This document shows positions 1 through 64,000 of a stretch of DNA of 64,000 bases, piece after piece (within the stretch, counting starts at the first letter, position 1; the number at the start of each line of letters is the position of its first letter). The notes beneath the pieces are model-generated. The model was not told the origin of the DNA. It saw only the letters and a list, made by a program, of their open reading frames with translations, and ran no database searches. Made by a program: the position numbers and the translations under genes. This DNA is from Deltaproteobacteria bacterium. Its GTDB lineage: Bacteria > Myxococcota > B64-G9. The stretch is from contig JAFGRB010000178.1 in assembly GCA_016935365.1 (NCBI GenBank), positions 389-64,388 of the forward strand, in the 5' to 3' direction.

Positions 1-32
1 ATACACCGCCGCTATGACGCGGTCGATGACGA

Positions 33-338
33 ATGACAGCCAAGACAGGAAGGCCCGGTCGGCCCCTGATCATCCTGTGGACCGACCGAGCACGTCGCGA
101 CCTCGCGGCGATTGGAGACCACATCGCCGCGGACAATCCCTCCGAAGCCAGGCGCTGGGTCGACCTTCTCATCGCCGATGTCGAGCGGGCTGCCGAGATG
201 CCCCTTGCCGGTAGAGTGGTGCCCGAAGTGGACGACCGAAAGGACATCCGCGAGCTGATCCGACGCACTTTTCGGACCCGTCCTCGTCAGCTGCCGAACT
301 CGCACCGGCGGTGGTGCTTCTGCATCAGCGCGTCGTAG
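33..338 (+). CDS. ParE/RelE-family toxin-like ORF, C-terminus degenerate; its 3' end overlaps the convergent response-regulator gene
   Basis: N-terminal ILWTDRARRDLAAIGDHIA...ARRW motif is typical of ParE toxins. The C-terminus diverges from the family and may be a remnant. The antitoxin would lie upstream of the window. Confidence 0.4.
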   Translation: MTAKTGRPGRPLIILWTDRARRDLAAIGDHIAADNPSEARRWVDLLIADVERAAEMPLAGRVVPEVDDRKDIRELIRRTFRTRPRQLPNSHRRWCFCISAS

Positions 339-1000
339 TGCTCGTAGGGGGTCGTGCCGTCCTTGCGCCTGGGCAGGCCGATGCCCAGCAGCTTGGCGGT
401 CAGCAGGCCGCACAGGGCGGCCACCCGATCGCGCTCGTTGTAGCGGGCCGGGCTGGCCAGCTCGTTCAGGCAGGCGGTCAGCCGCCGCCGGATGCCGTCC
501 GCGATCCGCTCGGGCACGCCGGGCAGGTCGTACAGCGGCGCCAGCTCGTCCGCGTAAGGCGCGAAGCGCGGATGGAAGTCCGGGTCGTCCCGGGCTGCGC
601 GCTGCTGCTCGCGCTCCTGGGCAGACTCCAGGTAGGCGTCCACCACCGCCTGGAGCCGGTCGAAGACGAAGGGCTTGATGATGTAGCGCAAGCCCAGCTC
701 GGCGCTCTCCTGCTCGAGCCTGTCCTCGGGCTCGCCGGTCACCAGGGCCACCTGCATGTGGGGGTTGTTGCGCCGCAGGTAGCCGCCCAGCACCAGGCCC
801 TCCATGCCCGGCAGGTGGTGATCGATGAAGGCCACCTGGAAGGTCTGGTAGGGCAGGAGCTCCAGGCCCTCCTCGGCCGAGCCGGCCGTGGCCACCATGT
901 GGCCCTGCTTGAGAAAGGCCTCGGCGATCACCCGCGTGACCTCCTCCTCGTCGTCGATCACCAGGATGTTGAGCTGATCGTCGTCTCCCGTGTGCTCCAT
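287..1000 (-). CDS. Response regulator: CheY-like receiver domain with an uncharacterised C-terminal domain
   Basis: [10 protein letters not shown]...D...KPF receiver motifs; no DNA-binding output domain recognised. Confidence 0.7.
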
Positions 1001-1111
1001 GGCCGCTGCCTCCCGTTTCGCATCCGATCAATCCCCTAGAAGGTTACTCGAAATCCGCCACTTGTCGAGCGGGCCGGATGCGGATACCATCGACATCGAG
1101 GAGGATCGAAC

Positions 1112-2140
1112 ATGCGACCGCTCCGATATCTTCTGTCCGGACTGTGCTCCTGTTGCCTGCTCGTCGCCTGCGGCGACTCCAGCGGCGACTCCGGAAAGCC
1201 CATGGAGATCACCGCCACGGTCGACCTCTCACAGCACGGGATCCTGTATGCCCTTCTCGCCGATGGCGATCACTGCTACATCGGCACGACCGAAGGCGAG
1301 CTGCTGATATACGACATCGGAGACGAGACCGCTCCCTCCCGGGTGGGGATCTACGAGCACGCCAGCGGCTCTGCCCTGACCGGCCTGTGCAAGGAAGGCG
1401 ACCTCGTCTACGCCACCTTCCGGACCGGGATCCTGGCCGTCATCGACGTCTCCAACCCGGCTGCCCCGACCCTGCGGGGAAGCGACGAGCCGCAGGGCGC
1501 CAGCGGGTGGGAGCCGGTCAAGGACGGCGACCGCGTCTTCTGGGTGGGCGGCGGAAGCCCGAACGGCGCTTACTTGCAGGTGACCGAGGTCGGCAACCCG
1601 GACGCGCCGCAGCACGTCTCGACCTTCTGCGCTGCGGACCAGACCCAGGACTCGGACGCCATCGCCAAGGACGGCGACCACGTCTACATGGGAGACCTCC
1701 GGGGGGATTTCTACGCGGTGGACGTCTCCGACCCGGCCGCGCCCCATCTCGACGGCTCGCTCACCTTCACGTACATGCGGGGCGTGGACGACGCCGAGAT
1801 CCACGGCAGCCACGTGTTCTTCGCCAAGCGCCTGGACGGCCTGTTCGTGATCGACGTCTCGAACCCCGCCGAGCCGAGCCAGGTGGGGACCTTCGCCCTG
1901 TCCGACGGCTGGGCGGCCGACAGCCAGTACGACGGCGAGCACCTGTACGTCGCATACGGCGATGCGGGTCTCGTCAGGGTCGACGTCAGCGATCCATCGA
2001 ATCCCGTCCAGGTGGGAGCCGCCCTGCGGCCGGACGGCGACTTCCAGCTCGAGCGGGTCTCGCTGACCGGAGACCTCGCCTGTCTGCTCGACACGGGCCT
2101 CAGCTCGACCCACCGCTTGATGGTCGCCAGGATCAAGTAG
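1112..2140 (+). CDS. LVIVD-repeat (beta-propeller) lipoprotein
   Basis: Signal peptide with lipobox LLVAC; repeated G(D/E)xxY(V/I)..(L/V)xV(I/V)DVSxPxxP units; GGAGG SD. Confidence 0.7.
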   Translation: MRPLRYLLSGLCSCCLLVACGDSSGDSGKPMEITATVDLSQHGILYALLADGDHCYIGTTEGELLIYDIGDETAPSRVGIYEHASGSALTGLCKEGDLVYATFRTGILAVIDVSNPAAPTLRGSDEPQGASGWEPVKDGDRVFWVGGGSPNGAYLQVTEVGNPDAPQHVSTFCAADQTQDSDAIAKDGDHVYMGDLRGDFYAVDVSDPAAPHLDGSLTFTYMRGVDDAEIHGSHVFFAKRLDGLFVIDVSNPAEPSQVGTFALSDGWAADSQYDGEHLYVAYGDAGLVRVDVSDPSNPVQVGAALRPDGDFQLERVSLTGDLACLLDTGLSSTHRLMVARIK

Positions 2141-2149
2141 CCGCCGCGC

Positions 2150-2671
2150 TCAGCGGCCGTAGAGCTCCAGGACGAGACGCGTTCGCGCCCCCCGGGCGCC
2201 GGGCTCGGGCCGCTGGAGGGCGCTGACGTGGACGAGCAGGGCATCGTCCAGCTTGGCGATCTGCGCCTCGCCCGACAGCGGATCGCCATCGATCTCGATC
2301 TCGGCGACGTGGAGCCCGAAGGCCCCGGCCCGGCTCGGCTCGCGCAGGGTGATCGAGGCCGGCTCGACGCGAAGCTCGGAGAGCACGGCCCGCAGCTCGC
2401 GCTCCACGCCGGCTCGATCGATACGCGCCGGCAGCAGCCGGGCCTCGAGCTCGGCGACCTTCTTCTCGATCATCTCGCCCCGCTTCTTGATGACGGACAG
2501 GTTGCCGGCGATCTCCTGGGCGCGGTAGAGCTCCTGCTCGACCGCGCGCAGCCGCTCCTTCAGCCGGGCCAGCTCGACGACCCGCGGCTGGTGGGCGAGC
2601 AGGAAGTACGCCCCGATCACGCCTGCCCAGACCAGCGCGTAGGCCAGCCAGCGGATGCGCGCCGCGCTCAT
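2150..2671 (-). CDS. Membrane-anchored coiled-coil protein, PilO/GspM-like
   Basis: N-terminal TM helix then a coiled coil. ATG overlaps the upstream stop (ATGA). A longer antisense-overlapping N-terminal extension was rejected. Confidence 0.5.
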   Translation of the reverse strand: MSAARIRWLAYALVWAGVIGAYFLLAHQPRVVELARLKERLRAVEQELYRAQEIAGNLSVIKKRGEMIEKKVAELEARLLPARIDRAGVERELRAVLSELRVEPASITLREPSRAGAFGLHVAEIEIDGDPLSGEAQIAKLDDALLVHVSALQRPEPGARGARTRLVLELYGR

Positions 2672-3141
2672 GGCCGCACCTCCGGCGCCAGCGCGCAGCG
2701 AAGCTCCGCCCGGCCGGCCTCGGCAGCGGGCATCCCCGTGCAGGAGGCGTAGACCGGGCTCGTGCCGAGGGCGGTCGCGAGCTTCAGCACCTGCTCGTCC
2801 GCGCCCCGGAGCCCAATCTGGATCTCCTGGCCGTACTGCTCGAAGCGGAGCAGCGCGACCCCTTCGGTCAGCCGCAGGGCATCTCCGAGCGCCGTGTTGT
2901 CGGCCCGGCGCGCGAGCCGCTCCAGCTCTCCCAGCCGGGCCTCGGCCCGCGAGCTGCCGTCCGCGTACTGCCTGACCGCGCCCATGGCCTTGTCGTACTG
3001 CTGGAGCTGCTGCAGGGTCGCGGTGATATCCCGGCGCAGATCGGTCACGGGCTGCTCGGCGAAGTGATCCCAGACGACCAGCCCGGCGACGAGCAGCGCG
3101 CTCAGCAGCCCCGCGATCAGACACTCTTTCCAGCTCGGCAT
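2668..3141 (-). CDS. Membrane-anchored coiled-coil protein, PilN-like
   Basis: TM helix LIAGLLSALLVAGLVV; GGAGG SD 5 nt upstream; translationally coupled to the next gene. Confidence 0.5.
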   Translation of the reverse strand: MPSWKECLIAGLLSALLVAGLVVWDHFAEQPVTDLRRDITATLQQLQQYDKAMGAVRQYADGSSRAEARLGELERLARRADNTALGDALRLTEGVALLRFEQYGQEIQIGLRGADEQVLKLATALGTSPVYASCTGMPAAEAGRAELRCALAPEVRP

Positions 3142-3151
3142 ATCGCCTCCC

Positions 3152-4510
3152 TCAACGCGCCGCCCGGCCGACATTCCATAGCGAGGCGGCCAGCAGCATC
3201 GAAAGAACCGAGCTGCCGATCCAGAAAACGACCGGCAGGCTGAAGTCGTAATGCCGGATCCCACCCGTGAACGTGGTGCCGCTGCCGACCAGGTAGCCCG
3301 AGACCAGCTCCTGGATACCAGCGCCCAGGTAGGAGAAGACCCCGATCATGCCCATGGCCGCCCCGGTGACATGCTTGGGGGTGATGTCGACCGCGAACAG
3401 GCCGCCGAGCACCGCTAAAAGACCGCTCAGGGTGAAGCCGTAGAGCACGAAGCCCAGAGCCATCGCGTAGAAGCTCCTGGCCGGCCCGAAGAAGATGATG
3501 AACAGGGCCGCGATCTCGACCAGGCCGAAGATCAGGGTCAGCGGCGGGCGGCGGGCATCGAAGAAGCGGTCGGAGAGGTAGCCGTATGCTATACAGCCCA
3601 TCGCTCCGGTGACCGTGTTGAGCCCGATCAGCGTACCCGCCTCGATCAGGGTGAACTTGTGGACCTCCTGGAGGTAGAGGATGCCCCAGTTGTTGATGGC
3701 GTAGCGGGTGACGTACATCAGAGAAGAGGAGATTCCGATCACCCAGATGGCGGGCATCTTCAAGATGGACAGCTGGGCCGAGATGGTCGACCTGGACATG
3801 GGCTCGGGCGGTTGGCCGCTCCACTCGGCAACCGGCGGCAGGCCGAGGGTCTCCGGGCGATCCCGGAGACCCAGGTACACGCCCACGGCCACCAGCAGGC
3901 AGGTGATGCCCGGGCCGATGAAGGCCGCGTTCCAGATCGAGATGGCCACCAGGGTCGAGGTCCCGAAGTAGGTCAGGCCTTCCCCGATCGAGTGGGCCGA
4001 CGACCACAGGCCGTACATGGTGCCGCGCTTCTTGCCCGAGAACCACTGGGTGATCGAGACCACCGAGGCCGGCGCCCCGAAGCCCTGGAACCAGCCGTTG
4101 ACCCCCCACAGGACCACCGCCACGAAGACCAGCGTGTTGAGTCCCATGATCAGGTTCAGGCAGGCCGAGACGGCCAGGCCCGCCGGAATGAAGCGGCGCA
4201 CGTTGACCCGGTCGGCCAGAAAGCCGTTGAAGACCTTGCCGGCCCCGTAGCCCCACAGGTAGGCGGCTCCGATCCAGCCCAGCTGCTCGGCGCTGAATAC
4301 CCCGCCGTCGATCAGCGGCTTCTTGACCACCGACAGCCCCAGCCGGCAGGTGTAGGCGAAGCCGTAGCCCAGGGTCAGCGTGATGATCACCGACAGTCGC
4401 GTTCGCCGGTACAGCCTGTCGACCTTCGCGGGATCCTGGATCCGCGGCGCGGCCTGGCCGCGCGCGAAGAATCCCAGCAGTCTCCTGATCGGCGAGCTCG
4501 GCTGAATCAC
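3152..4510 (-). CDS. MFS transporter, organophosphate:Pi antiporter family (GlpT/UhpT-like)
   Basis: 12-TM MFS protein with GlpT-like motifs (LGYGFAY..R, GW.GA.Y..YG.GK...G...DR). Confidence 0.8.
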   Translation of the reverse strand: MIQPSSPIRRLLGFFARGQAAPRIQDPAKVDRLYRRTRLSVIITLTLGYGFAYTCRLGLSVVKKPLIDGGVFSAEQLGWIGAAYLWGYGAGKVFNGFLADRVNVRRFIPAGLAVSACLNLIMGLNTLVFVAVVLWGVNGWFQGFGAPASVVSITQWFSGKKRGTMYGLWSSAHSIGEGLTYFGTSTLVAISIWNAAFIGPGITCLLVAVGVYLGLRDRPETLGLPPVAEWSGQPPEPMSRSTISAQLSILKMPAIWVIGISSSLMYVTRYAINNWGILYLQEVHKFTLIEAGTLIGLNTVTGAMGCIAYGYLSDRFFDARRPPLTLIFGLVEIAALFIIFFGPARSFYAMALGFVLYGFTLSGLLAVLGGLFAVDITPKHVTGAAMGMIGVFSYLGAGIQELVSGYLVGSGTTFTGGIRHYDFSLPVVFWIGSSVLSMLLAASLWNVGRAAR

Positions 4511-4643
4511 GCGGCTACTCTACCCTCGATGGCAGCCAGCCGACAGGAAAAATCCAGATTTCCCACGTCCAGCGTACAGCGCGGATGCCTCGAAAACGGG
4601 GCCAGCTTGCCGAGCACCGTTGCCGCGTGCTAAATTCAGCTCC

Positions 4644-5621
4644 ATGATCCCGCGCATCTGCTGCATGGCCATGGCGATCTGCCTGGCCGCACCCCAGGCC
4701 GCCCCGGCCGAAGAAGCGCCGGCCCGCCCCCGGGTGGCCGTGCTGGACCTGCAGGGCGAGAGCTTCCCGTCCGAGACCCTGGCCACCCTGACCGGCGTGC
4801 TGCTGAGCGGCCTGAGCCAGGGCGGCGGCCTCGACGTCCTGGGCAAGGCCGACCTGGGCCGGATCCTGAGCGTGGACCAGATCAACCAGCTGCTGGGCTG
4901 CGACGCGAACGACGCGCGCTGCACGCTCGAGCGCGGCCGCTTCCTCGGCAACGCCATCCTGGTCTGGGGCTCGGTGGGCCGGGTGGCCGACAAGGCGGTC
5001 GTGACCGTCTCGGCGGTCGACATGCAGGCCGGGCTCGCCATCGGCCGGGCCAGCCGGACCGTGGACGCCGACGACGGCGACGATCTGATCGAGGCCACCG
5101 GCGAGCTGGCGGCCGAGATCCGGGCGCTGCTGGGCCTGGAGTCCGAGGCCACCTGGACGCCCATCATGGCCGTCAGCCTTCGCTACGGCGGCTTCATATC
5201 CGGCTACGTGGGCGGCGAGGACGCCGATCCGGCCACCTACCTGCACGGGATCGAGCTCGAGTTCAACGCCTTCATCATCCCCGAGGTCCCGGTCTACCTC
5301 AAGGTGGGCCTGACCATCGGCGGCGGCGAGACCGGCGTGGTCTTCGTGCCGGCCACAATAGGCGCCAAGTACCGCTTCATCCGCGACTGGCTCACGCCGT
5401 ACATCGGGCTCGGCCTGGGGCTCGAGTTCCTCGACTTCGACAAGGAGAGCGGCAACGCCTTCAGCCTGCACGTCATCGGCGGCCTCGAGATCAACCCCTG
5501 GAAGCGCCTGGGCTTCTGCGTCGACGGCGGCTTCAACTTCAGCCAGTACTTCAACACCGACACCAAGGATCTGAGCCAGATCGGCGGCAAGATCCATGTG
5601 GGCGTCATCTACCGCTTCTGA
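4644..5621 (+). CDS. Outer-membrane beta-barrel protein with an N-terminal CsgG/LpoB-like periplasmic domain
   Basis: Signal peptide; C-terminal amphipathic beta-strands ending ...VIYRF; an alternative ATG lies at 4620. Confidence 0.6.
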   Translation: MIPRICCMAMAICLAAPQAAPAEEAPARPRVAVLDLQGESFPSETLATLTGVLLSGLSQGGGLDVLGKADLGRILSVDQINQLLGCDANDARCTLERGRFLGNAILVWGSVGRVADKAVVTVSAVDMQAGLAIGRASRTVDADDGDDLIEATGELAAEIRALLGLESEATWTPIMAVSLRYGGFISGYVGGEDADPATYLHGIELEFNAFIIPEVPVYLKVGLTIGGGETGVVFVPATIGAKYRFIRDWLTPYIGLGLGLEFLDFDKESGNAFSLHVIGGLEINPWKRLGFCVDGGFNFSQYFNTDTKDLSQIGGKIHVGVIYRF

Positions 5622-5624
5622 GCC

Positions 5625-6662
5625 ATGGCCGGATCCGCCTGGAGACGGGAGATCGCCGCCTGCGTGAGCGATCCGGAGGCGCTGCCCTTGAGCGCTGCCG
5701 TCAAGAGTCGCGTCCGCCGGGTCGCGGCGCGCTTTCCGATGCGCATCCCGCCCGCCCTGCTCGAGCGCGCGGCGCTCTCCGATCCGCGCTGCCCGATCCG
5801 CCGCCAGGTGCTGCCGGACCCCCGCGAGCTCGCGCCGGGCGGTGCGCTCGATCCGCTCGACGAGGAGTCCTTCCTGCTCGCCCCGGGCATCATCCGCCGC
5901 TTCGAAGACCGGCTCGTAGCCCGGGTCAGCGACCGCTGCCCGGTGCTCTGCCGGCACTGCAACCGCAAGCGCTTCTGGAACACCGACGACGATCTCGCCA
6001 CCCGCGAGGGCCTGGCCCGCGCGCTCTCCTGCGCGCCCGAGGTGCGCGAGGTGATCCTGAGCGGCGGCGAGCCCCTGATGCTCGCAGACCGCAGCCTGGA
6101 CGCGTGGCTCGAGGCGGCCCGCAGCCGCGCAGGCGTCGAGGTGCTGCGCGTCCACACCCGCGCCCCGGCCGCCCTGCCGGCCCGCCTGACCCCGGGCCTG
6201 GCCCGCACCCTGGCCCGCCACCGCCCCCTGTGGGTCGTGACCCAGTTCAACCACGCCCTGGAGATCACGGACAGCGCCCGCCGCGGCATCGCCCGCCTGC
6301 TGGCTGCCGGCATCCCGGTGCTCAACCAGGCCGTGCTGCTCCGCGGGGTGAACGACTCGGTATCCGCCCAAGCGCAGCTCGGACGCGGCCTGGTCGCTGC
6401 CGGGATCAAGCCCCACTATCTCTTCCAGCTCGACCGGGTCACGGGTGCGCTGCACTTCCAGGTGCCGGTGCGGCGCAGCCTGGCCATCGCGGCCGGCCTG
6501 CGCGCGCGCTGCTCCGGGCTCGTCGTGCCCCACCTGCTGGCCGACCTGCCCAGCACCGGCGGCAAGGTGCCGCTCAACCCGGACGCGGTACTGGGCTTCG
6601 TCGAAGGCGGCGTGATGCTCCGCGGCGCGGACGGCAGAGACTACCTCTACCCCGGCCCGTGA
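5625..6662 (+). CDS. KamA-family radical SAM protein (lysine 2,3-aminomutase / EpmB-like)
   Basis: CPVLCRHCNRKRF CxxxCxxC motif and KamA-family conserved blocks. Confidence 0.75.
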   Translation: MAGSAWRREIAACVSDPEALPLSAAVKSRVRRVAARFPMRIPPALLERAALSDPRCPIRRQVLPDPRELAPGGALDPLDEESFLLAPGIIRRFEDRLVARVSDRCPVLCRHCNRKRFWNTDDDLATREGLARALSCAPEVREVILSGGEPLMLADRSLDAWLEAARSRAGVEVLRVHTRAPAALPARLTPGLARTLARHRPLWVVTQFNHALEITDSARRGIARLLAAGIPVLNQAVLLRGVNDSVSAQAQLGRGLVAAGIKPHYLFQLDRVTGALHFQVPVRRSLAIAAGLRARCSGLVVPHLLADLPSTGGKVPLNPDAVLGFVEGGVMLRGADGRDYLYPGP

Positions 6663-6675
6663 GCGCCGCCGCGTC

Positions 6676-7419
6676 TCACTTCGGCGCGATCAGCCCGCGG
6701 AACATCTCCAGCGGCACGGGGAAGATCACCGTGGACGAGTTCTCGGTCGAGATCTCAGCCAAGGTCTGCAGGTAGCGAAGCTGCAGCGCGCTGGGCTCCT
6801 TCTGCAGGGCGGTGGCCGCCTCGGCCAGCTTCTTGGACGCCTGCATCTCGCCCTCGGCGTGGATGACCTTGGCCCGCCGCTCGCGCTCGGCCTCGGCCTG
6901 CTTGGCCATGGCCCGCTGCATCTCCTGGGGCAGGTCGACGTGCTTGATCTCGACCTTGCTCACCTTGACACCCCAGGGATCGGTGTCCGAATCCAGGATG
7001 CTCTGTAGCTGCTCATTGAGGTGCTCTCGCCTGGTCAGCAGGTCGTCCAGGTCCACCTGCCCGAGCACCGAGCGCAGGGTGGTCTGGGCGAGCTGGCTGG
7101 TGTTGTAGAGGTAGTTGTCCACCTCGAGCACGGCCTTGTCCGGGTTGAGAACCCGCATGAAGACGACCGCGTTGACCTGGACCGTGACGTTGTCCTTGGT
7201 GATGATGTCCTGGGGTGGCACGTCCCGGGCGATGGTCCTGAGGTCGACCTTGACCAGCTGGTCGATGAAAGGGATGATGAAGCGCAGGCCTGGCCCCTTC
7301 ATCCCGGCGTACTTGCCCAGCCTGAAGATCACGCCCCGCTGGTACTCCAGGATGGTGCGCAAACCCATGAGGATGAACAGCACCACGATTCCTACCGGCA
7401 CTCCGATCGCATAGCCCAT
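6676..7419 (-). CDS. SPFH/band-7 (stomatin-like) membrane protein
   Basis: N-terminal TM then an SPFH domain ([10 protein letters not shown]..., coiled-coil tail); SD GGAGGG; sits downstream of NfeD. Confidence 0.85.
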
Positions 7420-7448
7420 TGGATCCCTCCGTCGCTTTGACTTCGCGT

Positions 7449-9101
7449 TTATGGCGTTCCGCTCTTCGCCTTGACTATCATCTTCAGCCCGTCCGTGCGG
7501 ACCACCTCCACCGATGCACCCTCCGGGATGCTGCCCTCCTCGCAGACGGCGTTCCAGTACTCGCCGTGCACGAAGACCTTGCCGCCCGCGGGCGTGACCT
7601 CGCTGCGGGCCGTGCCCAGCTCGCCCTCGATCCCGTGCGCCCCGGTTCGCACCTTGGATCGCTGGGTTCGCACCACGTAGTAACCTATGCCCAGAAAGAG
7701 GATCCCCAGCACGATCACGGTGGGGATCAGGACGGTCCATTCGACTTTCATGGTCGGATCCATGTAATGCGGTTGTTGGCTTGGATCGACGAGCAGGATG
7801 CCGCCGATCACCATGAGGATGGCGCCGCCGATGCCCAGCATGCCGTAGCTCGTCACGTAGATCTCGCCGATCATCAGGCCCAGCCCGGCGAGCACCAGCA
7901 GCAGGCCGCCCAGGTCCACCGGCAGGATCTGCATGGAGATGAAGGCCAGCAGCAGGCACAGCGCGCCCACCGCGCCGGGCACGATCATGCCTGGGTGGTA
8001 GAACTCCATGGCGATGCCGGCCAGCCCGATCAGGAAGAGGATGATGAGCAGGTTGGGGTTGGCGAGCCCGCCCAGCAGCCGCTGCTTGAGGGTCTTGTCC
8101 CAGCGCCGGACGGCCGCGCCTTTTGTCTCGAGCACGACCGCGGTCTTGTCGTCCAGGCGGATCTTGCGGCCGTCGAGCTTTGCGAGCAGGTCGTCCGTGT
8201 CGTCTGCGATCAGGTCGATGACGTTCTTCTTCAGCGCCTCGTCGGCCGGAATGGAGACCGACTCGAGGACCGCCTTGCGGGCCCAGTCCACGTTGCGGCC
8301 GCGCTCCTTGGCGATGCTCTCGATCAGGGACACGGCGTTGTTGGTGACCTTCTCGTTCATGATGGCCTGCTGGTCCTGGCGCTTCTTCTTCTCCTCGTCG
8401 TCCTTGTCGCCGCCCATGTCCGGTATGAAGCTGATCATGACCGGGTGGGCCGCGCCGATGTGCGAGCCGGGCGCCATGGCCGCCACGTGGCCGGCCAGGG
8501 TGACGAAGGTGCCCGCCGAGGCCGCCTGGGCGCCCTTGGGCGAGACGAAGACCACGACCGGCACCGGGCTGCCGAGGATGTGCTTGACGATCTCCTTGGT
8601 CTCCTCGAGGTCGCCGCCCGGGGTGTCGAGCTCGATGACCAGGCAGGCCAGGTCCTGACTCTGCGTGCGCTCTATCGCGTCGTCGATGTAGTCGGCCGTG
8701 CCGGCGAAGATGCCGCCCTCGACCCGGATCAGGCCCACGGCGCCCTTGCGGTGCTGCGTCTCTGTGGGCTCGGCCTTCGCATCGGCCTTGGCCTTGGCAT
8801 CGACCTTGGCGTCGGCCGCGGCCGCGTCGCCGCCAGCCTTCTCGAGCGCTTCCCGGGTCCGATCGAGCTCGGCCTTGGCCTTGGCCTTGGCGTACTCGGC
8901 CTCGGCCCGGACCAGGTCCAGGGCGGCCTTGGCCTTGGCCTCCTCGTAGGCCTTGCGGGCCTGCTCGTAGTCCTGCCGGGCCCGCGCCTGCTCCTCGTCG
9001 CCGGCCTGGGCGCCGCTCGCGGCCAGCACCGCCGCAGCCCCGAGCAGCGCGAGGAAGGCGAGGCGCTGGACGCGGCGTCCCCATCTGCGCATGCGGATCA
9101 T
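7449..9101 (-). CDS. NfeD-family membrane-bound ClpP-class serine protease
   Basis: Signal peptide, ClpP-like domain, multi-TM region and C-terminal OB-fold; the classic NfeD-SPFH pairing. Confidence 0.8.
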
Positions 9102-9105
9102 GATC

Positions 9106-9966
9106 TCACGTCTCCTCCTCCGCCGCTCTCGCCATCTCGGCCATGACCAGCTGCACGTCCTGCCAGACCGGTTTCTTGGCGGCCTCGTTGCGCAGCAGGT
9201 AGGCGGGGTGGTAGGTCGGCAGCAATCGCGATCCGTCCGGCATGTCGTAGAGCCGGCCGCGCAGCCGCCCCAGGGAGCGCTCGGTGCCCAGCAGGTACTG
9301 GGCCGCCGTGGCGCCCAGGCAGATGATGTAGCGCGGGCGGATGATCTCGAGCTGCCGGGCCAGAAAGACGCCGCAGGTGCGCATCTCGTCCGGCTCGGGC
9401 GTGCGGTTGCCGGGCGGGCGGCACTTGACCACGTTGCAGATGTAGACCTCGGAGCGCTGCACGCCCATGGCGGCCAGGATACGGTCGAGCAGCTGGCCGG
9501 CCGGGCCCACGAAGGGCCGGCCGCAGCGATCCTCCTCGCCGCCCGGGCCCTCGCCCACCAGCACCAGCCGCGCCGTGGGGTGGCCCTCGCCGAAGACGAT
9601 GTGCTGCCTGCGCTCGTGCAGGCGGCAGCGGGTGCAGCCGCCCAGCCGCTGCCGGAGGAGGTCGAGCTCGGCCCCGGCCTGCTCGGCCGACAGCGGGTTG
9701 GGCCGCCATCTCTGCGGGGCGCTCCTGGGCGCGGCCGGCCTGCCGGGGGCGAAGAGCCCCGCCTGCGCCTGCTCGCGGCTCGGCCCGGCTGCGGGTCGAT
9801 CAGAACTGTGCACCAGCTCGACCGGCCCCGGGCTGCGCCGGGGCAGCTGCTGGATGCCGAAGCTCCGCAGCAGGCCCAGGTGGACCTCCAGGTCGCGGAC
9901 GAGGTGAGCGAGCTCGGCGTGCAGGTCCAAGAACACCTCCCGGATTGACCCGCGGGTCCGTCCCAT
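9106..9966 (-). CDS. Uracil-DNA glycosylase, family 4 (Fe-S type)
   Basis: GEGPGGEED...RPFVG.AGQLL motif and Cys residues; stop 4 nt before the NfeD start. Confidence 0.8.
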   Translation of the reverse strand: MGRTRGSIREVFLDLHAELAHLVRDLEVHLGLLRSFGIQQLPRRSPGPVELVHSSDRPAAGPSREQAQAGLFAPGRPAAPRSAPQRWRPNPLSAEQAGAELDLLRQRLGGCTRCRLHERRQHIVFGEGHPTARLVLVGEGPGGEEDRCGRPFVGPAGQLLDRILAAMGVQRSEVYICNVVKCRPPGNRTPEPDEMRTCGVFLARQLEIIRPRYIICLGATAAQYLLGTERSLGRLRGRLYDMPDGSRLLPTYHPAYLLRNEAAKKPVWQDVQLVMAEMARAAEEET

Positions 9967-10038
9967 ATAGCATTTCACCTGGCGGACAACAAGCCTTGCC
10001 GCCGGTCCAGCTCTTTTGTGCACCAGCGAGGTGGCCGC

Positions 10039-11127
10039 ATGCGGCCGGTCCGGATCGTACTCGTCGCCTGTGTGCTGCTGCTCGTCCCGTCCGAGGCGCT
10101 GGCCTGGGGTCCGGCCGCGCACATCGAGTTCGGCCTGGCCATGCTTCGCGATCTGGCCCTGCTGGCCCCGGCCCTGGCCGCCCTGCTGGGCCGTTTCTCC
10201 GACGACTTCCTCTACGGCTCCATCGCCGCCGACATCACCGTCGCCAAGAACCTGTCCCCCTACCACCTGCACTGCCACAACTGGCAGGTCGGCTTCTCGG
10301 TGCTCGACTTGGCCGAGAGCGACGCCACCCGCGCCTTCGCCTGGGGCTACCTGTCCCACCTGGCCGCCGACACCGTGGCGCACAACTACTTCGTGCCCAT
10401 CAAGACCATCGAGACCTGGCAGCGGCGCGCCACCTCGCACGCCTACTGGGAGATCCGCTTCGACACCCGGGTGGAGCGAGAGGTATGGGGGGTGATCAGG
10501 AAGCTCTCCACCCGGGCCTACAAGGAGCACGACCGCCACCTGCGCCACATCCTGACCGGGCCCCTGTTCCCGTTCCGCTTCAACAAGCAGATCTTCAACA
10601 ACATGGTTCTCTTCTCCCGGGTGCTGCAGTGGCAGCGTATGGTCGAGGCCCACGCCCGGCGGAGCCGCAGGGTCCTCTCGGCCGAGGAAGTCGAGGAGAG
10701 CCGCTGCATGTCGCTCGCGCGCATCGCCGACCTGCTCGCCCGCGGCCCGCAGGCCCGCTGCGTCCTGGCCGATCCGACCGGCCACCGCAACCTGCTCATC
10801 GCCCGCGACCTGCGCAAGCGCCTGCGGGCCCTGGACCGGCACGGGCGCCTGCGCGACCCGGCCGAGCTCGGCGCGCTCTTCCGCCCCCTGTTCCGCGAGG
10901 CCATCGAGGACAAGCTCGACCTGCCCTCCCTGCTCGACCTCGCCCTGCCCGGCAGCGGCGTGGTCCCCGAGAGGGCGTCCAGGCGCCGCCGCGGGCTGCT
11001 GGCCGAGCCCGGCGAGCTCAGCCGGCGCCTGCGCGCCGCGAGCATGCGGATCCGCAGGCGCATGCGCAGAAACCGCCTGGCCCGCAGCTCCGAAAGCCGC
11101 GCCCCTTGGCCCCCCGAAGACTCGTGA
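10039..11127 (+). CDS. Secreted zinc-dependent phospholipase C / S1-P1 nuclease-fold protein
   Basis: Signal peptide; mature N-terminus WGPAAHIEFG and His-rich Zn ligands. Confidence 0.65.
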   Translation: MRPVRIVLVACVLLLVPSEALAWGPAAHIEFGLAMLRDLALLAPALAALLGRFSDDFLYGSIAADITVAKNLSPYHLHCHNWQVGFSVLDLAESDATRAFAWGYLSHLAADTVAHNYFVPIKTIETWQRRATSHAYWEIRFDTRVEREVWGVIRKLSTRAYKEHDRHLRHILTGPLFPFRFNKQIFNNMVLFSRVLQWQRMVEAHARRSRRVLSAEEVEESRCMSLARIADLLARGPQARCVLADPTGHRNLLIARDLRKRLRALDRHGRLRDPAELGALFRPLFREAIEDKLDLPSLLDLALPGSGVVPERASRRRRGLLAEPGELSRRLRAASMRIRRRMRRNRLARSSESRAPWPPEDS

Positions 11128-11459
11128 GCGGCCTGGCCGCCCGGCTCGGACGGCTGCTTTCGGGCCGCCCGGCCCCGCTCAAGCTGCACGTCGTCGGCGT
11201 GATCCGCTCACGCGCGACCGCCACCCCGCGCACCCGGCTCGGGCCCCGGCCAGCGCCCGCCGAGTCGGTCTTCGACCTGGCGGTGGAGGAGGCCTGGCTC
11301 GACGACGGGCGGCGGCGCTCCGCCCAGGCCATCGACGAGGCGGTCTTTGCGGGGGACCTGGCGCTCGCGGAGCGCTTCTCCGAGGGCCAGCGCGTCCACA
11401 TCGTCTGCACGACCGCCACGGGCAGGCTGATCGAGTCGATGGAGCCAGCGGAGCCGTGA
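11126..11459 (+). CDS. Hypothetical small protein (GTG start)
   Basis: Open frame with GC3 bias following the PLC gene; no recognisable domain. Confidence 0.3.
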
Positions 11460-11499
11460 CGGGTGGTCTCTCGATGTCCTGGCGAATATCGACGGTCTC

Positions 11500-12531
11500 T
11501 CAGCCGAGGGGCAGGACCCGCCGGGCGATCGTGTAGCCGGCCAGGACCGGCGCGCCGGGCTCCCGGCGGCAGGCGTGCTCCTCGAAGTAGGATGTCGCCA
11601 GGGTCAGCCAGCCGAGGAAGAAGCCGACACCCCCGCAGATCATCCCCCCGCCGTCGCCGCCGCGCGTCGTGCCCGGCTCCGCGACCAGCTCGCACTTGTA
11701 CGGATCCGAGGCGATGAAGAGCCCGAATGCGTTGGGCTGGCGATGGAGGTCCCAGTCGGATTCGAAGCCCTCGGGCGGGCGCTCGAGCTTGCCGCCGGAC
11801 AGGACCCACTGCCTGCGCCAGGCGGCCTCCTCGGGGCTGATGTCGGTCGGGTAACGGTCGCAGGGCGCGTGATCGCCCCAGCGGAACAGGGTCCTGGCCC
11901 CCGCCCCGCAGGCGTGCTCCCACTCTTCGCCCGTGGGAAGCCTGAAGCCCAGCGAGGCGAGCCGGGCCACGACCTCCTCATGCGTGATCGGCTCCTCGGT
12001 CCGCACCGTCACGCCGCCTTCGTCGTCGTAGTCGATGTCGAGGCTCTCGCCTCCCCGGTAGATCCGGACGTGCTGGCCCCGCATGTCGCCCCGCTCATCG
12101 AGCAGCTCGCGCACGCGAGGATCGTCGGAGTCGAGGGTCCTCCATCCCAGCTCGCCGGCCGTCGTCTCCATCAGGAGGGCGGGCAGGACCGCGGTCCTCG
12201 GTCCGAGCGTGACCCTGGCGATGTGCTCTCGGATGTCGAGCTCGATGCCGTACTCCTCTGCGGAGGCCTTCCAGCTGGCCAGCTCCTCGGCCGTGGGCTC
12301 CCACGGCCGGGCTGGATCGAGGCCGAGCTCGACCTCTCCGCCCGGGACCAGCATGAAGCAGGAGTCCCGCCAGTCGAACTCGGCCACCCGGTGCTCCCGT
12401 TCGCCCAGGGAGCAGGTGCGTATCCGCCGGAAGGCGAAGCCGGCAGGCAGCCGGGCAGCCAGGCGCTCTGCCCAGCGTGTGCAGTCCGAAAGCGACATCG
12501 AGCTCCACTCTTCCAGGCTGAGATCGTTCAT
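11500..12531 (-). CDS. FGE-sulfatase (SUMF1)-like domain protein
   Basis: TGEEWEHACGAG...RWGDH resembles the FGE family core; weak match. Confidence 0.5.
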   Translation of the reverse strand: MNDLSLEEWSSMSLSDCTRWAERLAARLPAGFAFRRIRTCSLGEREHRVAEFDWRDSCFMLVPGGEVELGLDPARPWEPTAEELASWKASAEEYGIELDIREHIARVTLGPRTAVLPALLMETTAGELGWRTLDSDDPRVRELLDERGDMRGQHVRIYRGGESLDIDYDDEGGVTVRTEEPITHEEVVARLASLGFRLPTGEEWEHACGAGARTLFRWGDHAPCDRYPTDISPEEAAWRRQWVLSGGKLERPPEGFESDWDLHRQPNAFGLFIASDPYKCELVAEPGTTRGGDGGGMICGGVGFFLGWLTLATSYFEEHACRREPGAPVLAGYTIARRVLPLG

Positions 12532-12594
12532 GGGATAGAAGGTAACCCTCTCCGCAGGAAAAAAGCCACACGAAACCCATCGGGCAGCTGACCC

Positions 12595-12623
12595 TTGAGG
12601 CTGTCAGAGCCTGCGGCTATAAT
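12595..12623 (+). promoter_or_regulatory. Near-consensus sigma70-type promoter (TTGAGG-17-TATAAT) giving a leaderless dam transcript
   Basis: The -10 hexamer ends 8 nt before the ATG at 12632. Confidence 0.45.
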
Positions 12624-12631
12624 AGCGGCGC

Positions 12632-13507
12632 ATGAGCCCGGCAGCCCACAAGGCCCCCGAGCGCGAGGCCAGGCCCTTTCTCAAGTGGGCCGGCGGCAAG
12701 CGCCAGCTCGTACCCAAGCTGCGTAAGCTCGCCCCGGCGCGCTTCGGCACCTACTTCGAGCCCTTCCTGGGCGGCGGGGCGCTGTTCTTCGCCCTGGTCG
12801 GCGACGGCCGCATCCAGAAGCACAAGGCAGTGCTTTCGGACATCAACGCCGAGCTCGTCAAGACCTACGAGGCCATCCGAGACGACGTCGAGGCCGTCAT
12901 CGCCCGGCTGCACGAGCACGACCGCCAGTTCAAGATGCCGGCCGAAGGTCTCGACGCCGACTACTACTACAAGGTCCGCGCCAGCTCGCCGAGATTGGTC
13001 GCCACCAGGGCCGCCCGGATGATCTTCCTCAACCGCACCTGCTTCAACGGGCTCTACCGGGTCAACGCCAGGGGCCAGTTCAACGTGCCGCTCGGCCGCT
13101 ACAAGAACCCGACCATCTGCGACCCGGACAACCTGAAGGCCGTGGCCCGGGCGCTCGAGAAGGCCCAGCTCAGAGAGCAGGGCTATGAGTCGGTCCTCGA
13201 GCGCGCCGCGCGGGGCGATCTGGTCTACTTCGATCCGCCCTACGTGCCCGTGTCGGCCACGGCCAAGTTCGTCTCCTACGGCAAGGACGGCTTCGACATG
13301 CAGGACCAGGAGCGCCTGGCCGGGGTCTTCAGGGCCCTGGCCGAGAAGGGCGTCCAGGTCATGCTGTCGAACTCGGACACCCCCGCCGTCCGGAGGATGT
13401 ACCGCGGCTTCAGGCTGGAGCGGGTCGAGGCGCGCCGCTCGGTCAACTCGCGCAAGGACCGCCGCGGCCCGGTGGGCGAGCTGGTCGTGATGAGCTGGGA
13501 GGGCTGA
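12632..13507 (+). CDS. D12-class N6-adenine DNA methyltransferase (Dam family)
   Basis: FLKWAGGKR and FDPPY motifs. Confidence 0.9.
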   Translation: MSPAAHKAPEREARPFLKWAGGKRQLVPKLRKLAPARFGTYFEPFLGGGALFFALVGDGRIQKHKAVLSDINAELVKTYEAIRDDVEAVIARLHEHDRQFKMPAEGLDADYYYKVRASSPRLVATRAARMIFLNRTCFNGLYRVNARGQFNVPLGRYKNPTICDPDNLKAVARALEKAQLREQGYESVLERAARGDLVYFDPPYVPVSATAKFVSYGKDGFDMQDQERLAGVFRALAEKGVQVMLSNSDTPAVRRMYRGFRLERVEARRSVNSRKDRRGPVGELVVMSWEG

Positions 13508-13902
13508 TGGCCGGACGAGAGACCGCCCCCGCATCCGGCAAGGCGCTCGAGCAGGCCGTGCAGCGGGTGGCCGAGGGGCTCGGGCTGGACTGCGCGTCCC
13601 AGGTCCGCGTGGGGCGCCGGATCTGGGGCGCCGAGCGGCGGATCGACCTGGTGCTGCGCGATCGGCAGAGCGGGCGCCGCCTGGGCCTGGAGTGCAAGTT
13701 CCAGGGCACGGTCGGCTCGGCCGAGGAGAAGATCCCGGCCCTGATCGACGACATCGCCGCCTGGCCGATCGACGGCCTGGTGGTCATCAGCGGGGAGGGC
13801 TTCTCGGCCAACATGAAGGCCTTCCTGCTCTCGACCGGCAAGGTCGTCTACCTCGAGGACCTCGAGATCTGGCTCAGGCTCTACTTCGGAATGGACCTGT
13901 AG
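13507..13902 (+). CDS. Small PD-(D/E)xK-fold nuclease (Hjc/YraN-like); candidate cognate restriction endonuclease
   Basis: IDLVLRD...GLECKF matches the D...(D/E)xK catalytic motif; start overlaps the dam stop (TGATG). Confidence 0.5.
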   Translation: MAGRETAPASGKALEQAVQRVAEGLGLDCASQVRVGRRIWGAERRIDLVLRDRQSGRRLGLECKFQGTVGSAEEKIPALIDDIAAWPIDGLVVISGEGFSANMKAFLLSTGKVVYLEDLEIWLRLYFGMDL

Positions 13903-13959
13903 GTTTTTCCCCGGAAATCGTTCAGGGCAGTGCATCCCCCGTTGTTGCTCGCGATGCGA

Positions 13960-15102
13960 TCAGAGAATCCGATGCGACCAGAGATCGGAAAGGAAATCCT
14001 GGTAAGGGACGATCTCGATACCGCTCGTCCGCCTGCGGCGCGGCTCCCTGCAGACCACGATACGCCGTTGGATCGCATGATCGTCCTGCTGCGTGATGGC
14101 GACCAGACCTCTCAGCTGCCGGTCGTGGACCAGCGTCGAGGACTTCACCTCGATGGCCACCTTTTTCCCGAGGACGAAGTCGACCTCGGCGCCGGTTACA
14201 TCACGCCAGAAATGCAGTCCGTGTCGTCTGGCGAAGTACTGGTGGTAGGCGAAGAGTTCCTGCCATATGAAGTGCTCGAAGGCCTTGCCGAGCATCGGAG
14301 TCTCGGCTGGCACGGAGAAGCTGCCGCTCAGCGCATGAACGACGCCGATGTCGAAGAAGTAGAACTTGCCGCGAGAGATGGCCTTGCGCTTGCCGGTCGT
14401 GCTCAGCGGTGTGAGCATCGTGCCGATGAGCGTATCCTCGAGCACGGAGTAGTACTCGCGGATGGTCCGCGCAGGCACCTGGGCATCGCGCCCCACTCCC
14501 TCGAAGTTCAGGACCTCGCCGTTCCACAGGGCCGCGTGCACGAGAAAGCGTGAAAAGCCCTCGATATTACGGCTGAGCGCTTCCGCCTGGATCTCCTCTT
14601 GCAAGTAGGTCCCGGCATAGCCATGCAACTCCTCCTCCGGTTCGTCGGACAGGTAGACCGGCGGCAGGGAGCCGAACTGGAGCACGCGTTGGAGATCGAA
14701 GTCCTCGATCTCCGGATACACGAACGGCTGCAGGCGGCGTGTCCTGGCCCGCCCCGCCATCAGCGAGGTGTGGGTGCGCTTCAGTTTGCGCGCGCTGCTG
14801 CCGGTGAGCAGGAAGCGGACCCCGGTCTCCTCGATCATGACATGCACCTCGTCCATCAGGACGGGCAGCTTCTGGATCTCGTCGATGACGATCAGCCGAT
14901 CATCGGCCTCAAGCGACTCCCTGATCAGGGCCGGTCGCCTGGAGAGCCTCAGAAAGACATCCGATTTCATGAGATCGTAGACCCTGTGAGGCGGTGCCTG
15001 CTCGCGGATGTAGGCGCTCTTGCCGGTGCGTCGGGGCCCCAGCAAGAGAATGCTGTGCTGCTCGAGTTCCCTCTCGAGGGGGATGATCCTGCGAACGTAC
15101 AT
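13960..15102 (-). CDS. AAA+ ATPase with a DUF4143 C-terminal domain (COG1373)
   Basis: Walker A GPRRTGKS, Walker B LIVIDEIQ; lower GC and weaker GC3 bias than its neighbours. Confidence 0.8.
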   Translation of the reverse strand: MYVRRIIPLERELEQHSILLLGPRRTGKSAYIREQAPPHRVYDLMKSDVFLRLSRRPALIRESLEADDRLIVIDEIQKLPVLMDEVHVMIEETGVRFLLTGSSARKLKRTHTSLMAGRARTRRLQPFVYPEIEDFDLQRVLQFGSLPPVYLSDEPEEELHGYAGTYLQEEIQAEALSRNIEGFSRFLVHAALWNGEVLNFEGVGRDAQVPARTIREYYSVLEDTLIGTMLTPLSTTGKRKAISRGKFYFFDIGVVHALSGSFSVPAETPMLGKAFEHFIWQELFAYHQYFARRHGLHFWRDVTGAEVDFVLGKKVAIEVKSSTLVHDRQLRGLVAITQQDDHAIQRRIVVCREPRRRRTSGIEIVPYQDFLSDLWSHRIL

Positions 15103-15105
15103 GGA

Positions 15106-15166
15106 GCGAGTCTAGTAGAATACCGAATTTTCCGCAACTATGCTGCGGAAAAACCGACTTTTCCCG
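15106..15166. promoter_or_regulatory. Two tandem palindromes TTTTCC(C)GCA-N7-TGCGGAAAA upstream of the AAA+ ATPase gene
   Basis: 15108-15132 and 15139-15164; the second contains the perfect 8-bp-arm palindrome CCGCAGCAgTGCTGCGG; no flanking U-tract. Confidence 0.45.
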
Positions 15167-15242
15167 CAGCAGTGCTGCGGAAAATTGGGATTCCGGGATG
15201 GAACCGAAGCGCTGATAGTATTATAATACGCAAGGATGCCGG

Positions 15243-15563
15243 CTACTTGAGCATCTCCTCGATGGCCTGGACGCGCTTTTTGAGCTTGCGCTTCGGGATG
15301 ACCGCAAAGGCCCCGTCGATACCCATCTCGCCCAGGTAGACGCCGGGCAGCAGGGCGAACTTGATCCAGGCCTCCAGGTGCACCCCGTCCTGGCGCGGCT
15401 CGACCTGGAGGAACTGGGGTCCGAGCATGAGCCCGAGGCCCTTCTTCCACACGCCGGTCTGCTCGTTCTTCTTGAAGCCCTCGGAGACGAGGTACTGCTC
15501 CACTTCCGAGACCGCCTCGTCGACCTTCTTCGACACCTGGATGTCGTTCTGATAGCGGGCCAC
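15243..15563 (-). CDS. Hypothetical 106-aa protein (GTG start)
   Basis: Strong GC3 bias; GGAGG SD 5 nt upstream of the GTG. Confidence 0.55.
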   Translation of the reverse strand: MARYQNDIQVSKKVDEAVSEVEQYLVSEGFKKNEQTGVWKKGLGLMLGPQFLQVEPRQDGVHLEAWIKFALLPGVYLGEMGIDGAFAVIPKRKLKKRVQAIEEMLK

Positions 15564-15710
15564 CGTCCACCTCCTGGGTTTGAGTTCAGGCTGAGCGGAG
15601 CATAGCAGACAGCGCCCGGCCAGAAAAGCCCCTCGAGCGCCCCCTCAGCTCGCCCTCCCTCTGTCGACCTGTCCCGCGGGCATGTCCAGTGTCAGACCGA
15701 CGCTCGACGT

Positions 15711-17357
15711 CTATCTCCGGCGCGCCAGAGCGGCGAGCAGCCCCAGCAGGGCGAGCGCGAGGTCCGCGTGGGCTCCGCTGCTCGCGCAGCCGCAGCCGTC
15801 GCCGTCTTCCGGGCGATCCCCGTCGGCTTGCGATCCGGCGTCGGTCGTGCCGGCGTCGGTCGTGCCGGCGTCGGTCTCGACGCCCTGATCCGCGCCGCCC
15901 GCGTCCGGAGCGCTGTCCCCGCCGCCGTCCTCGACACCGCCGTCCTCGCCGCCATCCGGGCCGCCGTCCGGCTCGACGCTCACGCTCTCGACCGCGAGCG
16001 TGTAGCTGGCCGCAGCCCCCTGGTCGGCCAGCAGCACCACGTAGCCCTCGGGCGCATCGGGGATCTCCGCGAAGGGCAGCTGTAAAGGCACGCCGTCTTC
16101 GCAGTCCGCATACCAGACCCGGGCCTCGCCCGCGAGCAGGGCCCGCGCCTGGACGCGCGCGCCGTCCACCTGCAGCTGCACGTCGGCGCCGGGATCGGGC
16201 CGGGCCAGGCGCGCGTAGGCCGCGCCCGTGCCGGTCAGGCTGGCCTGCAGCTCCGACGGGTAGGCGTCGATGCGGTGCGCGAAGCGCGGTGCGCCCACCT
16301 CCAGCAGCGGATGGGCGAGCTCGCCCTCCAGGCCCAGGTGATCTCCGAGCGTGGCCGTGGCCCAGTCGAGAAGCAGAGAGTCCATGGTCTCCTGGCCCGC
16401 CCGGGCGAGCGGGCCCGCGAAGCCCGCCCGGCCGTGGGCCGGGTCGGCCACCAGCTCGCCCATGAACCCCGCCCCGAAGCGCTCGTAGAGGTAGGAGCCG
16501 AAGAGCAGGCAGGCGCCGTAGTGCACGTGGGCGGTCTCCTCGAGCGCCGCCGAGGGATCGGCCAGGTAGTCGTCCAGCCAGGCCTGGTCGGTCTGCGGGT
16601 AGCCGCACAGCACCATGGCCGCCTCGGCGCAGGACTCGTCCACCCAGGACGCCTCCTCGGGATCGCCGCCCCAGTGGATCAAGTGCTGGAGCTCGTGCGC
16701 CAGGATCGAGAGCGTCATCGCCGAGCCCACCGGCCGGATGGCCGAGTTGACGGTGATCATCTCGATCTCGTTGGAGTGGTAGCCCTGCTGGGCCATGGTC
16801 TCCTCGTCCGGGTACTGGTTGAAGGGGTTGAAGAAGCCGTCGAACTGCGTGCCGCCGTACTGGTCGAGCTCCATCAGCAGGATGAAGACGTGCACGTCGC
16901 CGTCCAGCGCGTCCGGCACGGGCCCGAAGACGCCGATCTCGTTGGGCACGATGCCCTGCTCCGGATCGATCGATCCCGCGGGCGTGGCCAGCTCCAGGGC
17001 GGCGAAGACCGCATCCACACCAGCCTGGTCCACGTTCGCGCCCCACTGGTCGTCGGCCACGAAGACGTAGACGTGGTCGCCTACGGCCCGGCAGGTGGCC
17101 GGCACCTGCACGTCCCGGGGCGGCATCTGGCCCAGGTCCCAGGACCAGAACGAGCGCGTATCGCCCAGCTCGTGATCCGGCGCGCGCCGCCCGGGCCGCT
17201 CGCCCTGCCACTGCACGCGGAAGTCCACGTAGCCGCCCTGACGGATGAAGTCGTAGGCCGATCGCACCGCTGGCTCTGCGTGCGCCGCGCCCGCGAGCGC
17301 AGCGACGCACGCGATCGCCAGGCTCGCCGCCGTCTTCTTGCCTGTCCTCACATCCAC
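15711..17357 (-). CDS. Secreted HExxH zinc metallopeptidase with a MYXO-CTERM sorting tail
   Basis: Signal peptide; HELQHLIH...E; C-terminal GCGCASSG + hydrophobic stretch + RRR. Confidence 0.75.
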   Translation of the reverse strand: MDVRTGKKTAASLAIACVAALAGAAHAEPAVRSAYDFIRQGGYVDFRVQWQGERPGRRAPDHELGDTRSFWSWDLGQMPPRDVQVPATCRAVGDHVYVFVADDQWGANVDQAGVDAVFAALELATPAGSIDPEQGIVPNEIGVFGPVPDALDGDVHVFILLMELDQYGGTQFDGFFNPFNQYPDEETMAQQGYHSNEIEMITVNSAIRPVGSAMTLSILAHELQHLIHWGGDPEEASWVDESCAEAAMVLCGYPQTDQAWLDDYLADPSAALEETAHVHYGACLLFGSYLYERFGAGFMGELVADPAHGRAGFAGPLARAGQETMDSLLLDWATATLGDHLGLEGELAHPLLEVGAPRFAHRIDAYPSELQASLTGTGAAYARLARPDPGADVQLQVDGARVQARALLAGEARVWYADCEDGVPLQLPFAEIPDAPEGYVVLLADQGAAASYTLAVESVSVEPDGGPDGGEDGGVEDGGGDSAPDAGGADQGVETDAGTTDAGTTDAGSQADGDRPEDGDGCGCASSGAHADLALALLGLLAALARRR

Positions 17358-17486
17358 CTCCTCGGAAAGCGCTTCAAGCCGTCTCGACCACTTCGAGCCT
17401 CATCGCCTCCTGGCCAGAAGCGACAATCCGCGATGCGGGGCGATTCATTGCCGCCGGTGGCCTAACGGTCGACCTCCTCGCCGACT

Positions 17487-19244
17487 TCAGATCCCCTGCT
17501 GCCGGGACTCCAGATCCTGCGCCTGCCCGGCCCGTCTCTGCAAGTCGCGCTCGGCCTCGATCGCCACGAGCAGCGCCTGCACCTGCTCGTCGACTCGCGC
17601 GTGCAGCGCGCGGGCCTCGGCCGCGATGCGCGGATCGGCTGCGCGAAGGGCCGCGGCGAGACAGGTGCGGGCCTTCCGAAGCCGCGCCAGATCCCCCTCG
17701 GCCGTATGCCTGGCCCTCGATCGGCGCAGCCCGTCCCACAGGATCAGGCCGAGATCGAAGCGGGCCAGGGCCCAGCTCGCATCCGAGGGCGCGACGCGCT
17801 CGAGAAGCGCCTGCGCCCGCTCCTCCTGCCCCAGCCCGTAGAGCGCCGCGGCCGTGGGCAGGAGCAGCCGCGCATCGCCTTTGGCGTCGGCCCGCAGCTC
17901 GTCCAGGGCGCGCCGCGCGCAGACGAGGTCGCCGAAGACGAAGCACGAGTCCGCCATCTGGCGCCAGGCCGCAAGCAGCCGGGGCGAGCGCGCGAGCAGG
18001 TCTCGCAGGAGCTCGTACGCCTCGGCATGCCGGCCCAGGGCGGCGAGGGCGCGGGCCTGGACGAGCGCGCGCTGCGGCGAGGCGGCCGCGTGGCGCTGCA
18101 GGAAGTACAGCGCCAGGCCGGGCGCGCTCTGCGCGAGCGCCTCGGCCGCGCCCAGCCGGGCCTGCGGATCGCCCGGGTCCGCGATGAGCCGCTCCCGCGC
18201 CGCGCTCAGGGCCGGCGAGCCGCCTTCGGCCGCGAGCGCGGGCCAGCGCAGGCGGTACCAGGCCGGTGGCGTATCGACCCACGCGCGGATCGCCCACAGC
18301 GCCTCCCGCGCCCGGTGCCCGAAGCGGGCCCCGCGGTGCGCCGCCGCCACCCTGGCGACAAGCGCGCCGTCGATCGCAGCCGCCTGCTCGAAGAAGTCCA
18401 GGGCCCGGGACTCGATCTCGGCCTCGTAGAGCTCCTGCATCTCCCCGGAGAGCGCGTGCGGCCTGGGGTGCCCGATCAGCCAGCGGCCGAAGCGGGCATG
18501 CAGCTCGCCCAGCGCCAGCGCGGCCTCGCAGCGGGCCTCGAAGGCATCCCGGTCGTCGGGCTCCTCCGCACCGACCGCCTCGCCGAGCTCCTCCATCGAG
18601 CGCTGGAATGCGCGCAGCCTGGCCGCGATCCGCTCCTGCTCGAGCCCGGCGTAGCCCCAGTCGAGCCCCGCGGCCCGAATCCTGGCCCGCAGGCAGCGGG
18701 CCTCGACCGCGCGCGGGCCGGAAAGGGAGGCCGGGTCTTCGAGCAGCGCCAGCGCCTCGCGGATCCGGCCCTGCGAGAAGCGGACCCGGATGAGGCCGAG
18801 CCGGGCGGCCGCCCGCTCGTCGCGCGTCGCCCGCGGGGCCTGCTGCCGGTGGAGCACGCCCGCGAAGCTCTGTGCTGCCCGGTCCAGCCTTCCGGCCTCC
18901 TCGTCGCAGCGCCCCGCCCGCAGGCGAAAGCCGGCCGCCCTGGCGTCGGCGGGCGCCAGCGCGGCCAGCCGCTCCCAGATGGCCGCGGCGCGCGATCCGG
19001 CCGCGCAGCCGTCGAGCGCCTCGGCCAGCTCCGCCGCCCCGAGCAGCGAGCGCGCGCCGTCCGGGTGCCCGCGCAGCCGCTCCGCCCGCTGGAGCGAGGC
19101 CGCCAGCGCGCCCTCGAAGTCCAGCCGCAGCTCGAAGAGCTCGGGTGCTTCCATCGACGACGCGGCTTGCGAAGACGGAGCCACCAAGGCGAGAAAGACC
19201 ACCGGGGCGAGATGGCAACAGGTCTTTGGCTTACGCGCTCTCAT
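17487..19244 (-). CDS. Secreted Ala/Arg-rich TPR-like repeat protein
   Basis: Signal peptide and helical repeat composition; no catalytic motif. Confidence 0.55.
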   Translation of the reverse strand: MRARKPKTCCHLAPVVFLALVAPSSQAASSMEAPELFELRLDFEGALAASLQRAERLRGHPDGARSLLGAAELAEALDGCAAGSRAAAIWERLAALAPADARAAGFRLRAGRCDEEAGRLDRAAQSFAGVLHRQQAPRATRDERAAARLGLIRVRFSQGRIREALALLEDPASLSGPRAVEARCLRARIRAAGLDWGYAGLEQERIAARLRAFQRSMEELGEAVGAEEPDDRDAFEARCEAALALGELHARFGRWLIGHPRPHALSGEMQELYEAEIESRALDFFEQAAAIDGALVARVAAAHRGARFGHRAREALWAIRAWVDTPPAWYRLRWPALAAEGGSPALSAARERLIADPGDPQARLGAAEALAQSAPGLALYFLQRHAAASPQRALVQARALAALGRHAEAYELLRDLLARSPRLLAAWRQMADSCFVFGDLVCARRALDELRADAKGDARLLLPTAAALYGLGQEERAQALLERVAPSDASWALARFDLGLILWDGLRRSRARHTAEGDLARLRKARTCLAAALRAADPRIAAEARALHARVDEQVQALLVAIEAERDLQRRAGQAQDLESRQQGI

Positions 19245-19816
19245 TTCCCGGTCAGCTTCCAGTCGTCGAGGGCCACCAGGTAGGCCGGATCTCTCTGGAT
19301 ATCCTCGGAGAGAAAGACGATCTCCGCGGTGTGAAACAGTGCGCTCTTGATCTTGTCAGCCATCCGCTGGCCGATCTCCTCTTCCGAGGCACCCCGCTTC
19401 CGCCCGGCCCGCTGCAGCTGCTCGATCTGCTTCTGGAGCGCCTCCTGATCCACCCCGTCCACCATCTGCTCCAGGCTGAGCTTGATGTCCTTCTTGCTCA
19501 AGCGAGCCACCGACGCCATGGCGATCCGCACCCCGCCGATGAAGAACTCCTTGGACTCGGCCCCCTGTACGCTGAGCCCCACATACTCCAGCGCCCCCTC
19601 CACCCGGTACACCGGCGCCCCGGAGGCCGGACGCTTCTTGTAGAGCCTCTCGAATGCGTCCTGCTCGTCCGCGTTAAGGTGGCGAGCCGGCTCGAGCTCG
19701 GCCATGACGCGGGCGTGACGTTTCTTTAACGAGCCCCGACTGGAGAAGTAGGAGATCAGGCTGAAGATGCTGAACGCCAGGACGAGCAGCATCAATACGA
19801 TGTAGAGCACTTCCAA
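19241..19816 (-). CDS. Membrane-anchored hypothetical protein
   Basis: N-terminal TM helix; ATGA overlap with the downstream TPR gene. Confidence 0.55.
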   Translation of the reverse strand: MEVLYIVLMLLVLAFSIFSLISYFSSRGSLKKRHARVMAELEPARHLNADEQDAFERLYKKRPASGAPVYRVEGALEYVGLSVQGAESKEFFIGGVRIAMASVARLSKKDIKLSLEQMVDGVDQEALQKQIEQLQRAGRKRGASEEEIGQRMADKIKSALFHTAEIVFLSEDIQRDPAYLVALDDWKLTGK

Positions 19817-19839
19817 GGCCGTCTCCTCACTCAGCGCTC

Positions 19840-22800
19840 TTGCATGTCACGGCCGCATGGTACCATATTCCCAACGTGGAACCGACCGTCGTCCACACGC
19901 CGGCCGAGTTGGGCGTGCGCCTGATCGAGTTCCTGCGGGAGCTGGAGAGCCGGCTCGGCCGCCGGGCCGCGGTGCTCGTGCCGCGCGAGGCGCTGGCGCA
20001 CGCGCTCCGGCGCCGGGTGCTGGAGGAGACCGACGGCGCGGCCTTGCTCGCCGGGGTGGCCTTCCTCAAGCCGGATGCCTTCGCGGCCGAGATCTGCGCC
20101 CGGGCGGGCCGGCCCCTGGGCGCCGGCATCGAGAGCGCCTGGCCCGCCGTGCTCGCCCAGCTGATCGAGGACGGCGCCCTGGACGGCGAGCTGCGCACCC
20201 TCGACGCGGATCACCTCCGCGCCCACGAGGCCTACCCGCGGGCCATCCAGTCCTGCCTGCTGGAGCTGGACGCGGCCGGCCTGGGGGCCGAGCAGCTCTT
20301 CTCGCTCAAGGGCGAGCTGCCGGGTGCGAGCCGCGACCGGCTCCACGATCTGGCGGTCTTCCGGCACGCCCTGGACGCCCGGCTCGGCGGCCAGACCCGC
20401 ACCCGGGCCGACCTGCGGCGCGAGGCCGTCAGGTGCCTGCGCGCCTCGCCGGCGCTGGCCCGCGCCTTCGGCCCGGTCTGCATCGTCAGCCTGGAGCGCC
20501 ACGAGCGCTCGCTCTGGCCGCTCCAGCAGGCGCTGGGCCCGGTGCCCGTTCTGCGGCTCGATCCTGGCGAGGGAGACGAGCCGGCGCCCCGCCTGGACCG
20601 GCTCGACTTCGAGCTCAGCCTCCACGGCGGCTGCCAGGACGAGATCGACGCCGCGGCTTGCTGGGTCGAGCGCCAGGTGCTCGAGCGGGGCGTGCCCCTG
20701 GGCGAGCTGGCCCTGGTGGGCACCGACCGTCAGCTCATGGCCTGCCTGGCCCAGGAGCTCGAGGTGCTCGTCGGCGAGCAGGGCCTGATCGCCGAGCAGC
20801 CCGCGCTGGCCACCTCCGAGGGCGCGCTGGTCGAGCTCGGCCTGGATGCCGTCCTGGCGGGCCTGCCCCGGGAGATGCTGCTCGACTTCCTGGCGGGCGT
20901 GGATCCCGACTTCTCGCCGGGCACCGCCCTCCGCGCGCTCGACTCCGCAGCGATGCTGGGCGGGCGAGCCGGGGCCTGCAGTGCCTGGCGCCAGCGGCTG
21001 GGCGCGCTGCAGCCCGACCTGCTACAGCGCATCGCGCCGCTTCTCGATCTGGCCGAGCTCGTCGAGCGGGACGCCCCCCTGCCGCAGACCATCCAGGCCT
21101 TCCTGGGCCTCTTGGATCTCTTCCCGGACCGGAGCGCCGACGCACGCTACGGCCAAGCCGATGAGGCCCACGGGCCCATCGAGCTGATCCGCCAGGAGAG
21201 CGAGGCGCTGCTTCGGGTGCTCCGGCCTGCGAGCTCGCTGCTTCGCGGCCGGAGCGGCCTGCGGACCTTGGCGGATGCGGTCGGGCAGATGCGCGTGCGC
21301 AGCGGGCGCTACGGCCAGGCCCGGATCTGGCTGGACACGCCCGAGCGCACGGCGGGCCTGCCTTTCGAGGCCCTGCGCTTCGTCGGCCTGTGCGAGGGCA
21401 GCATCCCGCCCAGCCCCAGCGAGGATCCGCTGCTGTCCGACATCGACCGGGGGCGGCTGCTGGCCGTGCTGCCCGAGCTTCAGCGCCCGCAGCTGGTCCT
21501 GAAGGCCGACCTGGCCAGGGAGAGCAAGCGGGCCGCCATCGCCTGCGCGCTGGCCACACGTCGGAGCCTGTCCGCCAGCGCGGCCCGGCAGCAGATCGGC
21601 GGCGAGCAGCGCGAGCCGAGCACCTTCCTGCTGGAGCTGGCCGCCTGGACCGGTCAGCGCTTCGGCGAGGGCTCACCGCTGCCGAGCCTGTCCGAGCTGC
21701 GCCGGCACTTCGCCACCCCCGCCAAGCGGCGGCTCGCCGACTGGAAGCAGCGCCACCCGCACGGCTTCGCGCGCAAGGCGAGCTGCCTGGGCCAACGCGG
21801 TGACGCGGTCTGCGTGCCCGCCGGCTGGCTGCAGGACGGCGCGCTCCAGGCCACGGCCGCGCTCATGCGGGCCGCCGCGGACGAGGCCAGCTCGAGCCAG
21901 GCCGACGGCCTGGCCGGCGAGGCGCCCGATCGCCCCGGGCTGCCGGACGGCGCCAGCCTGAGCGTCCGGGAGCTCACGCTCCTGCTCGCCTGCCCGCTGC
22001 GCTTCGCCCGGGAGGTCCTGCTCGGCCTGCAGCCGCCCGCCGCCTTCGGCTCGGCCTGGGAGCTGGATGCGCGCATCCGCGGCAGCCTCCTGCACCGCGT
22101 GGTGCAGCGGATCTTCAACGCCTTCGGCCAGCAGGTGCTCGACCGGAGCGACGCGATCGCGGACCGCGCCAGCGCCATCCTCGACGAGGAGCTCGAGCGC
22201 CAGCTCGGCCGCTACCCGCTCGACGGCCCGGCCATCGAGGCCGCGGAGCGGAAGCGGCTCCGGCAGCTCGTGTCCAACGTCATCGACACCTACCGCCACG
22301 CGGGGCTGAGCCGCTTCTGCAGGGCCGAGCAGCCGATCGGCCCCCTGCTGCTCGCCACGCCCGCGGGCGCGCTACACCTGTCGGGCAGGATCGACCTCGT
22401 CTTCGAGCGGCCCGGCGGTGCGCTGGCCGTTCACGACCTGAAGACCGGCCGCGCCAGGCTCCTGGATGCGCGCAAGGCCGCCGAGGACGAACTCGACCTG
22501 GCCGACCTCCAGGTCCTGGTCTACGAGGCCGCCCTGCGGCAGCAGCTCGAGCAAGACGGCGATCCGCTCCTCGGCGCATCCAGCGTGGGCGAGGCCGGGC
22601 TCGTCTTCGCGAGCGCCGGCCGGGCGCTGCGCCAGCGGGTGCTCGCGGGCAGCGCCCTGGATGCCGGCCGGAGCTGGGCGCAGCGCTGCCTGGCCCTGGC
22701 CCGGGAGCTGCTGCAGCGAGGCGCCTTCGTGGCCACGCCGAATCCCGACGATTGCAGCTACTGCCCCTTCTCGTCCGTCTGCGGCGATCGGGCGCCCGAG

Positions 22801-22905
22801 GCCAGCCAGGCGAAGCTCGAGGCCCAGCAGGGCCGCGCAGATCCTCCCGTGCCGCCGGATCTGCTGGCGCTGCGCGCCGGGGCAGCGAGGCGACGAGATG
22901 GCTGA
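19840..22905 (+). CDS. AddB-like PD-(D/E)xK nuclease subunit (no Walker A) with C-terminal Fe-S Cys cluster
   Basis: C-terminal RecB-type nuclease motif GRIDLVFER...HDLKTG and CSYCPFSSVC; 8-nt overlap with addA; an alternative GTG start lies at 19876. Confidence 0.7.
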   Translation: MHVTAAWYHIPNVEPTVVHTPAELGVRLIEFLRELESRLGRRAAVLVPREALAHALRRRVLEETDGAALLAGVAFLKPDAFAAEICARAGRPLGAGIESAWPAVLAQLIEDGALDGELRTLDADHLRAHEAYPRAIQSCLLELDAAGLGAEQLFSLKGELPGASRDRLHDLAVFRHALDARLGGQTRTRADLRREAVRCLRASPALARAFGPVCIVSLERHERSLWPLQQALGPVPVLRLDPGEGDEPAPRLDRLDFELSLHGGCQDEIDAAACWVERQVLERGVPLGELALVGTDRQLMACLAQELEVLVGEQGLIAEQPALATSEGALVELGLDAVLAGLPREMLLDFLAGVDPDFSPGTALRALDSAAMLGGRAGACSAWRQRLGALQPDLLQRIAPLLDLAELVERDAPLPQTIQAFLGLLDLFPDRSADARYGQADEAHGPIELIRQESEALLRVLRPASSLLRGRSGLRTLADAVGQMRVRSGRYGQARIWLDTPERTAGLPFEALRFVGLCEGSIPPSPSEDPLLSDIDRGRLLAVLPELQRPQLVLKADLARESKRAAIACALATRRSLSASAARQQIGGEQREPSTFLLELAAWTGQRFGEGSPLPSLSELRRHFATPAKRRLADWKQRHPHGFARKASCLGQRGDAVCVPAGWLQDGALQATAALMRAAADEASSSQADGLAGEAPDRPGLPDGASLSVRELTLLLACPLRFAREVLLGLQPPAAFGSAWELDARIRGSLLHRVVQRIFNAFGQQVLDRSDAIADRASAILDEELERQLGRYPLDGPAIEAAERKRLRQLVSNVIDTYRHAGLSRFCRAEQPIGPLLLATPAGALHLSGRIDLVFERPGGALAVHDLKTGRARLLDARKAAEDELDLADLQVLVYEAALRQQLEQDGDPLLGASSVGEAGLVFASAGRALRQRVLAGSALDAGRSWAQRCLALARELLQRGAFVATPNPDDCSYCPFSSVCGDRAPEASQAKLEAQQGRADPPVPPDLLALRAGAARRRDG

Positions 22906-25900
22906 GCGCCTCGGAGATCAGGACGCCCGGGATCGGATCGTGCTCGAGCACGGGCGCAACGTGGTGGTCAAGGCCGGCGCGGGCAGCGGAAAGACCCACA
23001 CTCTGATCACCCGCCTGGTCGAGCTGGTCGCCCCGTCGCGTGAGGGCGTCGATCCCATCCCGCTCCGGCGCATCGCGGCCATCTCCTTCACCCGGCGCTC
23101 AGCCGGCGATCTCAAGCTGCAGGCCCGCCGGCGATTGCTGATGGCCCTGGAGACCGCGCGCGAGGCGCCGGTCCGCCGCGAGCTTTTGCGGCGGGCGATC
23201 GGCGAGATGGACGGCGCCTTCTTCGGCACCATCCACTCCTTCGCGCTGCGAATCCTGCAGTCCCGACCGATCGAGTCCGGCCTGGGCCCGGGCCGGGAGC
23301 TCCTGGAGGATACCGCCGACCTGGCGGAGGAGACCTTCGAGGAGCTGCTGCGCTCGGCCCAGCTCGAACGGCTGTCCGAGGTCCTGGACGAAGAGCTCGA
23401 TCCCGCCAGGGTCCAGGAGGTCGAGAAGACCCTGGAGCTCGCGCTCGACGCCGGGCTCCCCCGTCGGACGGCCGGCACCGGCTATGGCCGCAGGTTCGGT
23501 CTCGACGCGCTCATCGCCGAGCTGATCGACAAGCGGGACATCGAGCTGGACCCGCCCCTGCCCCGGGCGCCGAGGCTTTCCGACCTGCGCCCGGAGATCC
23601 GCTCGATCCTGGAGGAGGCCGCCCGGCTCCGGGGCGCGAGCCGGGCCGTGGCCCTGATGCAGGGCTTCGCGCTCGAGCTCGGGCAGCTCGACGAAGGCCT
23701 GCAGGGCGGGGATCTGGTGATTGAGCTCCAGCGCCTCTTCGAGCCCCTGGCCGATCTCGACAAGCTCTACGCCCAGAACCCCCAGGACTTTCCCCAGGAC
23801 GACCACAGGCGCGCCCGCGGTCTGGCGGTGGCGCTTCTGGACAAGCCGCTGCAGAGCGGTCGCTTCGCCTCGCGCAGGCTCCGCAGCGAGCTGCTCGGAC
23901 CAGGCCATGCCTACCTGGCCTGCCGTCTGATGCGCATCGCGCCCGTCGTGCGCTGCCTGTACGATCGGGTCAAGCGCCGGCGGGCCGTGCTCGACTACAC
24001 CGACGTGCTGCTGCTGCTGGCGCGCGCGCTGCGAGACGAGACCGGATTCAGGACCGAGGTCCAGGCGCTCTTCGATCACATCCTGCTCGACGAATGCCAG
24101 GACAACGACCCCCTGCAGGTCGAGATCATCTCCTTCCTGGCGGAGCAAGGAGCCCGGGCGCGGCACTGGCGGGAGGTGCGCTTCAGGCCCGGAGCGCTGA
24201 CCGTGGTGGGGGATCCCAAGCAGAGCATCTACCGCTTCCGCCGGGCCGACATCGCCATCTACGAGGACTTCACCCGAGCGCTCGAGGAGCAGGGCGCGCT
24301 GTGCGAGATCTTGACCTGCAACTTCCGCTCCCGGCCCGAGCTCATCTGCGAGGTCTTCAACAAGCAGGGCCCCGTCCTGCTGCGACGGGTCGACCGGCCA
24401 GCCGGCCAGGCCGAATTCCAGGATCTCACGCCGGCGGGCAACGTCCAGCCGGCCGGCGATGCCGTGGTGCACCGGATCGACTTCGCGGCCCCGGCCCACA
24501 TCCGGCGCCGCGAGGCGCGCCGCTTCGAGGCCGAGGCCATCGCCGCCTACCTGGACGAGCTGCTCCGGGGCGGGCTGGACGTCGAGATCCGCGATCCCGA
24601 CTGCCCGGACGAGCAGCGCGCGCCCCGGCCAGGCGACGTGGTCATCCTGTGCCGCAGCACCTTCGATCTGGATCTCCTCTCGGCGTCTTTGGATCGCCGG
24701 GGCATCGCGCACCTCAAGCGCGGCGGCAAGACCTCCATGCAGGACCCCGCCCTGCGGGCTCTGCTGCTGGCCCTGCGGGCGGTGTCCGATCCGGACGACG
24801 GCGTCGCCCACGCGGCGCTGCTCGCCCCGCCTTTCTTCCCGCTCAGCCTGGCAGACGAGCTGGCCGCGCGCAGCGGCGAGGCCTGCGAGGCGCACCGGGC
24901 TGCGATCCGGCTGCTCGAGGCCCTGCGCCGCCGACGCCACGAGCGGCCCCTGCTGCGCACGGCCAGCCTGCTCATGGAGCAGAGCCAGTTCGCCAGGCTG
25001 GTCTCGGTCCTGCCCAACGGCAGGCAGAGGCTGGCCCTGATCCGCCAGGCCCTCGCCCTGCTGCAGTCCGAGGCGGCCCGCCGAGGTCTGGACTTCGATC
25101 GGGCCACCGCGCTGGGACGATGCTGGGTGGAGCGGCCGCCGCGCTTCGATCCGGCCGAGCCGGACACGGTCGACGCGGTCCGCATCTTCACGACCCACCA
25201 GTCCAAGGGCCTGGAGTTTCCGATCGTCGTGCTCTGGGACGCGCAGGCCGGACGGCCCAGCGGTCCGAGGAGCGCGAGCGCGCTCGAGCTCGCGCGGGAC
25301 GGGAGCCAGTGGAGCCTGAAGATCGGCTGGGTGCACCACGACAGCTCAGACGGCGGTCTGGCTGAGCTGGACGGCGCCCTGGACCGGCTCGAGCGGGATC
25401 GGCTCTACTACGTGGCCACGACGCGCACCCGAGACCTGCTCGCGATCCCCTTTCTGCGCAGCCCGGGCGCGGGCGGCTCGTACCACGCGCTCCTCGTCCA
25501 CCAGATCGCCGCACCCGGCGTGGTCCGGATCATCGATCTCACCGAGATCGAGCGGGCCGCGCCGAGCATGCCGCTGCCCGAGCTGGTGCCCGACGAGCCG
25601 ATCCAGCAGGCCAGCTTCGAGAGCCAGGAGGCCTGGACGGCCGCCCTCGCGGAGAGCGCCCGGCCCAGGATGCGGCCCCGGGCGCCGAGCAGCCGAGCGG
25701 GCGCCGAGCCGGATCCGGCCCCGCCCCGCTACGGTCCGGACTTCGGGACCCTGGTCCACCGGGCCCTCGAGCTGCTGCTCTCGGGAGCGCGCGAGCGGGT
25801 CGAGGACGCCTTCGAGGTGGCCTTCGCGGAGCAGCCCGCGGGCCCGCGCGAGGAAGCGCTGGCCGACGTGCGCCGGGCGATCGCGGCGCTGGACGGCCTG

Positions 25901-26224
25901 CAGCTCCGCCGGGAAGGCATGCTGCTGCTGCCCGAGTATCGCCTGGCCGCGCCCCGGCCCGTCGAGGACGGCAGCGAGCTCGTGGCCGGGCAGATGGACC
26001 TGCTGGCGCTCAGCGGCCGGGAGGCGTGGATCATCGACTTCAAGACCGACCAGGACCTGGGTCCGCACGCCCACGCCCACTACGAGCAGCAGCTCGAGCA
26101 GTACGCCTACATGCTGCGCCGCACCGGCCTGATCGGCAGCCGCGAGATCAAGCAGGCCCTGCTCTTCACCCAGACCGGGCGGGTGCACGTGCTAGGCGGG
26201 CAGCTCAGCCTCCCTTTCGAGTAG
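22898..26224 (+). CDS. addA: AddA/UvrD-family helicase-nuclease
   Basis: Walker A AGAGSGKT, FGTIHSF, helicase motifs, and C-terminal IIDFKTD RecB-like nuclease. Confidence 0.8.
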   Translation: MAERLGDQDARDRIVLEHGRNVVVKAGAGSGKTHTLITRLVELVAPSREGVDPIPLRRIAAISFTRRSAGDLKLQARRRLLMALETAREAPVRRELLRRAIGEMDGAFFGTIHSFALRILQSRPIESGLGPGRELLEDTADLAEETFEELLRSAQLERLSEVLDEELDPARVQEVEKTLELALDAGLPRRTAGTGYGRRFGLDALIAELIDKRDIELDPPLPRAPRLSDLRPEIRSILEEAARLRGASRAVALMQGFALELGQLDEGLQGGDLVIELQRLFEPLADLDKLYAQNPQDFPQDDHRRARGLAVALLDKPLQSGRFASRRLRSELLGPGHAYLACRLMRIAPVVRCLYDRVKRRRAVLDYTDVLLLLARALRDETGFRTEVQALFDHILLDECQDNDPLQVEIISFLAEQGARARHWREVRFRPGALTVVGDPKQSIYRFRRADIAIYEDFTRALEEQGALCEILTCNFRSRPELICEVFNKQGPVLLRRVDRPAGQAEFQDLTPAGNVQPAGDAVVHRIDFAAPAHIRRREARRFEAEAIAAYLDELLRGGLDVEIRDPDCPDEQRAPRPGDVVILCRSTFDLDLLSASLDRRGIAHLKRGGKTSMQDPALRALLLALRAVSDPDDGVAHAALLAPPFFPLSLADELAARSGEACEAHRAAIRLLEALRRRRHERPLLRTASLLMEQSQFARLVSVLPNGRQRLALIRQALALLQSEAARRGLDFDRATALGRCWVERPPRFDPAEPDTVDAVRIFTTHQSKGLEFPIVVLWDAQAGRPSGPRSASALELARDGSQWSLKIGWVHHDSSDGGLAELDGALDRLERDRLYYVATTRTRDLLAIPFLRSPGAGGSYHALLVHQIAAPGVVRIIDLTEIERAAPSMPLPELVPDEPIQQASFESQEAWTAALAESARPRMRPRAPSSRAGAEPDPAPPRYGPDFGTLVHRALELLLSGARERVEDAFEVAFAEQPAGPREEALADVRRAIAALDGLQLRREGMLLLPEYRLAAPRPVEDGSELVAGQMDLLALSGREAWIIDFKTDQDLGPHAHAHYEQQLEQYAYMLRRTGLIGSREIKQALLFTQTGRVHVLGGQLSLPFE

Positions 26225-26322
26225 CGTTGGCGTATTTGCGCGGCGCATCGCGACTCGGCTCTCCCCGCCGGCGTCGGCTCCTCGGGCCGATCCGCGATGC
26301 GGGGTTCGAGGTGCGGCGCGGC

Positions 26323-26646
26323 TCAGGGCAGGCCCGGGAAGGCGTCCACGTACTGGATCTTGATGTCGGGAAAGGCGTCCACGATCTGGACCTTGATGTC
26401 CGGGAAGGCGTCGACGATCTGCCACTTGCCGCACTTGTCCGGGAACGCGTTGACCTTCTTGACCTTGAGGTCCGGGAAGGCCTTGACCACCTGGATCTTG
26501 ATGTCCGGAAAGGCCTTGACGAACTTCACCTTGCCGTAGAGCTTCTTGCCCTTGAAATGGCAGTCCGGTCCCACCTTGCCGGCCAGGGCCGTCGAGCTCG
26601 AGAGCAGGACGGCGAGCCAGACGAGCGCCATGCGCAATCCCCGCAT
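26323..26646 (-). CDS. Secreted 107-aa protein built from ~6 decapeptide repeats (x-V-x-AFPDIK-I/V-Q)
   Basis: Signal peptide MRGLRMALVWLAVLLSSSTALA; encoded by 30-bp tandem DNA repeats. Confidence 0.6.
   Translation of the reverse strand: MRGLRMALVWLAVLLSSSTALAGKVGPDCHFKGKKLYGKVKFVKAFPDIKIQVVKAFPDLKVKKVNAFPDKCGKWQIVDAFPDIKVQIVDAFPDIKIQYVDAFPGLP
26330..26550. repeat. ~30-bp tandem repeat (x6-7), in-frame within the small secreted protein gene
   Basis: Repeated ggcgtccacgatctggaccttgatgtccgggaa-like units. Confidence 0.7.
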
Positions 26647-26687
26647 GCGATATCCTCACTCTGTCTTCGGCGTGTACGGATCGAGGC

Positions 26688-27179
26688 TCAGTTGAAGATC
26701 TTCTCCAGCTCCCGCTCGACCACCTTCTCCTTGACGTTGCGCGCGATGCTGATCTCCTTGATGAGGAGATTGCGCGCCGTATCGAGCATCTTGCGCTCGC
26801 CGAAGCTGAGATCCTTGTCGAACTTGAGCAGGCACAGGTCCCTGAGCACCTCGGCGATGTCGAAGATGGATCCGGTCTTGATCTTCTCCATGTACTCCCG
26901 GTAGCGTCGATTCCAGGTCTGGCTCTTGCCCGAGTTGCCGTTCTTCTGCTTGAGAATCTTGTAGACTTCCTTGACCTTGCTCTTCGGGATGACCTCCCGC
27001 AGGCCCACCGAGTCAACCTTGTCCGTCGGGATCATGATCTTCATGCCGTTATCGAGAATGCGGAGCACATAGACATGCTGCTTGAAGCCCATGATCTCCC
27101 GCTTCTCGATGCCCATCACCTCGCCCACTCCGTGAGCTGGGTACACAGCCTTGTCACCTACCTTGAAGTTGGACTCCAT
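26688..27179 (-). CDS. CarD/CdnL-family RNAP-binding transcription regulator
   Basis: FKVGDKAVYPAHGVGEV N-terminal Tudor-like domain; 163 aa. Confidence 0.85.
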   Translation of the reverse strand: MESNFKVGDKAVYPAHGVGEVMGIEKREIMGFKQHVYVLRILDNGMKIMIPTDKVDSVGLREVIPKSKVKEVYKILKQKNGNSGKSQTWNRRYREYMEKIKTGSIFDIAEVLRDLCLLKFDKDLSFGERKMLDTARNLLIKEISIARNVKEKVVERELEKIFN

Positions 27180-27525
27180 AGACGCTCCTTCTAAAAAAGG
27201 AAAGTCTAGACCAAGAAACTACCCACACCCCCAGGGGTCCAGGGAGGCTAGCATACATACCCGCTTCGGGTCAAGACAAATCCTCCCGGCCGCTCTGTTG
27301 CATACAAAACTGGCATGGATCTGGCTGTATTCCCGCCCGGAGCTCGCCTCGCTGCTCGGAAGCTGCGCGGCCAGGTCAGAGAGAGAAGAAAAAACGACGA
27401 CTTGCAGCCAGACCCGGGACCGCTCTGACAGCCTGCCGTCAGGAAAGCCGACAGGTCTGTCGACATCCATCCGCACAGGAGATACACTTGGCTGCCCGTT
27501 TTCCACGCCTCCCAGGAGGTCGACC

Positions 27526-29007
27526 ATGCTCGGATCGGGTAGATGGCCCGTGCTCGCGGCACTGGCGCTGCTCTGCATCGCGAGGCCCTGCACGGCCCGC
27601 GAGCTCACGCTCGACCAGGCCCGCGAACGGGCCCGGACGCACAACCTCGGCCTCCAGGCCGCCCGGGAGAGGCTTCACCAGGTCGGGCTGACGGTGGACA
27701 AGGCCTGGGTCATGGTCAAGCCCCAGCTCACCGCCACGGGCACTTACACCCACCACGGCACCGAGGCGGGCATCGAGTTCCCCGACATCACCACCATCCA
27801 GTACTCGCTGGATCCGGCCGAGTGCGACGGCGATCCCTTCTGCATCACCGGCTTCGAGCGCTATAACCGCTTCACTATCCAGAAGCAGGACAGCTTCGGC
27901 TTCTCGGCCGTGCTGAGTCAGCCCCTCTTTCTCGCCCGGGCCTACACGACGATCTCGAACGCCTACCACGCCCGCGACCTGGCGGAGCTCAACCACGAGA
28001 ACCTGGAGGACTTCCTGCTCCACAGCGTGGAGATGGCCTACTACGGTGCCCTGGGCGCGGAGAAGCTGCTGGCCATCGCGCGCAACTCGGCCGAGATCCG
28101 GCGCGAGCACCTCCGGGTGGCCCGCGCCAAGTTCGAGGTCGGCGATGCGCCCAAGATCACGGCGCTTCGGGCCGAGATCGACGTGAACCGCTGCGAGCAG
28201 GACGTCAAGCGGGCGGAGAACGCCCTCGAGCTATCCAAGGAGGCCCTGGGCCTGCTGACCGATCTGCCGGCGGAGGAGATCGACCTGGTGCCCCCGGAGC
28301 CAGCCCGCCGGCCGGCCCGCAGCATGCAGGCCTTCATCGACGAGGCGCTCGGCCATCGCCGCGACCTGCAGACGGCCCGCACCGAGCACGCCATGGCCGA
28401 GAAGCTCGAGCAGGACGCCTGGGCGCGCTTCCTGCCCAGCCTGGCCCTGACCGGCATGTTCCGCGTCTCGGACGTCAAGGGCTTCACCGACGAGTACTAC
28501 AGCTGGAACGTGGGGCTGGCGCTGTCCATCCCGCTCTACGACGGGGGCATGCGCTACGCGGCCCTCGAGGAGGCCCGCTCGAAGATCCGCCAGGCCGAGA
28601 TCGAGATCGAGGAGACCCGCCGCAAGATCGCAAGCGAGATCCGCCAGCTGTGGCTCAAGGTGGAGATGGCGGAAGCCAACCTGGAAAAGGCCCGCCGCTC
28701 GGTCGAGCTGGCCCGGGAGCAGGTGGAGCTGTCGCGCGTCTCGTTCGAGGCTGGCGCCGTGACCAACCTCGAGGTACTGGACGCCAACTCCATGCTCTTC
28801 GTGGCCGAGACCACGGTCGTCCAGGAGGAGCTCAACCTCCAGCTGGCCATCGTGCGCCTGAGCAAGTCGGTCACGATGTTCAATCCCGCAGGCAGCCTGG
28901 GGGCCGCGGGCGTGAGCGTCGAGCCGGGCCCGGCCGCGGCCGAGGCCTCCCTGCCCGCCTCCGGCATGTCCCTGCCCGCAGCCCTCTCCGGGCTGGGCGG
29001 GATGTGA
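27526..29007 (+). CDS. TolC-family outer membrane efflux protein
   Basis: Signal peptide and duplicated coiled-coil/beta repeats of the OEP family; GGAGG SD. Confidence 0.75.
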   Translation: MLGSGRWPVLAALALLCIARPCTARELTLDQARERARTHNLGLQAARERLHQVGLTVDKAWVMVKPQLTATGTYTHHGTEAGIEFPDITTIQYSLDPAECDGDPFCITGFERYNRFTIQKQDSFGFSAVLSQPLFLARAYTTISNAYHARDLAELNHENLEDFLLHSVEMAYYGALGAEKLLAIARNSAEIRREHLRVARAKFEVGDAPKITALRAEIDVNRCEQDVKRAENALELSKEALGLLTDLPAEEIDLVPPEPARRPARSMQAFIDEALGHRRDLQTARTEHAMAEKLEQDAWARFLPSLALTGMFRVSDVKGFTDEYYSWNVGLALSIPLYDGGMRYAALEEARSKIRQAEIEIEETRRKIASEIRQLWLKVEMAEANLEKARRSVELAREQVELSRVSFEAGAVTNLEVLDANSMLFVAETTVVQEELNLQLAIVRLSKSVTMFNPAGSLGAAGVSVEPGPAAAEASLPASGMSLPAALSGLGGM

Positions 29008-29412
29008 TCAGCGATCTCGCTCGCGCTGCAGCTCCAGCAGGTCCTGCCTGAGCGCCTTCTGCAGGTCCTTGGCCCCAGCGTCCGGCGCGCCCCTGGTCGG
29101 CAGCGCCTCCGCCTCGTAGCCCTCGCCCCTGGGGCGGGCCACCGCCCGCTTGAATCCGTCGACGACGATCACCGCCGCGCGCCGCGCCGGGGGGATGTCC
29201 TCGTAGCGCGCGGTCCGGATCACGTTGCCGAAATCGTCCAGGTAGAGAAATTCCCGCCCGCGCTTCGGGCGCTTGTCTATCTCGCCCAAGTCCAGCGCCT
29301 CGTCGCTGATGCGGACCTTGACGGCCGCACCGGGGTCGGGGTCGTCCTCGCAGCCCCCGAGCGGGCCGATCAGCACACAGACCGCGCAGGCGATAAGCAC
29401 ACAGCCCCTCAA
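29008..29412 (-). CDS. Hypothetical lipoprotein
   Basis: Signal peptide with lipobox LGGC. Confidence 0.5.
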   Translation of the reverse strand: MRGCVLIACAVCVLIGPLGGCEDDPDPGAAVKVRISDEALDLGEIDKRPKRGREFLYLDDFGNVIRTARYEDIPPARRAAVIVVDGFKRAVARPRGEGYEAEALPTRGAPDAGAKDLQKALRQDLLELQRERDR

Positions 29413-29442
29413 GACCGTCCTCCTCTCCGCTCGGCGCGCACC

Positions 29443-30513
29443 TCAGAGCACGTCGTCCCGCCCCTGGCGCTCGAGCTTCTCCACGATGCGCCTGACCGCC
29501 TGCGCCTGGTCGATCGGACAGACGAGCACGGCGTCAGCGGTCTCCACCACGATCAGATCCCGCAGGCCCACGCAGGACACCAGACGCTCGCTCGAGCGGA
29601 TCACGCAGCCCCGGCAGTCGACCGCCAGGGTGTCTCCTTCGAGGGTATTTCCGGATCGGTCGCAAGACAGCACACCGGGCAGCGCAGCCCAGCTGCCCAC
29701 GTCGGACCAGTCGTGCTCCCACGGTAGCATCACGATCTCGCTGGACTTCTCCATCACGCCGTAGTCGATCGAGATCGACTCGGTCTGCTCGAAGACCCGC
29801 TCCATGACCTGGCGGCGCGCGCGCCGGGGCGCGTGGCGGATCTCCTCCAGGCCCGCGTGCAAGCCCGGCATGAACGCGGCCACCGCGCCGAGGATGGCAT
29901 CCGCCCGGAAGATGAACATGCCCGAGTTCCAGTAGTAGTCGCCAGACCGCAGGTACTGGGCCGCGCGGCGCCGGTCGGGCTTCTCGGTGAAGCCGCGCAC
30001 ATCGAAGACCGGCTTGCGATGGACCTCGGACAGGCGCGTTCCGACCCGGATGTACCCGTAACCCGTCTCGGCCCGCGTGGGCCGGACGCCCAGGGTCACG
30101 AGCGCCCCCGAGCGCGCAGCCCGAAACGCAGCCCGCAGCAGGCCGCGGAAGCTGCCCGCGGGCCGGATGATGTGGTCCGAGGGCAGGACGGCCAGGTAGC
30201 CGTCCGGATCCCGCATGTGGACCGCCAGGGAGGCCAGGCCCACGGCCGGCGCGGTGTTTCGCGGGCAGGGCTCGATGAGCAGATTGCCGGCCGGAAGCTC
30301 GGGCAGGATGCGCCGGATGGGGCGCGCGTGCGAGCGCGAGGCGACCACCAGGAGCCGCTCCCAGCCGCACAGCGGCAGCACCCTCTCGGCGGTGGCCCGC
30401 AGCATGCTCCGAGCCTCCCCGCCGATGGCCAGGAACTGCTTGGGGCACGACTTGCGGCTCAGGGGCCAGAAGCGCGTGCCCGAACCGCCGGCCATGATCA
30501 CCGCATATCTCAA
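29443..30513 (-). CDS. Mannose-1-phosphate guanylyltransferase
   Basis: YAVIMAGGSGTRFWPLSR...PKQF N-terminus; probable TTG start at 30513 (first ATG at 30495). Confidence 0.75.
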   Translation of the reverse strand: MRYAVIMAGGSGTRFWPLSRKSCPKQFLAIGGEARSMLRATAERVLPLCGWERLLVVASRSHARPIRRILPELPAGNLLIEPCPRNTAPAVGLASLAVHMRDPDGYLAVLPSDHIIRPAGSFRGLLRAAFRAARSGALVTLGVRPTRAETGYGYIRVGTRLSEVHRKPVFDVRGFTEKPDRRRAAQYLRSGDYYWNSGMFIFRADAILGAVAAFMPGLHAGLEEIRHAPRRARRQVMERVFEQTESISIDYGVMEKSSEIVMLPWEHDWSDVGSWAALPGVLSCDRSGNTLEGDTLAVDCRGCVIRSSERLVSCVGLRDLIVVETADAVLVCPIDQAQAVRRIVEKLERQGRDDVL

Positions 30514-31085
30514 CCGCGACCCGCCATCTGCTGCGCCTCGATGAGATCCACCAGGCCGCGGATGATCCTCGCCGTCGCGCCCCAGATATGGGTCCCTTCG
30601 AAGGGATAGGTGTCCACCTCGAGACGCTGCCCGTCGAAGTCCAGCACCTCCCGCTGCAGCCCCTGCCGCTGCATGAACATCTCCCACGGGGCGAAGAGGA
30701 GCCTGGCCACCTCCCGCTCGCTGAGCCGGAAAGGGTAGGCATCGCGCACCTGGCCGACCACCGGCGTGATCCGATAGCCGGTGACCGTCCGGGTGTCATC
30801 CAGCAGGCCGAGCACCTCGACGTCCTCGGGCCGCAGGCCGACCTCCTCCCAGCTCTCCCGCAGCGCCGTGGCCACGGCATCCGCGTCGCCCTCGTCGACC
30901 ACCCCGCCGGGAAAGGAAACCTGCCCCTTGTGCTCGTCGACCGACTGCGTGCGCTGCTCCATCAGCAGGCGCAAGCCGTCTCGCCTCTCGACGAAGGGCA
31001 CCAGCACGGCGGCCGGCACCAGGCCTTCGAGGGGAAGCGTGCGCCTCTGGCGATCGGCGAGGATCTGGCGCACCCGCTCCAGCAT
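30510..31085 (-). CDS. NUDIX hydrolase (CoA pyrophosphatase-like)
   Basis: Nudix box GGVVDEGDADAVATALRESWEEVG. Confidence 0.75.
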   Translation of the reverse strand: MLERVRQILADRQRRTLPLEGLVPAAVLVPFVERRDGLRLLMEQRTQSVDEHKGQVSFPGGVVDEGDADAVATALRESWEEVGLRPEDVEVLGLLDDTRTVTGYRITPVVGQVRDAYPFRLSEREVARLLFAPWEMFMQRQGLQREVLDFDGQRLEVDTYPFEGTHIWGATARIIRGLVDLIEAQQMAGRG

Positions 31086-31172
31086 GCTGCACCTATACCA
31101 CACACGAGCGCCGGAAGGCCAGGCCGGCTTGATCAGTGGCACACGGCGCGCAGAACGGATAGACTCGCCTGC

Positions 31173-32882
31173 ATGAAAATGATCCACATCCGGCTGGAAG
31201 GCCGACCGCTCAAGATCCCCGACTCCACCACGATCCTGGCACTGGTCGCGGGCGAGTCCGATCCCGGCCTGGGCTTGCGGCGGCCCATCGGTGCGCTGAT
31301 CAACAACCGCCTCGTCCCCCTCGACAGCAACCTGCACGACCAGGCCGAGGTGCGCTTGCTGGACGCCCTCTCGCCCCAGGCCCGGAGCATCTACCGCCGG
31401 GGCTGCACCTTGATGCTGATCGAGGCCACGCGCCGCCTGTACGAGGGAGTCCGGCTCGTGGTCGGCCAGTCTCTCGGAGACGGCGACTTCTTCGACTGGC
31501 AAGGCAGCCCGGCCTTCGATCCCTCCTACCCGAAGCGCATCCAGGCGGAGATGGAGAAGATGGTGGCGGAGGATCTCACCTTCGAGCAGGAGCGCTGCGG
31601 GGTGCAGGAAGCGCTGCGCAGGTTCACCCAGCTCGGGATGCAGGACCGCGTCGAGCTCCTCAACACGTTCTGGCACGAGACCATCCGCCTGGTCCATCTC
31701 GGCCATACGATCGACATCCATCACGGCCCGGTCCCGCCGTCGACCGGATACCTGCCCCTGTTCGGGCTGTCCGCCTACCCCCCGGAGAATCCGGAGCCGG
31801 GCCGCAACAGCAGCCGCCTGCAGGGCCTCGTGCTGCGCTTCCCGGACAGCGAGCACCCCCCGGCCCTGGACACGCCGCCGGCGGGCACCACGAAGCTGTT
31901 CACCATCCACCGCGAGTCCCGCGCCTGGAACCGCTCTCTGGGTGTGGAGAACGTCGGCACGCTCAACCACCACGTGCTCGACGGTCGGATCGACGAGATG
32001 ATCCGGGTCGCCGAGGGCTTCCACGAGAAGCGCATCACGGAGATCGCCGACACGATCGTCCGCGACAAGGACCGGGTCCGCATCGCCTTGATCGCCGGCC
32101 CGTCCTCGTCGGGCAAGACGACCTTCCTCAAGCGCCTGTCGGTCCAGCTGCGGGTCAACGGCCTGAGGCCGATCGGTCTGTCGATCGACAACTACTACGT
32201 CGACCGGGAGGACTCCCCTCGCGATGAGAACGGGGAGTTCGACTTCGAGTCCATCGAGGCCATCGATCTGCCCCTGTTCAACGAGCAGCTCGTCGATCTG
32301 CTGTCCGGCAAGGAGGTTCGCACGCCACGCTTCAGCTTCGAGTCGGGCACCCGCATGCCGGAGCCCCGCTGGCGGACCATGCAGCTCAGCCCCGGAGAGA
32401 TCCTGATCGTCGAGGGTATCCACGGGCTCAACGACCGCCTCACGAGCCAGGTGCCGGCCGAGGCGAAGTTCAAGATCTACGTCAGCGCGCTCACCCAGCT
32501 CTGCCTGGACGACGCCAACCGGATCCACACGACCGACCTGCGGCTGCTGCGCCGCCTGGTGCGGGACAAGCTCTTCCGGGGCTACTCGGCCAGCTCCACG
32601 CTCCACTGCTGGCCGTCGGTCCGGCGCGGAGAGGTGCGGCACATCTTCCCTTTCCAAGAGTCGACCGACGAGATGTTCAACACGGCGCTTCCTTACGAGA
32701 TGGCGGTGCTCAAGATCTACGCCGAGCGCTTCCTGCTCGAGGTCCCGCAGGAGGACTCGAGCTACAGCGAGGTGCACCGGCTGATGAAGTTCCTCAGCCT
32801 CTTCGTGGGCATCTTCCCCAACCGGGTGCCGCAGAACTCCATCCTGCGCGAGTTCATCGGCGGCAGCACGTTCCAGTACTGA
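31173..32882 (+). CDS. Uridine kinase/PRK-family P-loop kinase with an N-terminal TGS/ThrRS-like domain
   Basis: P-loop IAGPSSSGKTT plus the PRK fold; N-terminal beta-grasp-like region. Confidence 0.65.
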   Translation: MKMIHIRLEGRPLKIPDSTTILALVAGESDPGLGLRRPIGALINNRLVPLDSNLHDQAEVRLLDALSPQARSIYRRGCTLMLIEATRRLYEGVRLVVGQSLGDGDFFDWQGSPAFDPSYPKRIQAEMEKMVAEDLTFEQERCGVQEALRRFTQLGMQDRVELLNTFWHETIRLVHLGHTIDIHHGPVPPSTGYLPLFGLSAYPPENPEPGRNSSRLQGLVLRFPDSEHPPALDTPPAGTTKLFTIHRESRAWNRSLGVENVGTLNHHVLDGRIDEMIRVAEGFHEKRITEIADTIVRDKDRVRIALIAGPSSSGKTTFLKRLSVQLRVNGLRPIGLSIDNYYVDREDSPRDENGEFDFESIEAIDLPLFNEQLVDLLSGKEVRTPRFSFESGTRMPEPRWRTMQLSPGEILIVEGIHGLNDRLTSQVPAEAKFKIYVSALTQLCLDDANRIHTTDLRLLRRLVRDKLFRGYSASSTLHCWPSVRRGEVRHIFPFQESTDEMFNTALPYEMAVLKIYAERFLLEVPQEDSSYSEVHRLMKFLSLFVGIFPNRVPQNSILREFIGGSTFQY

Positions 32883-32954
32883 CGCGGCAAGATGGAGCAG
32901 CCGAGATGCTGGAGTAGCAGCGCTCCTTCAGAGCGCATAGCTGTTTCTTGCCTT

Positions 32955-33010
32955 CTTGAACCTGGGTCTGAAGACCCAGGCTATATCCCCCGCTGCTCCG
33001 CAGCGGAAGA
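32955..33010 (+). repeat. Twin-hairpin intergenic repeat, copy A
   Basis: CCTGGGTCTgaAGACCCAGG and CCGCTGCtcGCAGCGG palindromes; its reverse complement recurs at 63851-63900. Confidence 0.6.
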
Positions 33011-33131
33011 TCCGAATCTCGGAGACCTGTCAAGCCGGTTCTTTCCTTGCAATCCGAGATGGATATGACTCAGGGCGAAGCCCTGGGAGAGCAGTCGACG
33101 GTTGCGGAGATCGAGAGGCGCCCGGAGAGGC

Positions 33132-34940
33132 TCACCGCCAGCACGGGTTGGTCGTGCAGTCCATGCTGAGCACGAGCTGCCGGTCCGCGTCGAAGAACAG
33201 GTTGGTGTCCACCCGGCCGTTGGGGGTCCGGACCACACGCACGGCGTGCCACGGCCTCTCCGGGCAGCGCGCCCCCGTGAAGCAGCCCGTGTAGCGCGCG
33301 GGTGCGTCATCCTTGTCGTAGAGCAGGACCGCGAAGAGCCTGTGTCCCGGATCGTAGAGCCGCCGCTGGATCGACATGCCCAGCGAGTCCGCGAGCGTGC
33401 CGTCGGCCGCGTGGTTGAGGCTCTCGACTTGGTGGTCGTAGTTGTCGTAGCGAAAGCGCCGCACCATCGTGCCCAGGTTAGAGGCCGGTTGGCCCTGGGT
33501 GCCGAGGAAGCGCGCCTCGGTCACCCGGCCTGCGCTGTCGTAGGACTTGACGATGGCGTGGAAGCCCGTCCCCCCGCAAGCGATCGCCTGCCCCGAGGCG
33601 TCGAAGCAGGCCTCGCGCACGAGCCGCCCGAGATCGTCCCACGCCAGGCGCAGCTCGAACACGCCGTAGTCGCCGTCGACGCCCGGGCTGCCGTCGGCCG
33701 CGAAATGGGACACCGAGACGTGCCGGCCTCTGTCGTCCCGCTTGAAGCGCATCTCCGCCGGCTGTCCTGGACCGCAGGCCACCGGCTGGCCGAACGAGTC
33801 CAGACAGACGCGGCGCAGCAGCTGGCAGTGCGCGTCCCGCTCGGCCTTCTCCGCAGAGAGGCTGAAGCGGTTGGAGGTCGGCTTGCCATCCGGCCCCAGA
33901 AAGAGCCTTTCCACGGCGCAGCCCCGCACGTCGATCGTCAGGTGCTCCGTGCTCACGCCGTCGACATCCGGCGCCGGCTCGCCGTCCGCCCCCAGGCAGG
34001 TCCGGGCATGCACGATCCCCCCCATGCAGTACTCGAAGCGGCGCCCGTAACAGCCCGAGCGGCTGGACAGGACCGGCACGCCGTCCGGCGTGAAGTAGCG
34101 CTCCGTACTAATCCGCCCCTGCTCGTCGCGCTCGAAGCGGATCCGGCTGACGCCGTCGTGGGCGGCGACGGGCTGGCCGCCGAGATCCAGCCGGACCTCC
34201 TCCAGCACGAAGCCCCGGTCATCCCGGCTGAAACGCACGCACGCGATCCCATCCGTATCGAGCATCGGCTGACCGCCGTATTGCAGGCAGCGCAGCTCGC
34301 GGGCAAAGCCCTTCCCATCGACCTCGATCGCCATGCGCCCGCAGCCATCCAGGGCATTGGAGCCGTCCAGCAGGCGCTCCTGGAACTGCTCGCCCCGCTC
34401 CCCGAACACGCGGGCCCACTCGACCTGGCCGTGGCTGTCGAGGCCGACCAGCTGCAGCAGCCCACCTCGCGCCCCGTGCACGAAGACGCAGCGGTTGAGA
34501 AGGAGCCCCATGGGACCGCGGTGCTCGGCCAGGACGACCTCGCCCTGACGCCGTCCCAGCGCCCAGCAGGTGGCGGACTGCGGCGGCTTGTCGAGCTTTC
34601 GGCTGCAGGCCATGGTGCGCAGAGCGAGCTCGCAGTGGACGTGAAAGCTCCAGCTCAGCCCGCGGCTGTCCGGAATCTCCACCTCGGTCACGTGCGGCCC
34701 GCGCGACGGCTCCTCCAGCAAGAAGATGCCGGCCGTGCCGGCCAGCTCCGCAGTCGGGAACTGGGGGTGCGGGCCCCTCTCGGGGGGAAGACCCTCGGCC
34801 GCAGCTTGCAGCTCGCCGTCGGCGGGCCTGCCGCCGTCGGCCTGGCCCTGCTCCGCGGGCTTCAAGAAGAGCCAGATCATCAAGCCGACGACCAGCATGA
34901 AGATCACCACGCCCATGCCGCTCTGTTTCTTCTCACTCAT
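33132..34940 (-). CDS. Membrane-anchored protein with degenerate YD/RHS-like repeats
   Basis: N-terminal TM; recurring GQPxAxxDGxxxxRFxRDxxGR units. Confidence 0.5.
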   Translation of the reverse strand: MSEKKQSGMGVVIFMLVVGLMIWLFLKPAEQGQADGGRPADGELQAAAEGLPPERGPHPQFPTAELAGTAGIFLLEEPSRGPHVTEVEIPDSRGLSWSFHVHCELALRTMACSRKLDKPPQSATCWALGRRQGEVVLAEHRGPMGLLLNRCVFVHGARGGLLQLVGLDSHGQVEWARVFGERGEQFQERLLDGSNALDGCGRMAIEVDGKGFARELRCLQYGGQPMLDTDGIACVRFSRDDRGFVLEEVRLDLGGQPVAAHDGVSRIRFERDEQGRISTERYFTPDGVPVLSSRSGCYGRRFEYCMGGIVHARTCLGADGEPAPDVDGVSTEHLTIDVRGCAVERLFLGPDGKPTSNRFSLSAEKAERDAHCQLLRRVCLDSFGQPVACGPGQPAEMRFKRDDRGRHVSVSHFAADGSPGVDGDYGVFELRLAWDDLGRLVREACFDASGQAIACGGTGFHAIVKSYDSAGRVTEARFLGTQGQPASNLGTMVRRFRYDNYDHQVESLNHAADGTLADSLGMSIQRRLYDPGHRLFAVLLYDKDDAPARYTGCFTGARCPERPWHAVRVVRTPNGRVDTNLFFDADRQLVLSMDCTTNPCWR

Positions 34941-35057
34941 GGGCAGTCATCTAAGCACATCTCTGCCCGCCGGCACAATCGCTTGCGCCCGGGTCTCCAG
35001 TCCTGATATGGATACATGTACGCTGTGCGAGCCCACGCGCAATGCGGGAGATGATGG

Positions 35058-35765
35058 ATGGTGCGTAGAACGGCAGTCGTGTGTGGAATCCTCCTGTGGC
35101 TCGCCTCCGCTTCGACGGCCAGCGCCCAGCAGTCGGCCTCCCAGCTATCGCGCGCGGCGAAAAAACTCTACAAGCAGAAGAAGTACGACAAGGCCGCCGA
35201 GACGCTCCACAAGGCGATCGAGCTGGACCCCAACAACGCGGGCGCCCACTTCCAGCTGGCCTGCACGCTGGGCATGCTCCGCAAGCAGGGCAAGATCTGC
35301 GAGCACCGCGCCTTCCGCTCGACCATCCTGCGCCATCTGGTGCGCGCCAAGCTGAGCCGCAGAGAAAAGCGGCGCATCCGCCGCAACGCCGCCCTCCAGC
35401 CCGTGCTGGACACCGTCGGCTACTACCGGCTCATGGGCCTGTCGGTGCGCAAGACCGCGGACGTGGAGACTATCCTGCGAAAGGTATCCTGGTACGGCGC
35501 GCCGGGTCCCGACGGCAAGCCGGCCAGCAAGCTGCGCTTCATGCCCAAGGGCAAGCTCGAGCTTGAGATCGGCTCCGGCGCGGAGCGCGCGACGCACACG
35601 GGCAGCTACTTCGTGCGCAGCAACCTGGTCGAGGTCAAGCTCGCCAAGCCCGTCGGTGATGTCGGCACCCTGCAGGGCGCGCTGAAGGAGACCGGCGAGC
35701 TCGTCCTGCCCGGCCTGCCGGGTCCCTTCACCGACGGCTCCCACGACGCCCACCTCTGCGACTGA
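35058..35765 (+). CDS. Secreted TPR-like hypothetical protein
   Basis: Signal peptide; TPR-like helix pair AETLHKAIELDPNNAGAHFQLA. Confidence 0.5.
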   Translation: MVRRTAVVCGILLWLASASTASAQQSASQLSRAAKKLYKQKKYDKAAETLHKAIELDPNNAGAHFQLACTLGMLRKQGKICEHRAFRSTILRHLVRAKLSRREKRRIRRNAALQPVLDTVGYYRLMGLSVRKTADVETILRKVSWYGAPGPDGKPASKLRFMPKGKLELEIGSGAERATHTGSYFVRSNLVEVKLAKPVGDVGTLQGALKETGELVLPGLPGPFTDGSHDAHLCD

Positions 35766-35861
35766 CGAGCTCGACGAGCCCAATTTGCCTTCTCGCCGGG
35801 TCCGGGCGAGAATGATTTATATGGCGATCCGCCGGCGGATCGAATCGATGGAGGGTCCGTC

Positions 35862-37235
35862 ATGAAAAGGTGTTTAATCGTCTGTATCCTGTCCGCTCTC
35901 GCGTGCGCCGCGGGCTGCAGCTCCTCATCGGCGCCCGAGTGCAGCGCAGCCTCGGACTGCACCGGCGACCCCGGCGAGGGCTGCGTCTGGCTATGCGTCG
36001 ATCACGCCTGCGAGAAGAGCTGCGATACGCACGAGTGCGAGGAAGCCGCGGACTGCACCGGCGATCCCGGGCAGGGCTGCGTCTGGCTGTGCGTCGATCA
36101 GCACTGCCAGAGGAGCTGCGGCGAGCCGGAGTGCGAGGTAGCTTCTGACTGCACCGGCGATCCAGGCGAGAGCTGCGTCTGGCTGTGCGTCGATCAGCAC
36201 TGCCAGGCGAGCTGCGGCGAGCCGGAGTGCGAGGTGGCCGAGGACTGCCAGGACGAGCCCTGGCTCGAGGACTGCATCGGTCACTTCGAGTGCATCGACG
36301 GGGAGTGCTTCGCGGTCTGCGACGACGAGTGCAGCGTGCCCGAGGACTGCGCGGGCCTCGAGTTCCCGCTGGACTGCCAGGGGCACTGGATCTGCGATCA
36401 GAACCACTGCAAGCCGGTCTGCGACCAGGGCTGTGAGGGCCCTTCGGACTGCGAGGGCCTGCCGTGGCCGGTGGGCTGCCGCGGGCACTGGGAGTGCAAC
36501 GCGGACCACGTCTGCGTGCCGGTCTGCGATCCGAGCTGCACCCACCCGCGCGACTGCTGGGGCCTGGAGTTCCCGATCGACTGCATCGGCTTCTGGGACT
36601 GCGTGGACGGTTACTGCCAGCCGTACTGCGGCGAGTGCGGCGGAGAGGGCGAGACGATCGCGCCCGGCGATCCGATCTGCTGCCCGGGGCTGGTATCCGG
36701 CATGATCGCCGAGATCGACACCACGGGCGACTGTACGCCGATACCCGGGGGCATGGTGTGCATCGACTGCCCGAGCGGCGCGTGCGGGCCCGGCGAGAAC
36801 TTCTGCAACTGCCCCGACGACTGCCCCTTCGAGCCGAACTGCGTGCCCGAGGGCGAGTGGCAATACGGGGACGGGCCGCTTTGCTGCGCGGGGCTGATCT
36901 CGAGGCCCTGGGGCGAGCCCGAGGACGACTGCACGACCAGCAACACGCTCTCGGTCTGTGTGCGCTGCCCGAACGGGGAGTGCGGCCTCGGCGAGAACGT
37001 CTGCACCTGCCCCGAGGACTGCTCGGCGACCGGCTGCACGCCCGAGGGAGAGTACACCAGCCCGGTCGAGCCGAACTGCTGCCCGGGCCTCGAGGCCATC
37101 GTGATCGCCGAGTACGAGCAGGGCGCCTGCAGCTACATCGACGGCGCGCTGGTCTGCGCCGCCTGCCCGAACGGGGAGTGCGGACTCGGCGAGAACTTCT
37201 GCAACTGCCCCGATGACTGCCCGGGCCACAACTGA
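35862..37235 (+). CDS. Cys-rich repeat lipoprotein (Myxococcus-type cysteine-rich repeats)
   Basis: Lipobox LACAAGC; 3x ~37-aa EC..A.DCTGDPG.GCVWLCVD..C..SCGEP and 3x CPNGECGLGENxCxCPxDC repeats. Confidence 0.7.
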   Translation: MKRCLIVCILSALACAAGCSSSSAPECSAASDCTGDPGEGCVWLCVDHACEKSCDTHECEEAADCTGDPGQGCVWLCVDQHCQRSCGEPECEVASDCTGDPGESCVWLCVDQHCQASCGEPECEVAEDCQDEPWLEDCIGHFECIDGECFAVCDDECSVPEDCAGLEFPLDCQGHWICDQNHCKPVCDQGCEGPSDCEGLPWPVGCRGHWECNADHVCVPVCDPSCTHPRDCWGLEFPIDCIGFWDCVDGYCQPYCGECGGEGETIAPGDPICCPGLVSGMIAEIDTTGDCTPIPGGMVCIDCPSGACGPGENFCNCPDDCPFEPNCVPEGEWQYGDGPLCCAGLISRPWGEPEDDCTTSNTLSVCVRCPNGECGLGENVCTCPEDCSATGCTPEGEYTSPVEPNCCPGLEAIVIAEYEQGACSYIDGALVCAACPNGECGLGENFCNCPDDCPGHN

Positions 37236-37240
37236 CAACA

Positions 37241-37318
37241 AGGGGGGTCAGACCCCGACACTTGACACTTGTCTCACACGAAAACTCACAAGTGTCAAGT
37301 GTCGGGGTCTGACCCCCC
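37241..37318. repeat. Long perfect palindromic element (31-bp arms, 15-nt loop) with GGGGGGTCAGAC termini
   Basis: Occupies the entire gap between the convergent stop codons of the Cys-rich gene and uppP. Confidence 0.7.
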
Positions 37319-38139
37319 TAGCCGAGCACACCGAAGCCGAGCAGGGTGGCGATGGCGCCGCCGAGCAGGAGGCGGTAGGCGATGAAGACGGCCGTGGAGC
37401 GCTTCTGGAGGAAGCGCAGCAAGAAGGCGATGGCCGCATAGCCGCTGGCGGCCGCGGCGGCCGTGCCCAGTGCGACGGCCAGCCAGGGCACGCCGGCCGG
37501 GCTCGAGCGGGCCAGGCTGCTGAGTTCGTACAGGCCGCTGGCCGCCACGGCCGGGACGCTGAGCAGGAAGCTGAAGCGGGCCGCGTCGGCGCGCTTCAGC
37601 CCCACGAAGAGCCCGGCGGTGATCGTGACTCCGGAGCGCGAGGCGCCGGGGATGAGCGCCAGCGCCTGGGCGAGGCCGATGAGCAGCCCGCCGAGCCAGC
37701 CGAGCTGCTGCATGTCGAGGCCCCGCTTGCCCCGCCACTCGGCCAGTCCGAGGAGCAGCGCCAGGCCTCCCAGGGCGGCCGAGACGACCCACAGCGAGCG
37801 CAGGCTGGTCTCGATCGCCTCCTGGAAGACAAGCCCGCAGACCCCGACCGGCACGGTACCGATGGCGATCAGCCAGGCGAGCCGGGCCTCGGTCTCGGCG
37901 AAGGGCTTCCTACGCCACAGGCAGCGGAAAAACGAGGCGGCCATGGCGACCAGGTCCCGGAAGAAGTAGACCACGACCGCCAGCAGGGTGCCGAGCTGCA
38001 CCACGGCCGAGTAGGCCGCGCCGGGGTCTGGCCAGCCCACGAGCGCGGGCACCACGCGCAGGTGGGCCGTGGACGAGATGGGCAGGTACTCGGTCAAGCC
38101 CTGGATGAGCCCCAGGATGATGGCCTGGAAGGGATCCAT
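37318..38139 (-). CDS. uppP: Undecaprenyl-diphosphate phosphatase
   Basis: BacA/UppP motifs (GLIQGLTEYLPISSTAHL, PGASRSG). Confidence 0.9.
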   Translation of the reverse strand: MDPFQAIILGLIQGLTEYLPISSTAHLRVVPALVGWPDPGAAYSAVVQLGTLLAVVVYFFRDLVAMAASFFRCLWRRKPFAETEARLAWLIAIGTVPVGVCGLVFQEAIETSLRSLWVVSAALGGLALLLGLAEWRGKRGLDMQQLGWLGGLLIGLAQALALIPGASRSGVTITAGLFVGLKRADAARFSFLLSVPAVAASGLYELSSLARSSPAGVPWLAVALGTAAAAASGYAAIAFLLRFLQKRSTAVFIAYRLLLGGAIATLLGFGVLG

Positions 38140-38170
38140 GCGAGAGGCACGCGGCGCGCCGGGCGCGCGC

Positions 38171-42509
<4,339 letters not shown>

Positions 42510-42514
42510 GGCTC

Positions 42515-42787
42515 CTACTCGTCCTCCCCGAAGAACTCCTCGATCAGCTTGCCCAGCGCTTCGAGCGCCGCCTCGCAGTCCTCACCCTCGGTCTCCACCT
42601 CGATGGTGGAGCCCTGGCAGGCCGCGAGCTGCAGGACCCCCATGATGCTCTTGCCGTTGACCTCCAGGTTGTCCTTCCGCACCCGGACCTCGCTCTGGTA
42701 CCGGTGCGCGAGCTGGACGAAAACCGTCGCCGCCCGGGCGTGCATCCCGAGCTTGTTCCGGATCTCGAAGCTTGCGACGGCCGTCAA
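42515..42787 (-). CDS. ptsH: Phosphocarrier protein HPr
   Basis: GMHARAA His15 motif; 90 aa. Confidence 0.9.
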   Translation of the reverse strand: MTAVASFEIRNKLGMHARAATVFVQLAHRYQSEVRVRKDNLEVNGKSIMGVLQLAACQGSTIEVETEGEDCEAALEALGKLIEEFFGEDE

Positions 42788-43236
42788 CCGGCACCTCCTG
42801 CAGCGCGACTGCTCTTGCCATCACCACCCGAGCGTTTGGCGAGGATATCGGATGCCAGGGAGATGTTCTCCTGGCCCTCGCGCACCATGGCCCGCGCCAT
42901 GACGATCGGATCCTCGAGCTTGCGCATCCTGAGGTCGATGGCCTTGAGCAGCATGGCCAGGTTGAGCCCCGATACGATCTCCACCTTGCCGGGCACGAGC
43001 CTGGCCAGAGCCAGGTTGGCCGGCGAGCCGCCGAAGAGATCGGTCACCACGATGACGCCACAGCCGGCATCCGTTGCGCGGATGGCCTCATCGAGCCTCG
43101 ACTTCACGTCATCGGCCTTCTCGCCGGCCGACACGCCCACCGAAGCCACGTGCTCCTGCTCGCCGGCCACCATCTTCAACACATCCATGAAGGCGTCAGA
43201 CAAGCCCGCGTGAGAAAAGAGGACCAAGCCGACCAT
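42784..43236 (-). CDS. PTS EIIA component, mannose/fructose class
   Basis: EIIA-Man fold with N-terminal LVLFSHAGL; AGGAGG SD. Confidence 0.75.
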   Translation of the reverse strand: MVGLVLFSHAGLSDAFMDVLKMVAGEQEHVASVGVSAGEKADDVKSRLDEAIRATDAGCGVIVVTDLFGGSPANLALARLVPGKVEIVSGLNLAMLLKAIDLRMRKLEDPIVMARAMVREGQENISLASDILAKRSGGDGKSSRAAGGAG

Positions 43237-43244
43237 GCCGCCTC

Positions 43245-45092
43245 CTATCCAGACCGCTCGCTGTCCCGGTGCTGGATGATGACCGGTAGCTCGTTGGCCC
43301 GCAGGCGCTGGCCGAGCTCCTCGGCGATCGCCACGGATCGATGCCGGCCACCGGTGCAGCCGATTCCGACCGTCAAGTAGCTCTTGCCCTCCAGGTCGTA
43401 CAGGGGCCGGAAGGTGGTCAGGAAACACATGACGTGCTCGAGGAAGAGACTCGCATAGGAGTTGCCGAGCACGAAGTCCCGGACCTCCTTGTGGCGCCCG
43501 TCGAGATCCCGCAACTCGGCAGAGAAGTACGGGTTGGGCAGAAACCGCACATCGAAGACGAGATCGACCTGGGGCGGGATGCCGTGCTTGAACCCGAACG
43601 ACACCAGCGCCAGGTTCATTCCCGTGCCCGGCCGGCAGAGGGTGTAGCGCTGCTGGACGAGCTCCCGGAGCTGGTGGGGCGTCAGATCGGTCGTGTCGAT
43701 GACGCGATCGGCACGCTCCCGGAGCCGGGCCAGCAGCTGCCGCTCGTTGCGGATCCCCTCCTCGATGGAGCCCTCCGGGGATAGCGGATGGCGCCTGCGC
43801 GTCTCCGAGTAACGGCGTATCAACACGCGGTCCGCGCAGTCGAGAAACAGGACCTCGACCCGGCCGGCCCCGGCTCGGATCCGGTCGATGTTCTCCTGGA
43901 ACTCGGGCAGAAAGCGGGACTCCCGGGCATCCACCACGAGCGCGATCTGCTCTATCTCACCCGCTTGGCTCGGGAAGAGCTCGACGACCTTGGGCAGCAG
44001 CACGACCGGCAGGTTGTCGATACAGAAAAAGCCGATGTCCTCGAGCGCGTGCACGGCCGTGCTCTTGCCGGAGCCCGACAGGCCGCTCAGCACCACGACG
44101 CGAATGGGATTGCCGGTCGAGTCCAGGGGCAGGTGGTTCATTCCACGATCTCCCCCGGAGTGCCTGGCCGAGCCCTTGTCCTCCAGCGCTTGATCGAGGC
44201 GAGCCCGGAACTCGCGCGCAGAATGGTGCCCTTGCCGCTTGAGCAAGTGATTGCGCGCCGCGACCTCGACCAGCGTGGCGGTGTTGCGGCCGGGAGAGAC
44301 CGGTATCTCCAGATAGGGCAGCTCCACACCGAGCAGGTTGTGGGTCCGATCCTCCACCCCGAGCCGATCCGGGATTTCCTGGGCGTGCCACTCGACGAGC
44401 TCCACGACGAGCTCGACTTTCTTCTGCTCGCGAACGGCGGAAACACCGTAGAGATCCTTGATGTTGATGATGCCCAGACCGCGGATCTCCATGTTGTGCT
44501 GGAGCAATGGCGAGCACCCTCCGAGCAGAGCCAGTGGCGGGCGCTTCCTGAGCATCACGATGTCGTCGGCGACGAGGCGATGGCCGCGCATGACGAGATC
44601 CAGGGCGCATTCGCTCTTGCCGATCCCGCTCTTGCCGAGCATCAGCACGCCGACGCCCAGCACGTCCACCAGCACCGCGTGTACGCCCTTGGACTCCGTC
44701 ATGTGCTCCTGCAGGAACTCGGACAGCCGATCGAAGAGTGTCTCGGCCAGGTGCGAGGAGCTCAGCAGGCAGATGCCGAGACGCTCCGCTTCCTCGTCCA
44801 GCTCCCTTGGGATCGCTTGCCCTGCGGCGACCACGATGCAGGCCGGCCTGTTCATCACCAGGCGCTCGATGACCTGCTCGCGCTCTTCGGGTGTCAGGGC
44901 GTTCAAGTACGCGATCTCGTCATCCAGCATCAGGATGCGATCCGCATCGATCCGCCCGGCCTTGCCCGTCATGGACAGGCCGGGACGCTGGACGCGCGGA
45001 TGATCCACGGAGCGCTCCAGCCCGTTCGAGCCCGAGATCAGGCGCAGGCGCAAATCGAAATCCCGGCTCTCGAGCAACTGGCGGACTTCCAA
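43245..45092 (-). CDS. HprK/P kinase-phosphorylase fused in frame to RapZ (YvcJ) P-loop ATPase
   Basis: N-terminal half carries the HprK Walker A GKSGIGKSE; the C-terminal half starts MNHLPLD...VVVLSGLSGSGKST (RapZ); no intervening stop. Confidence 0.75.
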   Translation of the reverse strand: MEVRQLLESRDFDLRLRLISGSNGLERSVDHPRVQRPGLSMTGKAGRIDADRILMLDDEIAYLNALTPEEREQVIERLVMNRPACIVVAAGQAIPRELDEEAERLGICLLSSSHLAETLFDRLSEFLQEHMTESKGVHAVLVDVLGVGVLMLGKSGIGKSECALDLVMRGHRLVADDIVMLRKRPPLALLGGCSPLLQHNMEIRGLGIINIKDLYGVSAVREQKKVELVVELVEWHAQEIPDRLGVEDRTHNLLGVELPYLEIPVSPGRNTATLVEVAARNHLLKRQGHHSAREFRARLDQALEDKGSARHSGGDRGMNHLPLDSTGNPIRVVVLSGLSGSGKSTAVHALEDIGFFCIDNLPVVLLPKVVELFPSQAGEIEQIALVVDARESRFLPEFQENIDRIRAGAGRVEVLFLDCADRVLIRRYSETRRRHPLSPEGSIEEGIRNERQLLARLRERADRVIDTTDLTPHQLRELVQQRYTLCRPGTGMNLALVSFGFKHGIPPQVDLVFDVRFLPNPYFSAELRDLDGRHKEVRDFVLGNSYASLFLEHVMCFLTTFRPLYDLEGKSYLTVGIGCTGGRHRSVAIAEELGQRLRANELPVIIQHRDSERSG

Positions 45093-45104
45093 GCGAATGC
45101 CCCC

Positions 45105-45575
45105 TCAGCAGCTCGCGTCCTGGGCCAGGATCGCATCGAAGACGGAGTCCGCGTCCTCGGCCTCCAGGAGGGTATGTCGGAAATGCTCGTCCTGAAACAA
45201 GCGATTCAGCCTCGCGAGCGCCTTCAGGTGAGTGCCCTCGGCGTTCTCGGGGATCAAGAGAACGAAAAAGAAGCGGGTCGGCTTCCCGTCGAACGAATCG
45301 AAGTCCACACCCTTGCGGCAACGGCCGAAGCAGGAGATCAGCTTCGGCAGTCCCGGAACGCGGCCGTGGGGAAAGGCGACGCCTTCTTCGATGGCCGTCG
45401 AGCGCAGCTGCTCGCGCTTGAGAAGCACCTGCAACAAGAGATCTCGCTTGAGCTCCTGGTGGTTGCTCACCAGGAGGTCCACGAGAGAGGACAGGATCTC
45501 CTCCTTGCTACCGATGGGTACGGCTGCGGTGACATCCGCCCGCTCGAGGAATGAATTGATCTTCATGGTCGGCAT
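45105..45575 (-). CDS. ptsN: PTS IIA-Ntr nitrogen regulatory protein
   Basis: EIIA-2 fold with the GVAFPHGR phosphorylatable His. Confidence 0.85.
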   Translation of the reverse strand: MPTMKINSFLERADVTAAVPIGSKEEILSSLVDLLVSNHQELKRDLLLQVLLKREQLRSTAIEEGVAFPHGRVPGLPKLISCFGRCRKGVDFDSFDGKPTRFFFVLLIPENAEGTHLKALARLNRLFQDEHFRHTLLEAEDADSVFDAILAQDASC

Positions 45576-45615
45576 TCCACCCGGAGCGTAGAGCTCGATC
45601 CGCGGCTCCGCAGGT

Positions 45616-46167
45616 CTAGTCCCTTCCGGGTGTCTTCGCCTCGATCAAACCCATGTTGCCGTCGTTGCGGCGATAGACGACGTTGATGTCCCTGGTGTTG
45701 GCGTTCATGAAGACGAGGAAGTCGTTGTTCATCAAGTCCATCTGCATGACCGCCTCATCGACCGACATCGGCTTGGCCTGGAACTCCTCGCTGCGGATGA
45801 TCCGGGGCTTGTCCGACTCGACCGTCTCCTGGTCGATCACGTTGTGTCTGACCATGATCTCCTCGCCGATCGAGATGGGTGCGTACTGCCGGATCTTGTC
45901 CTTGTACTTCCGCGCCTGGCGCTCGATCTTGTCGACGGCCGAGTCGATGCTCGAGTACATGTCCTCGGTGTCCTCCTCTCCCCGCATGACGATCCCTCGG
46001 GACATGAGCTTGATATCCGCCTGGTTCCGGTACTTGCTCTTCGCGAGCACGATGTGCACGTCGGCGGGCATGGATACGTACTTCTTGAGCCGGGTGATCT
46101 TCTCCTCGGCATAGCTCTTGAGCGCCTCGGAGGGCTTCATGTTGCGAAACGTCACCGATATCTGCAT
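45616..46167 (-). CDS. hpf: Ribosome hibernation promoting factor (long form)
   Basis: Sigma-54 modulation protein/S30EA family, lying downstream of rpoN. Confidence 0.9.
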   Translation of the reverse strand: MQISVTFRNMKPSEALKSYAEEKITRLKKYVSMPADVHIVLAKSKYRNQADIKLMSRGIVMRGEEDTEDMYSSIDSAVDKIERQARKYKDKIRQYAPISIGEEIMVRHNVIDQETVESDKPRIIRSEEFQAKPMSVDEAVMQMDLMNNDFLVFMNANTRDINVVYRRNDGNMGLIEAKTPGRD

Positions 46168-46207
46168 GGACCACCTCCTCGAAAGACGGACGATGCAAGG
46201 GGGGCGT

Positions 46208-47701
46208 TCAATAAACCCTCTTCCTCTTGCTAGAGGGTAGGATGCCCAAGATATCTCGATACTTGGCGACCGTCCGGCGCGCGATCTTGATGTTCTGCTC
46301 TCCGAGGAGATCGACGATCCTGCGGTCGGACAGCGGCCTGGCCGGGTCCTCCTCCGCCACGATCTGGCGGATCCTCTCCTTGACCGACTCGGACGCCACG
46401 TCCTCGCCCACGGTCCGACGGATGCTCGAGTTGAAGAAGTACTTCAGCTCGTAGATGCCCTGTGGCGTGTGCACGTACTTGTTGGTCGTCACGCGGCTGA
46501 CCGTCGACTCGTGCAAGCTGACGTCCTCGGCCACGTCGCGCAGCACCATGGGCCTCAGAAACGCGATGCCCTTGTCCAGAAACTCCCGCTGATACTTGAC
46601 GATGCTCTCGGTCACCCGGTAGATGGTCCGCTGGCGCTGGTGGATGGAACGGATCAGCCAGACCGCCGAACGCAGCTTGTCCTGGATGTACGAACGGGTC
46701 TCGCCGCCGCGTTTGGCCTCGGCCAGAGCCCTGCGGTAGTAGGGGCTGACGCGCAGCTTGGGCAGGCCGTCCTCGTTGAGCACGATGGTGTACTCGTCGC
46801 CCACCTTGTATACGTAGATGTCCGGCGTGATGTACTGGGGCTCCTCTTCCGAGTAGAAGCGCCCCGGCTTGGGCTCGAGCTGGGAGATCAAGCGCACCGC
46901 CTCGATGATCTCTTCCTTGGGCACTTTCAGCGCCCGGGCGATGGCCTGGAAGTTCTTCCTCTCCACGAGCGACAGGTGGGACTCGATGATCGCGTAGACC
47001 AAGCCGTTCTCGATCTTCAGGTGGCGAGCCTGGACGAGCAGCGACTCCCGCAGGTCGCGGGCTGCCACGCCCACGGGATCGAAGTTCTGGATCGCCTTGA
47101 GCACCTGCTCCACCTCGTCGACGGGCACGTCGAGCTGCTCGGCCAGGCTGTCGGTGATCGTCTTGCCGGCGAGCCGGTCCTCGTCGTCGGCGACCAGGTA
47201 GCCGGCCGGATCGAGGCTGAGGATGATCCGCCCGCCGATGGCCTGCTGCTTCTCGTCGAGAGCGGAGAGCCGCAGCTGCCACAGGAGGTGATCGGCGAGC
47301 GAGGTCTTCTTGGTCAGGACGTTCTCGTAGGAAGGCAGGTCGTCCTTGGACGGTCTCACCCCGGCCCCGGTCGGCACGTAGGAGCCGTAGTTCTCCAGGT
47401 ACTTCTCCCAGTCGATGTCGTTGGCGCCCTCGTCCCCCTTGACCTCCTCGACCCGCTCGGAGCGCTCGAGCCTCTCCTCGACCCGCTCGGCTTTCTCCTC
47501 AGCCTTGCTGCCCGAGTCGCTCGGCTCCTTGGCGTCCGTCTCCTGCTCGTCGAGGATCGGGTTCTCGAGCATCTCCTGGCCGACGAGATCGTTCAGCTCG
47601 AGCCTGGAGAGCTGCAGCAGCTTGATCGCCTGCTGGAGCTGGGGCGTCATCACCAGCTGCAGCGTCTGTTTGAGTGAGAGGACCTGCCTGAGTTCGGTCA
47701 T
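46208..47701 (-). CDS. rpoN: RNA polymerase sigma-54 factor
   Basis: N-terminal activator-interacting region, core-binding region and C-terminal RpoN box. Confidence 0.95.
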   Translation of the reverse strand: MTELRQVLSLKQTLQLVMTPQLQQAIKLLQLSRLELNDLVGQEMLENPILDEQETDAKEPSDSGSKAEEKAERVEERLERSERVEEVKGDEGANDIDWEKYLENYGSYVPTGAGVRPSKDDLPSYENVLTKKTSLADHLLWQLRLSALDEKQQAIGGRIILSLDPAGYLVADDEDRLAGKTITDSLAEQLDVPVDEVEQVLKAIQNFDPVGVAARDLRESLLVQARHLKIENGLVYAIIESHLSLVERKNFQAIARALKVPKEEIIEAVRLISQLEPKPGRFYSEEEPQYITPDIYVYKVGDEYTIVLNEDGLPKLRVSPYYRRALAEAKRGGETRSYIQDKLRSAVWLIRSIHQRQRTIYRVTESIVKYQREFLDKGIAFLRPMVLRDVAEDVSLHESTVSRVTTNKYVHTPQGIYELKYFFNSSIRRTVGEDVASESVKERIRQIVAEEDPARPLSDRRIVDLLGEQNIKIARRTVAKYRDILGILPSSKRKRVY

Positions 47702-47716
47702 CTGGCCCGTGCTTCC

Positions 47717-48469
47717 TCAGTCCATCTGGAACCGCTCACCGAGGTACATCGCTCGCGCCCGCTCGCTGCGGGCGATCTCGGCCGGCGTCCCTTCCTCCAG
47801 CAGCCTGCCATCTTTGACAATATACGCTCTGTCGCAGGATGACAAGGTTTCCCTGACCGCGTGATCGGTCACCAGAAGGCCGATCCCCGCCTCGGCGAGC
47901 CGTCGGATCTGGCCTCGGATCTCCTCGACGGTCAGCGGATCGACGCCCGAGAAAGGCTCGTCGAGCAGCACGAAGCTCGGGCTCTGGATCATGGCCCGGC
48001 CGATCTCCAGCCGCCGCCTCTCCCCGCCCGAGAGCATCGAGGCCAGCGAGTCGGCCACCCGGCCCAGGTCGTACTCCTCGATCACCTCGTCCGCCCGGCG
48101 CGCAGCCTCGGGGCCCTTGACCCCTGCGGCCTCGAGGTAGAGCCGCAGGTTGTCCCGCACCGACAGGCGCTGGAAGACGGACGGCTCCTGGGAGAGATAG
48201 CCGATCCCGGCCCGCGCCCGCCGGTGCATGGGCCAGCCCGAGATGTCGATGCCCTTGAGCAAGACCCGGCCGGCGTCCGCGGGCAGGAGCCCGATCAGCA
48301 TGTGGAAGCTGGTCGTCTTGCCGGCCCCGTTGGGGCCCAGCAGCCCGACCACCTCGCCCGGCCCCACCCGCAGGTCCAGCCCGTCGACCACCCTGCGGCC
48401 CCGGAAGGACTTCTGCAAGCCCTGCGCGAGCAGGGCGTCGGTCTCGCCGCGCTTCTCTTCCGCGCTCAA
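47717..48469 (-). CDS. lptB: LPS export ABC transporter ATP-binding protein
   Basis: ABC ATPase motifs (GPNGAGKTT, LSGGERRRL) in the conserved position 5' of rpoN. Confidence 0.9.
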   Translation of the reverse strand: MSAEEKRGETDALLAQGLQKSFRGRRVVDGLDLRVGPGEVVGLLGPNGAGKTTSFHMLIGLLPADAGRVLLKGIDISGWPMHRRARAGIGYLSQEPSVFQRLSVRDNLRLYLEAAGVKGPEAARRADEVIEEYDLGRVADSLASMLSGGERRRLEIGRAMIQSPSFVLLDEPFSGVDPLTVEEIRGQIRRLAEAGIGLLVTDHAVRETLSSCDRAYIVKDGRLLEEGTPAEIARSERARAMYLGERFQMD

Positions 48470-49002
48470 GGCGCACGCTCCCGCTCGGATTCCGGCTCCT
48501 GCTCGCGGGCCGGCACGCGGATCTGCGCCCGGGGGCGCGTCACGTGCACCTCGTCCCTGTCGAGCAAGTACAGGATGCGCTCGCCCCGGATCCGGTTCTC
48601 GCCCTCGTGCACCCAGGGCTTGCCGGTGCAGACGATCCGCCCGGCTGTCCGGTCGTACTCCGCCCGCTGGCAGTGGCCGCGCCTGGCCTTCTGGACTATT
48701 TGGACGTCGCCGGAGAAGACCATCCGCCGGATCGCCCGGTCCGACCCGCCTCGCCCGTCCTCGGCGCCCTCCTCAGCGGGAGCGTATTGCACCTCGAGTC
48801 GCTGGCAGCGGATGCTGAGGTCGCCCTGGGTGGCCTCCACGCTGCCCTCGAAGACCGCCCGGTTCTTCTTCTGGAAGACCCGCAGGCGATCGGAGCGGAT
48901 CTGGACCGGCGGCTCTTCCGCCCGGGCCGGCTCCTCCGCGGCCATCGCCGCCCCTGCCGCGGCCAGCGACAGGGCCAGCAGCGCGCAGCCGAGCCTCATC
49001 GC
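48466..49002 (-). CDS. lptA: LptA-like periplasmic LPS transport protein (OstA N-terminal domain)
   Basis: Signal peptide and OstA-like beta-jellyroll; stop overlaps the lptB start. Confidence 0.65.
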   Translation of the reverse strand, partial: AMRLGCALLALSLAAAGAAMAAEEPARAEEPPVQIRSDRLRVFQKKNRAVFEGSVEATQGDLSIRCQRLEVQYAPAEEGAEDGRGGSDRAIRRMVFSGDVQIVQKARRGHCQRAEYDRTAGRIVCTGKPWVHEGENRIRGERILYLLDRDEVHVTRPRAQIRVPAREQEPESERERAP

Positions 49003-49268
49003 TGACCTCGCCCGTCCCAAAGCACCGCCTCCAGCTCTCCCGACACCCCGCACGCCTCGAGCTGCCCGCCCTCCTCGTCGAGCCGCAGCGACTCGGCCCG
49101 GAGCTCGAAGCGCCGCTCGGCGCCCCGGTACTGCCTCACCACGACCCCCTCGAGCCGCACGTCCACGCTCCGCCCGTCCGCAGCGGGAGCCGATCCGCCC
49201 CCCCCACCGCAGCCGAGCAGGCAGAGTGCAAGCCAGAAGATGCGCCAGAAAGCGCCCATCGCAAGCAC
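48996..49268 (-). CDS. Short LptC-like lipoprotein
   Basis: Lipobox LLGCGGG; 90 aa, in the conserved position upstream of lptA. Confidence 0.45.
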   Translation of the reverse strand: MLAMGAFWRIFWLALCLLGCGGGGGSAPAADGRSVDVRLEGVVVRQYRGAERRFELRAESLRLDEEGGQLEACGVSGELEAVLWDGRGQR

Positions 49269-49287
49269 CAGTCTACCACCTCGAGAA

Positions 49288-49349
49288 GGGGGTCAGACAC
49301 CTTTATTTAGCACTTGCAAGCCAAGTGCTAAGTAAAGGTGTCTGACCCC
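49288..49349. repeat. Palindromic element (28-bp arms) sharing GGGGTCAGAC termini with the 37241-37318 element
   Basis: Its right arm encodes the last codons and the stop (…GSDTFT*) of lpxL. Confidence 0.65.
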
Positions 49350-50239
49350 TCCTTCGTCTTCCAGCGGCGGTGCATCCAGATCCACTCGTCCGGGTGGGCG
49401 CGCACGAAGCGCTCGATCCTCGCGGTCAGCGCCCGGGTGTCCTCGGCCACGGCCCGTTTGAAATCCTGCTCGTCGCAGAGCGGGAAGGGCTCGATCTCGA
49501 TCACCAGCCCGCCCTCGCGCTGGCGGTGGTTGAAGCCGGTGACGACCGCGGCCCGGCACTTGCGCGCCAGGACGGCCGCGGCGGTGGGGGTGGAGGCCGG
49601 GCGGCCGAAGAAGTCGACGAAGACGCTCGGCACCCGCGTGTCCTGGTCGATGAGCAGGCCCATGACGGCCTTGTCTCGGAGCACTCGGGCCATCCGCTCG
49701 AAGATATCCGGCTCCCCGCGCCAGACGGTGTGCACCCCGCCCGAGAGCCGGAATCGATCGAGCAGGCGGGTGAAGCGCGGGTCGTAGGACTTCTGGCCGA
49801 TGGTGTGGATCGGGTAACCGCAGGCCGCCAGGCCGCGGGCCATCAGCTCCCAGTTGCCGCAGTGGCCGGTGACGAAGACCACGCCGCGGCCCTGCCCGAG
49901 CGCGGTATCGAGCACCTGGCGCGACGCGTCCGTCAGCGCGACGTAGCGGGCGAGCTCCGGGATCTTGCCCCGGGCCGCGCAGACCACCTCGGCCACGCCC
50001 TGGCCGAGGTTCTCGAAGACCCGGCGCGCCAGGTCTCGCCGGGCCTGCTCGTCGAGCGCGGGCAGGGCCAGGGCGATGTGCTCGTCGCAGCGCCGGCGCT
50101 CCGTGCGGGCGAAGCGGTATGCGATCCGGCCCAGGCGCCGCCCCCAGCGCAGCGCCCGAGGCAGGCGCAGCCAGCCCAGCAGGCCCAGCCCCAAGCGCAC
50201 GCCGGCGTAGATCAGGAAGTTCTTGATCCGCTTGCCCAT
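49328..50239 (-). CDS. Lipid A biosynthesis lauroyl/myristoyl acyltransferase (LpxL/HtrB family)
   Basis: HCGNWE acyltransferase motif and N-terminal membrane anchor. Confidence 0.8.
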   Translation of the reverse strand: MGKRIKNFLIYAGVRLGLGLLGWLRLPRALRWGRRLGRIAYRFARTERRRCDEHIALALPALDEQARRDLARRVFENLGQGVAEVVCAARGKIPELARYVALTDASRQVLDTALGQGRGVVFVTGHCGNWELMARGLAACGYPIHTIGQKSYDPRFTRLLDRFRLSGGVHTVWRGEPDIFERMARVLRDKAVMGLLIDQDTRVPSVFVDFFGRPASTPTAAAVLARKCRAAVVTGFNHRQREGGLVIEIEPFPLCDEQDFKRAVAEDTRALTARIERFVRAHPDEWIWMHRRWKTKEGSDTFT

Positions 50240-50245
50240 CGACGA

Positions 50246-51862
50246 TCAGCCGCCCCGCGCTCTCGCCCGCGCCATGGCGGCGGCCACGAAGGAAGCGAAG
50301 AGCGGGTGGGGTGCGAGCGGTTTGGACTTGAACTCGGGGTGGAACTGGCAGCCGACGAACCAGGGGTGGCCGGGAAGCTCGCACATCTCCACGAGCTGCC
50401 CGTCGGGAGACAGGCCGGAGAAGACGAGGCCGCCTTTCTCGAGCTGCTCGCGGTAGGCGTTGTTGACCTCGAAGCGATGGCGGTGGCGCTCCGAGATCCG
50501 CTCGACCCCGTACGCCGCCCGGGCCCGGGTGCCGGGCTCGAGCAGGCACGGATAGGCGCCCAGCCGCATCGTGCCACCCTTGTCCTCGACTCCCTGCTGG
50601 CTCGCCATCAGCGCGATGACCGGGTGGGCGGTCTCGGGCGCGAACTCGGCCGAGTTGGCTCCCTCGAGCCCGACGACGTTCCGGGCGTACTCGGCGACCA
50701 TCATCTGCATGCCCAGGCAGATGCCGAAGACCGGCACGCCCTGCTCCCGCGCCCAGCGGACGGCCCGGATCTTGCCCTCGCTGCCGCGGTCGCCGAAGCC
50801 GCCCGGCACGAGCACGCCGTCGACGTCGTCGAGATCCTCCAGCTCGCCCCGCTCGAGCTTCTCCGCGCTGACGTACCTGAGATCCACACAGCCGTCGTTG
50901 GCCAGCCCGCCGTGGAGCAGGGCCTCGTGCAAGCTCTTGTACGAGTCGATCAAGTGGACGTACTTGCCCACGACGCCGATGCACGCCGAGTGCCCCGGCT
51001 GGCGCAAGGTCCGGACCACCTTGCTCCAGCGATCCAGGGAGGTGGCCCGGGACCAGATGTTCAGGCTGTCGCAGACCTTGTCGTCCAGCCCCTGCTGGTT
51101 GAGCTGCAAGGGCACGGCGTAGATCGTGTCCACGTCCGGGCAATCGAACACCGTGTCCCGGTCGGTGGAGCAGAAGAGCGCGATCTTGTCCTTGAGATCC
51201 TTGTCCACCGGGCGATCGCAGCGACAGACGATCAGGTCCGGCTGGATGCCGATCTCGCGCAGCGCCTTGACGCTGTGCTGGGTGGGCTTGGTCTTCATCT
51301 CGCCGACCGCCTGGATGAAGGGCACCAGCGTGAGATGGATGTACAGCGTGTGCTCGCGGCCGATGTCGGTGCGAAGCTGGCGAATGCTCTCCAGAAAGGG
51401 AAGGCCCTCGATGTCGCCCACGGTCCCGCCCACCTCGACGATGCACAGGTCCACGTCGCGCGAGGCCTTGTGGATGCGCGCCTTGATCTCGTCGGTGATG
51501 TGCGGGATGACCTGGACGGTCTTGCCCAGGTACTCGCCGCGCCGCTCCTTGGAGATGACCGTGTCGTAGACCTGGCCGGTGGTGAAGTTGTTGGCCTTGC
51601 CCACGGTGATCGAGGTGAAGCGTTCGTAGTGGCCGAGGTCCAGATCGGTTTCGGCCCCGTCGTCGGTGACGAAGACCTCGCCGTGCTGGTACGGGCTCAT
51701 CGTGCCCGGATCGACGTTGAGATAGGGGTCCATCTTGACCAGGGTGATCTTGAGACCGCGGTTCTCCATCAGGGCGCCGATGGATGCGGCCAGCACGCCC
51801 TTGCCGAGGCCGGAGACGACGCCGCCGGTCACGAAGATGTACTTGGTCTGCTTGGATGCCAC
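50246..51862 (-). CDS. pyrG: CTP synthase
   Basis: [17 protein letters not shown]-terminus and C-terminal glutamine amidotransferase domain; GTG start with GGAGG SD. Confidence 0.95.
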
Positions 51863-52089
51863 GGGCAACCTCCGCTCATCGCGTCCAACCCCACCACATC
51901 GATGCGCGTACGCGGTACGGACAGGCCGGCTGGGAAGAAAACGAGTCGTCTCGCGTGCCCACTTCGGCGTGCACCCTTGAGGAAAAACGCAAAGCAGGGT
52001 GTGTGTCAATGCCTTTCTTCGGGCGGCCCGACCGCAGCGATGCCGATTTTCGGTTTTTCTATTGCGGGCAGTCGTAGTATCATCACCCC

Positions 52090-52560
52090 ATGAGAGCATG
52101 GCTGATCTGCATCCTGGCAATCGTATCGATCGGCTGCCGAGAAGAGCCATCGCCTGCCGTGCCACCGGACGGAGGCGACTCCGATCAGGCGATCCGCACG
52201 GCCAAGCTCGTCTTCGTCGAGGGCGAGGTCCGCGTCAAGCGCTCGGGCGAGTCCGAATGGCTCTCGGCCAGCACGGGCATGCAGCTCTCGATCAACGACA
52301 AGGTCCGCACCCAGCGCAGCAGCTTCGCCACCATCGAGTTCGAGCGCGGCGGCGTGCTGCGCATGGAGCCCGAGAGCCTGGTGGCGGTGACCGATCTCTA
52401 CCACGAGCTGCGCAGCCGGATCCGGCGCTCCACCTTCACCATCGAGCAGGGACGGGTGGAGGCGGAGATGGATGCGATCGAGCGGGAGGGCTCCGAGTTC
52501 AAGATCCGCACGCCAACTGCCGAGGCCCGCGTGGTCCGGCGAGAGGTGGTGTTCCAGTGA
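52090..52560 (+). CDS. FecR-domain lipoprotein
   Basis: Lipobox VSIGC; FecR-like beta domain. Confidence 0.55.
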
Positions 52561-53528
52561 CCGCCCGAGGCGCACTCTCGGCGGGCCTCGTGCTCCTGCT
52601 GGCGGCGCCGGCCATGGCCGACGCCCCGGACGGCGGCCCGGCCGGCACCGTCGTCCTGGAGAAGGACCAGATCCTGGAAGATCTCGCCCAGCAGCTCTTC
52701 GAGAGCCGCGAAGCCGCGGACGAGCTGCGCGCCATCAACGGCATCGAGCAGGGCGCCCAGCCCGCGCCCGGCCAGGCACTGAAGCTGCCCGGCCCGGAGA
52801 GACGCCCGGCCGTGAGCGCCTTGCATGTCTGCGAGCAGGCGGTCCGCAAGGCCCGGCAGGCCGATGCGGAGGAGTACGCCATGGAACGGCTCGAGCAAGC
52901 GCTCGCGTCCCTGGCGAAGGCCCGGTCCGCGTGCCAGCGAGCGCAGTATGCCCGCTGCCAGACCCTGGCCGACGAGACCTGGGCCCTGGCCAGGATGGCG
53001 CGCCAGGAAAGCGAGACCAAGCGATCGCGCAGAAATCGCTTTGCGGTCTCGGTCCACGACGGCGACACCCGGGTCGAGGTCAGCGAGGGCGACGGCATCG
53101 AGGTCAGCGCCCAGAAGCGATCCACCACCGTGCCCCGCGGGCACAGCACCCGCGTCAAGGCGGGCAAGGCACCCGACAAGCCGCAACCGCTGCCGGATCC
53201 GCCGGAGCAGGTCCTGCCCTTTCCCGACTCCGTGCTGACGACCCCGTCGATCCACTTCCACTGGCGAGCCGCCGACCGGGCCGCGCGCTATGTCCTGCTC
53301 ATCGCCCGCGATCCGGGCGGCCGCAAGCCCGTGCGCCAGCTGACCACCGGCGAGACGACCTACCTCTTCCGCTCCAGCCTTTCGGACGGAGAGTACTACT
53401 GGTTCCTGCGCTCGGTGGACTCCGAGGGCGCGGTGGGCAGCGCCTCGCCGCCGCGCCGATTCCAGCTCCAGAGCCAGGGGACCGGTGTGACCGTGGAGGA
53501 TGCCGACGTGGTCAAGGACAAGCCATGA
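52556..53528 (+). CDS. Secreted LysM-domain protein with a C-terminal FN3-like domain
   Basis: GTG start overlapping the upstream stop (GTGA); signal peptide; LysM ILEDLAQQLF...LRAINGI. Confidence 0.55.
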
Positions 53529-53920
53529 GCGGCCTGCGCGCACTGGTGTGTGACGATGACACGCCCTTTCGGACCATCGTCCGCGAGCTGCTCGAGCAGC
53601 GCGGCGTCGAGGTGATCGAGGCAGCCGACGGCCACGAGGCGCTGGCGGTCTTCATGAAGCAGGCGATCGATCTCGTGGTGACCGATTTCTTGATGCCCAA
53701 GCTGGACGGCATGCAGGTCATCCGCGACATCCGCATGACCGGCGAGCGAGGCCGGATCCCGATCGTGCTGATGTCGGCCATCTCCAGGGGCAACATCGTG
53801 GGCAAGGAGGAGCTCGGGCCCGACTACTACATGAGCAAACCCTTCAAGCCTAAAAAGATGGCCCGCTTGCTGGACAGGATCTTGGACAACATCGCGCAGG
53901 CGTCCTCGAAGTCGGGATGA
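53525..53920 (+). CDS. Single-domain CheY-like response regulator
   Basis: LVCDDD..D..MPKLDG..K receiver motifs; ATGA overlap upstream. Confidence 0.8.
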   Translation: MSGLRALVCDDDTPFRTIVRELLEQRGVEVIEAADGHEALAVFMKQAIDLVVTDFLMPKLDGMQVIRDIRMTGERGRIPIVLMSAISRGNIVGKEELGPDYYMSKPFKPKKMARLLDRILDNIAQASSKSG

Positions 53921-55689
53921 AGCTCTTTCGCGTGATATCCTTCATGCTCGCCTTCCTGACGGCCGTGCCGGTGGTCGTGGTCGGCATCATCCTGATCGAC
54001 AGCACGGTGGACATCTCCAAGACCTTGACCTGGGAGCTCCAGCAGGAGCGCGCCGACCACGCCAGCCGGCAGATGCGGGCCTTCTTCGAGAACTTCGCCG
54101 ACGACCTCGACCTGCTGGTCTCCAACCTGAGCGTGCGCAGCATGAACCTCCGGGAGCGCCAAGAGCTGCTGTCCTTCATCATGCAGAAGCGGCCCGAGAT
54201 CAACATCATCGCCTTCTACGACGAGCGGTTGCGCCCCTTGCGCAACCTCCTGGCCCTCGACTCCAACCGCATCCTGCCGAGCGAGCTGGCGCTGCACCAG
54301 AAGCGCATCGCGGAGGTGGATCTGGACCAACTCGATCAGTTCGTCTTGGCTTTCTCGGCGCCCTACGCCATCGATCGACAGCCCCGACCCGAGCTGTCCA
54401 TCGAGCGCCGTCAGGAGCGGGTGGTGGCCCTGCTGATGCGCATCTCCGGAGAAGACGCCACCTTCCTGGGCATGGAGCTGCAGCTGACCTCCCTGCAGCA
54501 CATGCTCGATCGCATGCGGATCGGGCTGCGCGGTCAGATGCTCCTGGTCGACGAGCGTTCCCATCCGATCGCCAGGAGCGCTGGCCGGGGCGTGTCCGCC
54601 GAGGACGCCGGGGCGCTGGAAGCCCAGCTCCCGGTCCTGCTGTACGGGCTGGGCGACTCGGCCTCCGCAGCCTCCGTCTCGGGCGCGCGGCCGGCACGGC
54701 TCACGAGCGGCCGGGACGTGCTGGTGGCCTACTCGGCGCTCTCCTGCCCCGACTGGCGCATCCTGTCGGTCGAGCTGCTGGACGACGCCTACCTCGCCTC
54801 TCGCCGGATGACCTGGCACGTGGTCTGGGTGGTCGTCATCAGCCTGGCCGCGGCGCTCGGCCTCGGCGTGCTGTTCGCCTTCGGACTCACCCGGCCGATC
54901 GGAAAGCTCGTGCACGGCTCGCTGGCCATCGCCCGGGGCCGCTTCGGAACCGAGCTCGACATCGAGTCCAGCAACGAGATCGGCGAGCTGGCCCACACCT
55001 TCAACTACATGTCGCGCCAGCTGCTGTACTACGACGACGAGAACAAGAAGCTGGTCGAGTCCTTGCAGCAGGGCTACCTGGAGACCATCCGGGCGCTGGC
55101 CAACTCGATCGACGCCAAGGACCCGTACACCCGCGGCCACTCCGGGCGGGTCACGCGCGTGGCGATCGAGATCGGCAAGGCCCTGGGGCTCCGCGAGGAA
55201 GAGCTGCTGGTGCTGCGCTACGGCGGGATCCTCCACGACATCGGCAAGATCGGCATCCGGGAGGAGATCCTCGGCAAGCGCTCGCAGCTGGATGACGACG
55301 AGCGCACCGTGATGCAGCAGCATCCCGTGATGGGCGAGAAGATCATCGCCCCGATCGACTTCCTGCAACCGGTCCGCCCTCTGGTCCGGCATCACCACGA
55401 GTGGCTGGATGGGAGCGGATACCCGGACGGGCTGGCGGGCGAGGACATCCCCCTCGGGGCCCGGATCCTCGCCGCCGCCGACACCTACGACGCGGTCACC
55501 TCCGAACGCCCCTACCAGAAGGCGGTGGACAACGCCGAGGCCATCCGGATCGTGGAGCGTCTGCGCGGGCGCCAGCTCGACCCGCAGGTCTGCGACGCGC
55601 TCATCGCATACATCCAAAACGAGATCGCCTCCGGCCGCCTGCGCCCCGAGCAGGAGATGGCTGGCTTCGGCGACCCGACCAGAGACTGA
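53917..55689 (+). CDS. Membrane sensor with HAMP and HD-GYP domains (c-di-GMP phosphodiesterase)
   Basis: Two TM helices and periplasmic region, HAMP, HD (HDIGK) ... HHEWLDGSGYP. Confidence 0.8.
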   Translation: MKLFRVISFMLAFLTAVPVVVVGIILIDSTVDISKTLTWELQQERADHASRQMRAFFENFADDLDLLVSNLSVRSMNLRERQELLSFIMQKRPEINIIAFYDERLRPLRNLLALDSNRILPSELALHQKRIAEVDLDQLDQFVLAFSAPYAIDRQPRPELSIERRQERVVALLMRISGEDATFLGMELQLTSLQHMLDRMRIGLRGQMLLVDERSHPIARSAGRGVSAEDAGALEAQLPVLLYGLGDSASAASVSGARPARLTSGRDVLVAYSALSCPDWRILSVELLDDAYLASRRMTWHVVWVVVISLAAALGLGVLFAFGLTRPIGKLVHGSLAIARGRFGTELDIESSNEIGELAHTFNYMSRQLLYYDDENKKLVESLQQGYLETIRALANSIDAKDPYTRGHSGRVTRVAIEIGKALGLREEELLVLRYGGILHDIGKIGIREEILGKRSQLDDDERTVMQQHPVMGEKIIAPIDFLQPVRPLVRHHHEWLDGSGYPDGLAGEDIPLGARILAAADTYDAVTSERPYQKAVDNAEAIRIVERLRGRQLDPQVCDALIAYIQNEIASGRLRPEQEMAGFGDPTRD

Positions 55690-56122
55690 GCCCTAGTGCC
55701 CGAGCCCGCTCGTCACGGGCCAGAGCCAGCCCGCCGAATGGGGCTTCGCGCCGCGCTCTCGGGCGTCTTGGAACCAGGAACTGGGAACCGGGAACCGATT
55801 CGGGTGCAAATCCCAGTTTCCGACCATCGATGGACAACCCGTACAGCAGGCCTTCAATTCAATGGACCGTAGGGCTGGGGTTTATCCCCAGCCGGACGGC
55901 GCCCCGGTCAGCTGCACGGCGGCGGATGAACCGCCGCCCTGATATGGAGGGGGGCGCCTCGCGCCCCCCTCGCCGCCCGGCACAGGTCAGGGCGGCTGTA
56001 CCCCCCGCGGATGGATGGCTTACGCCCTCCATCTGACCTTATGGAGCGCCCCGCTCCATACGGTCTACATTCCTTGCTCAATCGAAGGACCTGAGCAAAC
56101 AGGGATATGCACCCAACCGATT

Positions 56123-56518
56123 CTACCGCTTGCTGTACTGGAAGCGCTTGCGCGCGCCGGGCTGGCCGTACTTCTTGCGCTCCTTGACGCGCGAGTCGCG
56201 GGTGAGCATGCCGGCCTTCTTGAGCACGGAGCGCAGCTGCGGGTTGGCCTCGATCAGCGCCTTGGCGATGCCGTGCCGGATCGCGCCGGCCTGCCCGGCC
56301 AGCCCGCCGCCCGTCACCCGGACCTTGGCGTCGAAACGCCCGGCCGTCTCGGTGAGCGAAAAGGGCTCCTGCATGATCATCTCGAGGGTCGGCCGGCCGA
56401 AGTACTCGTCCACCTCCCGCCGGTTGACCACGATGCGGCCCGTCCCCGGGCGCAGCCAGACCCGGGCGATGGCCGTCTTGCGCTTGCCTGTCGCGTAAAA
56501 TCCCAGCTTCTCGATCAT
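56123..56518 (-). CDS. rpsI: 30S ribosomal protein S9
   Basis: C-terminal ...[17 protein letters not shown]. Confidence 0.95.
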
Positions 56519-56540
56519 CTCCTGCCTCCGCGCTGCTCTG

Positions 56541-56969
56541 CTAGAGCTCCAGCTTCTCCGGCTTCTGGGCCTGGTGGGGATGCTCCGCCGCGGCGTAGAT
56601 CTTCAGCTTGCGGATCATCTGGTTGCCCAGCGTCCCCTTGGGCAGCATGCCGCGCACCGCCCGGCGCACGATCTCGGTCGGCTTGCGCTCGCGCATGACC
56701 GTCGCGCTGCGAACCCGCAGGCCGCCCGGGTAGCCGGAGTAGTCGTAGTAGTTCTTCTGCTCCCACTTCTTGCCGGTCAGCTTCACCTCGGAAGCGTTGA
56801 CCACGATGACGAAGTCGCCGGTGTCCACGTGCGGCGTGTAGTCCGGCTTGCGCTTGCCGCGCAGGATCAAGGCCACCTCGGACGCCATGCGTCCCAGCGG
56901 CTTGTCGCTCGCGTCCACGAGCAGCCAGCGGCGCTTGACCGTCTTCTTGTTGGCGTGGATCGTCTTCAT
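56541..56969 (-). CDS. rplM: 50S ribosomal protein L13
   Basis: [21 protein letters not shown]-terminus. Confidence 0.95.
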
Positions 56970-57060
56970 CGCCTGCCGTCCTTCCTCGGGGGAGCCGAAA
57001 AGCCACACTCCGGCCCCAGAGCGGCGAATTTTGGTCCAATCCCGCCGGGATGTCAAGGAT

Positions 57061-57095
57061 AACCTCACCGCGTCACCGCGCCACCGCGCCACCGC
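57061..57095. repeat. 8-bp tandem repeat (T/C)CACCGCG x4
   Basis: tcaccgcg tcaccgcg ccaccgcg ccaccgcg, lying between the truA 3' end and the rplM promoter region. Confidence 0.5.
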
Positions 57096-57105
57096 GCGGC
57101 CCCCG

Positions 57106-57918
57106 TCAGAGCGAGAAGAGATCGCCCCCGGCGGGCCCGGCCTCGCCCTCCACGGCCCGCCGGTAAGCGTCCGGCTCGTAGAAGACCCGCACCAGGCAGA
57201 GGCCCTTGGCCGGCGCGCAGCGCCCGGCCCGGGTCCGGTCCCGGCCGAGCAGCAGCCCGCGCAGGCCCTCCGGCGAGAGCCGCCCCCGGCCCACGTCCAC
57301 GAGCGTGCCGGCCAGGTTGCGGACCATCTGCTTGAGAAAGGCCCGCCCGAGCACATCCAGGGCGAGCAGCGAGCCGTCGCGCACGAGGCCGATCCGGTCG
57401 ATGCGCCGCACAGGGCTCTTCGCCTCGCAGCCCGCGGCCCGAAAGGCCGAGAAGTCGTGCTCGCCCTGGAGATGGGCGCAGGCCCGCTGCATGGACTCCA
57501 GATCGAGCGGAGCGCGGATGTGCCAGCGCTGGCCGCGCCGGAACAGCGGCGGCACCCGGTCGTTGTGGAAGCTGTAGCGGTAGTGCTTGCCGCAGGCGCT
57601 GTGGCGGGGATCGAAGCCCGGCGGCGCGAGCTCGGCCTCGCGCACGACGATGTCGTCGGGCAGCAGGGCATTGAGCCCCTTGCGCACCACCTCCGGGCCG
57701 TGGCGGCCCGGCTCGTCCAGGACCACGACCTGGCCCAGCGCGTGCACGCCGGCGTCGGTCCTGGAGGCGGCCCGCGCCCGCCCGGCCGAGCCGGTGAGGC
57801 GCTCGAAGGCCGCCTCGATCGCCGCCTGGACGCTCGGCCCGTTGGGCTGGACCTGCCAGCCGACGTAGGCGCTGCCGTCGTAGGCGACGAGCAGGCGGAT
57901 GCGTCCGTTGCCTTCCAA
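57106..57918 (-). CDS. truA: tRNA pseudouridine(38-40) synthase
   Basis: [17 protein letters not shown]...RTDAGVHA catalytic Asp region; no ATG present, TTG start inferred. Confidence 0.8.
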
Positions 57919-57926
57919 GGCCGCGG

Positions 57927-59873
57927 TCAGAACTCCATCATCAGGCCGAACATGAAGGTCTCGTCGCCCACGTCGAAGTGGCTGCCGCCGAAGCCGTCCA
58001 CCCAGGACAGGGCGAACTCGGCGAAGAGATAGGTGTTGATGATGCCGACGCTCGTCTCGAGGTGCATGGCGGCCTCGTCGTCGAGCCAGTCCAGCAGCAG
58101 CTTCAGGCCGGCCGAGAAGTGCAGGCCAAAGATCCCGCCCTGGGCGCTCGAGGTATTGCCCTGGTCGTCGGTGTACTCGGCCACGTCGCCCACCCCGTCG
58201 AGCACCCACCAGAAGTAGTACGACAGCCCGCCCGTGACGTAGGGCACCAGGGGGATGCTCCAGCGCTCGGCCAGCAGGTCGAAGTGGTAGCCCGCGGTCA
58301 GGCGCACGGGGATGAGGTTGAAGACCGTGGTGTCGCTCGACCGGGCGCCCGACTCGGTCCGGCCCTTGCCCACGTACTGGACGAAGCCGATTGTCCCACC
58401 GGCGGTCACGGTCCCGAAGCCGCGCCAGATCTCGTAGTCCAGGCCCAGCTCGAAGAGCATCTGCGAGCTGCCGCCGAAGATGGTCTGGAAGGGCGTCTCG
58501 TCGTTGCCCTCGTCGAAGCCCTCGCTGTCGACGTTGGGATAATATGGGCCGAAGCGGATCTGGAGCTGGAAAGTCGGCTCGGCGCTCGAGGACGCGCGTA
58601 TGGCGCCCGGCATCGGGGGCTCGTCGGCCCGGGCCGCTGGCGGGAAGGCCAGGCCGGCGAGCGCGAAGATCGCGATCAGCGCGCAGGCCCGCCCGCGGAT
58701 CAGCCGGCCGAGCGCGCGCCGCAGCCCGTATGCGAGCAGCCCGAGCAGGCCGAGGGCCAGGCCGAAGAGGAGCCAGCCGCCCGCGCCCAGCCGGTCGAGC
58801 TCGGCCAGGGCCACGGCCGGTACGAGGCCCGCTCGCGCCAGGCTCCGGCACGGCTCGCAGTGCCGGATGGCCCGGGCCCAGCGGGGCCCGAAGCGGTAGT
58901 AGGAAGCCACCAGGCTGCGGCCGCCCTCGGTCTGCGAGAGGGTCTGGTCCCGAAAGCGCCGGAGCGCGCGCACGCTGAGATCGCCGTAGGAGCCGTAGGC
59001 GGCCGTGGCCACGAAGCAGAACCCGCCCGACTCATCGCCGCCCCCGCCGCGGTAGTACTCCCAGAAGTCGTCGACCGGCAGCGGGGTGGCGATCTTGCTG
59101 GCCGAGGGCTCGCTCTCGTTGTAGGCCTCGTCGTAGGCCGCGACCACGAACTCGTAGGCGGTGCCGATGGTCAGGCCGGAGATCTGGGCGTCGGTCGCCT
59201 CGGGGTCGGCCTTCTCCACGAACTGCCAGGCGTCGTCCGAGGCGTCCTCCTCGCGGTAGTAGACGAGGAAGCCGGCCAGGTCCTCGTCGGCCGGCTTCTC
59301 CCAGTACACCTTGATGTTCATGTCCCCCGGCGCGAGCTCGGTCAGCGTGGGCGCGCCCGGGGCCAGGGTGTCGTAGCGCAGCTTCGCCTTGGCGTAATAT
59401 GTATAGTTGTCGGTATTGTAAGGATAAACAATCTGGTCGATCTCGAACTCCCAGCGCGCACAGAAGTAGTAGTCCTGCTGGTTGCCGGCGGCGCAGTCGA
59501 GGCCCGCGATGTCGCTGAGGAAGAAATCCTCTCCGCTCTCGGGGTACTGGCCCTGGCTGAAGCTCAGCCCGATCTCGAGGTCCTCGCCGTTCTCCTCGGT
59601 CTGGCCGATCTCGATCGAGACCGAGGAACAGGTCTCCGAGGTGGACAGGAAGACGTCCGCGCTCTGGGTCTCGACCCAGGTGACCGACTGGCCCTCGGCC
59701 AGGCTGAAGTCGAAGCCGATGGCGAGCTCGTCCGGCGCGGCGCAGTCCGCGATGTTGATGTAGGCCCGGCCCGGGCTGGTCAGATTGCCTTCCATCTCGA
59801 AGGTGTAGTTGGTGGCACGGGCGGGCAGGCCCGCGAGCAGCAGGACCGGGAGCAGGATGCGTGTGGCTCTCAT
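57927..59873 (-). CDS. Secreted modular protein: FN3 domain, conserved GGFCFVATAAYGS...LRRFRD motif, internal hydrophobic/signal-like segment, C-terminal OM beta-barrel
   Basis: Signal peptide MRATRILLPVLLLAGLPARA; ends in the ...FGLMMEF terminal Phe typical of OMPs. Confidence 0.55.
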   Translation of the reverse strand: MRATRILLPVLLLAGLPARATNYTFEMEGNLTSPGRAYINIADCAAPDELAIGFDFSLAEGQSVTWVETQSADVFLSTSETCSSVSIEIGQTEENGEDLEIGLSFSQGQYPESGEDFFLSDIAGLDCAAGNQQDYYFCARWEFEIDQIVYPYNTDNYTYYAKAKLRYDTLAPGAPTLTELAPGDMNIKVYWEKPADEDLAGFLVYYREEDASDDAWQFVEKADPEATDAQISGLTIGTAYEFVVAAYDEAYNESEPSASKIATPLPVDDFWEYYRGGGGDESGGFCFVATAAYGSYGDLSVRALRRFRDQTLSQTEGGRSLVASYYRFGPRWARAIRHCEPCRSLARAGLVPAVALAELDRLGAGGWLLFGLALGLLGLLAYGLRRALGRLIRGRACALIAIFALAGLAFPPAARADEPPMPGAIRASSSAEPTFQLQIRFGPYYPNVDSEGFDEGNDETPFQTIFGGSSQMLFELGLDYEIWRGFGTVTAGGTIGFVQYVGKGRTESGARSSDTTVFNLIPVRLTAGYHFDLLAERWSIPLVPYVTGGLSYYFWWVLDGVGDVAEYTDDQGNTSSAQGGIFGLHFSAGLKLLLDWLDDEAAMHLETSVGIINTYLFAEFALSWVDGFGGSHFDVGDETFMFGLMMEF

Positions 59874-60256
59874 TCTTGCAACGCCTCTCTCTCTTCTGGC
59901 ATTGACTAGCACGCCAGGAGGCGAATACGCAAGCTTTGTGCCAGCCTGCCGCCGCCCGCGATCGACAAAAAGAGCCACACAATCAAATTGTTCCGCGCAA
60001 GAGAGCACGGCCCTGAAAGCGGCCGGCTTGCATTTCTGTCACAAGCTAGCCCCCCGCGCGCAGCCCGGCTGCCAAAATGTCAGGAGCGCTCCGCGCCGCC
60101 GGCGCAGCGCATCGCCTCGCATCGCGGATCGGCCCGTCTGGCAAGGAGGCGACGAGTGCCGCAGCGGAGCAACCTTCCGGTTGTGAGCATCGGCATGATG
60201 GAGCCGACGCGGTCCAGACGGGCCGAGGCGCGATGCGCCCGAGACGCCAGAAGCGT

Positions 60257-61285
60257 CTAAAGGTACTCGCAGATCAAGCTCTCGGCGATCTGGACCGAGT
60301 TCAGCGCCGCGCCCTTGCGCACGTTGTCGGCCACCACCCACAGCGCGAGCCCGGCCGGCACCGAGCCGTCGGCCCGGATGCGGCCCACCAGGACCTCGTC
60401 GCCCGCGGCCGCGTCGATCGGCGTGGGGTAGAGCTCCTGGGCCGCGTCGTCCATCACCTGCACACCTGGGGCGCGCTCGAGCAGCTCGCGGGCGTCCTCG
60501 GCACCGAGCGGCCGCTCGAGCTCGGCGAAGACCGCTTCGGCGTGGCCGTAGAAGACCGGCACGCGCACTGCGGTGGCGCAGACCGCGAGGTCCGGCAGGT
60601 GCAGGATCTTGCGGGTCTCGTCGACCATCTTGCGCTCCTCCCGGGTGTCGCCCTCGGGCAGGAAGACGTCGATGTGCGGCAGGCAGTTGAAGGCGATCTG
60701 GCGGGGGAAACGCTCGGAGACCAGCGCACGCAGGTTGAACAGGTCGATCGACTGCTTCTCGAGCTCGCGGATGCCGCTGCGGCCGGCGCCGCTGACCGAC
60801 TGGTAGGTGGCCACCACGACCCGGCGCAGGCCGGCCGCGTCGTGCAGGGGCTTGAGGGCGACCACCAGCTGGATGGTTGCACAGTTGGGGTTGGCGACGA
60901 TGCCCCGCTCGCTGTAGCCGGCCAGGTCCTCGGGGTTGACCTCGGGCACGACCAGCGGCACGTCGTCCTGCATGCGGAAGGCGCTGGTGTTGTCCACCAC
61001 CACGCAGCCGGCGTCGGCCGCGCAGGGGGCGAAGCGCTCGCTGACCGCGCCGCCCGCGGAGAACAGCGCCAGGTCGAGCCCCTTGAGCGAGCTCTCCTCG
61101 AGGGTCTCGACGGCGATCTCCTCGTCGCAGAACTCGATCCGCTCGCCGCAGGAGCGCTCGGAGGCCAGCAGCCGGAGATCGCGCAGCGGGAAGTCGCGCT
61201 CCTGGAGGATGCGGATCATCTCCCGGCCCACCGCGCCGGTGGCGCCGCAGACGGCGACGCGGTACTTGCGATCCGATCCGCTCAT
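60257..61285 (-). CDS. asd: Aspartate-semialdehyde dehydrogenase
   Basis: VAVCGATGAVG NAD-binding motif and the Cys active-site region. Confidence 0.9.
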   Translation of the reverse strand: MSGSDRKYRVAVCGATGAVGREMIRILQERDFPLRDLRLLASERSCGERIEFCDEEIAVETLEESSLKGLDLALFSAGGAVSERFAPCAADAGCVVVDNTSAFRMQDDVPLVVPEVNPEDLAGYSERGIVANPNCATIQLVVALKPLHDAAGLRRVVVATYQSVSGAGRSGIRELEKQSIDLFNLRALVSERFPRQIAFNCLPHIDVFLPEGDTREERKMVDETRKILHLPDLAVCATAVRVPVFYGHAEAVFAELERPLGAEDARELLERAPGVQVMDDAAQELYPTPIDAAAGDEVLVGRIRADGSVPAGLALWVVADNVRKGAALNSVQIAESLICEYL

Positions 61286-61298
61286 CGCGCTCCCGATC

Positions 61299-61688
61299 TC
61301 AGTCGCTCACCCGAAACGACCAGCGCGCGCCCTGCGGCATGCGGTTGCCGGCCCGGTCCCGCACGCCCGGCTCCAGCACGGCCGCGTAGCTCGCCCCGGC
61401 CTCCAGGGGCGTCAGCACCGTCATGTGGATCATGGCCTGGGCCTTGTCGCAACTCACGTTGCCGAAGAGGCTGTCCACGCCCGAGACGAGGTGGAGGATC
61501 TCGCCGTGGGACGAGCTGCAGTCGATCGGCTCGTCGAACCAGACCCGCACGGCCGGCTCGCGCGCGACACCCTCGGCGCCATCGGCCGGCTCGGTGCGCG
61601 CGACGGCCGGCGGGGCCGTATCCGGCCCCTCGGAGGCCTGCCCGCAGGCGAGGAGCAGGCAGCCGAGCGAGATCCAGGCAAAGCGCAT
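61299..61688 (-). CDS. Ig-like (SbsA/Big) domain lipoprotein
   Basis: Lipobox LLLACG; Ig-like beta domain. Confidence 0.5.
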   Translation of the reverse strand: MRFAWISLGCLLLACGQASEGPDTAPPAVARTEPADGAEGVAREPAVRVWFDEPIDCSSSHGEILHLVSGVDSLFGNVSCDKAQAMIHMTVLTPLEAGASYAAVLEPGVRDRAGNRMPQGARWSFRVSD

Positions 61689-61696
61689 GCGAACGC

Positions 61697-62497
61697 CTAC
61701 TGGACGCCGCCCAGGATGATGGGCAGGCCGTCCTTGCCCGAGCCGACGATGACCACCTTGGCGTTCTGGCTCTTGGCGAGCTTCTCGGTGGCCTCGATGC
61801 CCATGTAGCGCAGCCAGATGTCGTTGATGCTCTCGGTGATGATCCGGTTGCGCCTGGCGATGCCCTCGGCCTCGATGCGCTTGCGCTCGGCCTCCTGGCG
61901 CTCCTTGTTGAGGGTGAACTCCATCTTGAGCGCCTTCTGCTCCTCCTCGAGCTTCTCGTTGATGGCCACCTTGAGCTTCTGGGGCAGGTCGACGTTGCGC
62001 ACCAGGATGGCCTCCAGCAGGACCGGGCGGCCCTTGATGCGCGCGGTGACCTCCTTGAAGATGTCCTGCTCGACCTCCAGGCGCTTGGTGGAGTAGATCT
62101 CCTCCGGCGCGTACTGGCCGCCCACCTCCCGGGCGACCGAGCGGATCGAGGGCGCCATCAGCACGTCGTAGTAGTCGGGCCCCAGGGTCGTGTGGAGCTT
62201 GTACAGGTCGTCGGCCAGGGCCCGGTAGCGCACCGAGGTCTCCAGCTTGATGCTCAGGCCGTTCTTGGCCAGCACGTGCAGGTCCTCGTTGCGGTCCTGC
62301 GTGCGCACGTCGTAGGTGTACATCTTGTTCCACGGCGCGACGAAGTACCAGCCCTCTCCATAGGAATCCTCCTGGGTCCCGCTCCAGGCAGTCCACAGCA
62401 CCCCGCTCTGGCCCGACTCCACCTTGGCGCAGCCGGCCAGGCCCGAGACGGCCAGCAGCGCGAGGCAAGCGATGGCGGCCGATGTCCCGTGTCGCAT
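61697..62497 (-). CDS. SPFH/band-7 (prohibitin/HflC-like) lipoprotein
   Basis: Lipobox LAGC; SPFH domain with a coiled-coil tail. Confidence 0.7.
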   Translation of the reverse strand: MRHGTSAAIACLALLAVSGLAGCAKVESGQSGVLWTAWSGTQEDSYGEGWYFVAPWNKMYTYDVRTQDRNEDLHVLAKNGLSIKLETSVRYRALADDLYKLHTTLGPDYYDVLMAPSIRSVAREVGGQYAPEEIYSTKRLEVEQDIFKEVTARIKGRPVLLEAILVRNVDLPQKLKVAINEKLEEEQKALKMEFTLNKERQEAERKRIEAEGIARRNRIITESINDIWLRYMGIEATEKLAKSQNAKVVIVGSGKDGLPIILGGVQ

Positions 62498-62616
62498 GGA
62501 TCCGTCCTCCCTTCCGGGCGCCCCAGAGCGCCCTGTCTGAGCAGGGGCGACCATAGCACCGCCGGACGGGTCTTGTAAACGTGGAAGCCGCGGGGCGGAC
62601 GTGCGAGCATGGGCGC

Positions 62617-63804
62617 ATGCGATACCTCGACGATCGAAGGCCCGCCGCGCTCCTCGTCCCGCTCGCCCTGCTCGCCGCCCTGGCCTGCAGCCGGCAGGCC
62701 GCCGAGCGCCCGGATGTGGACGAGGCCATGGCGGCCCGCAAGCTGATGCTCGAGCTTTCCGATCCCGGCCCCTTCGATCTCGACGCGGCCGGGGCGAGCC
62801 GCTTCGCCGCCCTGTCGCTCGCGTGCACCGAGCGGGCCTGGCCCAACAAGCCCTCCCACGTCTACGAGGCGGAGGCCGAGCTGCGCCCGCCGGCCGAGCT
62901 CACCCCGGCCTTCTTCGGCTGCTTCGACTGGCACTCGGCGGTCCACGGCCACTGGGCCATGGCCCGGCTGCTCGGCCGGGTCGAGGGCCTGCGCGAGGCG
63001 GACGCGATCCGCGCGCGGCTCGACGCCCACCTGACGCCCGAGCGCCTGGCGCGCGAGCGGGACTTCCTCGCCCTCGAGCGCAGCCTTACCTTCGAGCGGC
63101 CCTACGGCTGGGGCTGGCTCTTCCGCCTGCACGCCGAGCTCGCGTCACACCCCGATCCGGACTTCAAGCGCTGGGCTGCCGCCGCGCGGCCGCTCTACGA
63201 CCTGCTGGCGGCGCGCTTTCGAGACTACCTTTCACGGCTGAGCGCGCCGGTGCGCGCGGGCACCCACCCCAACACCGCCTTCGCCATGAGCCACGCCCTG
63301 GACGCGGCCCGCAGCACGGGCGACGAGGAGCTCGCGCGCGCGGTCGCGCAGCGGGCCCGGGACTTCTTCCTGGCGGACCGGAGCTGCCCGCTCGGCTACG
63401 AGCCGAGCGGCGAGGACTTCATCTCGCCCTGCCTGGCCGAGGCGGATCTCATGCGCCGGGTGCTCGCGGGCGAGGACTTCGCCCGCTGGCTGTCCGGCTT
63501 TCTGCCGGCCGTGTCCTCGCCGGCCTTCGGCTCGCTCACCCGGCCGCCCGAGGTGCGCGACCGGACAGACCCGCGCATCGGGCACCTGATCGGCCTGGAC
63601 TTCCATCGAGCCTGGTGCCTGCGGGGCATCGCCCGGGCGTTGCCTGCGAGCGACCCGCGCCGGCCGGTCTTCGAGCGCCTGGCCCGCATCCACGCTGCCG
63701 CGGGCCTGGAGCAGATGGAGGGCTCGGGCTACGGCGGCGAGCACTGGTTGGCGAGCTTCGCCATCTACCTGCTGACCGACGCCGGCCTCCGCCCAGCGCT
63801 TTGA
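62617..63804 (+). CDS. DUF2891-family lipoprotein
   Basis: Signal peptide with LAALACS; conserved DUF2891 blocks (FGCFDWHSAVHGHW). Confidence 0.6.
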   Translation: MRYLDDRRPAALLVPLALLAALACSRQAAERPDVDEAMAARKLMLELSDPGPFDLDAAGASRFAALSLACTERAWPNKPSHVYEAEAELRPPAELTPAFFGCFDWHSAVHGHWAMARLLGRVEGLREADAIRARLDAHLTPERLARERDFLALERSLTFERPYGWGWLFRLHAELASHPDPDFKRWAAAARPLYDLLAARFRDYLSRLSAPVRAGTHPNTAFAMSHALDAARSTGDEELARAVAQRARDFFLADRSCPLGYEPSGEDFISPCLAEADLMRRVLAGEDFARWLSGFLPAVSSPAFGSLTRPPEVRDRTDPRIGHLIGLDFHRAWCLRGIARALPASDPRRPVFERLARIHAAAGLEQMEGSGYGGEHWLASFAIYLLTDAGLRPAL

Positions 63805-63850
63805 GGCGTCCGCGCGGCTGCTCGACGCCGCGCTCTTGTACAAGGCGGCT

Positions 63851-63900
63851 CCCACTTCTCCGCTGCGAAGCAGCGGGGGGATATAGCCTGGGTCTTCAGC
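63851..63900 (-). repeat. Twin-hairpin intergenic repeat, copy B (reverse complement of copy A)
   Basis: CCGCTGCgaaGCAGCGG and CCTGGGTCTTCAG...; ~40/45 nt identical to 32965-33010 in the opposite orientation. Confidence 0.6.
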
Positions 63901-64000
63901 GTGACATCCATTCAAGCGCCCTGTAAGGGCGCAGCAAGATGGAGCGCGCCCCTTGGAACCCGATCCGCCCCCGGCGTGTCCAAGCCTCCGTCACCGGCCG

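Follow-up and report, generated by a model that had tools for sequence, protein, structure and literature searches.

Does the small open reading frame that directly follows a Dam-like methyltransferase gene at this locus encode a restriction endonuclease, and, if so, how does a protein of only 131 residues recognize its site? The locus lies within the 64 kb stretch of DNA analyzed here (the whole of which is referred to as the window). An earlier inspection that had only the letters of the DNA at its disposal (the sequence-only reading) had proposed that the two genes make up a compact restriction–modification module. We found this proposal to be supported by the linkage of the two genes across genomes, by the predicted fold of the small protein and by its invariant candidate catalytic residues, with nuclease activity itself being presumed from these features. 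In our view, the pair is very probably a Type IIP restriction–modification system, the nuclease of which belongs to a new and minimal family, and we put the probability of this reading at roughly 0.8.

The methyltransferase gene (12632..13507, + strand) codes for a protein of 291 residues (32.9 kDa), in which the motifs RPFLKWAGGK and VYFDPPYV can be read directly from the sequence. Its ATG at 12632 is the first start codon past the preceding in-frame stop. The nuclease gene (13507..13902, + strand) codes for a protein of 131 residues (14.3 kDa, pI 5.5), annotated here as a putative restriction endonuclease. The two genes meet in a TGATG stop/start overlap (13505..13509, + strand): the methyltransferase stop codon TGA occupies 13505–13507, the nuclease ATG occupies 13507–13509, and one A is common to both, as the sequence-only reading had described. 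Such an overlap suggests translational coupling from the methyltransferase to the nuclease. Moreover, a GGGAGGG run resembling a Shine–Dalgarno sequence (13497..13503, + strand; read from the sequence) lies within the 3′ end of the methyltransferase gene and might serve the nuclease ATG. Both genes of the window are full length, and their products align with orthologues from end to end. No small open reading frame for a helix-turn-helix (HTH) controller was found between 12532 and 13960.

The family of the methyltransferase is clear. It matches Pfam family PF02086 (MethyltransfD12) with an E-value of 1.5e-58 over profile positions 1–252 of 253, as well as TIGR00571 (dam) with an E-value of 1.8e-85 and a score of 286.9 bits (cutoff 114.85). 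The Dam-family, D12-class assignment, originally made from FLKWAGGK and FDPPY, therefore holds, and both the AdoMet-binding motif of the FxGxG type (EPFLGGGALF) and DPPY are present. We labeled the protein as a Dam/DpnM-like alpha-class N6-adenine DNA methyltransferase. Judging by its score against the E. coli Dam equivalog model (183.9), which is under the cutoff of 441, it is not an orthologue of E. coli Dam itself. Among solved chains, it comes nearest to DpnM (2dpm; 3.9e-66 along the entire length), with EcoDam next (~4e-42). In the alignment with EcoDam, the DNA-contact residues K9, N120, L122, R124, P134 and Y138 are conserved, and the position of Y119 is occupied by F, as in DpnM; the roles of the EcoDam residues in GATC contact and intercalation have been described (PMC4417163). 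Since DpnM is the closest chain and the EcoDam contact residues are kept, GATC is probably the target, and we hold this site assignment somewhat less firmly than the restriction–modification reading as a whole.

The second protein is less easily placed by sequence comparison. It matches Pfam family PF20472 (PDDEXK_11) with an E-value of 1.2e-19 and 70.9 bits (gathering threshold 23.7), and the only other Pfam matches at E ≤ 1 are MTES_1575 (0.097) and DUF234 (0.16). NCBIfam and PADLOC scans returned no restriction-enzyme or other informative model, and a sequence search against PDB chains gave only chance-level matches (best E 0.12, SurE), revealing no solved relative. The AlphaFold2 model, in turn, is confident (pLDDT 87.4, pTM 0.82). 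It consists of a helix (residues 11–24), three strands (28–37, 43–51 and 58–65), a second helix (72–84), a fourth strand (89–95) and two further helices, and it displays the canonical alpha-beta-beta-beta-alpha-beta core, in which strand 2 carries D47 and strand 3 carries E62 and K64. Thus, the features that characterize the PD-(D/E)XK superfamily (the core, D on beta-2 and (D/E)xK on beta-3) are all found in the model, and a non-nuclease fold, the outcome that would have spoken against the sequence-only reading, did not arise. Foldseek matches of the model are nearly all PD-(D/E)XK nucleases, with TM-scores not exceeding 0.57.

The D...ExK arrangement noted earlier in the 131-residue open reading frame is borne out by the stretches RIDLVLRD and LGLECKFQ, and by an alignment of 67 homologues of the 131-residue clade, which come from several phyla. 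Residues R38, W40, G41, R44, D47, E62, C63, K64, Q66, A72, E74 and K75 are invariant in this alignment, while R37, E73 and P77 are nearly so. As the putative active site we propose D47, E62, K64 and E73/E74. The suggestion that the protein resembles minimal nucleases of the Hjc/YraN type stood only in part: the PD-(D/E)XK fold is indeed predicted, but the protein is closer to restriction endonucleases and to Can2, XisH and Mrr-like proteins. Assignment to the Hjc/YraN family was rejected, as the fold is similar but no Pfam model of these proteins matches. Archaeal Hjc and YraN-like nucleases also differ from the window nuclease in not being linked to methyltransferases. Hjc is structure-specific rather than sequence-specific.

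PF20472 is named for its fold only and has no assigned function; our literature search on PF20472/PDDEXK_11 found no experimental work on the family. A profile search over 1.84 billion representatives yielded 526 relatives at E ≤ 0.001. Typical members are 149–244 residues long and cover the whole 145-position profile with 107–122 bits, and in a cluster look-up the longer proteins were named only as ‘hypothetical protein’, apart from one evident mis-annotation. Because the 131-residue clade covers only profile positions 2–113 of 145, by sequence it is a shortened sub-clade of PF20472. Some distant members of the family (P0163, P0199 and P0227) lack D47 and K64. Relatives in IMG/VR are partial and 30–38% identical, with no closer ones present; in 10 of the 34 IMG/VR loci a Dam-family methyltransferase is the neighbor, and in about five others weak PF01555-type matches occur nearby. 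In the clade of 149–185 residues, a PF01555 methyltransferase lies upstream in five of the five independent contexts examined, each in different surroundings. These partners are 248–265 residues long, contain the motif TDPAY and have a 4-nt overlap with the nuclease gene.

Relatives of the window nuclease are numerous, as a word-indexed protein search gave 737 matches at E ≤ 0.001. Among the 120 matches listed, nearly all are ~130 residues long and 62–80% identical to the window nuclease; they originate from Myxococcota, Chloroflexota and other metagenome-assembled genomes and are named either ‘hypothetical protein’ or ‘PD-(D/E)XK nuclease superfamily protein’. A genome scan, with one genome per species, revealed nuclease relatives in 350 species genomes representing Myxococcota, Chloroflexota, Acidobacteriota (Vicinamibacterales), cyanobacteria and Verrucomicrobiota. 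Genomic context was compiled for the best 80 of these 350, and in 75 of the best 80 loci a Dam-family methyltransferase gene directly adjoins the nuclease gene. With the window included, the methyltransferase precedes the nuclease in 51 of 81 loci (most junctions ranging from −4 to +4 nt), the nuclease comes first in 18 (plus two cut by contig ends), and the two genes converge in five.

The remaining loci are of three kinds. At three of them (L015, L031 and L069) the DNA ends 15–61 nt past the nuclease gene, in two cases exactly at the contig edge, and all three belong to Anaerolineae, in which the usual order is nuclease then methyltransferase. At the Verrucomicrobiales locus L071, the place upstream of the nuclease is taken by a PF01555 beta-class methyltransferase instead of a Dam-family enzyme. 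We considered this partner as a DpnA-type GATC methyltransferase and rejected the assignment, as it is a PF01555 beta-class enzyme whose nearest relative is the GANTC-specific CcrM (6e-59). Because of this closeness to CcrM, a swap between methyltransferases of the same specificity cannot be claimed at L071, and identical specificity across all the pairings is unproven. Finally, L076 has only a methyltransferase remnant (the last ~30 codons) next to a nuclease with an altered N-terminus. The open reading frame directly downstream in L076 looks transposase-like by eye and matched no Pfam family. Among the best 80 loci, no intact nuclease gene without a methyltransferase was found where both flanks are complete. 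Linkage of the nuclease to DNA methyltransferases is obligate and independent of gene order. The sequence-only reading had named as a test whether the pair co-occurs elsewhere, and adjacency in 75 of 80 loci, in three gene orders and between unrelated flanks, clearly answers it in favor of the pair.

Beyond the two genes, little is shared between loci. Clustering of open reading frames revealed no third conserved gene near the pair, the next commonest flanking family being present in at most 9 of 81 loci, and no conserved HTH controller gene was found beside the pair in the 81 loci. Even within one order, the loci sit in different neighborhoods. The identity matrices of the nucleases and the methyltransferases are strongly correlated (Mantel r = 0.85, a value reached in 0 of 999 permutations). 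Given that only two genes are common across the flanks and that the identity matrices are correlated, the pair behaves as a self-contained cassette of two genes moving and diverging together, which is the classical restriction–modification signature. At the same time, mean identity is 63% for the nuclease versus 51% for the methyltransferase, and the nuclease value is the higher one in 99% of locus pairs. This is the reverse of the usual restriction–modification pattern; the high conservation of the nuclease may come from how densely constraints are packed in a protein of this small size. Three of the features expected of a Type II system are present: a methyltransferase with intact catalytic and AdoMet motifs, a separate adjoining nuclease gene with an intact catalytic motif, and linkage across genomes regardless of order and neighborhood.

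Upstream of the pair, a promoter scan identified a single sigma-70-like site in the 11–16 kb region (0.2 expected from shuffles), namely TTGAGG and TATAAT separated by a 17-nt spacer, which matches the consensus at 10 of 12 positions. The −35 hexamer TTGAGG is at 12595..12600 and the −10 hexamer TATAAT at 12618..12623 (both + strand), the latter only 8 nt 5′ of the methyltransferase ATG. The rarity of such promoters in this GC-rich background, remarked upon earlier, is also reflected in the number of TATAAT copies, of which there are only three across both strands of the 64 kb (0.42 expected). Between the two hexamers lies the box TGTCAGAG (12602..12609, + strand; consensus TGTCAGRG), which is found at the same place in eight orthologous promoters and might be an operator. 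The same architecture recurs 5′ of the orthologous methyltransferase genes in L001, L004–L008 and L010, with a variant in L009. The elements in common are TTG of the −35 hexamer (kept in L001, L004–L008 and L010), the TGTCAGRG spacer box and TAnnAT, and the distance from the −10 hexamer to the ATG is 8–9 nt in the window and in L005–L010. The pattern TTG-N5-GTCAG-N10-TANNAT has a single match per locus in seven loci, always 5′ of the methyltransferase gene, and none elsewhere among the 123 fetched loci. Because of this recurrence in seven related loci and nowhere else in the fetched set, the promoter is more than a chance occurrence. Since the methyltransferase ATG is the first start codon after an in-frame stop and lies 8 nt past the −10 hexamer, the 5′ leader should comprise no more than a few nucleotides. 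The leaderless transcript suggested by the sequence-only reading thus gains support from spacing that is conserved in relatives, and the mRNA would be leaderless or nearly so.

Taken together with homology, this layout suggests how the system might work. One promoter would give rise to a leaderless bicistronic mRNA, from which the methyltransferase would be translated first, to methylate adenine at N6, most probably in GATC. The nuclease would then be translated by way of the TGATG coupling and the internal Shine–Dalgarno-like run. Owing to this coupled translation behind the methyltransferase, the nuclease would be expected to appear later than the methyltransferase and not in excess of it, with its synthesis delayed and limited on entry to a new host. 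The operon would thereby order its expression without a controller, by means of a leaderless promoter, a methyltransferase gene in first place and a translationally coupled nuclease gene. The nuclease itself would be a minimal PD-(D/E)XK enzyme, most likely a homodimer, cutting the same palindrome when it is unmethylated; methylation protection and a role in defense are likewise putative. Metal ions would be held by D47 (beta-2), E62 and K64 (beta-3) and an acidic residue of the following helix with the invariant AEEK. The proposed site is similar to the D...(S/E)xK...E active site of NgoMIV and Cfr10I. Base reading might fall to the invariant GRRxWGxxR hairpin and to the N-terminal arm.

Among known systems, the nearest in layout are the GATC systems DpnII, MboI and LlaDCHI, with which the window pair has in common a DpnM-homologous methyltransferase, the adjacent-gene Type IIP arrangement and the predicted GATC site. 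R.DpnII and R.MboI are ~280–290 residues long and belong to the Pfam DpnII family. In contrast, the window nuclease has 131 residues and belongs to PF20472; neither the DpnII/MboI nor the MutH/Sau3AI Pfam families match it at E ≤ 1. Unlike the DpnII system (M.DpnIIA, i.e. DpnM, and R.DpnII), the window has no second, DpnA-type methyltransferase. The nearest solved folds are BstEII and the group of NgoMIV, Cfr10I, PspGI and AgeI. The latter group is the CCGG family. Identity to all these enzymes is only 9–17%, and they differ from the window nuclease in their length (220–325 residues), in having extra recognition and oligomerization elements, and in their sites.

The sequence-only reading had expected the protein, if an endonuclease, to be among the smallest Type II enzymes, and the published sizes agree with this. 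No Type II enzyme of known structure is smaller than PvuII with its 157 residues (PMC1874628), Type IIP enzymes are said to range upwards from PvuII at 18.3 kDa (PMC4081073), and PacI, with 142 residues, has been described as among the smallest known (PMC11529989). PvuII and PacI alike are minimal Type IIP enzymes that act as homodimers, PvuII being of the PD-(D/E)XK type (PMC1874628; PMC4081073; PMC11529989). The window nuclease is 11–26 residues shorter than these two and unrelated to them in sequence, and PacI is an HNH enzyme. The window pair also differs from C-protein-controlled restriction–modification systems in that it has no HTH controller gene. PvuII is C-protein-controlled. If active, the window nuclease (131 residues, 14.3 kDa) would be the smallest among the Type II enzymes cited, and its activity would provide a function for the whole uncharacterized family PF20472, the members of which adjoin DNA methyltransferases in nearly every context examined, in bacteria from soil, hot springs and sediments. 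An active enzyme would also offer a compact model of sequence-specific recognition by a minimal PD-(D/E)XK core and possibly a small GATC-cutting domain for engineering. What is new here is the uncharacterized and unusually small nuclease family; the Type IIP kind of system is itself textbook knowledge.

Several observations count against the Type IIP reading. A length of 131 residues is very little for both autonomous sequence reading and dimerization; GATC is not avoided; the nuclease is conserved above the methyltransferase; PADLOC has no restriction-enzyme match for it; and the clade is absent from plasmid and phage sets. As to the first of these, we consider it reasonably likely that the nuclease works autonomously as a sequence-specific enzyme and marks the lower size limit for recognition of 4 bp. 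The converse is improbable: that the nuclease does not read GATC independently of the methyltransferase and obtains its specificity either from its partner or from the methylation state set by the latter, which would make the pair a split miniature system with a Type III-like division of labor. Either of the two outcomes, autonomy at 131 residues or dependence on the methyltransferase for targeting, would add to the interest of the system.

A related and decidedly improbable alternative takes the nuclease to be a bare catalytic module that reads no sequence at all and is targeted by the methyltransferase, as if the labor of a Type III or Type IIG enzyme were split over two small proteins. The size of the protein, all the predicted secondary structure elements of which belong to the PD-(D/E)XK core and three short helices, is consistent with this, as are the tight gene coupling and the co-divergence. 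However, closely related nucleases pair with methyltransferases of two unrelated folds (D12 class and PF01555), which is hard to reconcile with a docking interface that is conserved. The two genes occur in freely shuffled order, convergent transcription included, and the invariant basic and aromatic loops (G36-R37-R38-x-W40-G41-x-x-R44) might be a DNA-reading element of the nuclease's own.

No more credit can be given to a role in repair, in which the methyltransferase would be a housekeeping Dam-like epigenetic enzyme and the nuclease, reading hemimethylated sites, either a nickase for strand discrimination of the MutH kind or some other repair enzyme. In line with this, the PADLOC orphan-methyltransferase model scores the methyltransferase slightly above the Type II model (1.1e-96 versus 2.1e-95), GATC is not avoided, the nuclease shows the kind of unusually high conservation that is common in repair proteins, and NucS/EndoMS and Bax1 are among its fold neighbors. 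Yet membership in either the MutH-like or the Vsr-like nucleases was rejected, since no MutH/Sau3AI or Vsr Pfam model matches at E ≤ 1; a match to the Vsr fold was not seen either. The distribution is patchy over at least five phyla, with neighborhoods differing even within one order; the pair behaves as a two-gene cassette with shuffled order; and sister clades are paired with a different methyltransferase class. In Gammaproteobacteria, dam and mutH are not known to lie side by side. Most of the phyla with the pair use the MutL endonuclease instead, and we count both of these points against a repair role. Finally, a DNA binder with a nuclease fold but no catalytic activity, acting as a substitute controller of an orphan methyltransferase, or else a decaying restriction–modification remnant, would suit the lack of a separate conserved HTH controller gene nearby, the conserved box inside the promoter spacer and the loss of D47 and K64 in P0163, P0199 and P0227, but is very improbable in view of candidate catalytic residues that are all invariant in the 67 sequences of the 131-residue clade and of window genes that are both intact.

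Returning to the Type IIP reading, we looked for the traces that restriction and mobility might leave. GATC is avoided neither in the window (observed/expected 1.02; 635 sites) nor in 534 kb of pooled host flanks (observed/expected 0.93), and hence there is no compositional footprint of restriction; these counts neither support nor refute it. A tblastn search of plasmids (PLSDB) and phages (INPHARED) gave no match to the 131-residue clade and no close relative, and the window has no tRNA and no convincing direct or inverted repeats flanking the pair. Two features of the neighborhood, in contrast, speak for the Type IIP reading: the region between 12.2 and 15.5 kb is lower in GC than its flanks, and the gene beside the pair matches the PADLOC candidate defense family PDC-S01 (1e-49).

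Within PF20472, a sister clade comprises nucleases of 149-185 aa. Their genes always follow that of a PF01555 methyltransferase of 248-265 aa that carries the motif TDPAY, the two genes overlapping by 4 nt. This layout, exemplified by the pair at positions 3255..4450 of L081, is the same in four other fetched loci (L084, L085, L122 and L123). The combination looks like a second two-gene type of restriction-modification system, which is likewise uncharacterised. In a further locus of this kind, L087, the PF01555 methyltransferase is split into two ORFs. A PF01555 methyltransferase also lies 5' of a nuclease with 60% identity to that of the window in L071 (416..1816), a locus from a Verrucomicrobiales metagenome-assembled genome. 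This methyltransferase (326 aa) is closest to CcrM (6e-59) and does not belong to the Dam family. A degenerate copy of the module is present at 4864..6095 of L076, where the methyltransferase is reduced to its last ~30 codons 5' of the nuclease and the N-terminus of the nuclease is replaced. The ORF directly downstream of this nuclease (5469..6095) looked transposase-like; no Pfam family matched it.

IMG/VR contigs classed as viral (L088-L121), some of them 150-170 kb long, also encode relatives that are 30-38% identical to the nuclease. The relative is adjoined by a Dam-family methyltransferase in 10 of these 34 loci, and about five others have weak PF01555-type matches nearby. Three distant members of the PF20472 family (P0163, P0199 and P0227) are proteins of ~130 aa. 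According to alignment A3, D47 is replaced by K and K64 by F in these proteins (RKIKVV...ECFCQ), and Q66 and K75 are retained. They may represent nuclease folds that were inactivated or re-purposed.

Upstream of the window methyltransferase, the promoter spacer holds a TGTCAGRG box (12602..12609), conserved at a fixed position in L001, L004-L008 and L010. An extra copy, GTCA(A/G) or CTGAC, occurs 5' of the -35 element at varying distance and orientation. The box may be an operator for autoregulation in a system without a controller protein. As for tetranucleotides, CTAG is strongly depleted, with observed/expected ratios of 0.21 in the whole window and 0.47 in the pooled flanks of L001-L080. 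Unlike CTAG, GATC is at expectation in both sets; the window nuclease gene itself has 7 GATC sites in its 396 bp.

Convergent with the nuclease gene is a gene for a 380-aa ATPase with AAA_14 and DUF4143 domains (13960..15102, minus strand), which has a match (1e-49) to PDC-S01, a candidate defence family of PADLOC. GC content is 0.59-0.64 over 13.8-15.4 kb of the window versus 0.70-0.79 in the flanks. The ATPase gene and the low-GC stretch may constitute a small acquired defence islet; the position of this gene beside the module is not conserved in other loci. The intergenic region that separates the ATPase gene from an unannotated ORF of 106 aa (15243..15563, minus strand; no Pfam match) contains, at 15123..15227, two near-identical tandem hairpins, TTTTCCGCAACTATGCTGCGGAAAA and TTTCCCGCAGCAGTGCTGCGGAAAA, followed by a palindromic TATAAT/ATTATA (15220-15227). 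Farther on, three tandem 15-nt units resembling CCGGCGTCGGTCGTG (15820..15879) lie within a large ORF (15711..17357, minus strand) and encode a short peptide repeat of the DAGTT type.

Follow-up and report, generated by a model that had tools for sequence, protein, structure and literature searches.

We found a conserved pair of phased palindromes in what appears to be the promoter of a gene of the widespread candidate defence family PDC-S01. The gene encodes an ATPase with a nuclease domain and lies in a stretch of 64 kb that was analysed as a whole (the window). We favour the interpretation that the gene and its upstream region form a single-gene cassette that has its own promoter-operator with phased sites, and that the ATPase-nuclease is the protein likeliest to bind these sites. 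We give this interpretation a probability of about one half. The features are as follows.

12632-13507 (+): Dam-family N6-adenine methyltransferase (MTase) gene (TIGR00571, 1.8e-85)
13507-13902 (+): nuclease-like ORF of 131 aa (PDDEXK_11, 1.2e-19), overlapping the MTase gene by one base
13960-15102 (-): ATPase-nuclease gene (PDC-S01 candidate), 380 aa, with AAA_14 and DUF4143 domains
15109-15114 (-): -10-like hexamer TAGACT, 6 nt 5' of the ATG
15132-15137 (-): -35-like hexamer TTGCGG; 17 nt separate it from the -10-like hexamer, and in gene orientation it forms the right arm of the proximal palindrome
15128-15152 (no strand assigned): proximal palindrome, putative operator, TTTTCCGCAACTATGCTGCGGAAAA; an exact match to the pattern TTTTCCGCA-N7-TGCGGAAAA; core 15132-15148
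15159/15160-15184 (no strand assigned): distal palindrome, putative operator, TTTTCCCGCAGCAGTGCTGCGGAAAA; TTTTCC(C)GCA-N7-TGCGGAAAA; core 15164-15180
15243-15563 (-): gene for a conserved hypothetical protein of 106 aa, with a GTG start preceded by AGGAGG; a neighbour outside the cassette

The ATPase-nuclease and its predicted promoter

A preliminary description of this DNA had given the ATPase ORF, with AAA+ and DUF4143 domains, at the position listed above, and Pfam searches agree: AAA_14 (PF13173) matched residues 16-132 (4.7e-17) and DUF4143 (PF13635) matched residues 169-322 (5.2e-28). The domain order is an AAA+/STAND-like NTPase, a helical domain, a winged helix (predicted with high confidence at residues 183-249) and, at the C terminus, a PD-(D/E)XK nuclease. 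The protein has Walker A (G22-K28), Walker B (D74-E75) and nuclease (E276, E282, D308, E318 and K320) motifs. G22, K28, D74, E75 and the five nuclease residues were invariant in alignments of 49 and 55 homologues. The PD-(D/E)XK motif is thus intact, consistent with the earlier statement that DUF4143 has a restriction-endonuclease-like fold. No PDB chain was matched by the ATPase in a sequence search.

PADLOC, which the preliminary description had proposed to run, identified the ATPase as defence candidate PDC-S01. Seven PDC-S01 HMMs matched, the best of which was PDLC04790 (1e-49). PDC-S01 (COG1373), defined by AAA_14 and DUF4143, joins an ATPase to a PD-(D/E)XK domain; it is the fourth commonest "defence" call in prokaryotes, and its experimental validation is pending (PMC12988326). 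We infer from these matches that the protein may act in defence. A scan of IMG/VR for the ATPase gave a single distant locus, indicating that this is not a phage gene family. The literature that we found on PDC-S01 and DUF4143 contained nothing on a promoter or on phased palindromes.

Twin palindromes upstream of the gene had been reported at 15108-15132 and 15139-15164. The palindromes are there, but these coordinates are ~20 nt off; the true positions are 15128-15152 and 15159-15184. Both have a 17-bp core, CCGCA-N7-TGCGG, with T4 and A4 flanks. Their centres are 32 bp apart, and the proximal centre is 38 nt 5' of the ATPase start codon. The pattern occurs twice in the 64 kb, compared to 0.01 matches expected from shuffled sequences, and nowhere else in the window. 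There are two more single exact matches to the core (at 39905 and 41957), without the full T4/A4 flanks. Allowing one mismatch in the core gave 14 matches in the window, not significantly different from the 8.8 ± 3 expected.

A consensus scan called no promoter at this position (3/6 matches for the -35 and 4/6 for the -10), and the promoter was recognised solely by comparison across loci. The architecture TTGC[GC][GT]-16..18-[TC]AnnnT-5..7-start, without a Shine-Dalgarno sequence, is common to 18 homologous loci. The position of the -10-like hexamer is kept in these 18 loci although the sequence around it varies. In the window, the predicted promoter would be TTGCGG-17-TAGACT. With the hexamer ending 5-7 nt short of the start codon and no Shine-Dalgarno sequence present, the mRNA is predicted to be leaderless, with the transcript starting at or next to the start codon. 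The same comparison predicts that one operator sits on the -35 of the ATPase promoter.

The preliminary description had read the palindromes as operators rather than terminators, with no U-tract after either hairpin. We also found no canonical U-tract; there are A-runs 3' of both palindromes, on both strands. A terminator scan gave one weak terminator-like site on the minus strand. Its T-run is 6 nt past the stem and coincides with the left flank of the following palindrome. We rejected intrinsic terminators because the GC-rich hairpins have no immediate U-tract. Three further properties argue for operators: the palindromes are kept 5' of homologous ATPase genes in unrelated contexts, their 32-bp phasing is fixed, and the proximal one overlaps the -35-like hexamer.

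The palindromes might also function as nucleic-acid structure: in a 5' UTR, as a hairpin or a switch between alternative RNA pairings; as an insulator against read-through from the gene upstream; or as a DNA cruciform that the nuclease recognises or cuts. A single long hairpin is predicted for the 73-nt region (-25.3 kcal/mol and z = -8.1 as DNA; z = -6.7 as RNA), an inverted repeat with 31-nt arms and 84% complementarity. In several loci (L003, L013, L094, L103 and L054), the second site is an exact reverse complement of the first. The arms change in a compensatory manner between subfamilies (see below), and mismatches in the inner arms of the proximal site are mostly G.T. However, transitions opposite the fixed TTGCGG account for this G.T bias, and the asymmetry between G.U and A.C, which we tried as an indicator of RNA, is confounded by the same transition bias opposite the fixed -35 arm. 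T.T, A.A and C.A are tolerated at inner positions of the distal sites, and the N7 centres are repeated directly at some loci but in inverted orientation at others. Furthermore, the predicted -35/-10/start geometry leaves the sites upstream of the transcript, and the exact phasing (32, or 22, 31 or 52 bp) and the constant distance from the start codon reflect constraints of a DNA face that an RNA hairpin would not need. A scan of 12-17 kb with Rfam 15 (E<=1) gave sub-threshold miRNA and Guanidine-II noise (23-24 bits for the miRNA models, with gathering thresholds of 80-94 bits), and this, like the missing U-tract, speaks against an RNA element. We consider a structural role quite unlikely.

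Twin sites in homologous loci

We found that homologues of the ATPase (42-78% identity), in unrelated neighbourhoods, also have two palindromes 5' of the gene. In the group with CCGCA-N7-TGCGG, the centre-to-centre distance is exactly 32 bp in 19/19 loci, and the centre of the proximal palindrome is at -37 to -39 in 16/20 loci. Other ATPase subfamilies have different arms in which both halves have changed together. These arms are CGGCAAC/GTTGCCG, CGAC/GTCG, GTGGCA/TGCCAC and TGGA/TCCA, with spacings of 31, 31, 30.5 and 51.5 bp, respectively. In a distant subfamily, 22 bp separate the palindromes. The spacings of the other subfamilies (22 to ~52 bp) are all near whole helical turns.

The cassette is found in Myxococcota-like hosts, Spirochaetia, Oligoflexales, Acidobacteriota, Verrucomicrobiota and on a chlamydial plasmid. 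The arms vary by ATPase subfamily and not by host phylum. No conserved neighbouring ORF or regulator gene was found among 16 loci. The cassette moves without any other conserved gene and the arms change with the ATPase subfamily, which makes the ATPase-nuclease the likeliest candidate for the binder. Self-regulation by its winged helix is our best guess.

Within the CCGCA group, the third helix of the winged helix hardly varies (PARTIREYY), and it differs where the arms differ (PPRTIENYI in L018, APSTVRDYY in L022, PPRTIIEYF in L008-12 and DDKTIKEYF in Simkania). This correlation is suggestive. It is confounded by phylogeny and is broken by two distant homologues, L092 and L117, in which the third helix is different (SPNTAKAWI), yet the arms (CGCAAT/ATTGCG) are similar.

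A search for the motif elsewhere, as the preliminary description had proposed, located the twin sites 5' of DUF4143 genes and also showed that they are not exclusive to the ATPase. The exact 18-base pattern had 91 matches in GTDB genomes, with one or two in most genomes. The twin sites account for the 13/91 matches that are directly 5' of a DUF4143 gene. Most of the 91 matches are irrelevant: approximately 12 correspond to FPQC(V/I)CGK, a motif in coding sequence, Mogibacterium-like genomes contribute four that are bidirectional terminators, and chance accounts for the remainder. Exclusivity is also broken in Acidobacteria, where four loci have two or three sites at 31-32 bp phasing 5' of an RNA-ligase gene (PF09414 and PF21189), with no ATPase in the 8 kb covered for these loci. 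Two of these, L037 and L075, have three sites, spaced 32 + 32 bp.

The RNA-ligase loci might indicate that the palindromes are operators of a separate trans-acting factor that is encoded elsewhere and controls a small regulon of PDC-S01 genes and the acidobacterial RNA ligase, the ATPase not binding its own promoter. Copies of the motif with such phasing (32 + 32 bp for L037 and L075; 31-32 bp for L054, L099 and L032) lie 5' of the RNA-ligase gene or 1 kb from an ATPase gene, with no ATPase adjacent. That L092 and L117 share the arms despite their different third helix would also fit a separate factor, as would the fact that the winged helix belongs to a STAND-like module. However, the cassettes occur in all the hosts listed above without a conserved neighbour, and an unlinked factor would be needed in all of them. 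Such a factor would also have to account for arms that track the ATPase subfamily and not the host phylum. Locus L032 (Vicinamibacteria), where a further twin pair occurs besides the twin sites of the ATPase gene itself, also fits an ATPase that acts in trans. We regard a separate factor as possible but doubtful.

A variable slot beside resident genes

The ATPase gene adjoins the MTase-nuclease pair, as described previously, and the small GTG-start gene upstream of it, with a Shine-Dalgarno sequence (AGGAGG) 5' of the start and a GC3 of 0.944, is also as described. The best PADLOC match of the MTase was "orphan MTase". The 131-aa ORF has a D...ExK motif and matched no PADLOC restriction endonuclease, no plasmid (tblastn) and no PDB entry. 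The 106-aa protein has 47 homologues of ~107 aa. It had no match in Pfam, NCBIfam or PADLOC, and no helix-turn-helix (HTH) was found in it.

The preliminary description had suggested that 12.6-15.6 kb forms one small defence island and had proposed a comparison of synteny. Our comparison does not support this suggestion. In a relative, L124, the MTase/PDDEXK_11 pair is at the same position (70% nucleotide identity) and the gene for the 106-aa protein is syntenic (77% nucleotide identity). The ATPase is absent from its slot in L124, and an unrelated gene of 317 aa is there instead. The break in synteny coincides with the cassette. Because L124 also has the MTase/PDDEXK_11 pair in synteny, the interval 12.6-15.6 kb is not a single inserted island. 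Likewise, the ATPase module does not include the 106-aa protein, whose family occurs in L124, L125 and L126 with no ATPase and whose gene is syntenic in L124. From these comparisons, the cassette (13903-15242, 1.3 kb) appears to be variable or acquired and is the only variable element. At most, the region would be a variable slot beside a resident MTase-nuclease pair.

The low GC content of the ATPase gene had been taken to suggest horizontal acquisition. GC (0.621) and GC3 (0.833) are lower than those of the window (GC 0.689; GC3 0.891 ± 0.051 for 39 ORFs), but the difference in GC3 is about one standard deviation (z ~ -1.1) and several ORFs in the window have a GC3 below that of the ATPase gene. 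Composition is thus a weak argument, and the variable slot is seen by synteny.

We also considered that the palindromes are ends of a mobile element or recombination sites, or generic REP-like intergenic repeats unrelated to the gene. The cassette is in a variable slot, and the ATPase family is present on many plasmids and adjoins integrases on the Simkania plasmid pSn. The motif GGTTTTTCC is also at the opposite end of the cassette (13902-13910), and L084 retains twin sites without the ATPase. In contrast, no conserved downstream element, or repeat matching the palindromes, was found 3' of the gene in 25 loci, and a search around the cassette for direct or inverted repeats left by an insertion gave nothing convincing and no target-site duplication. 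No transposase or integrase is conserved. There are just two full T4/A4-flanked copies in 64 kb, and one or two exact matches in most genomes, which is not the abundance of REP-like repeats. Moreover, the position of the palindromes is locked to the start codon. We rejected a transposon or insertion sequence with terminal inverted repeats, as there are no paired end repeats, no target duplication and no conserved transposase. Mobile ends or generic repeats are a very improbable explanation.

A proposed self-contained cassette and known control systems

Our preferred interpretation, an autoregulated cassette, can be stated as a series of steps. The region from 13903 to 15242 would be a one-gene unit that includes its own control region. 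The two sites, three helical turns apart, would be on the same face of the DNA, and an oligomeric protein would bind both cooperatively and so set the level of a nuclease that may be toxic. When bound at the proximal site, the protein would block RNA polymerase. The distal site would either help to recruit the protein or activate transcription when the protein is scarce. The binder would most likely be the ATPase-nuclease itself, acting through its winged helix. The anatomy of the cassette, its conservation and phasing, the lack of a conserved partner gene and the variable slot are observed; the transcription start, the binding of a protein, the identity of that protein and a role in defence are inferred.

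This arrangement resembles that of restriction-modification (R-M) systems with a controller (C) protein, in which the mRNA is leaderless and the proximal of two operator sites lies on the -35 (PMC2175313, PMC2632904). As with C.PvuII, C.AhdI and C.Esp1396I, two palindromic operators are 5' of a nuclease unit, with the proximal one over the (here predicted) -35. The mRNA of the cassette would likewise be leaderless, and in both cases the genes are mobile. By analogy, the arrangement would delay and self-limit expression of a toxic nuclease. However, unlike C-protein R-M units, the cassette has no small XRE-type HTH controller, and the first ORF past the sites encodes the 380-aa ATPase. The sites also differ from C-boxes: the C-box consensus is GACT-N3-AGTC-N4-GACT-N3-AGTC (PMC2175313), which CCGCA-N7-TGCGG does not fit. 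The centres of C-boxes are ~15 bp apart, and the boxes stop 17-18 nt short of the start codon, compared to 32 bp and 25-29 nt for the cassette sites. In addition, the predicted cassette promoter has a recognisable -10, and C promoters usually lack one.

The protein also differs from other STAND/AAA+ NTPases that have effector domains (Avs and CED-4/NLR) and from the archaeal Walker ATPases PABY2304 and SSO1545. It is 380 aa long with no repeat or sensor domain, its nuclease is C-terminal, and no PDB chain matches it at the sequence level. The tandem, helically phased operators of nucleotide-sensing regulators that oligomerise (NrdR boxes, and DnaA or Orc1/Cdc6 sites beside their own genes) may be likened to the twin sites in geometry alone; the motifs and proteins are unrelated.

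A broader possibility, which we consider unlikely, is that PDC-S01 proteins are sequence-specific DNA-binding ATPase-nucleases whose winged helix sets their own leaderless expression and also acts elsewhere, either at other genes (e.g., the RNA ligase in Acidobacteria) or in ATP-dependent cleavage of foreign DNA with phased sites. If so, a single polypeptide would combine a controller protein with a restriction-like effector, and this in one of the most abundant uncharacterised "defence" families.

PDC-S01 has no assigned mechanism, and the conserved cis-element is a first concrete handle on one. The element predicts the DNA sequence recognised by some protein, probably the ATPase-nuclease. 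It also predicts that a toxic nuclease would be kept under tight self-limitation, much as in C-protein systems but without a separate controller.

Palindromes upstream of an ATPase-nuclease gene

An ORF map of the window agreed with the genes given in the preliminary description. A pattern search found the twin palindromes that it had reported, although about 20 nt from where it had placed them.

12632-13507 (+), 291-aa ORF, Dam-family MTase, overlapping the next ORF by one base (ORF map)
13507-13902 (+), 131-aa ORF, PDDEXK_11 (ORF map)
13960-15102 (-), 380-aa ATPase ORF (ORF map)
15128-15152, proximal palindrome, TTTTCCGCAACTATGCTGCGGAAAA (pattern search)
15159-15184, distal palindrome, TTTTCCCGCAGCAGTGCTGCGGAAAA (pattern search)
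15243-15563 (-), 106-aa GTG-start ORF with AGGAGG upstream (ORF map)

The palindrome pattern matched twice in the window (0.01 matches expected), with no further match elsewhere in it. The window, part of a 'Deltaproteobacteria bacterium' MAG, has a GC content of 68.9% and encodes a MYXO-CTERM protein as a neighbour. The ATPase gene has a GC of 0.621 and a GC3 of 0.833, compared with a mean GC3 of 0.891 +/- 0.051 for the window's 39 long ORFs. The lower GC taken earlier as a sign of acquisition is real, but GC3 is only ~1 SD below that of the window ORFs, and the compositional argument, as stated, is unsupported.

The 380-aa ORF matched Pfam AAA_14 and DUF4143 and the PADLOC profile PDC-S01 (1e-49), matched no NCBIfam profile, and had >7,900 homologues below 1e-10. 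Alignments of 49-55 homologues contained invariant Walker A (G22, G27, K28), Walker B (D74, E75) and nuclease (E276, E282, D308, E318-x-K320) residues. A confident AlphaFold2 model (pLDDT 89, pTM 0.91) had, in order, nucleotide-binding, helical, winged-helix and alpha/beta nuclease domains; the winged helix comprised three helices (H183-192, H200-207, H211-223) and then a beta wing. The start codon is well placed, as homologue N-termini align from residue 1. PDC-S01 is described as a fusion of an ATPase with a PD-(D/E)XK domain that ranks fourth in frequency among prokaryotic defence calls and is an unvalidated candidate (PMC12988326). DUF4143 is seldom mentioned in the literature searched. 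The 380-aa gene is a further member of this known candidate family.

We drew homologous loci from assemblies (L001-L005), from JGI metagenomes (L006-L029) and from GTDB genomes scanned for the pattern (L030-L120). Homologues at 73-78% identity had PGI, a DEAD helicase, or UbiA and FAD synthetase as neighbours. Despite these differences, each had two palindromes just upstream of its start codon. Across 16 CCGCA-group loci (homologous loci with CCGCA-N7-TGCGG palindromes upstream of the ATPase), no flanking ORF recurred except in the syntenic Myxococcales genomes L074 and L118, and no conserved repeat was found downstream of the ATPase stop codon. The exact 18-base pattern had 91 matches in the GTDB scan. 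The thirteen that immediately preceded a DUF4143 gene (13/91) were the twin ones; the others came from a coding motif that reads FPQCVCGK, came from long bidirectional terminators, or were isolated chance matches. On comparative grounds, the palindromes appear to belong to the ATPase gene and not to its genomic place.

The FPQCVCGK codons (TTT CCG CAG TGT GTG TGC GGA AAA) specify a conserved Cys-rich motif in an unrelated protein (L030, L057, L058, L078, L087, L089, L095, L098, L101 and others) and will yield false positives whenever genomes are scanned with the exact pattern. Two Spirochaetia genomes have the upstream flank and twin palindromes in common (L084:4931-4990 and L108:6940-7030). 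In L108 the sequence then runs on into the ATPase gene. The palindromes in L084 may be a solo operator pair remaining after gene loss, because no ATPase ORF is detectable there. Perfect twin sites in L094 precede an ATPase missing its first ~136 residues.

Geometry of the probable operators and the putative promoter

We scored sites against CCGCA-N7-TGCGG, allowing at most two mismatches in the arms. The centre-to-centre distance was 32 bp in all two-site loci (19/19), and 16/20 loci had their proximal centre 37-39 nt ahead of the start codon. Non-CCGCA subfamilies had other arms, with both halves altered, and other spacings.

Palindrome arms and spacings in non-CCGCA subfamilies
L018: CGGCAAC-TTA-GTTGCCG (twice), 31 bp
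L022: CGAC-TTA/TAA-GTCG, 31 bp
L014: GTGGCA/TGCCAC, 30.5 bp
Simkania plasmid pSn: TGGA...TCCA, 51.5 bp
L092, L117 (distant subfamily): CGCAAT-N5-ATTGCG, 22 bp

The subfamily spacings approximate two, three or five helical turns. Such near-whole-turn spacing would be the signature of a protein oligomer touching one face of duplex DNA.

The Akkermansia-type distant homologues have four palindromes in two adjoining pairs (L092:2425-2475 and 2614-2662; L117:5675-5720 and 5775-5822), with the centres of each pair 22 bp apart; in L092 the pairs precede a separate TTTACA-17-CATAAT promoter. The closest plasmid-borne homologue (41% identity), on the conjugative Simkania negevensis plasmid pSn (L122, 17667-18842), is flanked by two site-specific integrase genes and has its own palindrome pair, 51.5 bp apart. 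Tandem DUF4143 ATPase paralogues (L028:3003 and 4342; L021:256 and 3546) each have distinct upstream palindromes, including, in L021, a palindrome with 21-bp arms and a copy with 14-bp arms lying 74 bp apart.

Across 18 loci, the proximal palindrome had TTGCGG as its right arm (TTGCGT or TTGCCG in two). Downstream were a non-conserved spacer of 16-18 nt, a [T/C]AnnnT hexamer, 5-7 nt, and ATG or GTG; no Shine-Dalgarno sequence preceded the start codon in the 18 loci. The window version is TTGCGG (15137-15132), 17 nt, TAGACT (15114-15109), CGCTCC, and ATG (15102). From this comparison, the simplest reading is a sigma-70-type promoter with one operator on the -35, from which a transcript would begin at the ATPase start codon. 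A stricter consensus promoter scan did not call the promoter. The sister subfamily L008-L012 has TTGCGT-18-CATAAT and then a GGAGG leader, with the repeats still 32 nt apart.

The palindromes might instead be an RNA element or terminator, as the 73-nt region folds into one long hairpin (DNA -25.3 kcal/mol, z -8.1; RNA z -6.7). However, such a hairpin is inevitable because two tandem palindromes have the same arms. In L003, L103, L094, L013 and L054 the two sites are exact reverse complements of each other, even in their N7 centres; in other loci the centres are direct copies or unrelated. Because centre orientation varies among loci, what is conserved is not the long inverted repeat. Further points weigh against an RNA element or a terminator. 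Inner positions that do not pair are tolerated in distal sites, the hairpins have no U-tract after them, Rfam calls no family for the element, and the predicted transcript start is downstream of the sites. We think it likely, from the sequence comparisons, that the palindromes are protein-bound operators in the promoter.

A sub-threshold Guanidine-II riboswitch match at 14134-14188 (+), antisense within the ATPase coding region (23.4 bits vs a gathering score of 32, E 0.13), is almost certainly chance.

Candidate binding proteins

The ATPase-nuclease is the sole protein that always accompanies the sites, and it contains a winged helix. Autoregulation fits because the third helix of this domain is near-invariant (PARTIREYY) in the CCGCA group and differs where the palindrome arms differ. 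We consider the odds that the ATPase itself binds the palindromes to be roughly even.

Three observations point away from autoregulation. The winged helix sits in a STAND-like module, and such domains often serve oligomerisation. L092 and L117 have another third-helix sequence, yet similar arms. In addition, phased palindromes precede an RNA-ligase gene (PF09414 and PF21189) in four acidobacterial loci, with no DUF4143 ATPase within the 8 kb examined, which suggests a regulon or a trans-acting binder. A second palindrome pair in L032, 1 kb from an ATPase with its own pair, is open to two readings: action of the ATPase in trans, or a separate factor.

The acidobacterial sites, from Acidobacteriota MAGs (L037:4272-4360, L075:3640-3730, L054:3975-4035, L099:3753-3815), have two or three CCGCA-N7-TGCGG palindromes phased 31-32 bp (32 + 32 bp in L037 and L075). 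The ligase gene encodes PHA02142 OB-fold and RNA_ligase domains, and a SAM-methyltransferase gene is often divergent.

The ATPase cassette as a variable element

The preliminary description had proposed 12.6-15.6 kb as one defence island. We compared the window with L124, a collinear contig from a related MAG (70-77% nucleotide identity) with the gene order 556-aa protein, small (106-aa-type) ORF, 317-aa ORF (no family), PDDEXK_11, Dam MTase, Zn_dep_PLPC, UDG. Homology ends at window position 15256 and restarts at 13874, and the unrelated 317-aa gene replaces the segment with the palindromes and ATPase. The ATPase cassette is the variable element; the MTase/nuclease pair and small ORF are resident. 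The single island is not borne out, nor is the 106-aa protein (a family of 47 proteins, ~107 aa) as part of the module, as it is syntenic in L124 and has homologues without any DUF4143 gene. The proposal of operators upstream of an acquired ATPase-nuclease was right in substance.

A second indel in the neighbourhood is a 343-aa FGE-sulfatase-like ORF (11500-12531), between the MTase and the Zn_dep_PLPC homologue and missing from L124. The MTase/PDDEXK_11 pair (12632-13902) is conserved together at L124:4055-5344. The MTase scored equally in PADLOC as 'orphan' and as type II; the 131-aa PDDEXK_11 ORF has a D...ExK motif and had no match in PADLOC, PDB or plasmids. The two may work together as a compact R-M pair, or in methyl-directed nicking. 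A 15-nt direct repeat (CGATGCGATCAGAGA at 13952-13966, CGATGCGACCAGAGA at 13970-13984; 18-nt spacing) straddles the ATPase stop codon and could be a slippage duplication or junction scar. Directly after the PDDEXK_11 stop codon, GGTTTTTCCCCGGAAATCG (13902-13920) is complementary to 15147-15158 and resembles the T5CC...GGAAA operator flanks minus the core, which may be chance. In L126, a 106-aa ORF homologue has AAA_15/AAA_21 ATPase fragments and a DUF4276 gene as neighbours (3363-4544 and 2717-3097), and defence-like ATPases may repeatedly land in the surroundings of this ORF.

By analogy, the functionally closest known circuit appears to be the C-protein/C-box switch of type II R-M systems. 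That switch has two palindromic operators, of which the proximal lies on the -35 and is repressive, and a leaderless mRNA, and it delays and limits nuclease expression (PMC2175313, PMC2632904). The ATPase cassette lies outside the C-protein family because it has no C protein and its motif and spacing differ. The 31-32-bp phasing of its operators recalls NrdR boxes, and an AAA+ protein with a (w)HTH that bound repeats beside its own gene would recall DnaA and Orc1/Cdc6. As far as the searched literature shows, the control architecture is an undescribed variant of known regulatory logic. The operator pair, conserved, phased and apparently embedded in the promoter, is a hallmark of an uncharacterised and very abundant family of defence candidates.

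Follow-up and report, generated by a model that had tools for sequence, protein, structure and literature searches.

The minus-strand gene at positions 26323-26646 of the window (the whole stretch of 64,000 nucleotides analysed here) had not been annotated before; it belongs, as a typical member, to a known protein family of remarkable structure. Its product is very probably a typical exported member of PF19647, the 7(1) septoil knot family, and a homologue of the knotted protein Q9PR55 (UU089.1) of Ureaplasma urealyticum. This assignment is carried by the relatives of the protein and by its predicted fold.

Family membership and relatives

A search of a 5.8-billion-protein collection at E <= 0.001 found relatives of the window protein in 1,407 clusters (90% identity). 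Of these, the 120 that match best are 61-84% identical and all carry a precomputed PF19647 tag, and the member from Leptospira perolatii bears the UniRef name '7(1) septoil knot domain-contain...'. An exhaustive search of 50%-identity representatives returned 1,281 matches, 818 of them at E <= 1e-10. Among proteins of solved structure, a phmmer search of the PDB gave 8iwa_A (E=5.6e-12, 48.9 bits; query residues 29-99 against chain residues 18-87). The identity to Q9PR55 in this match is about 40%, and the alignment spans the whole knotted core of that protein, residues 27-83. The first-pass annotation, made from the sequence without database searches, had recognised no homologue, a statement overturned by the 1,407 clusters, the 1,281 representatives and the solved member 8IWA.

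In an alignment of 119 sequences the window protein equals the family consensus at every invariant position, and no difference from the proteins described under PF19647 (DUF6150; 7(1) septoil knot domain-containing protein) is apparent. Membership of PF19647 is read from the tags precomputed for its near relatives; the window protein itself gave noise only in Pfam-A and NCBIfam scans, and the Pfam-A scan returned PF19647 neither for this protein nor for three relatives (P0001, P0095 and P0101) that are tagged PF19647.5. The domain is also found in tandem pairs and at the very C-terminal end of larger secreted proteins, whose N-terminal parts are Tudor/Agenet-like or PKD-like.

Coding region and putative export leader

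The gene and its main parts are as follows, all on the minus strand:

26323-26646, minus strand: precursor ORF of the septoil-knot family, 107 codons plus stop (ORF list, GC3 of 0.95, homologues, Logan contig)
26653-26657, minus strand: Shine-Dalgarno-like GAGGA, 6 nt 5' of the ATG, read from the sequence
26581-26646, minus strand: predicted Sec/SPase I signal peptide, residues 1-22, MRGLRMALVWLAVLLSSSTALA, from sequence reading, with a putative cleavage between ALA and GK
26326-26580, minus strand: mature knot domain of 85 amino acids, pI 9.5, with 16 Lys, 9 Asp and 8 Phe

The stretch 26323-26646 is a genuine coding gene with a Shine-Dalgarno site, and GGAGG-type sites lie at the matching place in all six syntenic relatives. 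Its 107-residue translation is MRGLRMALVWLAVLLSSSTALAGKVGPDCHFKGKKLYGKVKFVKAFPDIKIQVVKAFPDLKVKKVNAFPDKCGKWQIVDAFPDIKVQIVDAFPDIKIQYVDAFPGLP. The ORF of this length, called by the first-pass annotation, was borne out by the ORF list, on the minus strand. The GC contents at the three codon positions of the frame are 0.58, 0.32 and 0.95 in a window of 69% GC, so that the proposed check of codon bias strongly supports a coding frame. The antisense ORF at 26297-26539 shares the third codon positions of the gene and has the same GC3 of 0.95; composition therefore cannot pick the strand, and the earlier argument that the antisense ORF is non-coding by composition fails as far as GC3 is concerned. The choice of strand is made on homology, since composition does not discriminate. 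An identical protein is encoded on one further public contig, an independent Logan contig from a second sample. A scan for promoters and terminators around the gene found none on its strand.

The leader has the parts of a signal peptide, as the first reading had proposed: an n-region with R2 and R5, a hydrophobic core (ALVWLAVLL) and a c-region (SSSTALA) with Ala at both -3 and -1. Neither a twin-arginine motif nor a lipobox Cys was seen in it on inspection. A hydrophobic stretch lies N-terminal of the domain in 227 of 263 relatives (Kyte-Doolittle value above 1.8). By inspection and a hydropathy heuristic, the N-terminus of the window protein is thus signal-peptide-like, and we infer Sec-type export of the precursor with cleavage after Ala22.

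Repeat structure and number of units

In the mature part, a strand segment at the N-terminus is followed by six units with the 11-residue consensus V-x-[A/S]-F-P-D-hydrophobic-K-[V/I]-Q-x. The units and their positions are listed below:

26488-26520, minus strand: repeat unit 1, VKAFPDIKIQV, 33 bp
26455-26487, minus strand: repeat unit 2, VKAFPDLKVKK, 33 bp; across the family, Leu at position 7 marks this unit
26416-26454, minus strand: repeat unit 3, VNAFPDKCGKWQI, 39 bp; two-residue insert (KCGKW) and CGKW loop
26383-26415, minus strand: repeat unit 4, VDAFPDIKVQI, 33 bp
26350-26382, minus strand: repeat unit 5, VDAFPDIKIQY, 33 bp; across the family, an aromatic residue at position 11 marks this unit
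26326-26349, minus strand: truncated unit 6, VDAFPGLP, 24 bp; fixed C-terminal end of the domain, with Gly conserved in 100% and Pro in 80%

A small protein built of tandem peptide repeats, as first described, is thus genuine: there are six xFP(D/G) motifs, five AFPD and a terminal AFPG, spaced by 11 residues and by 13 at unit 3. The tandem repeat of the DNA is likewise real, with a periodicity far above chance, but its period is 33 bp or 11 residues and not the 30 bp or 10 residues first given. The autocorrelation of bases at lag 33 is 0.68, against 0.35 +/- 0.04 (maximum 0.48) in 2,000 codon shuffles, and at lag 30 it is 0.24, which lies under the background. TRF reported two period-33 arrays with scores of 121 and 112. 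The repeat comprises four 33-bp units, one 39-bp unit and one truncated 24-bp unit. Pairwise DNA identity among the units is only 55-82%, and they cannot be called near-identical DNA repeats as had been claimed.

The number of units is constant in the family. The two conserved cysteines are 43 residues apart in 209 of 211 relatives, the second of them is 33 residues from the terminal Gly in 210 of 211, and the chain ends exactly 2 residues past that Gly in 185 of 211. None of the 211 relatives has a spacing changed by plus or minus 11 residues, and none of the relatives surveyed has more than six FP[D/G] units. Residues that distinguish one unit from another are kept across phyla: unit 2 has Leu at its position 7 (86%), unit 3 has CGxW, unit 5 has Tyr or Phe at its position 11, and unit 6 has Gly and Pro. 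The fixed spacing and these unit-specific residues imply that the units are old, individually constrained parts of one fold rather than members of an array prone to slippage. Copy-number variation, which the first-pass annotation had thought the repeat would permit, is contradicted by these spacings and by the ceiling of six units, and a comparison among relatives revealed no variation in length by whole units.

Concerted evolution of the units was considered and set aside: the residue preceding Phe is indeed homogeneous among the units of a protein, but the common split between Ala and Ser is explained most simply by genomic GC content, and gene conversion is not claimed. Additions to the two ends of the domain are distributed unequally in the family. 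Many relatives are extended or fused at the N-terminus and hardly any at the C-terminus, which suggests that the free C-terminus may be the threading end.

Cysteine pair

The mature protein contains two conserved cysteines:

26560-26562, minus strand: codon of Cys29, first Cys of a putative disulfide, immediately ahead of strand 1; no variation in the alignment of 119 sequences
26431-26433, minus strand: codon of Cys72, second Cys of the putative disulfide, in the CGKW loop of unit 3, where C, G and W are invariant

Both Cys29 and Cys72 are invariant in the alignment of the top 119 sequences. Over 272 instances of the domain, both cysteines are present in 248 and neither in 19; the first alone is present in none, and the first position is unaligned in 5. 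One homologue on a viral contig (L092) has the second Cys only. Because the two are jointly conserved and jointly lost in an exported protein, they probably form a Cys29-Cys72 disulfide.

Predicted fold

An AF2 model of the 85 mature residues, built with the 119-sequence alignment, has a mean pLDDT of 94.4, a pTM of 0.80 and six strands, each repeat unit giving one beta-strand and one xFPD turn; the structure prediction proposed as a check thus returned a confident six-strand model. Foldseek against the PDB matched this model only to 8iwa, 8iwb and 8jrm, all of them Q9PR55, with a probability of 1.0 and moderate TM values of 0.55-0.68. Since the model is confident and Q9PR55 is its only match in the PDB, the assignment of the predicted fold to that of Q9PR55 is firm.

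The description of the protein as solenoid-like was a fair first approximation, as each repeat contributes one strand and one turn in the model, but it is not a beta-roll, since the knotted Q9PR55 is the sole match in the PDB. Beta-solenoid and beta-roll proteins such as the RTX nonapeptide and pentapeptide-repeat proteins are likewise made of short tandem repeats with a strand and a turn each. An RTX-type beta-roll or a generic beta-solenoid was considered and rejected: there is no GGxGxD-like motif, and the only fold match is 8IWA.

A 7_1 knot was predicted for Q9PR55 by AlphaFold (Brems et al. 2022, PMC9278004), and crystal and NMR structures confirmed this knot, which is both the smallest and the most complex known in a protein (Hsu et al. 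2023, PMC10840475). The same work described an SFPD motif conserved in each inter-strand loop, strong resistance to urea and to ClpXP, and a ring of Phe residues pointing outward (PMC10840475). P73136 from Synechocystis, a homologue of Q9PR55 placed in the same family, is 112 amino acids long, close to the 105-120 amino acids of the exported subfamily, and was predicted by AlphaFold to form a 5_1 knot with one winding fewer, so that a 48%-identical pair within the family is predicted to differ in its knot, 5_1 against 7_1 (PMC9278004).

The window protein resembles Q9PR55 (8IWA, 8IWB, 8IWC, 8JRM and 8W68) in its repeated xFPD turns between six beta-strands and differs from it in several respects. 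A signal-peptide-like leader is present in the window protein and not in Q9PR55, and the positions of the conserved cysteines are occupied by Ala and Thr in the latter. Unit 3 has a CGKW loop where Q9PR55 has SSSFCEETIK, and the turns read AFPD in place of SFPD. The model shows an ordered N-terminal segment (pLDDT 85-95), in contrast to the disorder of residues 1-15 in Q9PR55. Finally, the window protein has an extra sixth C-terminal unit, V-x-A-F-P-G-x-P, which lies past the end of the Q9PR55 alignment.

Genomic context and occurrence in prophages

A CarD/CdnL gene lies 41 bp upstream of the knot gene on the same strand, and near them are a TolC-like OEP gene, oriented divergently, and a convergent gene for a UvrD plus PD-(D/E)XK helicase-nuclease. 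The order tolC, cdnL and knot gene recurs in six Myxococcota MAGs whose CdnL proteins are 83-89% identical, with gaps of 32-180 bp between cdnL and the knot gene. In one locus (L002) a terminator-like hairpin lies inside this gap. The window looks myxobacterial.

The best 80 genome loci, tallied by hand, come from Myxococcota, Leptospira, Bacteroidota, Beta-, Alpha- and Gammaproteobacteria, Campylobacter, Ignavibacteria and Negativicutes, and thus from diderm lineages only, which accords with export of the product. All-against-all clustering of the neighbouring proteins found no family common to more than 8 of the 80 loci, and the family at 8 loci consists of response regulators, a non-specific class. 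The cluster of neighbours that seemed largest was discarded, as it consists of antisense ORFs of the knot gene itself. The immediate neighbours are, on inspection, heterogeneous housekeeping genes. Because no neighbour family is shared beyond 8 of the 80 loci, the protein appears to work without a dedicated partner. Relatives on plasmids are limited to 3 records.

The window protein also matches the phage profile phrog_6462 over its full length (E=1e-33). The prophage copies share with it the leader, the Cys pair and the CGxW loop, while the window copy is chromosomal and lies outside any prophage; its neighbours are the CarD/CdnL, OEP/TolC-like and UvrD plus PD-(D/E)XK genes, with no phage genes among them. 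In IMG/VR, relatives occur at 39 loci, and reading of the translated ORFs revealed leaders in all but two.

The prophage copies occur in three contexts. In Leptospira prophages and phage-like plasmids, the knot gene lies between baseplate genes, all on one strand, in the order tape measure, DUF6046/hub, tail protein X, hub, two unknown genes, knot gene and baseplate J. In a myovirus-type module it lies on the opposite strand between the baseplate-hub genes phrog_5233 and phrog_4930, a context that also adjoins sheath, tube and tape-measure genes. In a lambdoid-type context, variants that lack the cysteines are encoded on the opposite strand, flanked by endolysin/Rz-spanin genes on one side and minor-tail, terminase or portal genes on the other; in phage lambda, bor occupies a site of this kind. 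Phage morons that encode envelope proteins include lambda Bor and T4 Sp. The likeness to these is one of placement, as small exported products encoded on the opposite strand in a late or lysis region, and includes no relation in sequence or fold. The exported products, the mostly opposite strand and the differing insertion sites together make the prophage copies fit morons rather than parts of the virion. Searches of isolate phage genomes (INPHARED) and of BFVD structures gave no match, and no PADLOC family was matched at E <= 0.1.

Alternative readings

The idea most distant from these results is that the ORF is spurious and that the real feature is non-coding repeat DNA, the antisense ORF at 26297-26539 or one of the long overlapping ORFs at 26026-26904 (plus strand) and 26192-27016 (minus strand). 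Many long open frames are expected in DNA of high GC, and the antisense frame has the same high GC3, but this reading is hardly conceivable in view of more than 1,200 homologue clusters from several phyla, in genomes of low as well as high GC, that conserve the leader, the Cys pair and the motifs, with one homologue of solved structure. The Shine-Dalgarno site also speaks against it, and in relatives the antisense ORFs show no correspondence in length and have no PHROG match. A variable-number tandem repeat, or contingency locus, in which slippage or recombination would alter the number of units and the length of the protein, accords with the 33-bp periodicity. It is nevertheless very improbable and already largely refuted: the DNA of the units has diverged, nearly all relatives keep fixed spacings and none exceeds six units, the residues diagnostic of each unit persist from phylum to phylum, and the protein is unchanged in the second sample. 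A topological alternative deserves far more weight, namely that the family and fold are as described and the whole chain forms a 5_1 (cinquefoil) rather than a 7_1 knot. The prediction for P73136, whose length is near that of the exported subfamily (PMC9278004), favours it, as do the differences from Q9PR55 at both ends, with an ordered Cys-bearing N-terminus and an extra C-terminal unit. It is possible though on the unlikely side, as the knotted core of Q9PR55 is aligned in full, all six strands are present in the model, and the additional C-terminal unit makes the tail longer, not shorter.

Two further alternatives accept the gene and place its product differently. The leader might remain uncleaved, as a signal-anchor or, in some lineages, as a lipoprotein signal, so that the knot domain would be tethered to the membrane and not soluble in the periplasm. 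The call of a signal peptide from inspection and hydropathy leaves room for such tethering, some Burkholderiales homologues (P0040 and P0090) have a lipobox-like LALGC, and some larger proteins bear the domain at their C-terminus in the manner of an end module. For the window protein tethering is distinctly unlikely, given a canonical A-x-A site (ALA before G) after a 10-residue hydrophobic core and the lack of a Cys at +1. The protein might instead be phage-related, either a baseplate accessory or a superinfection-exclusion factor, with the window copy as the remnant of a prophage. The strong phrog_6462 match, the IMG/VR loci, the copies on Leptospira prophage-plasmids between baseplate genes of their own strand, and the other prophage copies between two baseplate-hub genes or between Rz spanin and terminase genes all point in that direction. 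Such an origin is improbable, however: no phage genes neighbour the window copy, the arrangement of cdnL, knot gene and tolC is kept in the six Myxococcota MAGs, the phage copies have signal peptides and lie mostly on the strand opposite to the structural genes, as morons do, and isolate phages, BFVD and PADLOC gave no match. The preferred reading thus remains a chromosomal gene for an exported member of the septoil knot family.

Possible function and significance

A search of the literature on DUF6150, P73136, SFPD and the 7_1 knot yielded no functional information, and the published structural paper on Q9PR55 makes no mention of a signal peptide, export, cysteine, disulfide or periplasm. The most likely role, which we put forward with low confidence, is that of a stand-alone envelope protein that binds or shields a component of the envelope; the lack of partner genes, the capture by prophages and the use as a terminal module are the reasons for this view.

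A possible mechanism can be outlined for an exported member of this kind. The precursor would be exported by Sec and cut after Ala22. In the periplasm, a Cys29-Cys72 disulfide would then pin the N-terminal segment to unit 3 at its CGKW loop, closing a loop of 44 residues. The C-terminal units would wind and thread to complete a torus-type knot, either 7_1 as in Q9PR55 or 5_1 as predicted for P73136. The C-terminus would be the threading end, with its near-invariant and very short tail as against the freely variable N-terminus. The product would be a very stable, Lys-rich basic mini-domain, resistant to unfolding and to proteases and, by homology, with an exposed ring of Phe. The full proposal, that exported members tie a knot of five or seven crossings after translocation and without ATP, with a disulfide-closed 44-residue loop around the threaded C-terminal half, and act alone as a protective factor of the envelope, is speculative and, taken as a whole, rather unlikely. 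If true, it would describe a covalently cinched hybrid of knot and lasso, not yet described experimentally, and the septoil-knot family would be mostly exported, unlike the solved cytoplasmic protein of Ureaplasma. A protective module of this kind might block an incoming lytic enzyme, protease or phage, and a protective stand-alone role would explain its capture as a moron by unrelated prophages at three sites.

From the viewpoint of the source genome the knot gene is nothing unusual, as its family is already recognised. That family includes the most complex protein knot confirmed so far, and the leader and co-varying Cys pair of a typical member raise the question of how a knot of five or seven crossings might be tied after Sec translocation. 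They raise two further questions, whether the disulfide would form before or after threading and whether the fixed C-terminal end marks the end that threads. The missing conserved partner and the repeated capture by prophages are the first contextual hints towards a function of the family.

Genomic surroundings of the knot gene

In the window, the gene encoding a member of the 7(1) septoil knot family lies beside cdnL (CarD/CdnL family) and a tolC-like gene. The features considered here are:

26688-29007, tolC-like / cdnL arrangement beside the knot gene
26297-26539, + strand, open frame antisense to the knot gene
35862-37235, + strand, ORF of 457 aa whose leader, MKRCLIVCILSALACAAGC, resembles that of a lipoprotein
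15122-15184, 32-bp x 2 tandem repeat, ACCGAATTTTCCCGCAACAATGCTGCGGAAAA

The order tolC-like (divergent), cdnL and knot gene is kept in six Myxococcota MAGs (loci L002, L003, L005, L008, L016 and L037), with a gap of 32 to 180 bp between cdnL and the knot gene. A terminator-like hairpin occupies this gap in L002, so the two genes are not generally co-transcribed.

The antisense frame has a GC3 of 0.95, the same as that of the true coding frame, and open frames likewise lie opposite the knot genes of L004, L022, L048, L053 and others. Antisense ORFs from different knot homologues group together in BLAST and so mimic a conserved neighbour gene. That of L085, 122 aa long, fits neatly within a phage tail operon; it had no match when compared with PHROG.

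Further repeats are found in the window. Many Cys-rich repeats follow the leader of the 457-aa ORF, within which falls a TRF tandem repeat (96-bp x 3.3, 35933-36248). The repeat at 15122-15184 is unusually AT-rich against the 69% GC of the window, and an inverted repeat, TTTTCCGCAGC / GCTGCGGAAAA, lies inside it.

Prophage-borne relatives

Relatives of the knot gene whose products bear signal peptides are found inside prophages, at three different sites. The set includes L082-L120, and the named examples are:

L121, 6941-7255, prophage-borne knot relative
L085, 3492-3806, prophage-borne knot relative
L119, 7902-8228, prophage-borne knot relative

In Leptospira phage-plasmids the relative sits ahead of baseplate J. 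At the other two sites it lies on the opposite strand, either flanked by two baseplate-hub genes or with an Rz spanin on one side and terminase genes on the other. This placement is a moron-like pattern, and the knot family is phrog_6462 of PHROGs.

Domain organization and variation among repeat units

The local Pfam-A hmmscan did not report PF19647, the knot family, even for proteins carrying a precomputed PF19647.5 tag; a negative scan with this library does not exclude membership. Among the homologous proteins, the knot domain is also found as a module at the very C-terminus of some larger, secreted ones (P0135, P0161, P0178, P0183 and P0231), whose N-terminal portions are Tudor/Agenet-like, PKD-like or without assignment. 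Tandem two-domain proteins (P0121, P0125, P0131 and P0138) could form composite knots. Leaders of the Burkholderiales-type homologues P0040 and P0090 contain a lipobox-like LALGC, and some lineages may thus make a lipoprotein form.

In the family alignment (P0001-P0266), within-protein homogeneity was scored in 168 proteins. The xFPD units of a protein are homogeneous at the position preceding Phe, which reads AAAAAA in 65/168 and SSSSSS in 37/168, with a pair identity of 0.80 vs 0.43 after shuffling. The A/S split may be a simple consequence of genomic GC. Rare proteins have all six units altered jointly (P0052, SYPD x6; P0183, FFPD x6; P0030, N/HFPD), and these joint changes suggest that selection acts symmetrically across the units, or that conversion occurs between them.

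Follow-up and report, generated by a model that had tools for sequence, protein, structure and literature searches.

The present analysis suggests that two long palindromic hairpins in a genome related to the Myxococcota are probably REPIN-like, non-autonomous elements moved by a clade of RAYT transposases, and that they carry a terminal tag which differs from those already described, GTAG and CGTC. In a REPIN, two conserved ends in inverted orientation fold together as a single long hairpin. The hairpins lie in a 64-kb stretch, called the window below, of a metagenome-assembled genome (MAG) labelled Deltaproteobacteria. We class them as REPIN-like and GGGGTC-tagged because their anatomy and dynamics fit REPINs though the GT(A/G)G or CGTC tag fails, and since the same end motif adjoins RAYT genes in other bacteria, they represent a known kind of element rather than a new system.

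Anatomy and folding of the two hairpins

The hairpins and the genes around them are as follows; the hairpin features are given without strand.

35862-37235, plus strand: Cys-rich lipoprotein ORF; stop codon 5 nt before element 1; no Pfam match
37241-37319: element 1 (79 bp), a palindrome whose 32-nt arms pair perfectly around a loop of 15 nt
37242-37256: left end tag of element 1, GGGGGGTCAGACCCC, containing the 13-mer GGGGTCAGACCCC
37259-37270: inner box in the left arm of element 1, CACTTGACACTT, common to 33 family members
37273-37287: unpaired loop of element 1 (loops in the family are 4-28 nt, of differing sequence)
37290-37301: mirror of the inner box in the right arm of element 1, AAGTGTCAAGTG
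37304-37318: right end tag of element 1, GGGGTCTGACCCCCC
37318-38139, minus strand: uppP (PF02673); the last two bases of element 1 lie within its stop codon
48996-49268, minus strand: small ORF, downstream of element 2, with lptA (PF03968) and an ABC ATPase gene next in line
49288-49349: element 2 (62 bp), a palindrome whose 28-nt arms mismatch at one position and enclose a loop of 5 nt
49288-49301: left end tag of element 2, GGGGGTCAGACACC
49328-50239, minus strand: lpxL-like lipid A acyltransferase gene (PF03279)
49328-49348, minus strand: end of the lpxL-like gene (its final six codons, GSDTFT, and the TAG stop), contributed entirely by an arm of element 2
49337-49349: right end tag of element 2, GGTGTCTGACCCC, whose minus strand codes for G-S-D-T of the acyltransferase tail

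Elements 1 and 2 rank as the two longest inverted repeats of the window, and exact GGGGTCAGAC is found at their four arm ends and nowhere else in it, which bears out the shared termini that an earlier note on this DNA had described. The same note had given the arms of element 2 correctly (28 nt with one mismatch, 49289-49316 and 49322-49349) and those of element 1 too short, as 31 bp; they measure 32 nt each (37241-37272 and 37288-37319) and are 100% complementary. The internal CACTTG/CAAGTG core that it had named is present in both hairpins, at 49311-49316 and 49322-49327 in element 2 and within 37259-37270 and 37290-37301 in element 1. Element 2 is a diverged member, in which the tag reads GGGGTCAGACACC and the CACTTG box occurs once; elements of a GGGGTCAGACACCGG-CACTTGACACTT type (L161, L170, and L185) also have GGGGTCAGACACC and CACTTG.

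Folded as RNA, element 1 reaches -68 kcal/mol on the plus strand and -72 kcal/mol on the minus strand, and element 2 reaches -55 and -53 kcal/mol on its two strands; the corresponding z-scores range from -10.6 to -12.5, and none of 200 shuffled sequences folds equally well. The element interiors have a G+C content of 39-45%, against ~69% for the window. A search of Rfam returned no match at the gathering score, and the subthreshold matches were generic, miRNA-precursor-like hairpins only. Within element 2, TTAGCACT-N9-AGTGCTAA at 49307-49331 resembles the CIRCE heat-shock operator. This candidate was rejected, because its half-sites stand 2 nt nearer to each other than in CIRCE and its gene context does not fit.

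Gene context and possible terminator function

As had been noticed earlier, element 1 takes up the whole gap that separates the convergent stops of the lipoprotein ORF and uppP; this gap measures 82 nt, and the element reaches two bases into the stop codon of uppP. The lipoprotein (457 aa) carries several internal repeat modules, such as CTGDPGxxCVWLCVD. The overlap of element 2 with the lpxL-like gene, recognized earlier as well, is equally clear, one arm coding for ...E-GSDTFT and the stop. Element 2 lies inside a same-strand gene run, since the small ORF, lptA, and the ABC ATPase gene continue downstream on the minus strand.

The proposal that such hairpins double as bidirectional terminators finds little in its favor: the minus strand of element 1, on the uppP side, has a weak T-rich tail (CCTTGTTGTC), no U-tract was found on the plus strand of element 1 or on either strand of element 2, and ordinary terminators occur elsewhere in the window. 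Two adjacent hairpins at 15123-15189, between two minus-strand genes, are built as A-run, CCGCAGC..GCTGCGG, and T-run, and look like ordinary bidirectional intrinsic terminators, unlike elements 1 and 2. On this basis, a terminator role appears possible only on the uppP strand of element 1. Precise targeting to gene ends is likewise not supported in the form suggested earlier. One family member lies in frame within a gene (see below), and both strands of element 1 contain stop codons in two of three reading frames, so that a gene entering an arm soon terminates and placement next to stop codons can arise by selection alone.

An end tag shared across bacterial phyla

The arrangement GGGGTCAGAC…GTCTGACCCC was sought as GGGGTCAGAC-N28-58-GTCTGACCCC in one genome per species and was found at at least 120 loci in many phyla, which among the matches listed include Pseudomonadota, Actinomycetota, Planctomycetota, Acidobacteriota, Bacillota, Patescibacteria, and others. 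By our own arithmetic, chance should yield ~17 matches if the four bases are equally frequent and as many as about fivefold more in DNA of 70% G+C, so the locus count by itself is not decisive. More telling is what lies outside the search pattern: among the matches listed, CCC follows the searched 10-mer in 191 of 348 occurrences, G precedes the tag at position -1 in 6% of them, and the same 837 kb of loci hold ~80 extra copies of the 10-mer. The continuation into CCC and the avoidance of G at -1 indicate that the unit is a bounded 13-mer palindrome, GGGGTC(A/T)GACCCC. This end tag, with its looser form GGGGTCAG, defines a very broad superfamily, to which elements 1 and 2 belong.

Interiors within the superfamily are lineage specific and comprise a Marinobacter type, a Massilia type, short GGGGTCAGACCC-loop-GGGTCTGACCCC hairpins, and tandem arrays. 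At L050 (2526-2593), the 11-mer GGGGTCAGACC occurs three times in tandem and then three times in inverted orientation, so the tag itself can be arrayed. Copy density in other genomes reaches 3-4 copies per 4-8 kb, compared with two copies in the 64 kb of the window, and many superfamily copies among the matches listed have an A-run on one side and a T-run on the other. A scan of viral contigs yielded 9 loci (~8 independent) with the real pattern, and two composition-matched controls gave 0 and 15 loci, the latter from 3 independent families; this comparison backs the finding weakly. Several high-G+C viral contigs (L132, L134-L136, and L138) have tagged hairpins between terminase, portal, and capsid genes, and these gene clusters look like GTA-like or prophage clusters. 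Literature searches for the repeat sequences found no bacterial description. The GGGGTCAGAC-tagged hairpins form a family of small selfish palindromic repeats that is very widespread and apparently undescribed.

A family that shares the inner box of element 1

When metagenomes were scanned with the interior of element 1 only (CACTTGACACTT-N0-30-AAGTGTCAAGTG), 42 loci of 30-71% G+C were recovered. The GGGGTCA ends, which lie outside this pattern, are present on 31 elements in those loci, or 33 with those of L086 and the window. In each member, G(3-7)TCA is followed by a variable segment of 6 or 8 nt and by CACTTGACACTT, and the mirror image of this arm lies across a loop of 4-28 nt; the inner box, with its core YTTGACA, thus lies 6-8 bp inside the tag. 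The variable segments fall into 13 types, and they pair without a mismatch in 30 of the 33 elements. Among segments of 8 nt, each of the 11 distinct types pairs over its whole length, a result matched by none of 10,000 shuffles, and each position shows two to four Watson-Crick pair types with zero mismatches. The complementarity of the stem is thus maintained by many compensatory changes.

Around 19 bases per arm are identical throughout the family, in genomes that range from 30% to 71% G+C. The low-G+C members belong to Atribacterota, since the neighboring IlvE, MurI, and dehydrogenase proteins cluster with proteins bearing Candidatus Infernicultor or Atribacteria names. TTGACA occurs in 2 of 134 superfamily elements among the matches listed, and the inner box appears to be specific to the element 1 family. 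A promoter reading of the shared TTGACA was rejected, there being no -10 element at the proper distance in element 1 or 2. At L165 (3205-3300 and 3349-3385), a family member is bordered on one side by tandem 17-21-nt units, GACCCCATGACCGGGGTCA[GC], and on the other by repeats of CCTGACCCCGTGTTT, and two copies flank a small zinc-ribbon gene (PF09723). In L170, a left arm without its partner precedes a 72-aa ORF; this lead was set aside, as the ORF has no Pfam match.

Presence and absence in relatives and close strains

The closest relatives of the source MAG are Myxococcota MAGs. In the loci of seven of them (UppP 70-79% identical), no hairpin or tag lies downstream of uppP, and at the site of element 2, two relatives with the gene order lpxL-lptC-lptA-lptB-rpoN (LpxL about 60% identical) have an unrelated spacer of ~110 nt instead. 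A comparison of lpxL C termini, which had been proposed earlier, showed that 40 homologues share ...WVWMHRRWKT, usually followed by R/Q-P and by tails of differing length; the protein of the window ends in ...WKTKEGSDTFT, and its GSDTFT comes from element 2. The alternative named in the earlier note, that of an ancient conserved terminator, is accordingly not borne out: elements 1 and 2 are not ancient conserved terminators, since related Myxococcota are without them at the orthologous uppP and lpxL loci. A short-read contig of the same organism terminates within element 1, as such contigs tend to do at repeats.

Turnover is seen in Atribacterota. Strains L160, L174, and L198-L203 are 93-98% identical around murI-ilvE-aspC, yet their ilvE-aspC spacers differ: that of L160 holds a plain AAAAAAAAGTGCCTGGCACAAAATTT hairpin, that of L174 the CACTTGACACTT element, and that of L198 a hairpin with GGGGTCAAATCTTTATTCTTGACAAATAG; a 78%-identical relative, L166, has a fourth hairpin, with GGGGTCTTCACATTTGACATATG. 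The finding of different hairpins at the same site in close strains indicates rapid turnover. Where hairpins have been swapped between close strains, the flanks align as far as GGGG and CCCC, and at the borders partial tags recur in tandem together with a few flanking bases. The plain hairpin of L160 (9580-9640) contains GTGCCTGGCAC, a small near-palindrome built like the tag.

One copy is translated. At L086 (3092-3149), the whole 58-nt element (GQTLTLDTSRSVKCQRLTP) lies in frame within a PF10131 membrane-protein gene, and homologues that are 54-61% identical are 9 residues shorter at its position. This copy is reminiscent of the Rickettsia palindromic elements (RPEs), which likewise can be translated in frame within protein-coding genes; RPEs are about 100-150 bp long and confined to Rickettsia. 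The MAG that contains L086 is labelled Rickettsiales, a label made doubtful by the 70% G+C of the contig. Both at the Atribacterota site and in L086, roughly 18-30 nt have been replaced by the element, which is not a clean insertion, and a simple cut-and-paste model fails to explain this replacement. Target-site duplications were found at no copy, including near-identical copies with different flanks.

Association of the tag with RAYT genes

RAYT genes flanked by their own REPs are a hallmark of the RAYT system (Nunvar 2010, PMC2817692). A Marinobacter locus, L089, has this arrangement: a full element lies 17 nt upstream of the ORF of a Y1/HUH transposase gene, GGGGTCCGACCCC lies 7 nt past its stop codon, and there are four elements in 4 kb. 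The protein matches PF01797 (Y1_Tnp) with 57 bits and the NCBIfam model REP_Tyr_transpos with 75.8 bits, the cut-off being 80; its UniRef cluster has one member named 'REP-associated tyrosine transposase', and the only structure solved among its relatives is that of E. coli TnpArep, 4ER8. When the full library was searched with the Marinobacter protein, 510 representatives were returned at E <= 1e-30, and the loci of three were inspected. In L210 (39% identical), GGGGTC(A/T)GACCC(C) repeats lie on both flanks; in L208/L209 (44% identical), both flanks carry hairpins of the type GGGTCAGACC-AAA-GGTCTGACCCC; and in L204-L207 (55% identical), a variant tag, GGGGTCGGGTAC...GTACCCGACCCC, lies upstream. 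The association thus covers four RAYT loci, with the tag itself beside a RAYT gene in three unrelated contigs, and the 13-mer GGGGTCAGACCCC of the left tag of element 1 also flanks the RAYT genes of L089 and L210.

Copies of the inner-box family were not found beside a RAYT gene in the fetched loci, and no RAYT gene was seen in the 64-kb window. The arms of the Marinobacter copies read GGGGTCAGACCCC-AA-GACATTTG and those of element 1 GGGGTCAGACCCC-GACACTTG; the link between the inner-box family and RAYTs is suggested by the shared tag and by the GACAYTTG that follows it in the Marinobacter copies. When the ORFs of ~170 repeat-bearing loci were clustered, no transposase neighbor or integrase recurred, and the recurring families were all generic (ABC ATPases, short-chain dehydrogenases, sensor kinases, and GTA/prophage genes). 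The lack of a recurring neighbor family is expected if the enzyme is encoded just once per genome. Relatives of the Marinobacter RAYT were not found in the viral contigs. A Myxococcota relative of the source organism (L126/L127, 13439-14509) has a Y1_Tnp gene of 320-356 aa a few kilobases from uppP, with several copies in the MAG (a 15-member cluster). It was rejected as the mobilizer, as the GGGGTC tag is absent nearby and the protein is only distantly related to the Marinobacter RAYT.

The earlier view of a repeated, REP-like, non-autonomous family is thereby upheld: the elements recur at unrelated sites in many genomes and differ between close strains, their end motif flanks RAYT genes, and relatives are without hairpins at orthologous sites.

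Alternative explanations

It is quite unlikely, in our judgment, that the hairpins are immobile RNA structures that evolved locally under selection, as terminators or stabilizers of mRNA 3' ends, and came to share a favorable stem-closing sequence by chance. Their gene-end position and very stable folds would suit such a role, as would the A-run and T-run flanks of many superfamily copies, the T-rich tail on the minus strand of element 1, and the terminator-like hairpin that L160 holds where sister strains have tagged elements. However, a 12-nt inner box and a 7-13-nt tag remain constant from 30% to 71% G+C, for which convergence is implausible; the same sequence occurs at unrelated loci and within a coding region and is absent from orthologous sites in relatives; and the association of the tag with RAYT genes and the lack of a U-tract on element 2 and on the plus strand of element 1 point the same way. 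A very unlikely reading is that they are classical MITEs, that is, deletion derivatives of DDE-transposase insertion sequences (e.g., the Tn3 family) that are moved in trans. Like MITEs, they are short, non-coding, and bounded by inverted repeats, and the Tn3 inverted repeat starts with GGGGTCTGAC and includes the 12 nt ACGAAAACTCAC found in the loop of element 1 (37278-37289 of the window). Against this stand the absence of target-site duplications, a transposase gene enclosed by an arm pair in 0 of ~170 loci with no recurrent transposase neighbor, and a BLAST search of plasmids and phages in which six family variants had no match. The fetched loci were also searched for arms in inverted orientation at 0.25-6 kb from each other, as an autonomous element would have them, and only separate hairpin copies were returned. 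When element 1 was examined as a Tn3-derived TIME, the resemblance amounted to the first 6-10 nt and one 12-mer; there is no 38-bp repeat ending in TAAG and no 5-bp duplication, the likeness is limited to a single copy, and the spacing to the 12-mer is 24 nt as against 10 nt in Tn3. Because the spacing differs and the loops of other members are unrelated, the likeness to Tn3 is probably a coincidence. The MITE label of the earlier note is therefore dropped, target-site duplications being absent and no parent insertion sequence having been found.

Integron biology offers another precedent, in which the hairpins would be folded, attC-like sites of a tyrosine recombinase whose two monomers would bind the outer and inner boxes. 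The succession of conserved base box, 6-8-bp spacer, conserved inner box, and variable loop does parallel attC, and a location where ORFs end, together with replacement exactly from tag to tag in close strains, would fit as well. The RYYYAAC/GTTRRRY boxes are absent, however, the ends being GGGGTCAGAC/GTCTGACCCC; the stems are perfectly paired and have no extrahelical bases; the neighbors are housekeeping genes and not cassettes; no integrase recurs; and the tag flanks HUH transposase genes, which together leave this reading highly improbable. It would be more surprising still if the 13-mer were an operator of the GntR/FadR type (general form t-GT-N3-AC-a), an idea to which we give almost no credence. 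Although GGTCAGACC fits GT-N3-AC, and papers on the LldR and PdhR operators contain GGTCAGAC/GTCTGACC strings, the tag occurs in many copies per locus, at gene 3' ends rather than promoters, within long hairpins and beside transposase genes, and in phyla with very different regulators.

Discussion

A GGGGTC-tagged, REPIN-like identity accommodates most of these properties. Elements 1 and 2 and their relatives share with REPINs a symmetrical palindrome made of two conserved regions plus a spacer or loop that varies, a hairpin maintained through compensatory changes, extragenic dispersal, no target duplication, conserved-end remnants after turnover, and an end motif that flanks HUH/Y1 (RAYT) genes. 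REPINs have been described as palindromic doublets with compensatory changes whose excision leaves a few bases of the conserved ends (Bertels and Rainey 2011, PMC3116915), and the partial tags at the Atribacterota borders recall these excision remnants. Several differences are evident. The arms are perfect and longer than those of described REPs; the tag and the 12-nt inner box of element 1 cross phyla, unlike the usual REP family, which is confined to one species or genus; and one tagged copy (L086) sits within a gene. In addition, the GT(A/G)G head is missing from elements 1 and 2, which are preceded by ACAA (ACAA|GGGGGG) and AGAA (AGAA|GGGGG), respectively. GTAG stands directly before the tag in 2 of the 33 inner-box family members and is not among the 20 commonest 4-mers preceding 348 superfamily ends among the matches listed.

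A precedent for a short terminal tag that unites differing palindromic families across taxa is provided by the GTAG and CGTC superfamilies of REPs (Di Nocera 2013, PMC3733652). The tag described here, GGGGTC(A/T)GAC(CCC), differs in being itself palindromic and present at both ends, and neither GGGGTC nor TCAGAC was found in the main text of PMC3733652. The likeness to MITEs, such as Correia elements and Tn3-derived TIMEs, ends at their being short, non-coding, and bounded by inverted repeats, given that here there is no target-site duplication or parent insertion sequence and the whole element is one hairpin. Intrinsic (rho-independent) terminators likewise are stable, G+C-closed hairpins at gene 3' ends, and some superfamily copies have flanking A- and T-runs; in contrast to terminators, the stems here are 28-32 bp long with an A+T-richer interior, and a U-tract is missing save for the weak tail of element 1.

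How such elements might move can be outlined. A RAYT of this clade, encoded as a single copy in the host, would recognize the tag on a hairpin in single-stranded DNA and would cut and rejoin the hairpin, so that an element could be moved or replaced without target duplication. Copies would then persist where the harm is small, namely between genes, in dispensable 3' tails such as that of the lpxL-like gene, or in an in-frame protein loop. A resident stable hairpin would probably affect the 3' ends or the stability of neighboring transcripts as a side effect. A bolder proposal, which we put forward tentatively and regard as possible but doubtful, is that the elements with tag and YTTGACA box make up a single REPIN lineage, which would move from phylum to phylum (Atribacterota, Myxococcota, and others) together with its RAYT, home to hairpins or tags already present at gene ends, and replace the resident hairpin exactly between GGGG and CCCC. 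If this is true, it would amount to a site-directed 'hairpin cassette exchange', and to a third tag superfamily besides GTAG and CGTC, the first of them with nucleotide-level conservation across phyla.

In practical terms, tagged hairpins break short-read assemblies and add junk residues to annotated proteins, as in the C-terminal GSDTFT of the lpxL-like protein and the internal GQTLTLDT... of the L086 protein. The replacement of hairpins between strains also provides a natural system in which to approach how RAYTs move REPINs. More broadly, REPs and REPINs are usually viewed as lineage-specific partners of a co-evolving RAYT, which recognizes them by a GTAG or CGTC tag. The elements described here depart from that view in having a different, palindromic tag, in the occurrence of this tag in many phyla, and in the ~19 bases per arm that are constant within one family. 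These departures point to one of two causes, namely, horizontal spread of a RAYT together with its REPIN or an unusual degree of constraint on the site that is recognized.

Follow-up and report, generated by a model that had tools for sequence, protein, structure and literature searches.

The 615-residue open reading frame that joins HprK/P and RapZ in the 64 kb stretch of DNA analyzed here (henceforth termed the window) very probably arose when one extra G connected two ancestrally separate, coupled genes, and does not represent a selected and conserved bifunctional architecture. The fusion frame itself is confirmed as really present in the sequence. Its extra G is about equally likely to be an assembly or sequencing error and a genuine, evolutionarily very young mutation. 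The gene pair and the cluster that surrounds it are already known and ordinary, and the biological weight of the case is small: a standard hprK-rapZ pair with a one-base lesion, located in an rpoN/PTS-Ntr cluster that has long been known.

Open reading frame and gene neighborhood

Pfam searches on nine neighboring genes gave the order lptAB-rpoN-hpf-ptsN-hprK-rapZ-EIIA(Man)-ptsH-ptsI, with all genes on the minus strand. This bears out the canonical rpoN-hpf-ptsN-hprK/rapZ-EIIA(Man)-ptsH-ptsI cluster described in an initial annotation made from the sequence alone. The features are, in the direction of transcription:

48466-49053, minus strand: lptA-like gene (Pfam)
47717-48469, minus strand: lptB (Pfam)
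46208-47701, minus strand: rpoN, sigma-54 (Pfam)
45616-46167, minus strand: hpf, ribosome hibernation/sigma-54 modulation protein (Pfam)
45105-45575, minus strand: ptsN, EIIA-Ntr, PTS_EIIA_2 (Pfam)
43245-45092, minus strand: HprK/P plus RapZ frame, 615 aa, uninterrupted in the present sequence
42784-43236, minus strand: EIIA-Man family PTS protein, its ATG 8 nt 3' of the rapZ stop
42515-42787, minus strand: ptsH (HPr), retaining His15 and an intact Ser46 motif (NGKSIMG)
40722-42509, minus strand: ptsI, Enzyme I (Pfam)

An lptAB-rpoN-hpf-ptsN-hprK-yhbJ(rapZ)-EIIA(Man)-ptsH-ptsI neighborhood is known in Gram-negative bacteria (Boel et al. 2003, J Mol Microbiol Biotechnol 5:206, as cited in PMC2377431). 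The window shares gene content, order and orientation with this neighborhood and departs from it only where hprK meets rapZ, in a frame lesion of 1 nt. Among five related loci, the cluster is syntenic with three (L006, L038 and L039) and, except for hprK, with the other two (L002 and L004).

The long frame begins with a TTG codon 12 nt 3' of the ptsN stop and remains open over its entire length, as the initial annotation had stated. Both domains are full-length: Pfam places Hpr_kinase_N at residues 3-127, Hpr_kinase_C at 130-298, RapZ-like_N at 330-483 and the RapZ C-terminal domain at 492-611, and the frame passes the NCBIfam equivalogs for both HprK/P (residues 2-302) and RapZ (residues 332-610). 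The two P-loops reported earlier were likewise found in their respective domains.

The N-terminal half scores 329.3 bits against TIGR00679 (HPr(Ser) kinase/phosphatase; cutoff 240), with residues 2-302 covering model positions 2-299 of 300, and contains PF02603 as well as PF07475. It carries the Walker A motif GKSGIGKS (153-160), HRLVADD (171-177) and MEIRGLGI (201-208); we take the GxSGxGKS P-loop and the HprK signature motifs to be the defining motifs of HprK/P. The Staphylococcus xylosus HprK structure 1ko7 aligns with residues 15-313 (E = 2e-62), and a cognate HPr with the Ser46 motif and His15 is encoded two genes downstream. By score, domains, motifs and substrate gene, this half is predicted to be an HprK/P, matching the known system (TIGR00679; PF02603 and PF07475; structures 1KO7, 1JB1/1KKL and 1KNX) over its full length. 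It departs from known HprK/P in its last four residues, which in the present sequence are GDRG instead of EIVE, and in a chain that runs on into RapZ, whereas known HprK chains end at this point in 88/88 close homologues and in 55/55 related loci.

The C-terminal half reaches 341 bits against NF003828 (RNase adapter RapZ; cutoff 244), residues 332-610 covering model positions 1-277 of 278, and contains PF03668 and PF22740. Its motifs comprise Walker A GLSGSGKST (337-345), LVVDAR (385-390), RFLPNPY (516-522) and GCTGGRHRSV (578-587), and Escherichia coli RapZ (5o5o, chain residues 3-281 of 284) aligns with residues 332-613 (E = 3e-64). Score, domains and motifs point to a RapZ/YvcJ P-loop protein, which shares with the known system (NF003828; PF03668 and PF22740; E. 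coli structures 5O5O/5O5Q) a full-length match, the start, the Shine-Dalgarno sequence and the position of the N-terminus. It differs from known RapZ in a 317-aa N-terminal extension, HprK, if translation begins at the upstream start. Position M318 coincides with the N-terminus of the RapZ orthologues in L002 and L004. E. coli RapZ acts as a GlmZ/GlmY sRNA adaptor for RNase E, a role that, to our knowledge, has been established only in Enterobacteria. An Rfam scan matched no RNA in the window and is silent on loci elsewhere in the genome; a tRNA scan of the window returned none.

The hprK-rapZ junction

The linker and MNHL junction reported in the initial annotation were located at residues 308-321 of the long frame (...SARHSGGDRG-MNHL...). 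The initial annotation had also singled out positions 44130-44190 as the place where a missed stop or frameshift might lie, and a lesion does fall there, at 44152-44156. Read in the +1 frame, the DNA at the junction is ...CCG GGG GAG ATC GTG GAA TGA (...PGEIVE followed by the stop), and its TGA overlaps the rapZ ATG. The hprK stop, the EIVE tail, the Shine-Dalgarno sequence GGGGGAG and the rapZ ATG are all intact at the junction, only out of frame. The following features define this region:

44138-45092, minus strand: hprK in its putative ancestral, corrected state, 317 aa ending in ...ARHSGEIVE after the G5 run is shortened by one G; the coordinates count the extra base
44152-44156, minus strand: G5 homopolymer (C5 on the plus strand), putative site of a 1-nt insertion, frame 0 to frame +1
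44150-44156, minus strand: Shine-Dalgarno-like GGGGGAG, read from the sequence, its GGAG core 8 nt 5' of the rapZ ATG; function presumed
44142-44153, minus strand: four frame-0 linker codons GGA GAT CGT GGA (G-D-R-G), each ending in A or T; the +1-frame overlap reads GAG ATC GTG GAA (E-I-V-E)
44138-44141, minus strand: ATGA, overlap of the rapZ ATG (44141-44139) with the hprK TGA stop (44140-44138), the latter out of frame; a signature of translational coupling
43245-44141, minus strand: rapZ proper, 298 aa beginning with MNHLPLDSTGNPIRVVVLSG, with the same start in the L002, L004 and L006 orthologues

Unfused Myxococcota homologues of HprK end in [VIL]E directly before the stop in 80/88 cases and in [ED]x[VIL]E in 78/88, a pattern that the hidden GEIVE tail fits. 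By comparison, the latter four-residue motif occurs at 0 of 4,479 +1-frame positions in 12 window genes. Codon usage also marks the linker: because GC3 of the window genes is 0.907, four consecutive codons ending in A or T have a probability of only about 7e-5, and in frame 0 the linker has G or C at the third position in 0/4 codons. A frame-switch model based on positional GC placed the maximum-likelihood switch at 44152-44158, with a likelihood ratio of about 1.6e4 against a continuous frame 0; ratios that strong were seen at 0.11% of 2,618 positions taken as controls within real genes. Deletion of one G from the run restores an HprK of 317 aa (...ARHSGEIVE, then the stop) and a RapZ of 298 aa.

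We infer that the event was an insertion and that the ancestral products were an HprK of 317 aa ending in HSGEIVE and a RapZ of 298 aa. In the ancestral state, hprK and rapZ would have been separate and translationally coupled through a stop-start overlap of 4 nt (ATGA). A change from G4 to G5 at 44152-44156, 10 nt upstream of this overlap, would have brought the final few codons of hprK into frame with rapZ. Translation would then bypass the hprK stop, and a single 615-aa frame would span both genes.

A run of five Gs might also be slippery. Programmed recoding, in which +1 ribosomal or transcriptional slippage would generate both an HprK of normal length (...HSGEIVE) and the fusion, is attractive insofar as a +1 slip of the P-site tRNA-Gly on GGG-GG would, as reasoned from the sequence, restore the ancestral product exactly. 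We nevertheless give it almost no credence: relatives have neither the G5 run nor a fused frame at the junction, no slippery heptamer or stimulatory element was recognized, the Rfam scan gave no frameshift element, and a simple lesion is the more parsimonious explanation.

Related loci and two-domain database entries

The two genes adjoin in many phyla, and our comparison set comprised 55 GTDB species-representative loci with both hprK and rapZ. The hprK stop precedes rapZ in 55/55 of these loci and none is fused (0/55), in agreement with the initial annotation, which had described the two as normally separate adjacent genes. A stop codon between the domains in related genomes, which had been named there as evidence against a fusion, is what we observed. 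The nearest relative with hprK, L006, has 10/10 genes syntenic, with identities of 61% for HprK and 70% for RapZ. Its HprK tail ...IEGVVE ends in a GTGA overlap, and its rapZ begins with MNQP... (MNHLP... in the window). An [AG]TGA overlap of hprK and rapZ is present in all four Myxococcota loci with both genes (L006, L038, L039 and L049). Two closer relatives, L002 and L004, have the otherwise syntenic cluster and lack hprK. Per-protein identity to the nearest relatives in the GTDB scan is 61-81%; a homologue search in a set of 5.8 billion proteins found no relative above about 53% identity. We also scanned metagenomes with a junction 20-mer fitting both G4 and G5. All five matches were due to chance, with unrelated flanks, and the scan yielded no independent sequence of the species.

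Proteins that combine the two domains are represented in databases by about 30 HprK-RapZ entries, each of them a singleton and many with frameshift-derived segments. None of 1.84 billion cluster representatives is a full-length fused HprK-RapZ, and no such fusion was found reported in the literature. At the DNA level, four entries (P0001/L088, P0003/L081, P0005/L089 and P0006/L082) each hide a conserved tail and a stop that overlaps the rapZ start in another frame. P0003 and P0006 were considered as a true fusion conserved in two species and rejected, as their conserved +1-frame tails, ESSAPPPV...RR and ...RK, terminate at an ATGA overlap; L082 visibly contains many frameshifts, with rpoN split in three. 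P0001 and P0005 were rejected as true fusions on the hidden tail and overlapping stop. A "2x" label in the name of the L088 contig may indicate low coverage, and L089 has a G6 run just 5' of the junction. Four further two-domain proteins labeled "src" (P0002, P0008, P0012 and P0033) do not contain the RapZ P-loop and look like protein-level assembly chimeras.

Tight overlaps such as ATGA, GTGA and TGATG in GC-rich genomes can give rise to clean-looking in-frame "fusions" after one indel because off-frame stops are rare. The four entries checked at the DNA level are all of this indel type and are therefore unfit as "Rosetta-stone" evidence for a functional link between HprK and RapZ. Candidates can be vetted quickly without reads by combining a GC3 frame-switch test with a look in the other frames for the conserved C-terminal tail and its stop. 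The window shares its junction anatomy with these spurious fusions, i.e., indels at ATGA-type junctions in GC-rich genomes. In contrast to the assemblies of P0001, P0003, P0005 and P0006, with their other signs of error, it is otherwise clean, which leaves room for a real mutation.

The initial annotation had proposed that a covalent fusion couples HPr-Ser phosphorylation to the RapZ adaptor function. A bifunctional HprK-RapZ enzyme of this kind, evolved and maintained by selection, would account for a frame that is open throughout with both domains intact, and a functional link is plausible since hprK and rapZ are neighbors in many phyla. This reading is nonetheless largely refuted and, in our estimate, highly improbable. 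The relatives have a stop between the domains, while the window keeps GEIVE and its TGA in the +1 frame along with the ancestral Shine-Dalgarno sequence and start, and the linker codons are non-native. Furthermore, the architecture is not conserved, either among the 55 related loci or among the cluster representatives, every two-domain database entry is a singleton, and no report of it was found in the literature.

Origin of the extra G and its consequences

The preferred explanation, two separate genes joined by one extra G, is compatible with two origins of that base. The window contains 89 G/C runs of at least 5 nt, 22 of them at least 6 nt long, and no other broken frame. Each GC3-defined coding segment stops at its own stop codon, and 20 abutting frames belong to distinct families; where a family matched, its domain was covered in full. 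A candidate second frameshift at 22442-22905 was rejected, the region consisting of two adjacent AddB/AddA-like genes. As the window otherwise shows no frame break, there is no particular reason to expect a sequencing error, and the extra G may be genuine.

In the first, an indel would have been introduced at a GC homopolymer during sequencing or assembly, so that hprK (317 aa) and rapZ (298 aa) would be separate with their ATGA overlap and no fusion protein would exist. We put this at somewhat under an even chance. The frame switch maps onto the G5 homopolymer; tail, stop, Shine-Dalgarno sequence and ATG are perfectly kept; and codon usage in the four new codons is unadjusted. Moreover, 4/4 database "fusions" examined arose likewise, and their assemblies bear further signs of error; the absence of fused relatives points in the same direction. 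However, the 64 kb contain no second frameshift, although their 22 longer runs are expected to be more error-prone. The harmless landing of a random error in the last five codons of a gene is also a priori unlikely, as this applies to a few percent of coding homopolymers. If the extra G is an error, HprK/P would phosphorylate and dephosphorylate HPr-Ser46 and RapZ would be made by termination-reinitiation at the ATGA, both within the rpoN/PTS-Ntr operon.

A real, recent slipped-strand mutation, from which a 615-aa HprK-RapZ would be made, likewise falls slightly short of an even chance. It agrees with the clean assembly, with two domains that both exceed their equivalog cutoffs, and with the lesion type, since a 3'-terminal frameshift that spares both domains is one that survives purifying selection. 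The closest relatives (L002 and L004) have both lost hprK from an otherwise syntenic cluster, which suggests relaxed selection on the gene. Tolerance of the lesion would follow from the limited change to HprK (four C-terminal residues only) and from the apparent dispensability of hprK in the clade. On the other hand, the metagenome scan provided no independent sequence of the species, and the locus does not look adapted to a fused product. HprK/P is hexameric and E. coli RapZ tetrameric; a linker of about 16-27 aa between such mismatched oligomers may be harmful.

With a real G, the sole sequence change would be from EIVE and the stop to GDRG plus RapZ, and free RapZ could possibly also arise from the preserved internal Shine-Dalgarno sequence and ATG. 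Selection for such internal initiation could itself have kept the Shine-Dalgarno sequence, ATG and tail, so their preservation sets no strict date for the event. Both halves are complete and retain every catalytic motif, so the fusion may be functional. Even so, we consider it unlikely that the G is real and that the 615-aa polypeptide is also expressed and folded with both activities kept, which would amount to a very young covalent coupling, possibly alongside free RapZ, in a clade that is losing hprK. A real G would make the locus a modestly interesting natural fusion mutant and a natural experiment on HprK and RapZ acting together. The two states predict different proteins: the fused state a product of about 68 kDa that yields the tryptic peptides HSGGDR and GMNHLPLDSTGNPIR, and the separate state products of about 35 and 33 kDa with the HprK C-terminal peptide HSGEIVE and the RapZ N-terminal peptide (M)NHLPLDSTGNPIR.

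The reading frame across hprK and rapZ

The hprK-rapZ locus belongs to a known system and has a single-base lesion or artefact; it is no evolved fusion. As a description of the sequence, the initial annotation holds: Pfam, NCBIfam and PDB comparisons bear out an unbroken ORF with both domain sets and the neighbours it named.

Features of the ORF (domains from Pfam)
43245..45092 (-): single unbroken ORF, 615 aa, start codon TTG, 12 nt past the ptsN stop
aa 3-127: Hpr_kinase_N
aa 130-298: Hpr_kinase_C
aa 330-483: RapZ-like_N
aa 492-611: RapZ C-terminal domain
44152-44156 (-): G5 run (C5 on the plus strand)
44141-44139 (-): ATG of the internal methionine M318 (MNHLPLD...)

Both NCBIfam equivalogs are matched over the full model length (HPr(Ser) kinase/phosphatase, 329 bits against a cutoff of 240; RapZ, 341 against 244), the diagnostic motifs of both proteins are all intact, and the structures of S. 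xylosus HprK (1ko7) and E. coli RapZ (5o5o) match aa 15-313 and 332-613, with E values of ~1e-62 to 1e-64. The gene order is lptA-like, lptB, rpoN, hpf, ptsN, [hprK-rapZ], EIIA-Man, ptsH, ptsI, and the encoded HPr carries the Ser46 target motif NGKSIMG. The hprK-yhbJ neighbourhood has long been known (Boel et al. 2003, as cited in PMC2377431).

At the junction, the coding strand in the frame of the ORF (frame 0) is ...GCC AGG CAC TCC GGG GGA GAT CGT GGA ATG AAC.... The +1 frame reads ...CCG GGG GAG ATC GTG GAA TGA, that is ...P-G-E-I-V-E-stop, and its TGA shares bases with the rapZ ATG to form ATGA, the classic overlap type of translationally coupled genes; a Shine-Dalgarno-like GGGGGAG lies 8 nt upstream of this ATG. 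Three independent lines of sequence evidence, namely codon usage, a likelihood model and homologue tails, show that the junction bases evolved in the +1 frame. All four frame-0 codons before the ATG (GGA GAT CGT GGA) end in A or T (p ~7e-5 given the window-gene GC3 of 0.907), and five of the six +1-frame junction codons are GC-ending. In a positional-GC model the frame changes at the G5 run (44152-44158), a fit ~1.6e4 times as likely as a continuous frame 0; among 2,618 control positions within bona fide genes, only 0.11% reach this ratio. Unfused HprK homologues, mostly from Myxococcota, end in [VIL]E-stop (80/88) and [ED]x[VIL]E-stop (78/88), e.g. ...TLGEEVE-stop. The hidden tail in the window is ...SGEIVE-stop, and the tail 4-mer occurs at 0 of 4,479 positions in the +1 frame of 12 window genes. 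Removal of one G from the run yields an HprK of 317 aa (...ARHSGEIVE-stop) and a RapZ of 298 aa. Checking the junction for a missed frameshift, as the initial annotation advised for ~44130-44190, uncovered a conserved tail and stop in the +1 frame just past the G5 run.

Organization of the locus in relatives

Among GTDB species representatives, scanning yielded 80 loci; both genes occur in 55, and in 55/55 hprK has its own stop ahead of rapZ. With the genes separate in every such orthologous locus and a hidden tail and stop at the junction, the meaningful fusion proposed in the initial annotation, which would couple HPr Ser-phosphorylation to RapZ adaptor function, finds no support beyond annotation.

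Relatives of the window locus
L002: closest overall; RpoN 81%, RapZ 77%, MetK 78%; L002:3526-4897 (vs window 43245-45575)
L004: gene order, with metK downstream, also puts it nearer than L006; RpoN 72%, RapZ 68%; L004:3524-4918
L006: uncultured Myxococcales MAG, closest hprK-bearing relative; HprK 61%, RapZ 70%, RpoN 77%; ten of ten genes syntenic
L038, L039, L049: Myxococcota at greater distance; both genes present and unfused, joined by [AG]TGA overlaps

In L006 the HprK tail ...IEGVVE-stop is followed through a GTGA overlap by a separate RapZ starting MNQP..., vs MNHLP... in the window. The E-x-V-E-stop end is kept in 78/88 homologues though the tail before it varies greatly in length and sequence, and it coincides with the rapZ Shine-Dalgarno and [AG]TGA overlap (window 44138-44156; L006:4940-4957; the L038, L039 and L049 junctions). 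Its conservation therefore probably reflects the demands of rapZ translation initiation on the nucleotide sequence, and not a constraint on the protein.

Both L002 and L004 carry an lptAB-rpoN-hpf-ptsN-rapZ-EIIAMan-ptsH-ptsI-metK cluster without hprK, in which ptsN adjoins rapZ; L004 retains a ...CATGGAATGA remnant ahead of rapZ. RapZ starts in both at the position equivalent to M318, and the HPr Ser46 motif is still present. Consequently, unless these genomes have a copy at another site, the clade seems to be losing hprK. In the window, ptsI is followed directly by an adenosylhomocysteinase-like gene and metK (38171-40677 (-)), a metK position shared with L002 and L004.

In many betaproteobacterial loci (L005, L007, L010, L013, L034, L037), hprK and rapZ share a frame and the hprK stop directly abuts the rapZ ATG or GTG, such that readthrough, or a single substitution in the stop codon, would produce a fusion there too.

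Two-domain entries and the origin of the extra G

A search of 5.8 billion proteins gave ~30 two-domain HprK-RapZ proteins, all singletons, many with stretches rich in Arg, Pro and Gly, as typically arise when GC-rich DNA is translated out of frame. The four cleanest full-length entries were inspected at the DNA level.

Two-domain proteins inspected
P0003 (L081:4001-6034): hidden tail ...ESSAPPPVGPEKRR-stop; ATGA; 1.2 Mb contig, long-read style naming
P0006 (L082:4001-6010): hidden tail ...ESSAPPPVVPPPERRK-stop; ATGA; rpoN split into three ORFs
P0001 (L088:1533-3356): hidden tail AREFADSLERRL...AEED-stop; TGATG; '2x' in contig name, possibly low coverage
P0005 (L089:3001-4920): hidden tail ...DEDEELEPGGMA-stop; GTGA; G6 run just upstream of the junction

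Each has the conserved HprK tail and stop in another frame, overlapping the rapZ start; judged at this level, all four are frameshift products rather than true fusions. Such entries are unsuitable for Rosetta-stone inference, and two-domain HprK-RapZ entries call for caution; they can be recognised from sequence alone by a conserved tail and stop concealed in the other frame, plus a homopolymer at which GC3 switches frame. Exhaustive HMMER searching of 1.84 billion cluster representatives found no full-length fused representative, the top matches being single-domain RapZ or HprK only (best 347 bits), and a literature search found no published HprK-RapZ fusion.

Whether one G was added by assembly or sequencing error or by real mutation is about evenly balanced. 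The lesion lies within a homopolymer, the ancestral signals at the junction are perfectly preserved, and the comparable database cases examined (4/4) belong to assemblies that look faulty in further respects, all of which favours error. For a real mutation speaks that the rest of the window is clean: each GC3-defined coding segment stops at its own stop, 89 G/C runs of at least 5 nt (22 of at least 6 nt) show no other frame break, and twenty ORFs that abut one another belong to different families, every family match covering the full domain. A 3'-terminal frameshift sparing both domains is also a lesion type that can persist under selection, the more so as this clade seems to have lost hprK twice (L002, L004). 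No conspecific sequence was found, including in a metagenome scan with the junction 20-mer.

In the ancestral or corrected state, HprK/P would act on HPr-Ser46 as in the standard system and RapZ would be made by translational coupling at the ATGA overlap, both genes forming part of the rpoN/PTS-Ntr operon. With a real extra G, the last four HprK residues would change from EIVE to GDRG and join directly to the RapZ N-terminus, with ~16-27 residues between the structured parts as estimated from the PDB alignments; the intact internal Shine-Dalgarno and ATG may still yield free RapZ. HprK is hexameric and RapZ tetrameric, and the symmetry mismatch could be costly in a fusion.

Other genes in the window

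At 19882-26212 (+), a PD-(D/E)XK nuclease protein of ~985 aa precedes a UvrD-type helicase-nuclease of ~1,105 aa, an AddB/AddA-like pair. ORFs overlapping by ~460 nt in alternative frames made this region a candidate second frameshift, which was rejected as GC3 identifies two normal adjacent genes. A D12-class (Dam-like) N6-adenine DNA methyltransferase and, right behind it, a small protein with a PD-(D/E)XK nuclease domain (12626-13887 (+)) may form a restriction-modification or related module. Two separate SPFH/Band-7 genes occur, one paired with a three-domain NfeD protein (6679-9107 (-)) and one with a gene for a protein with a Big_5 Ig-like domain after it (61700-62482 (-)).
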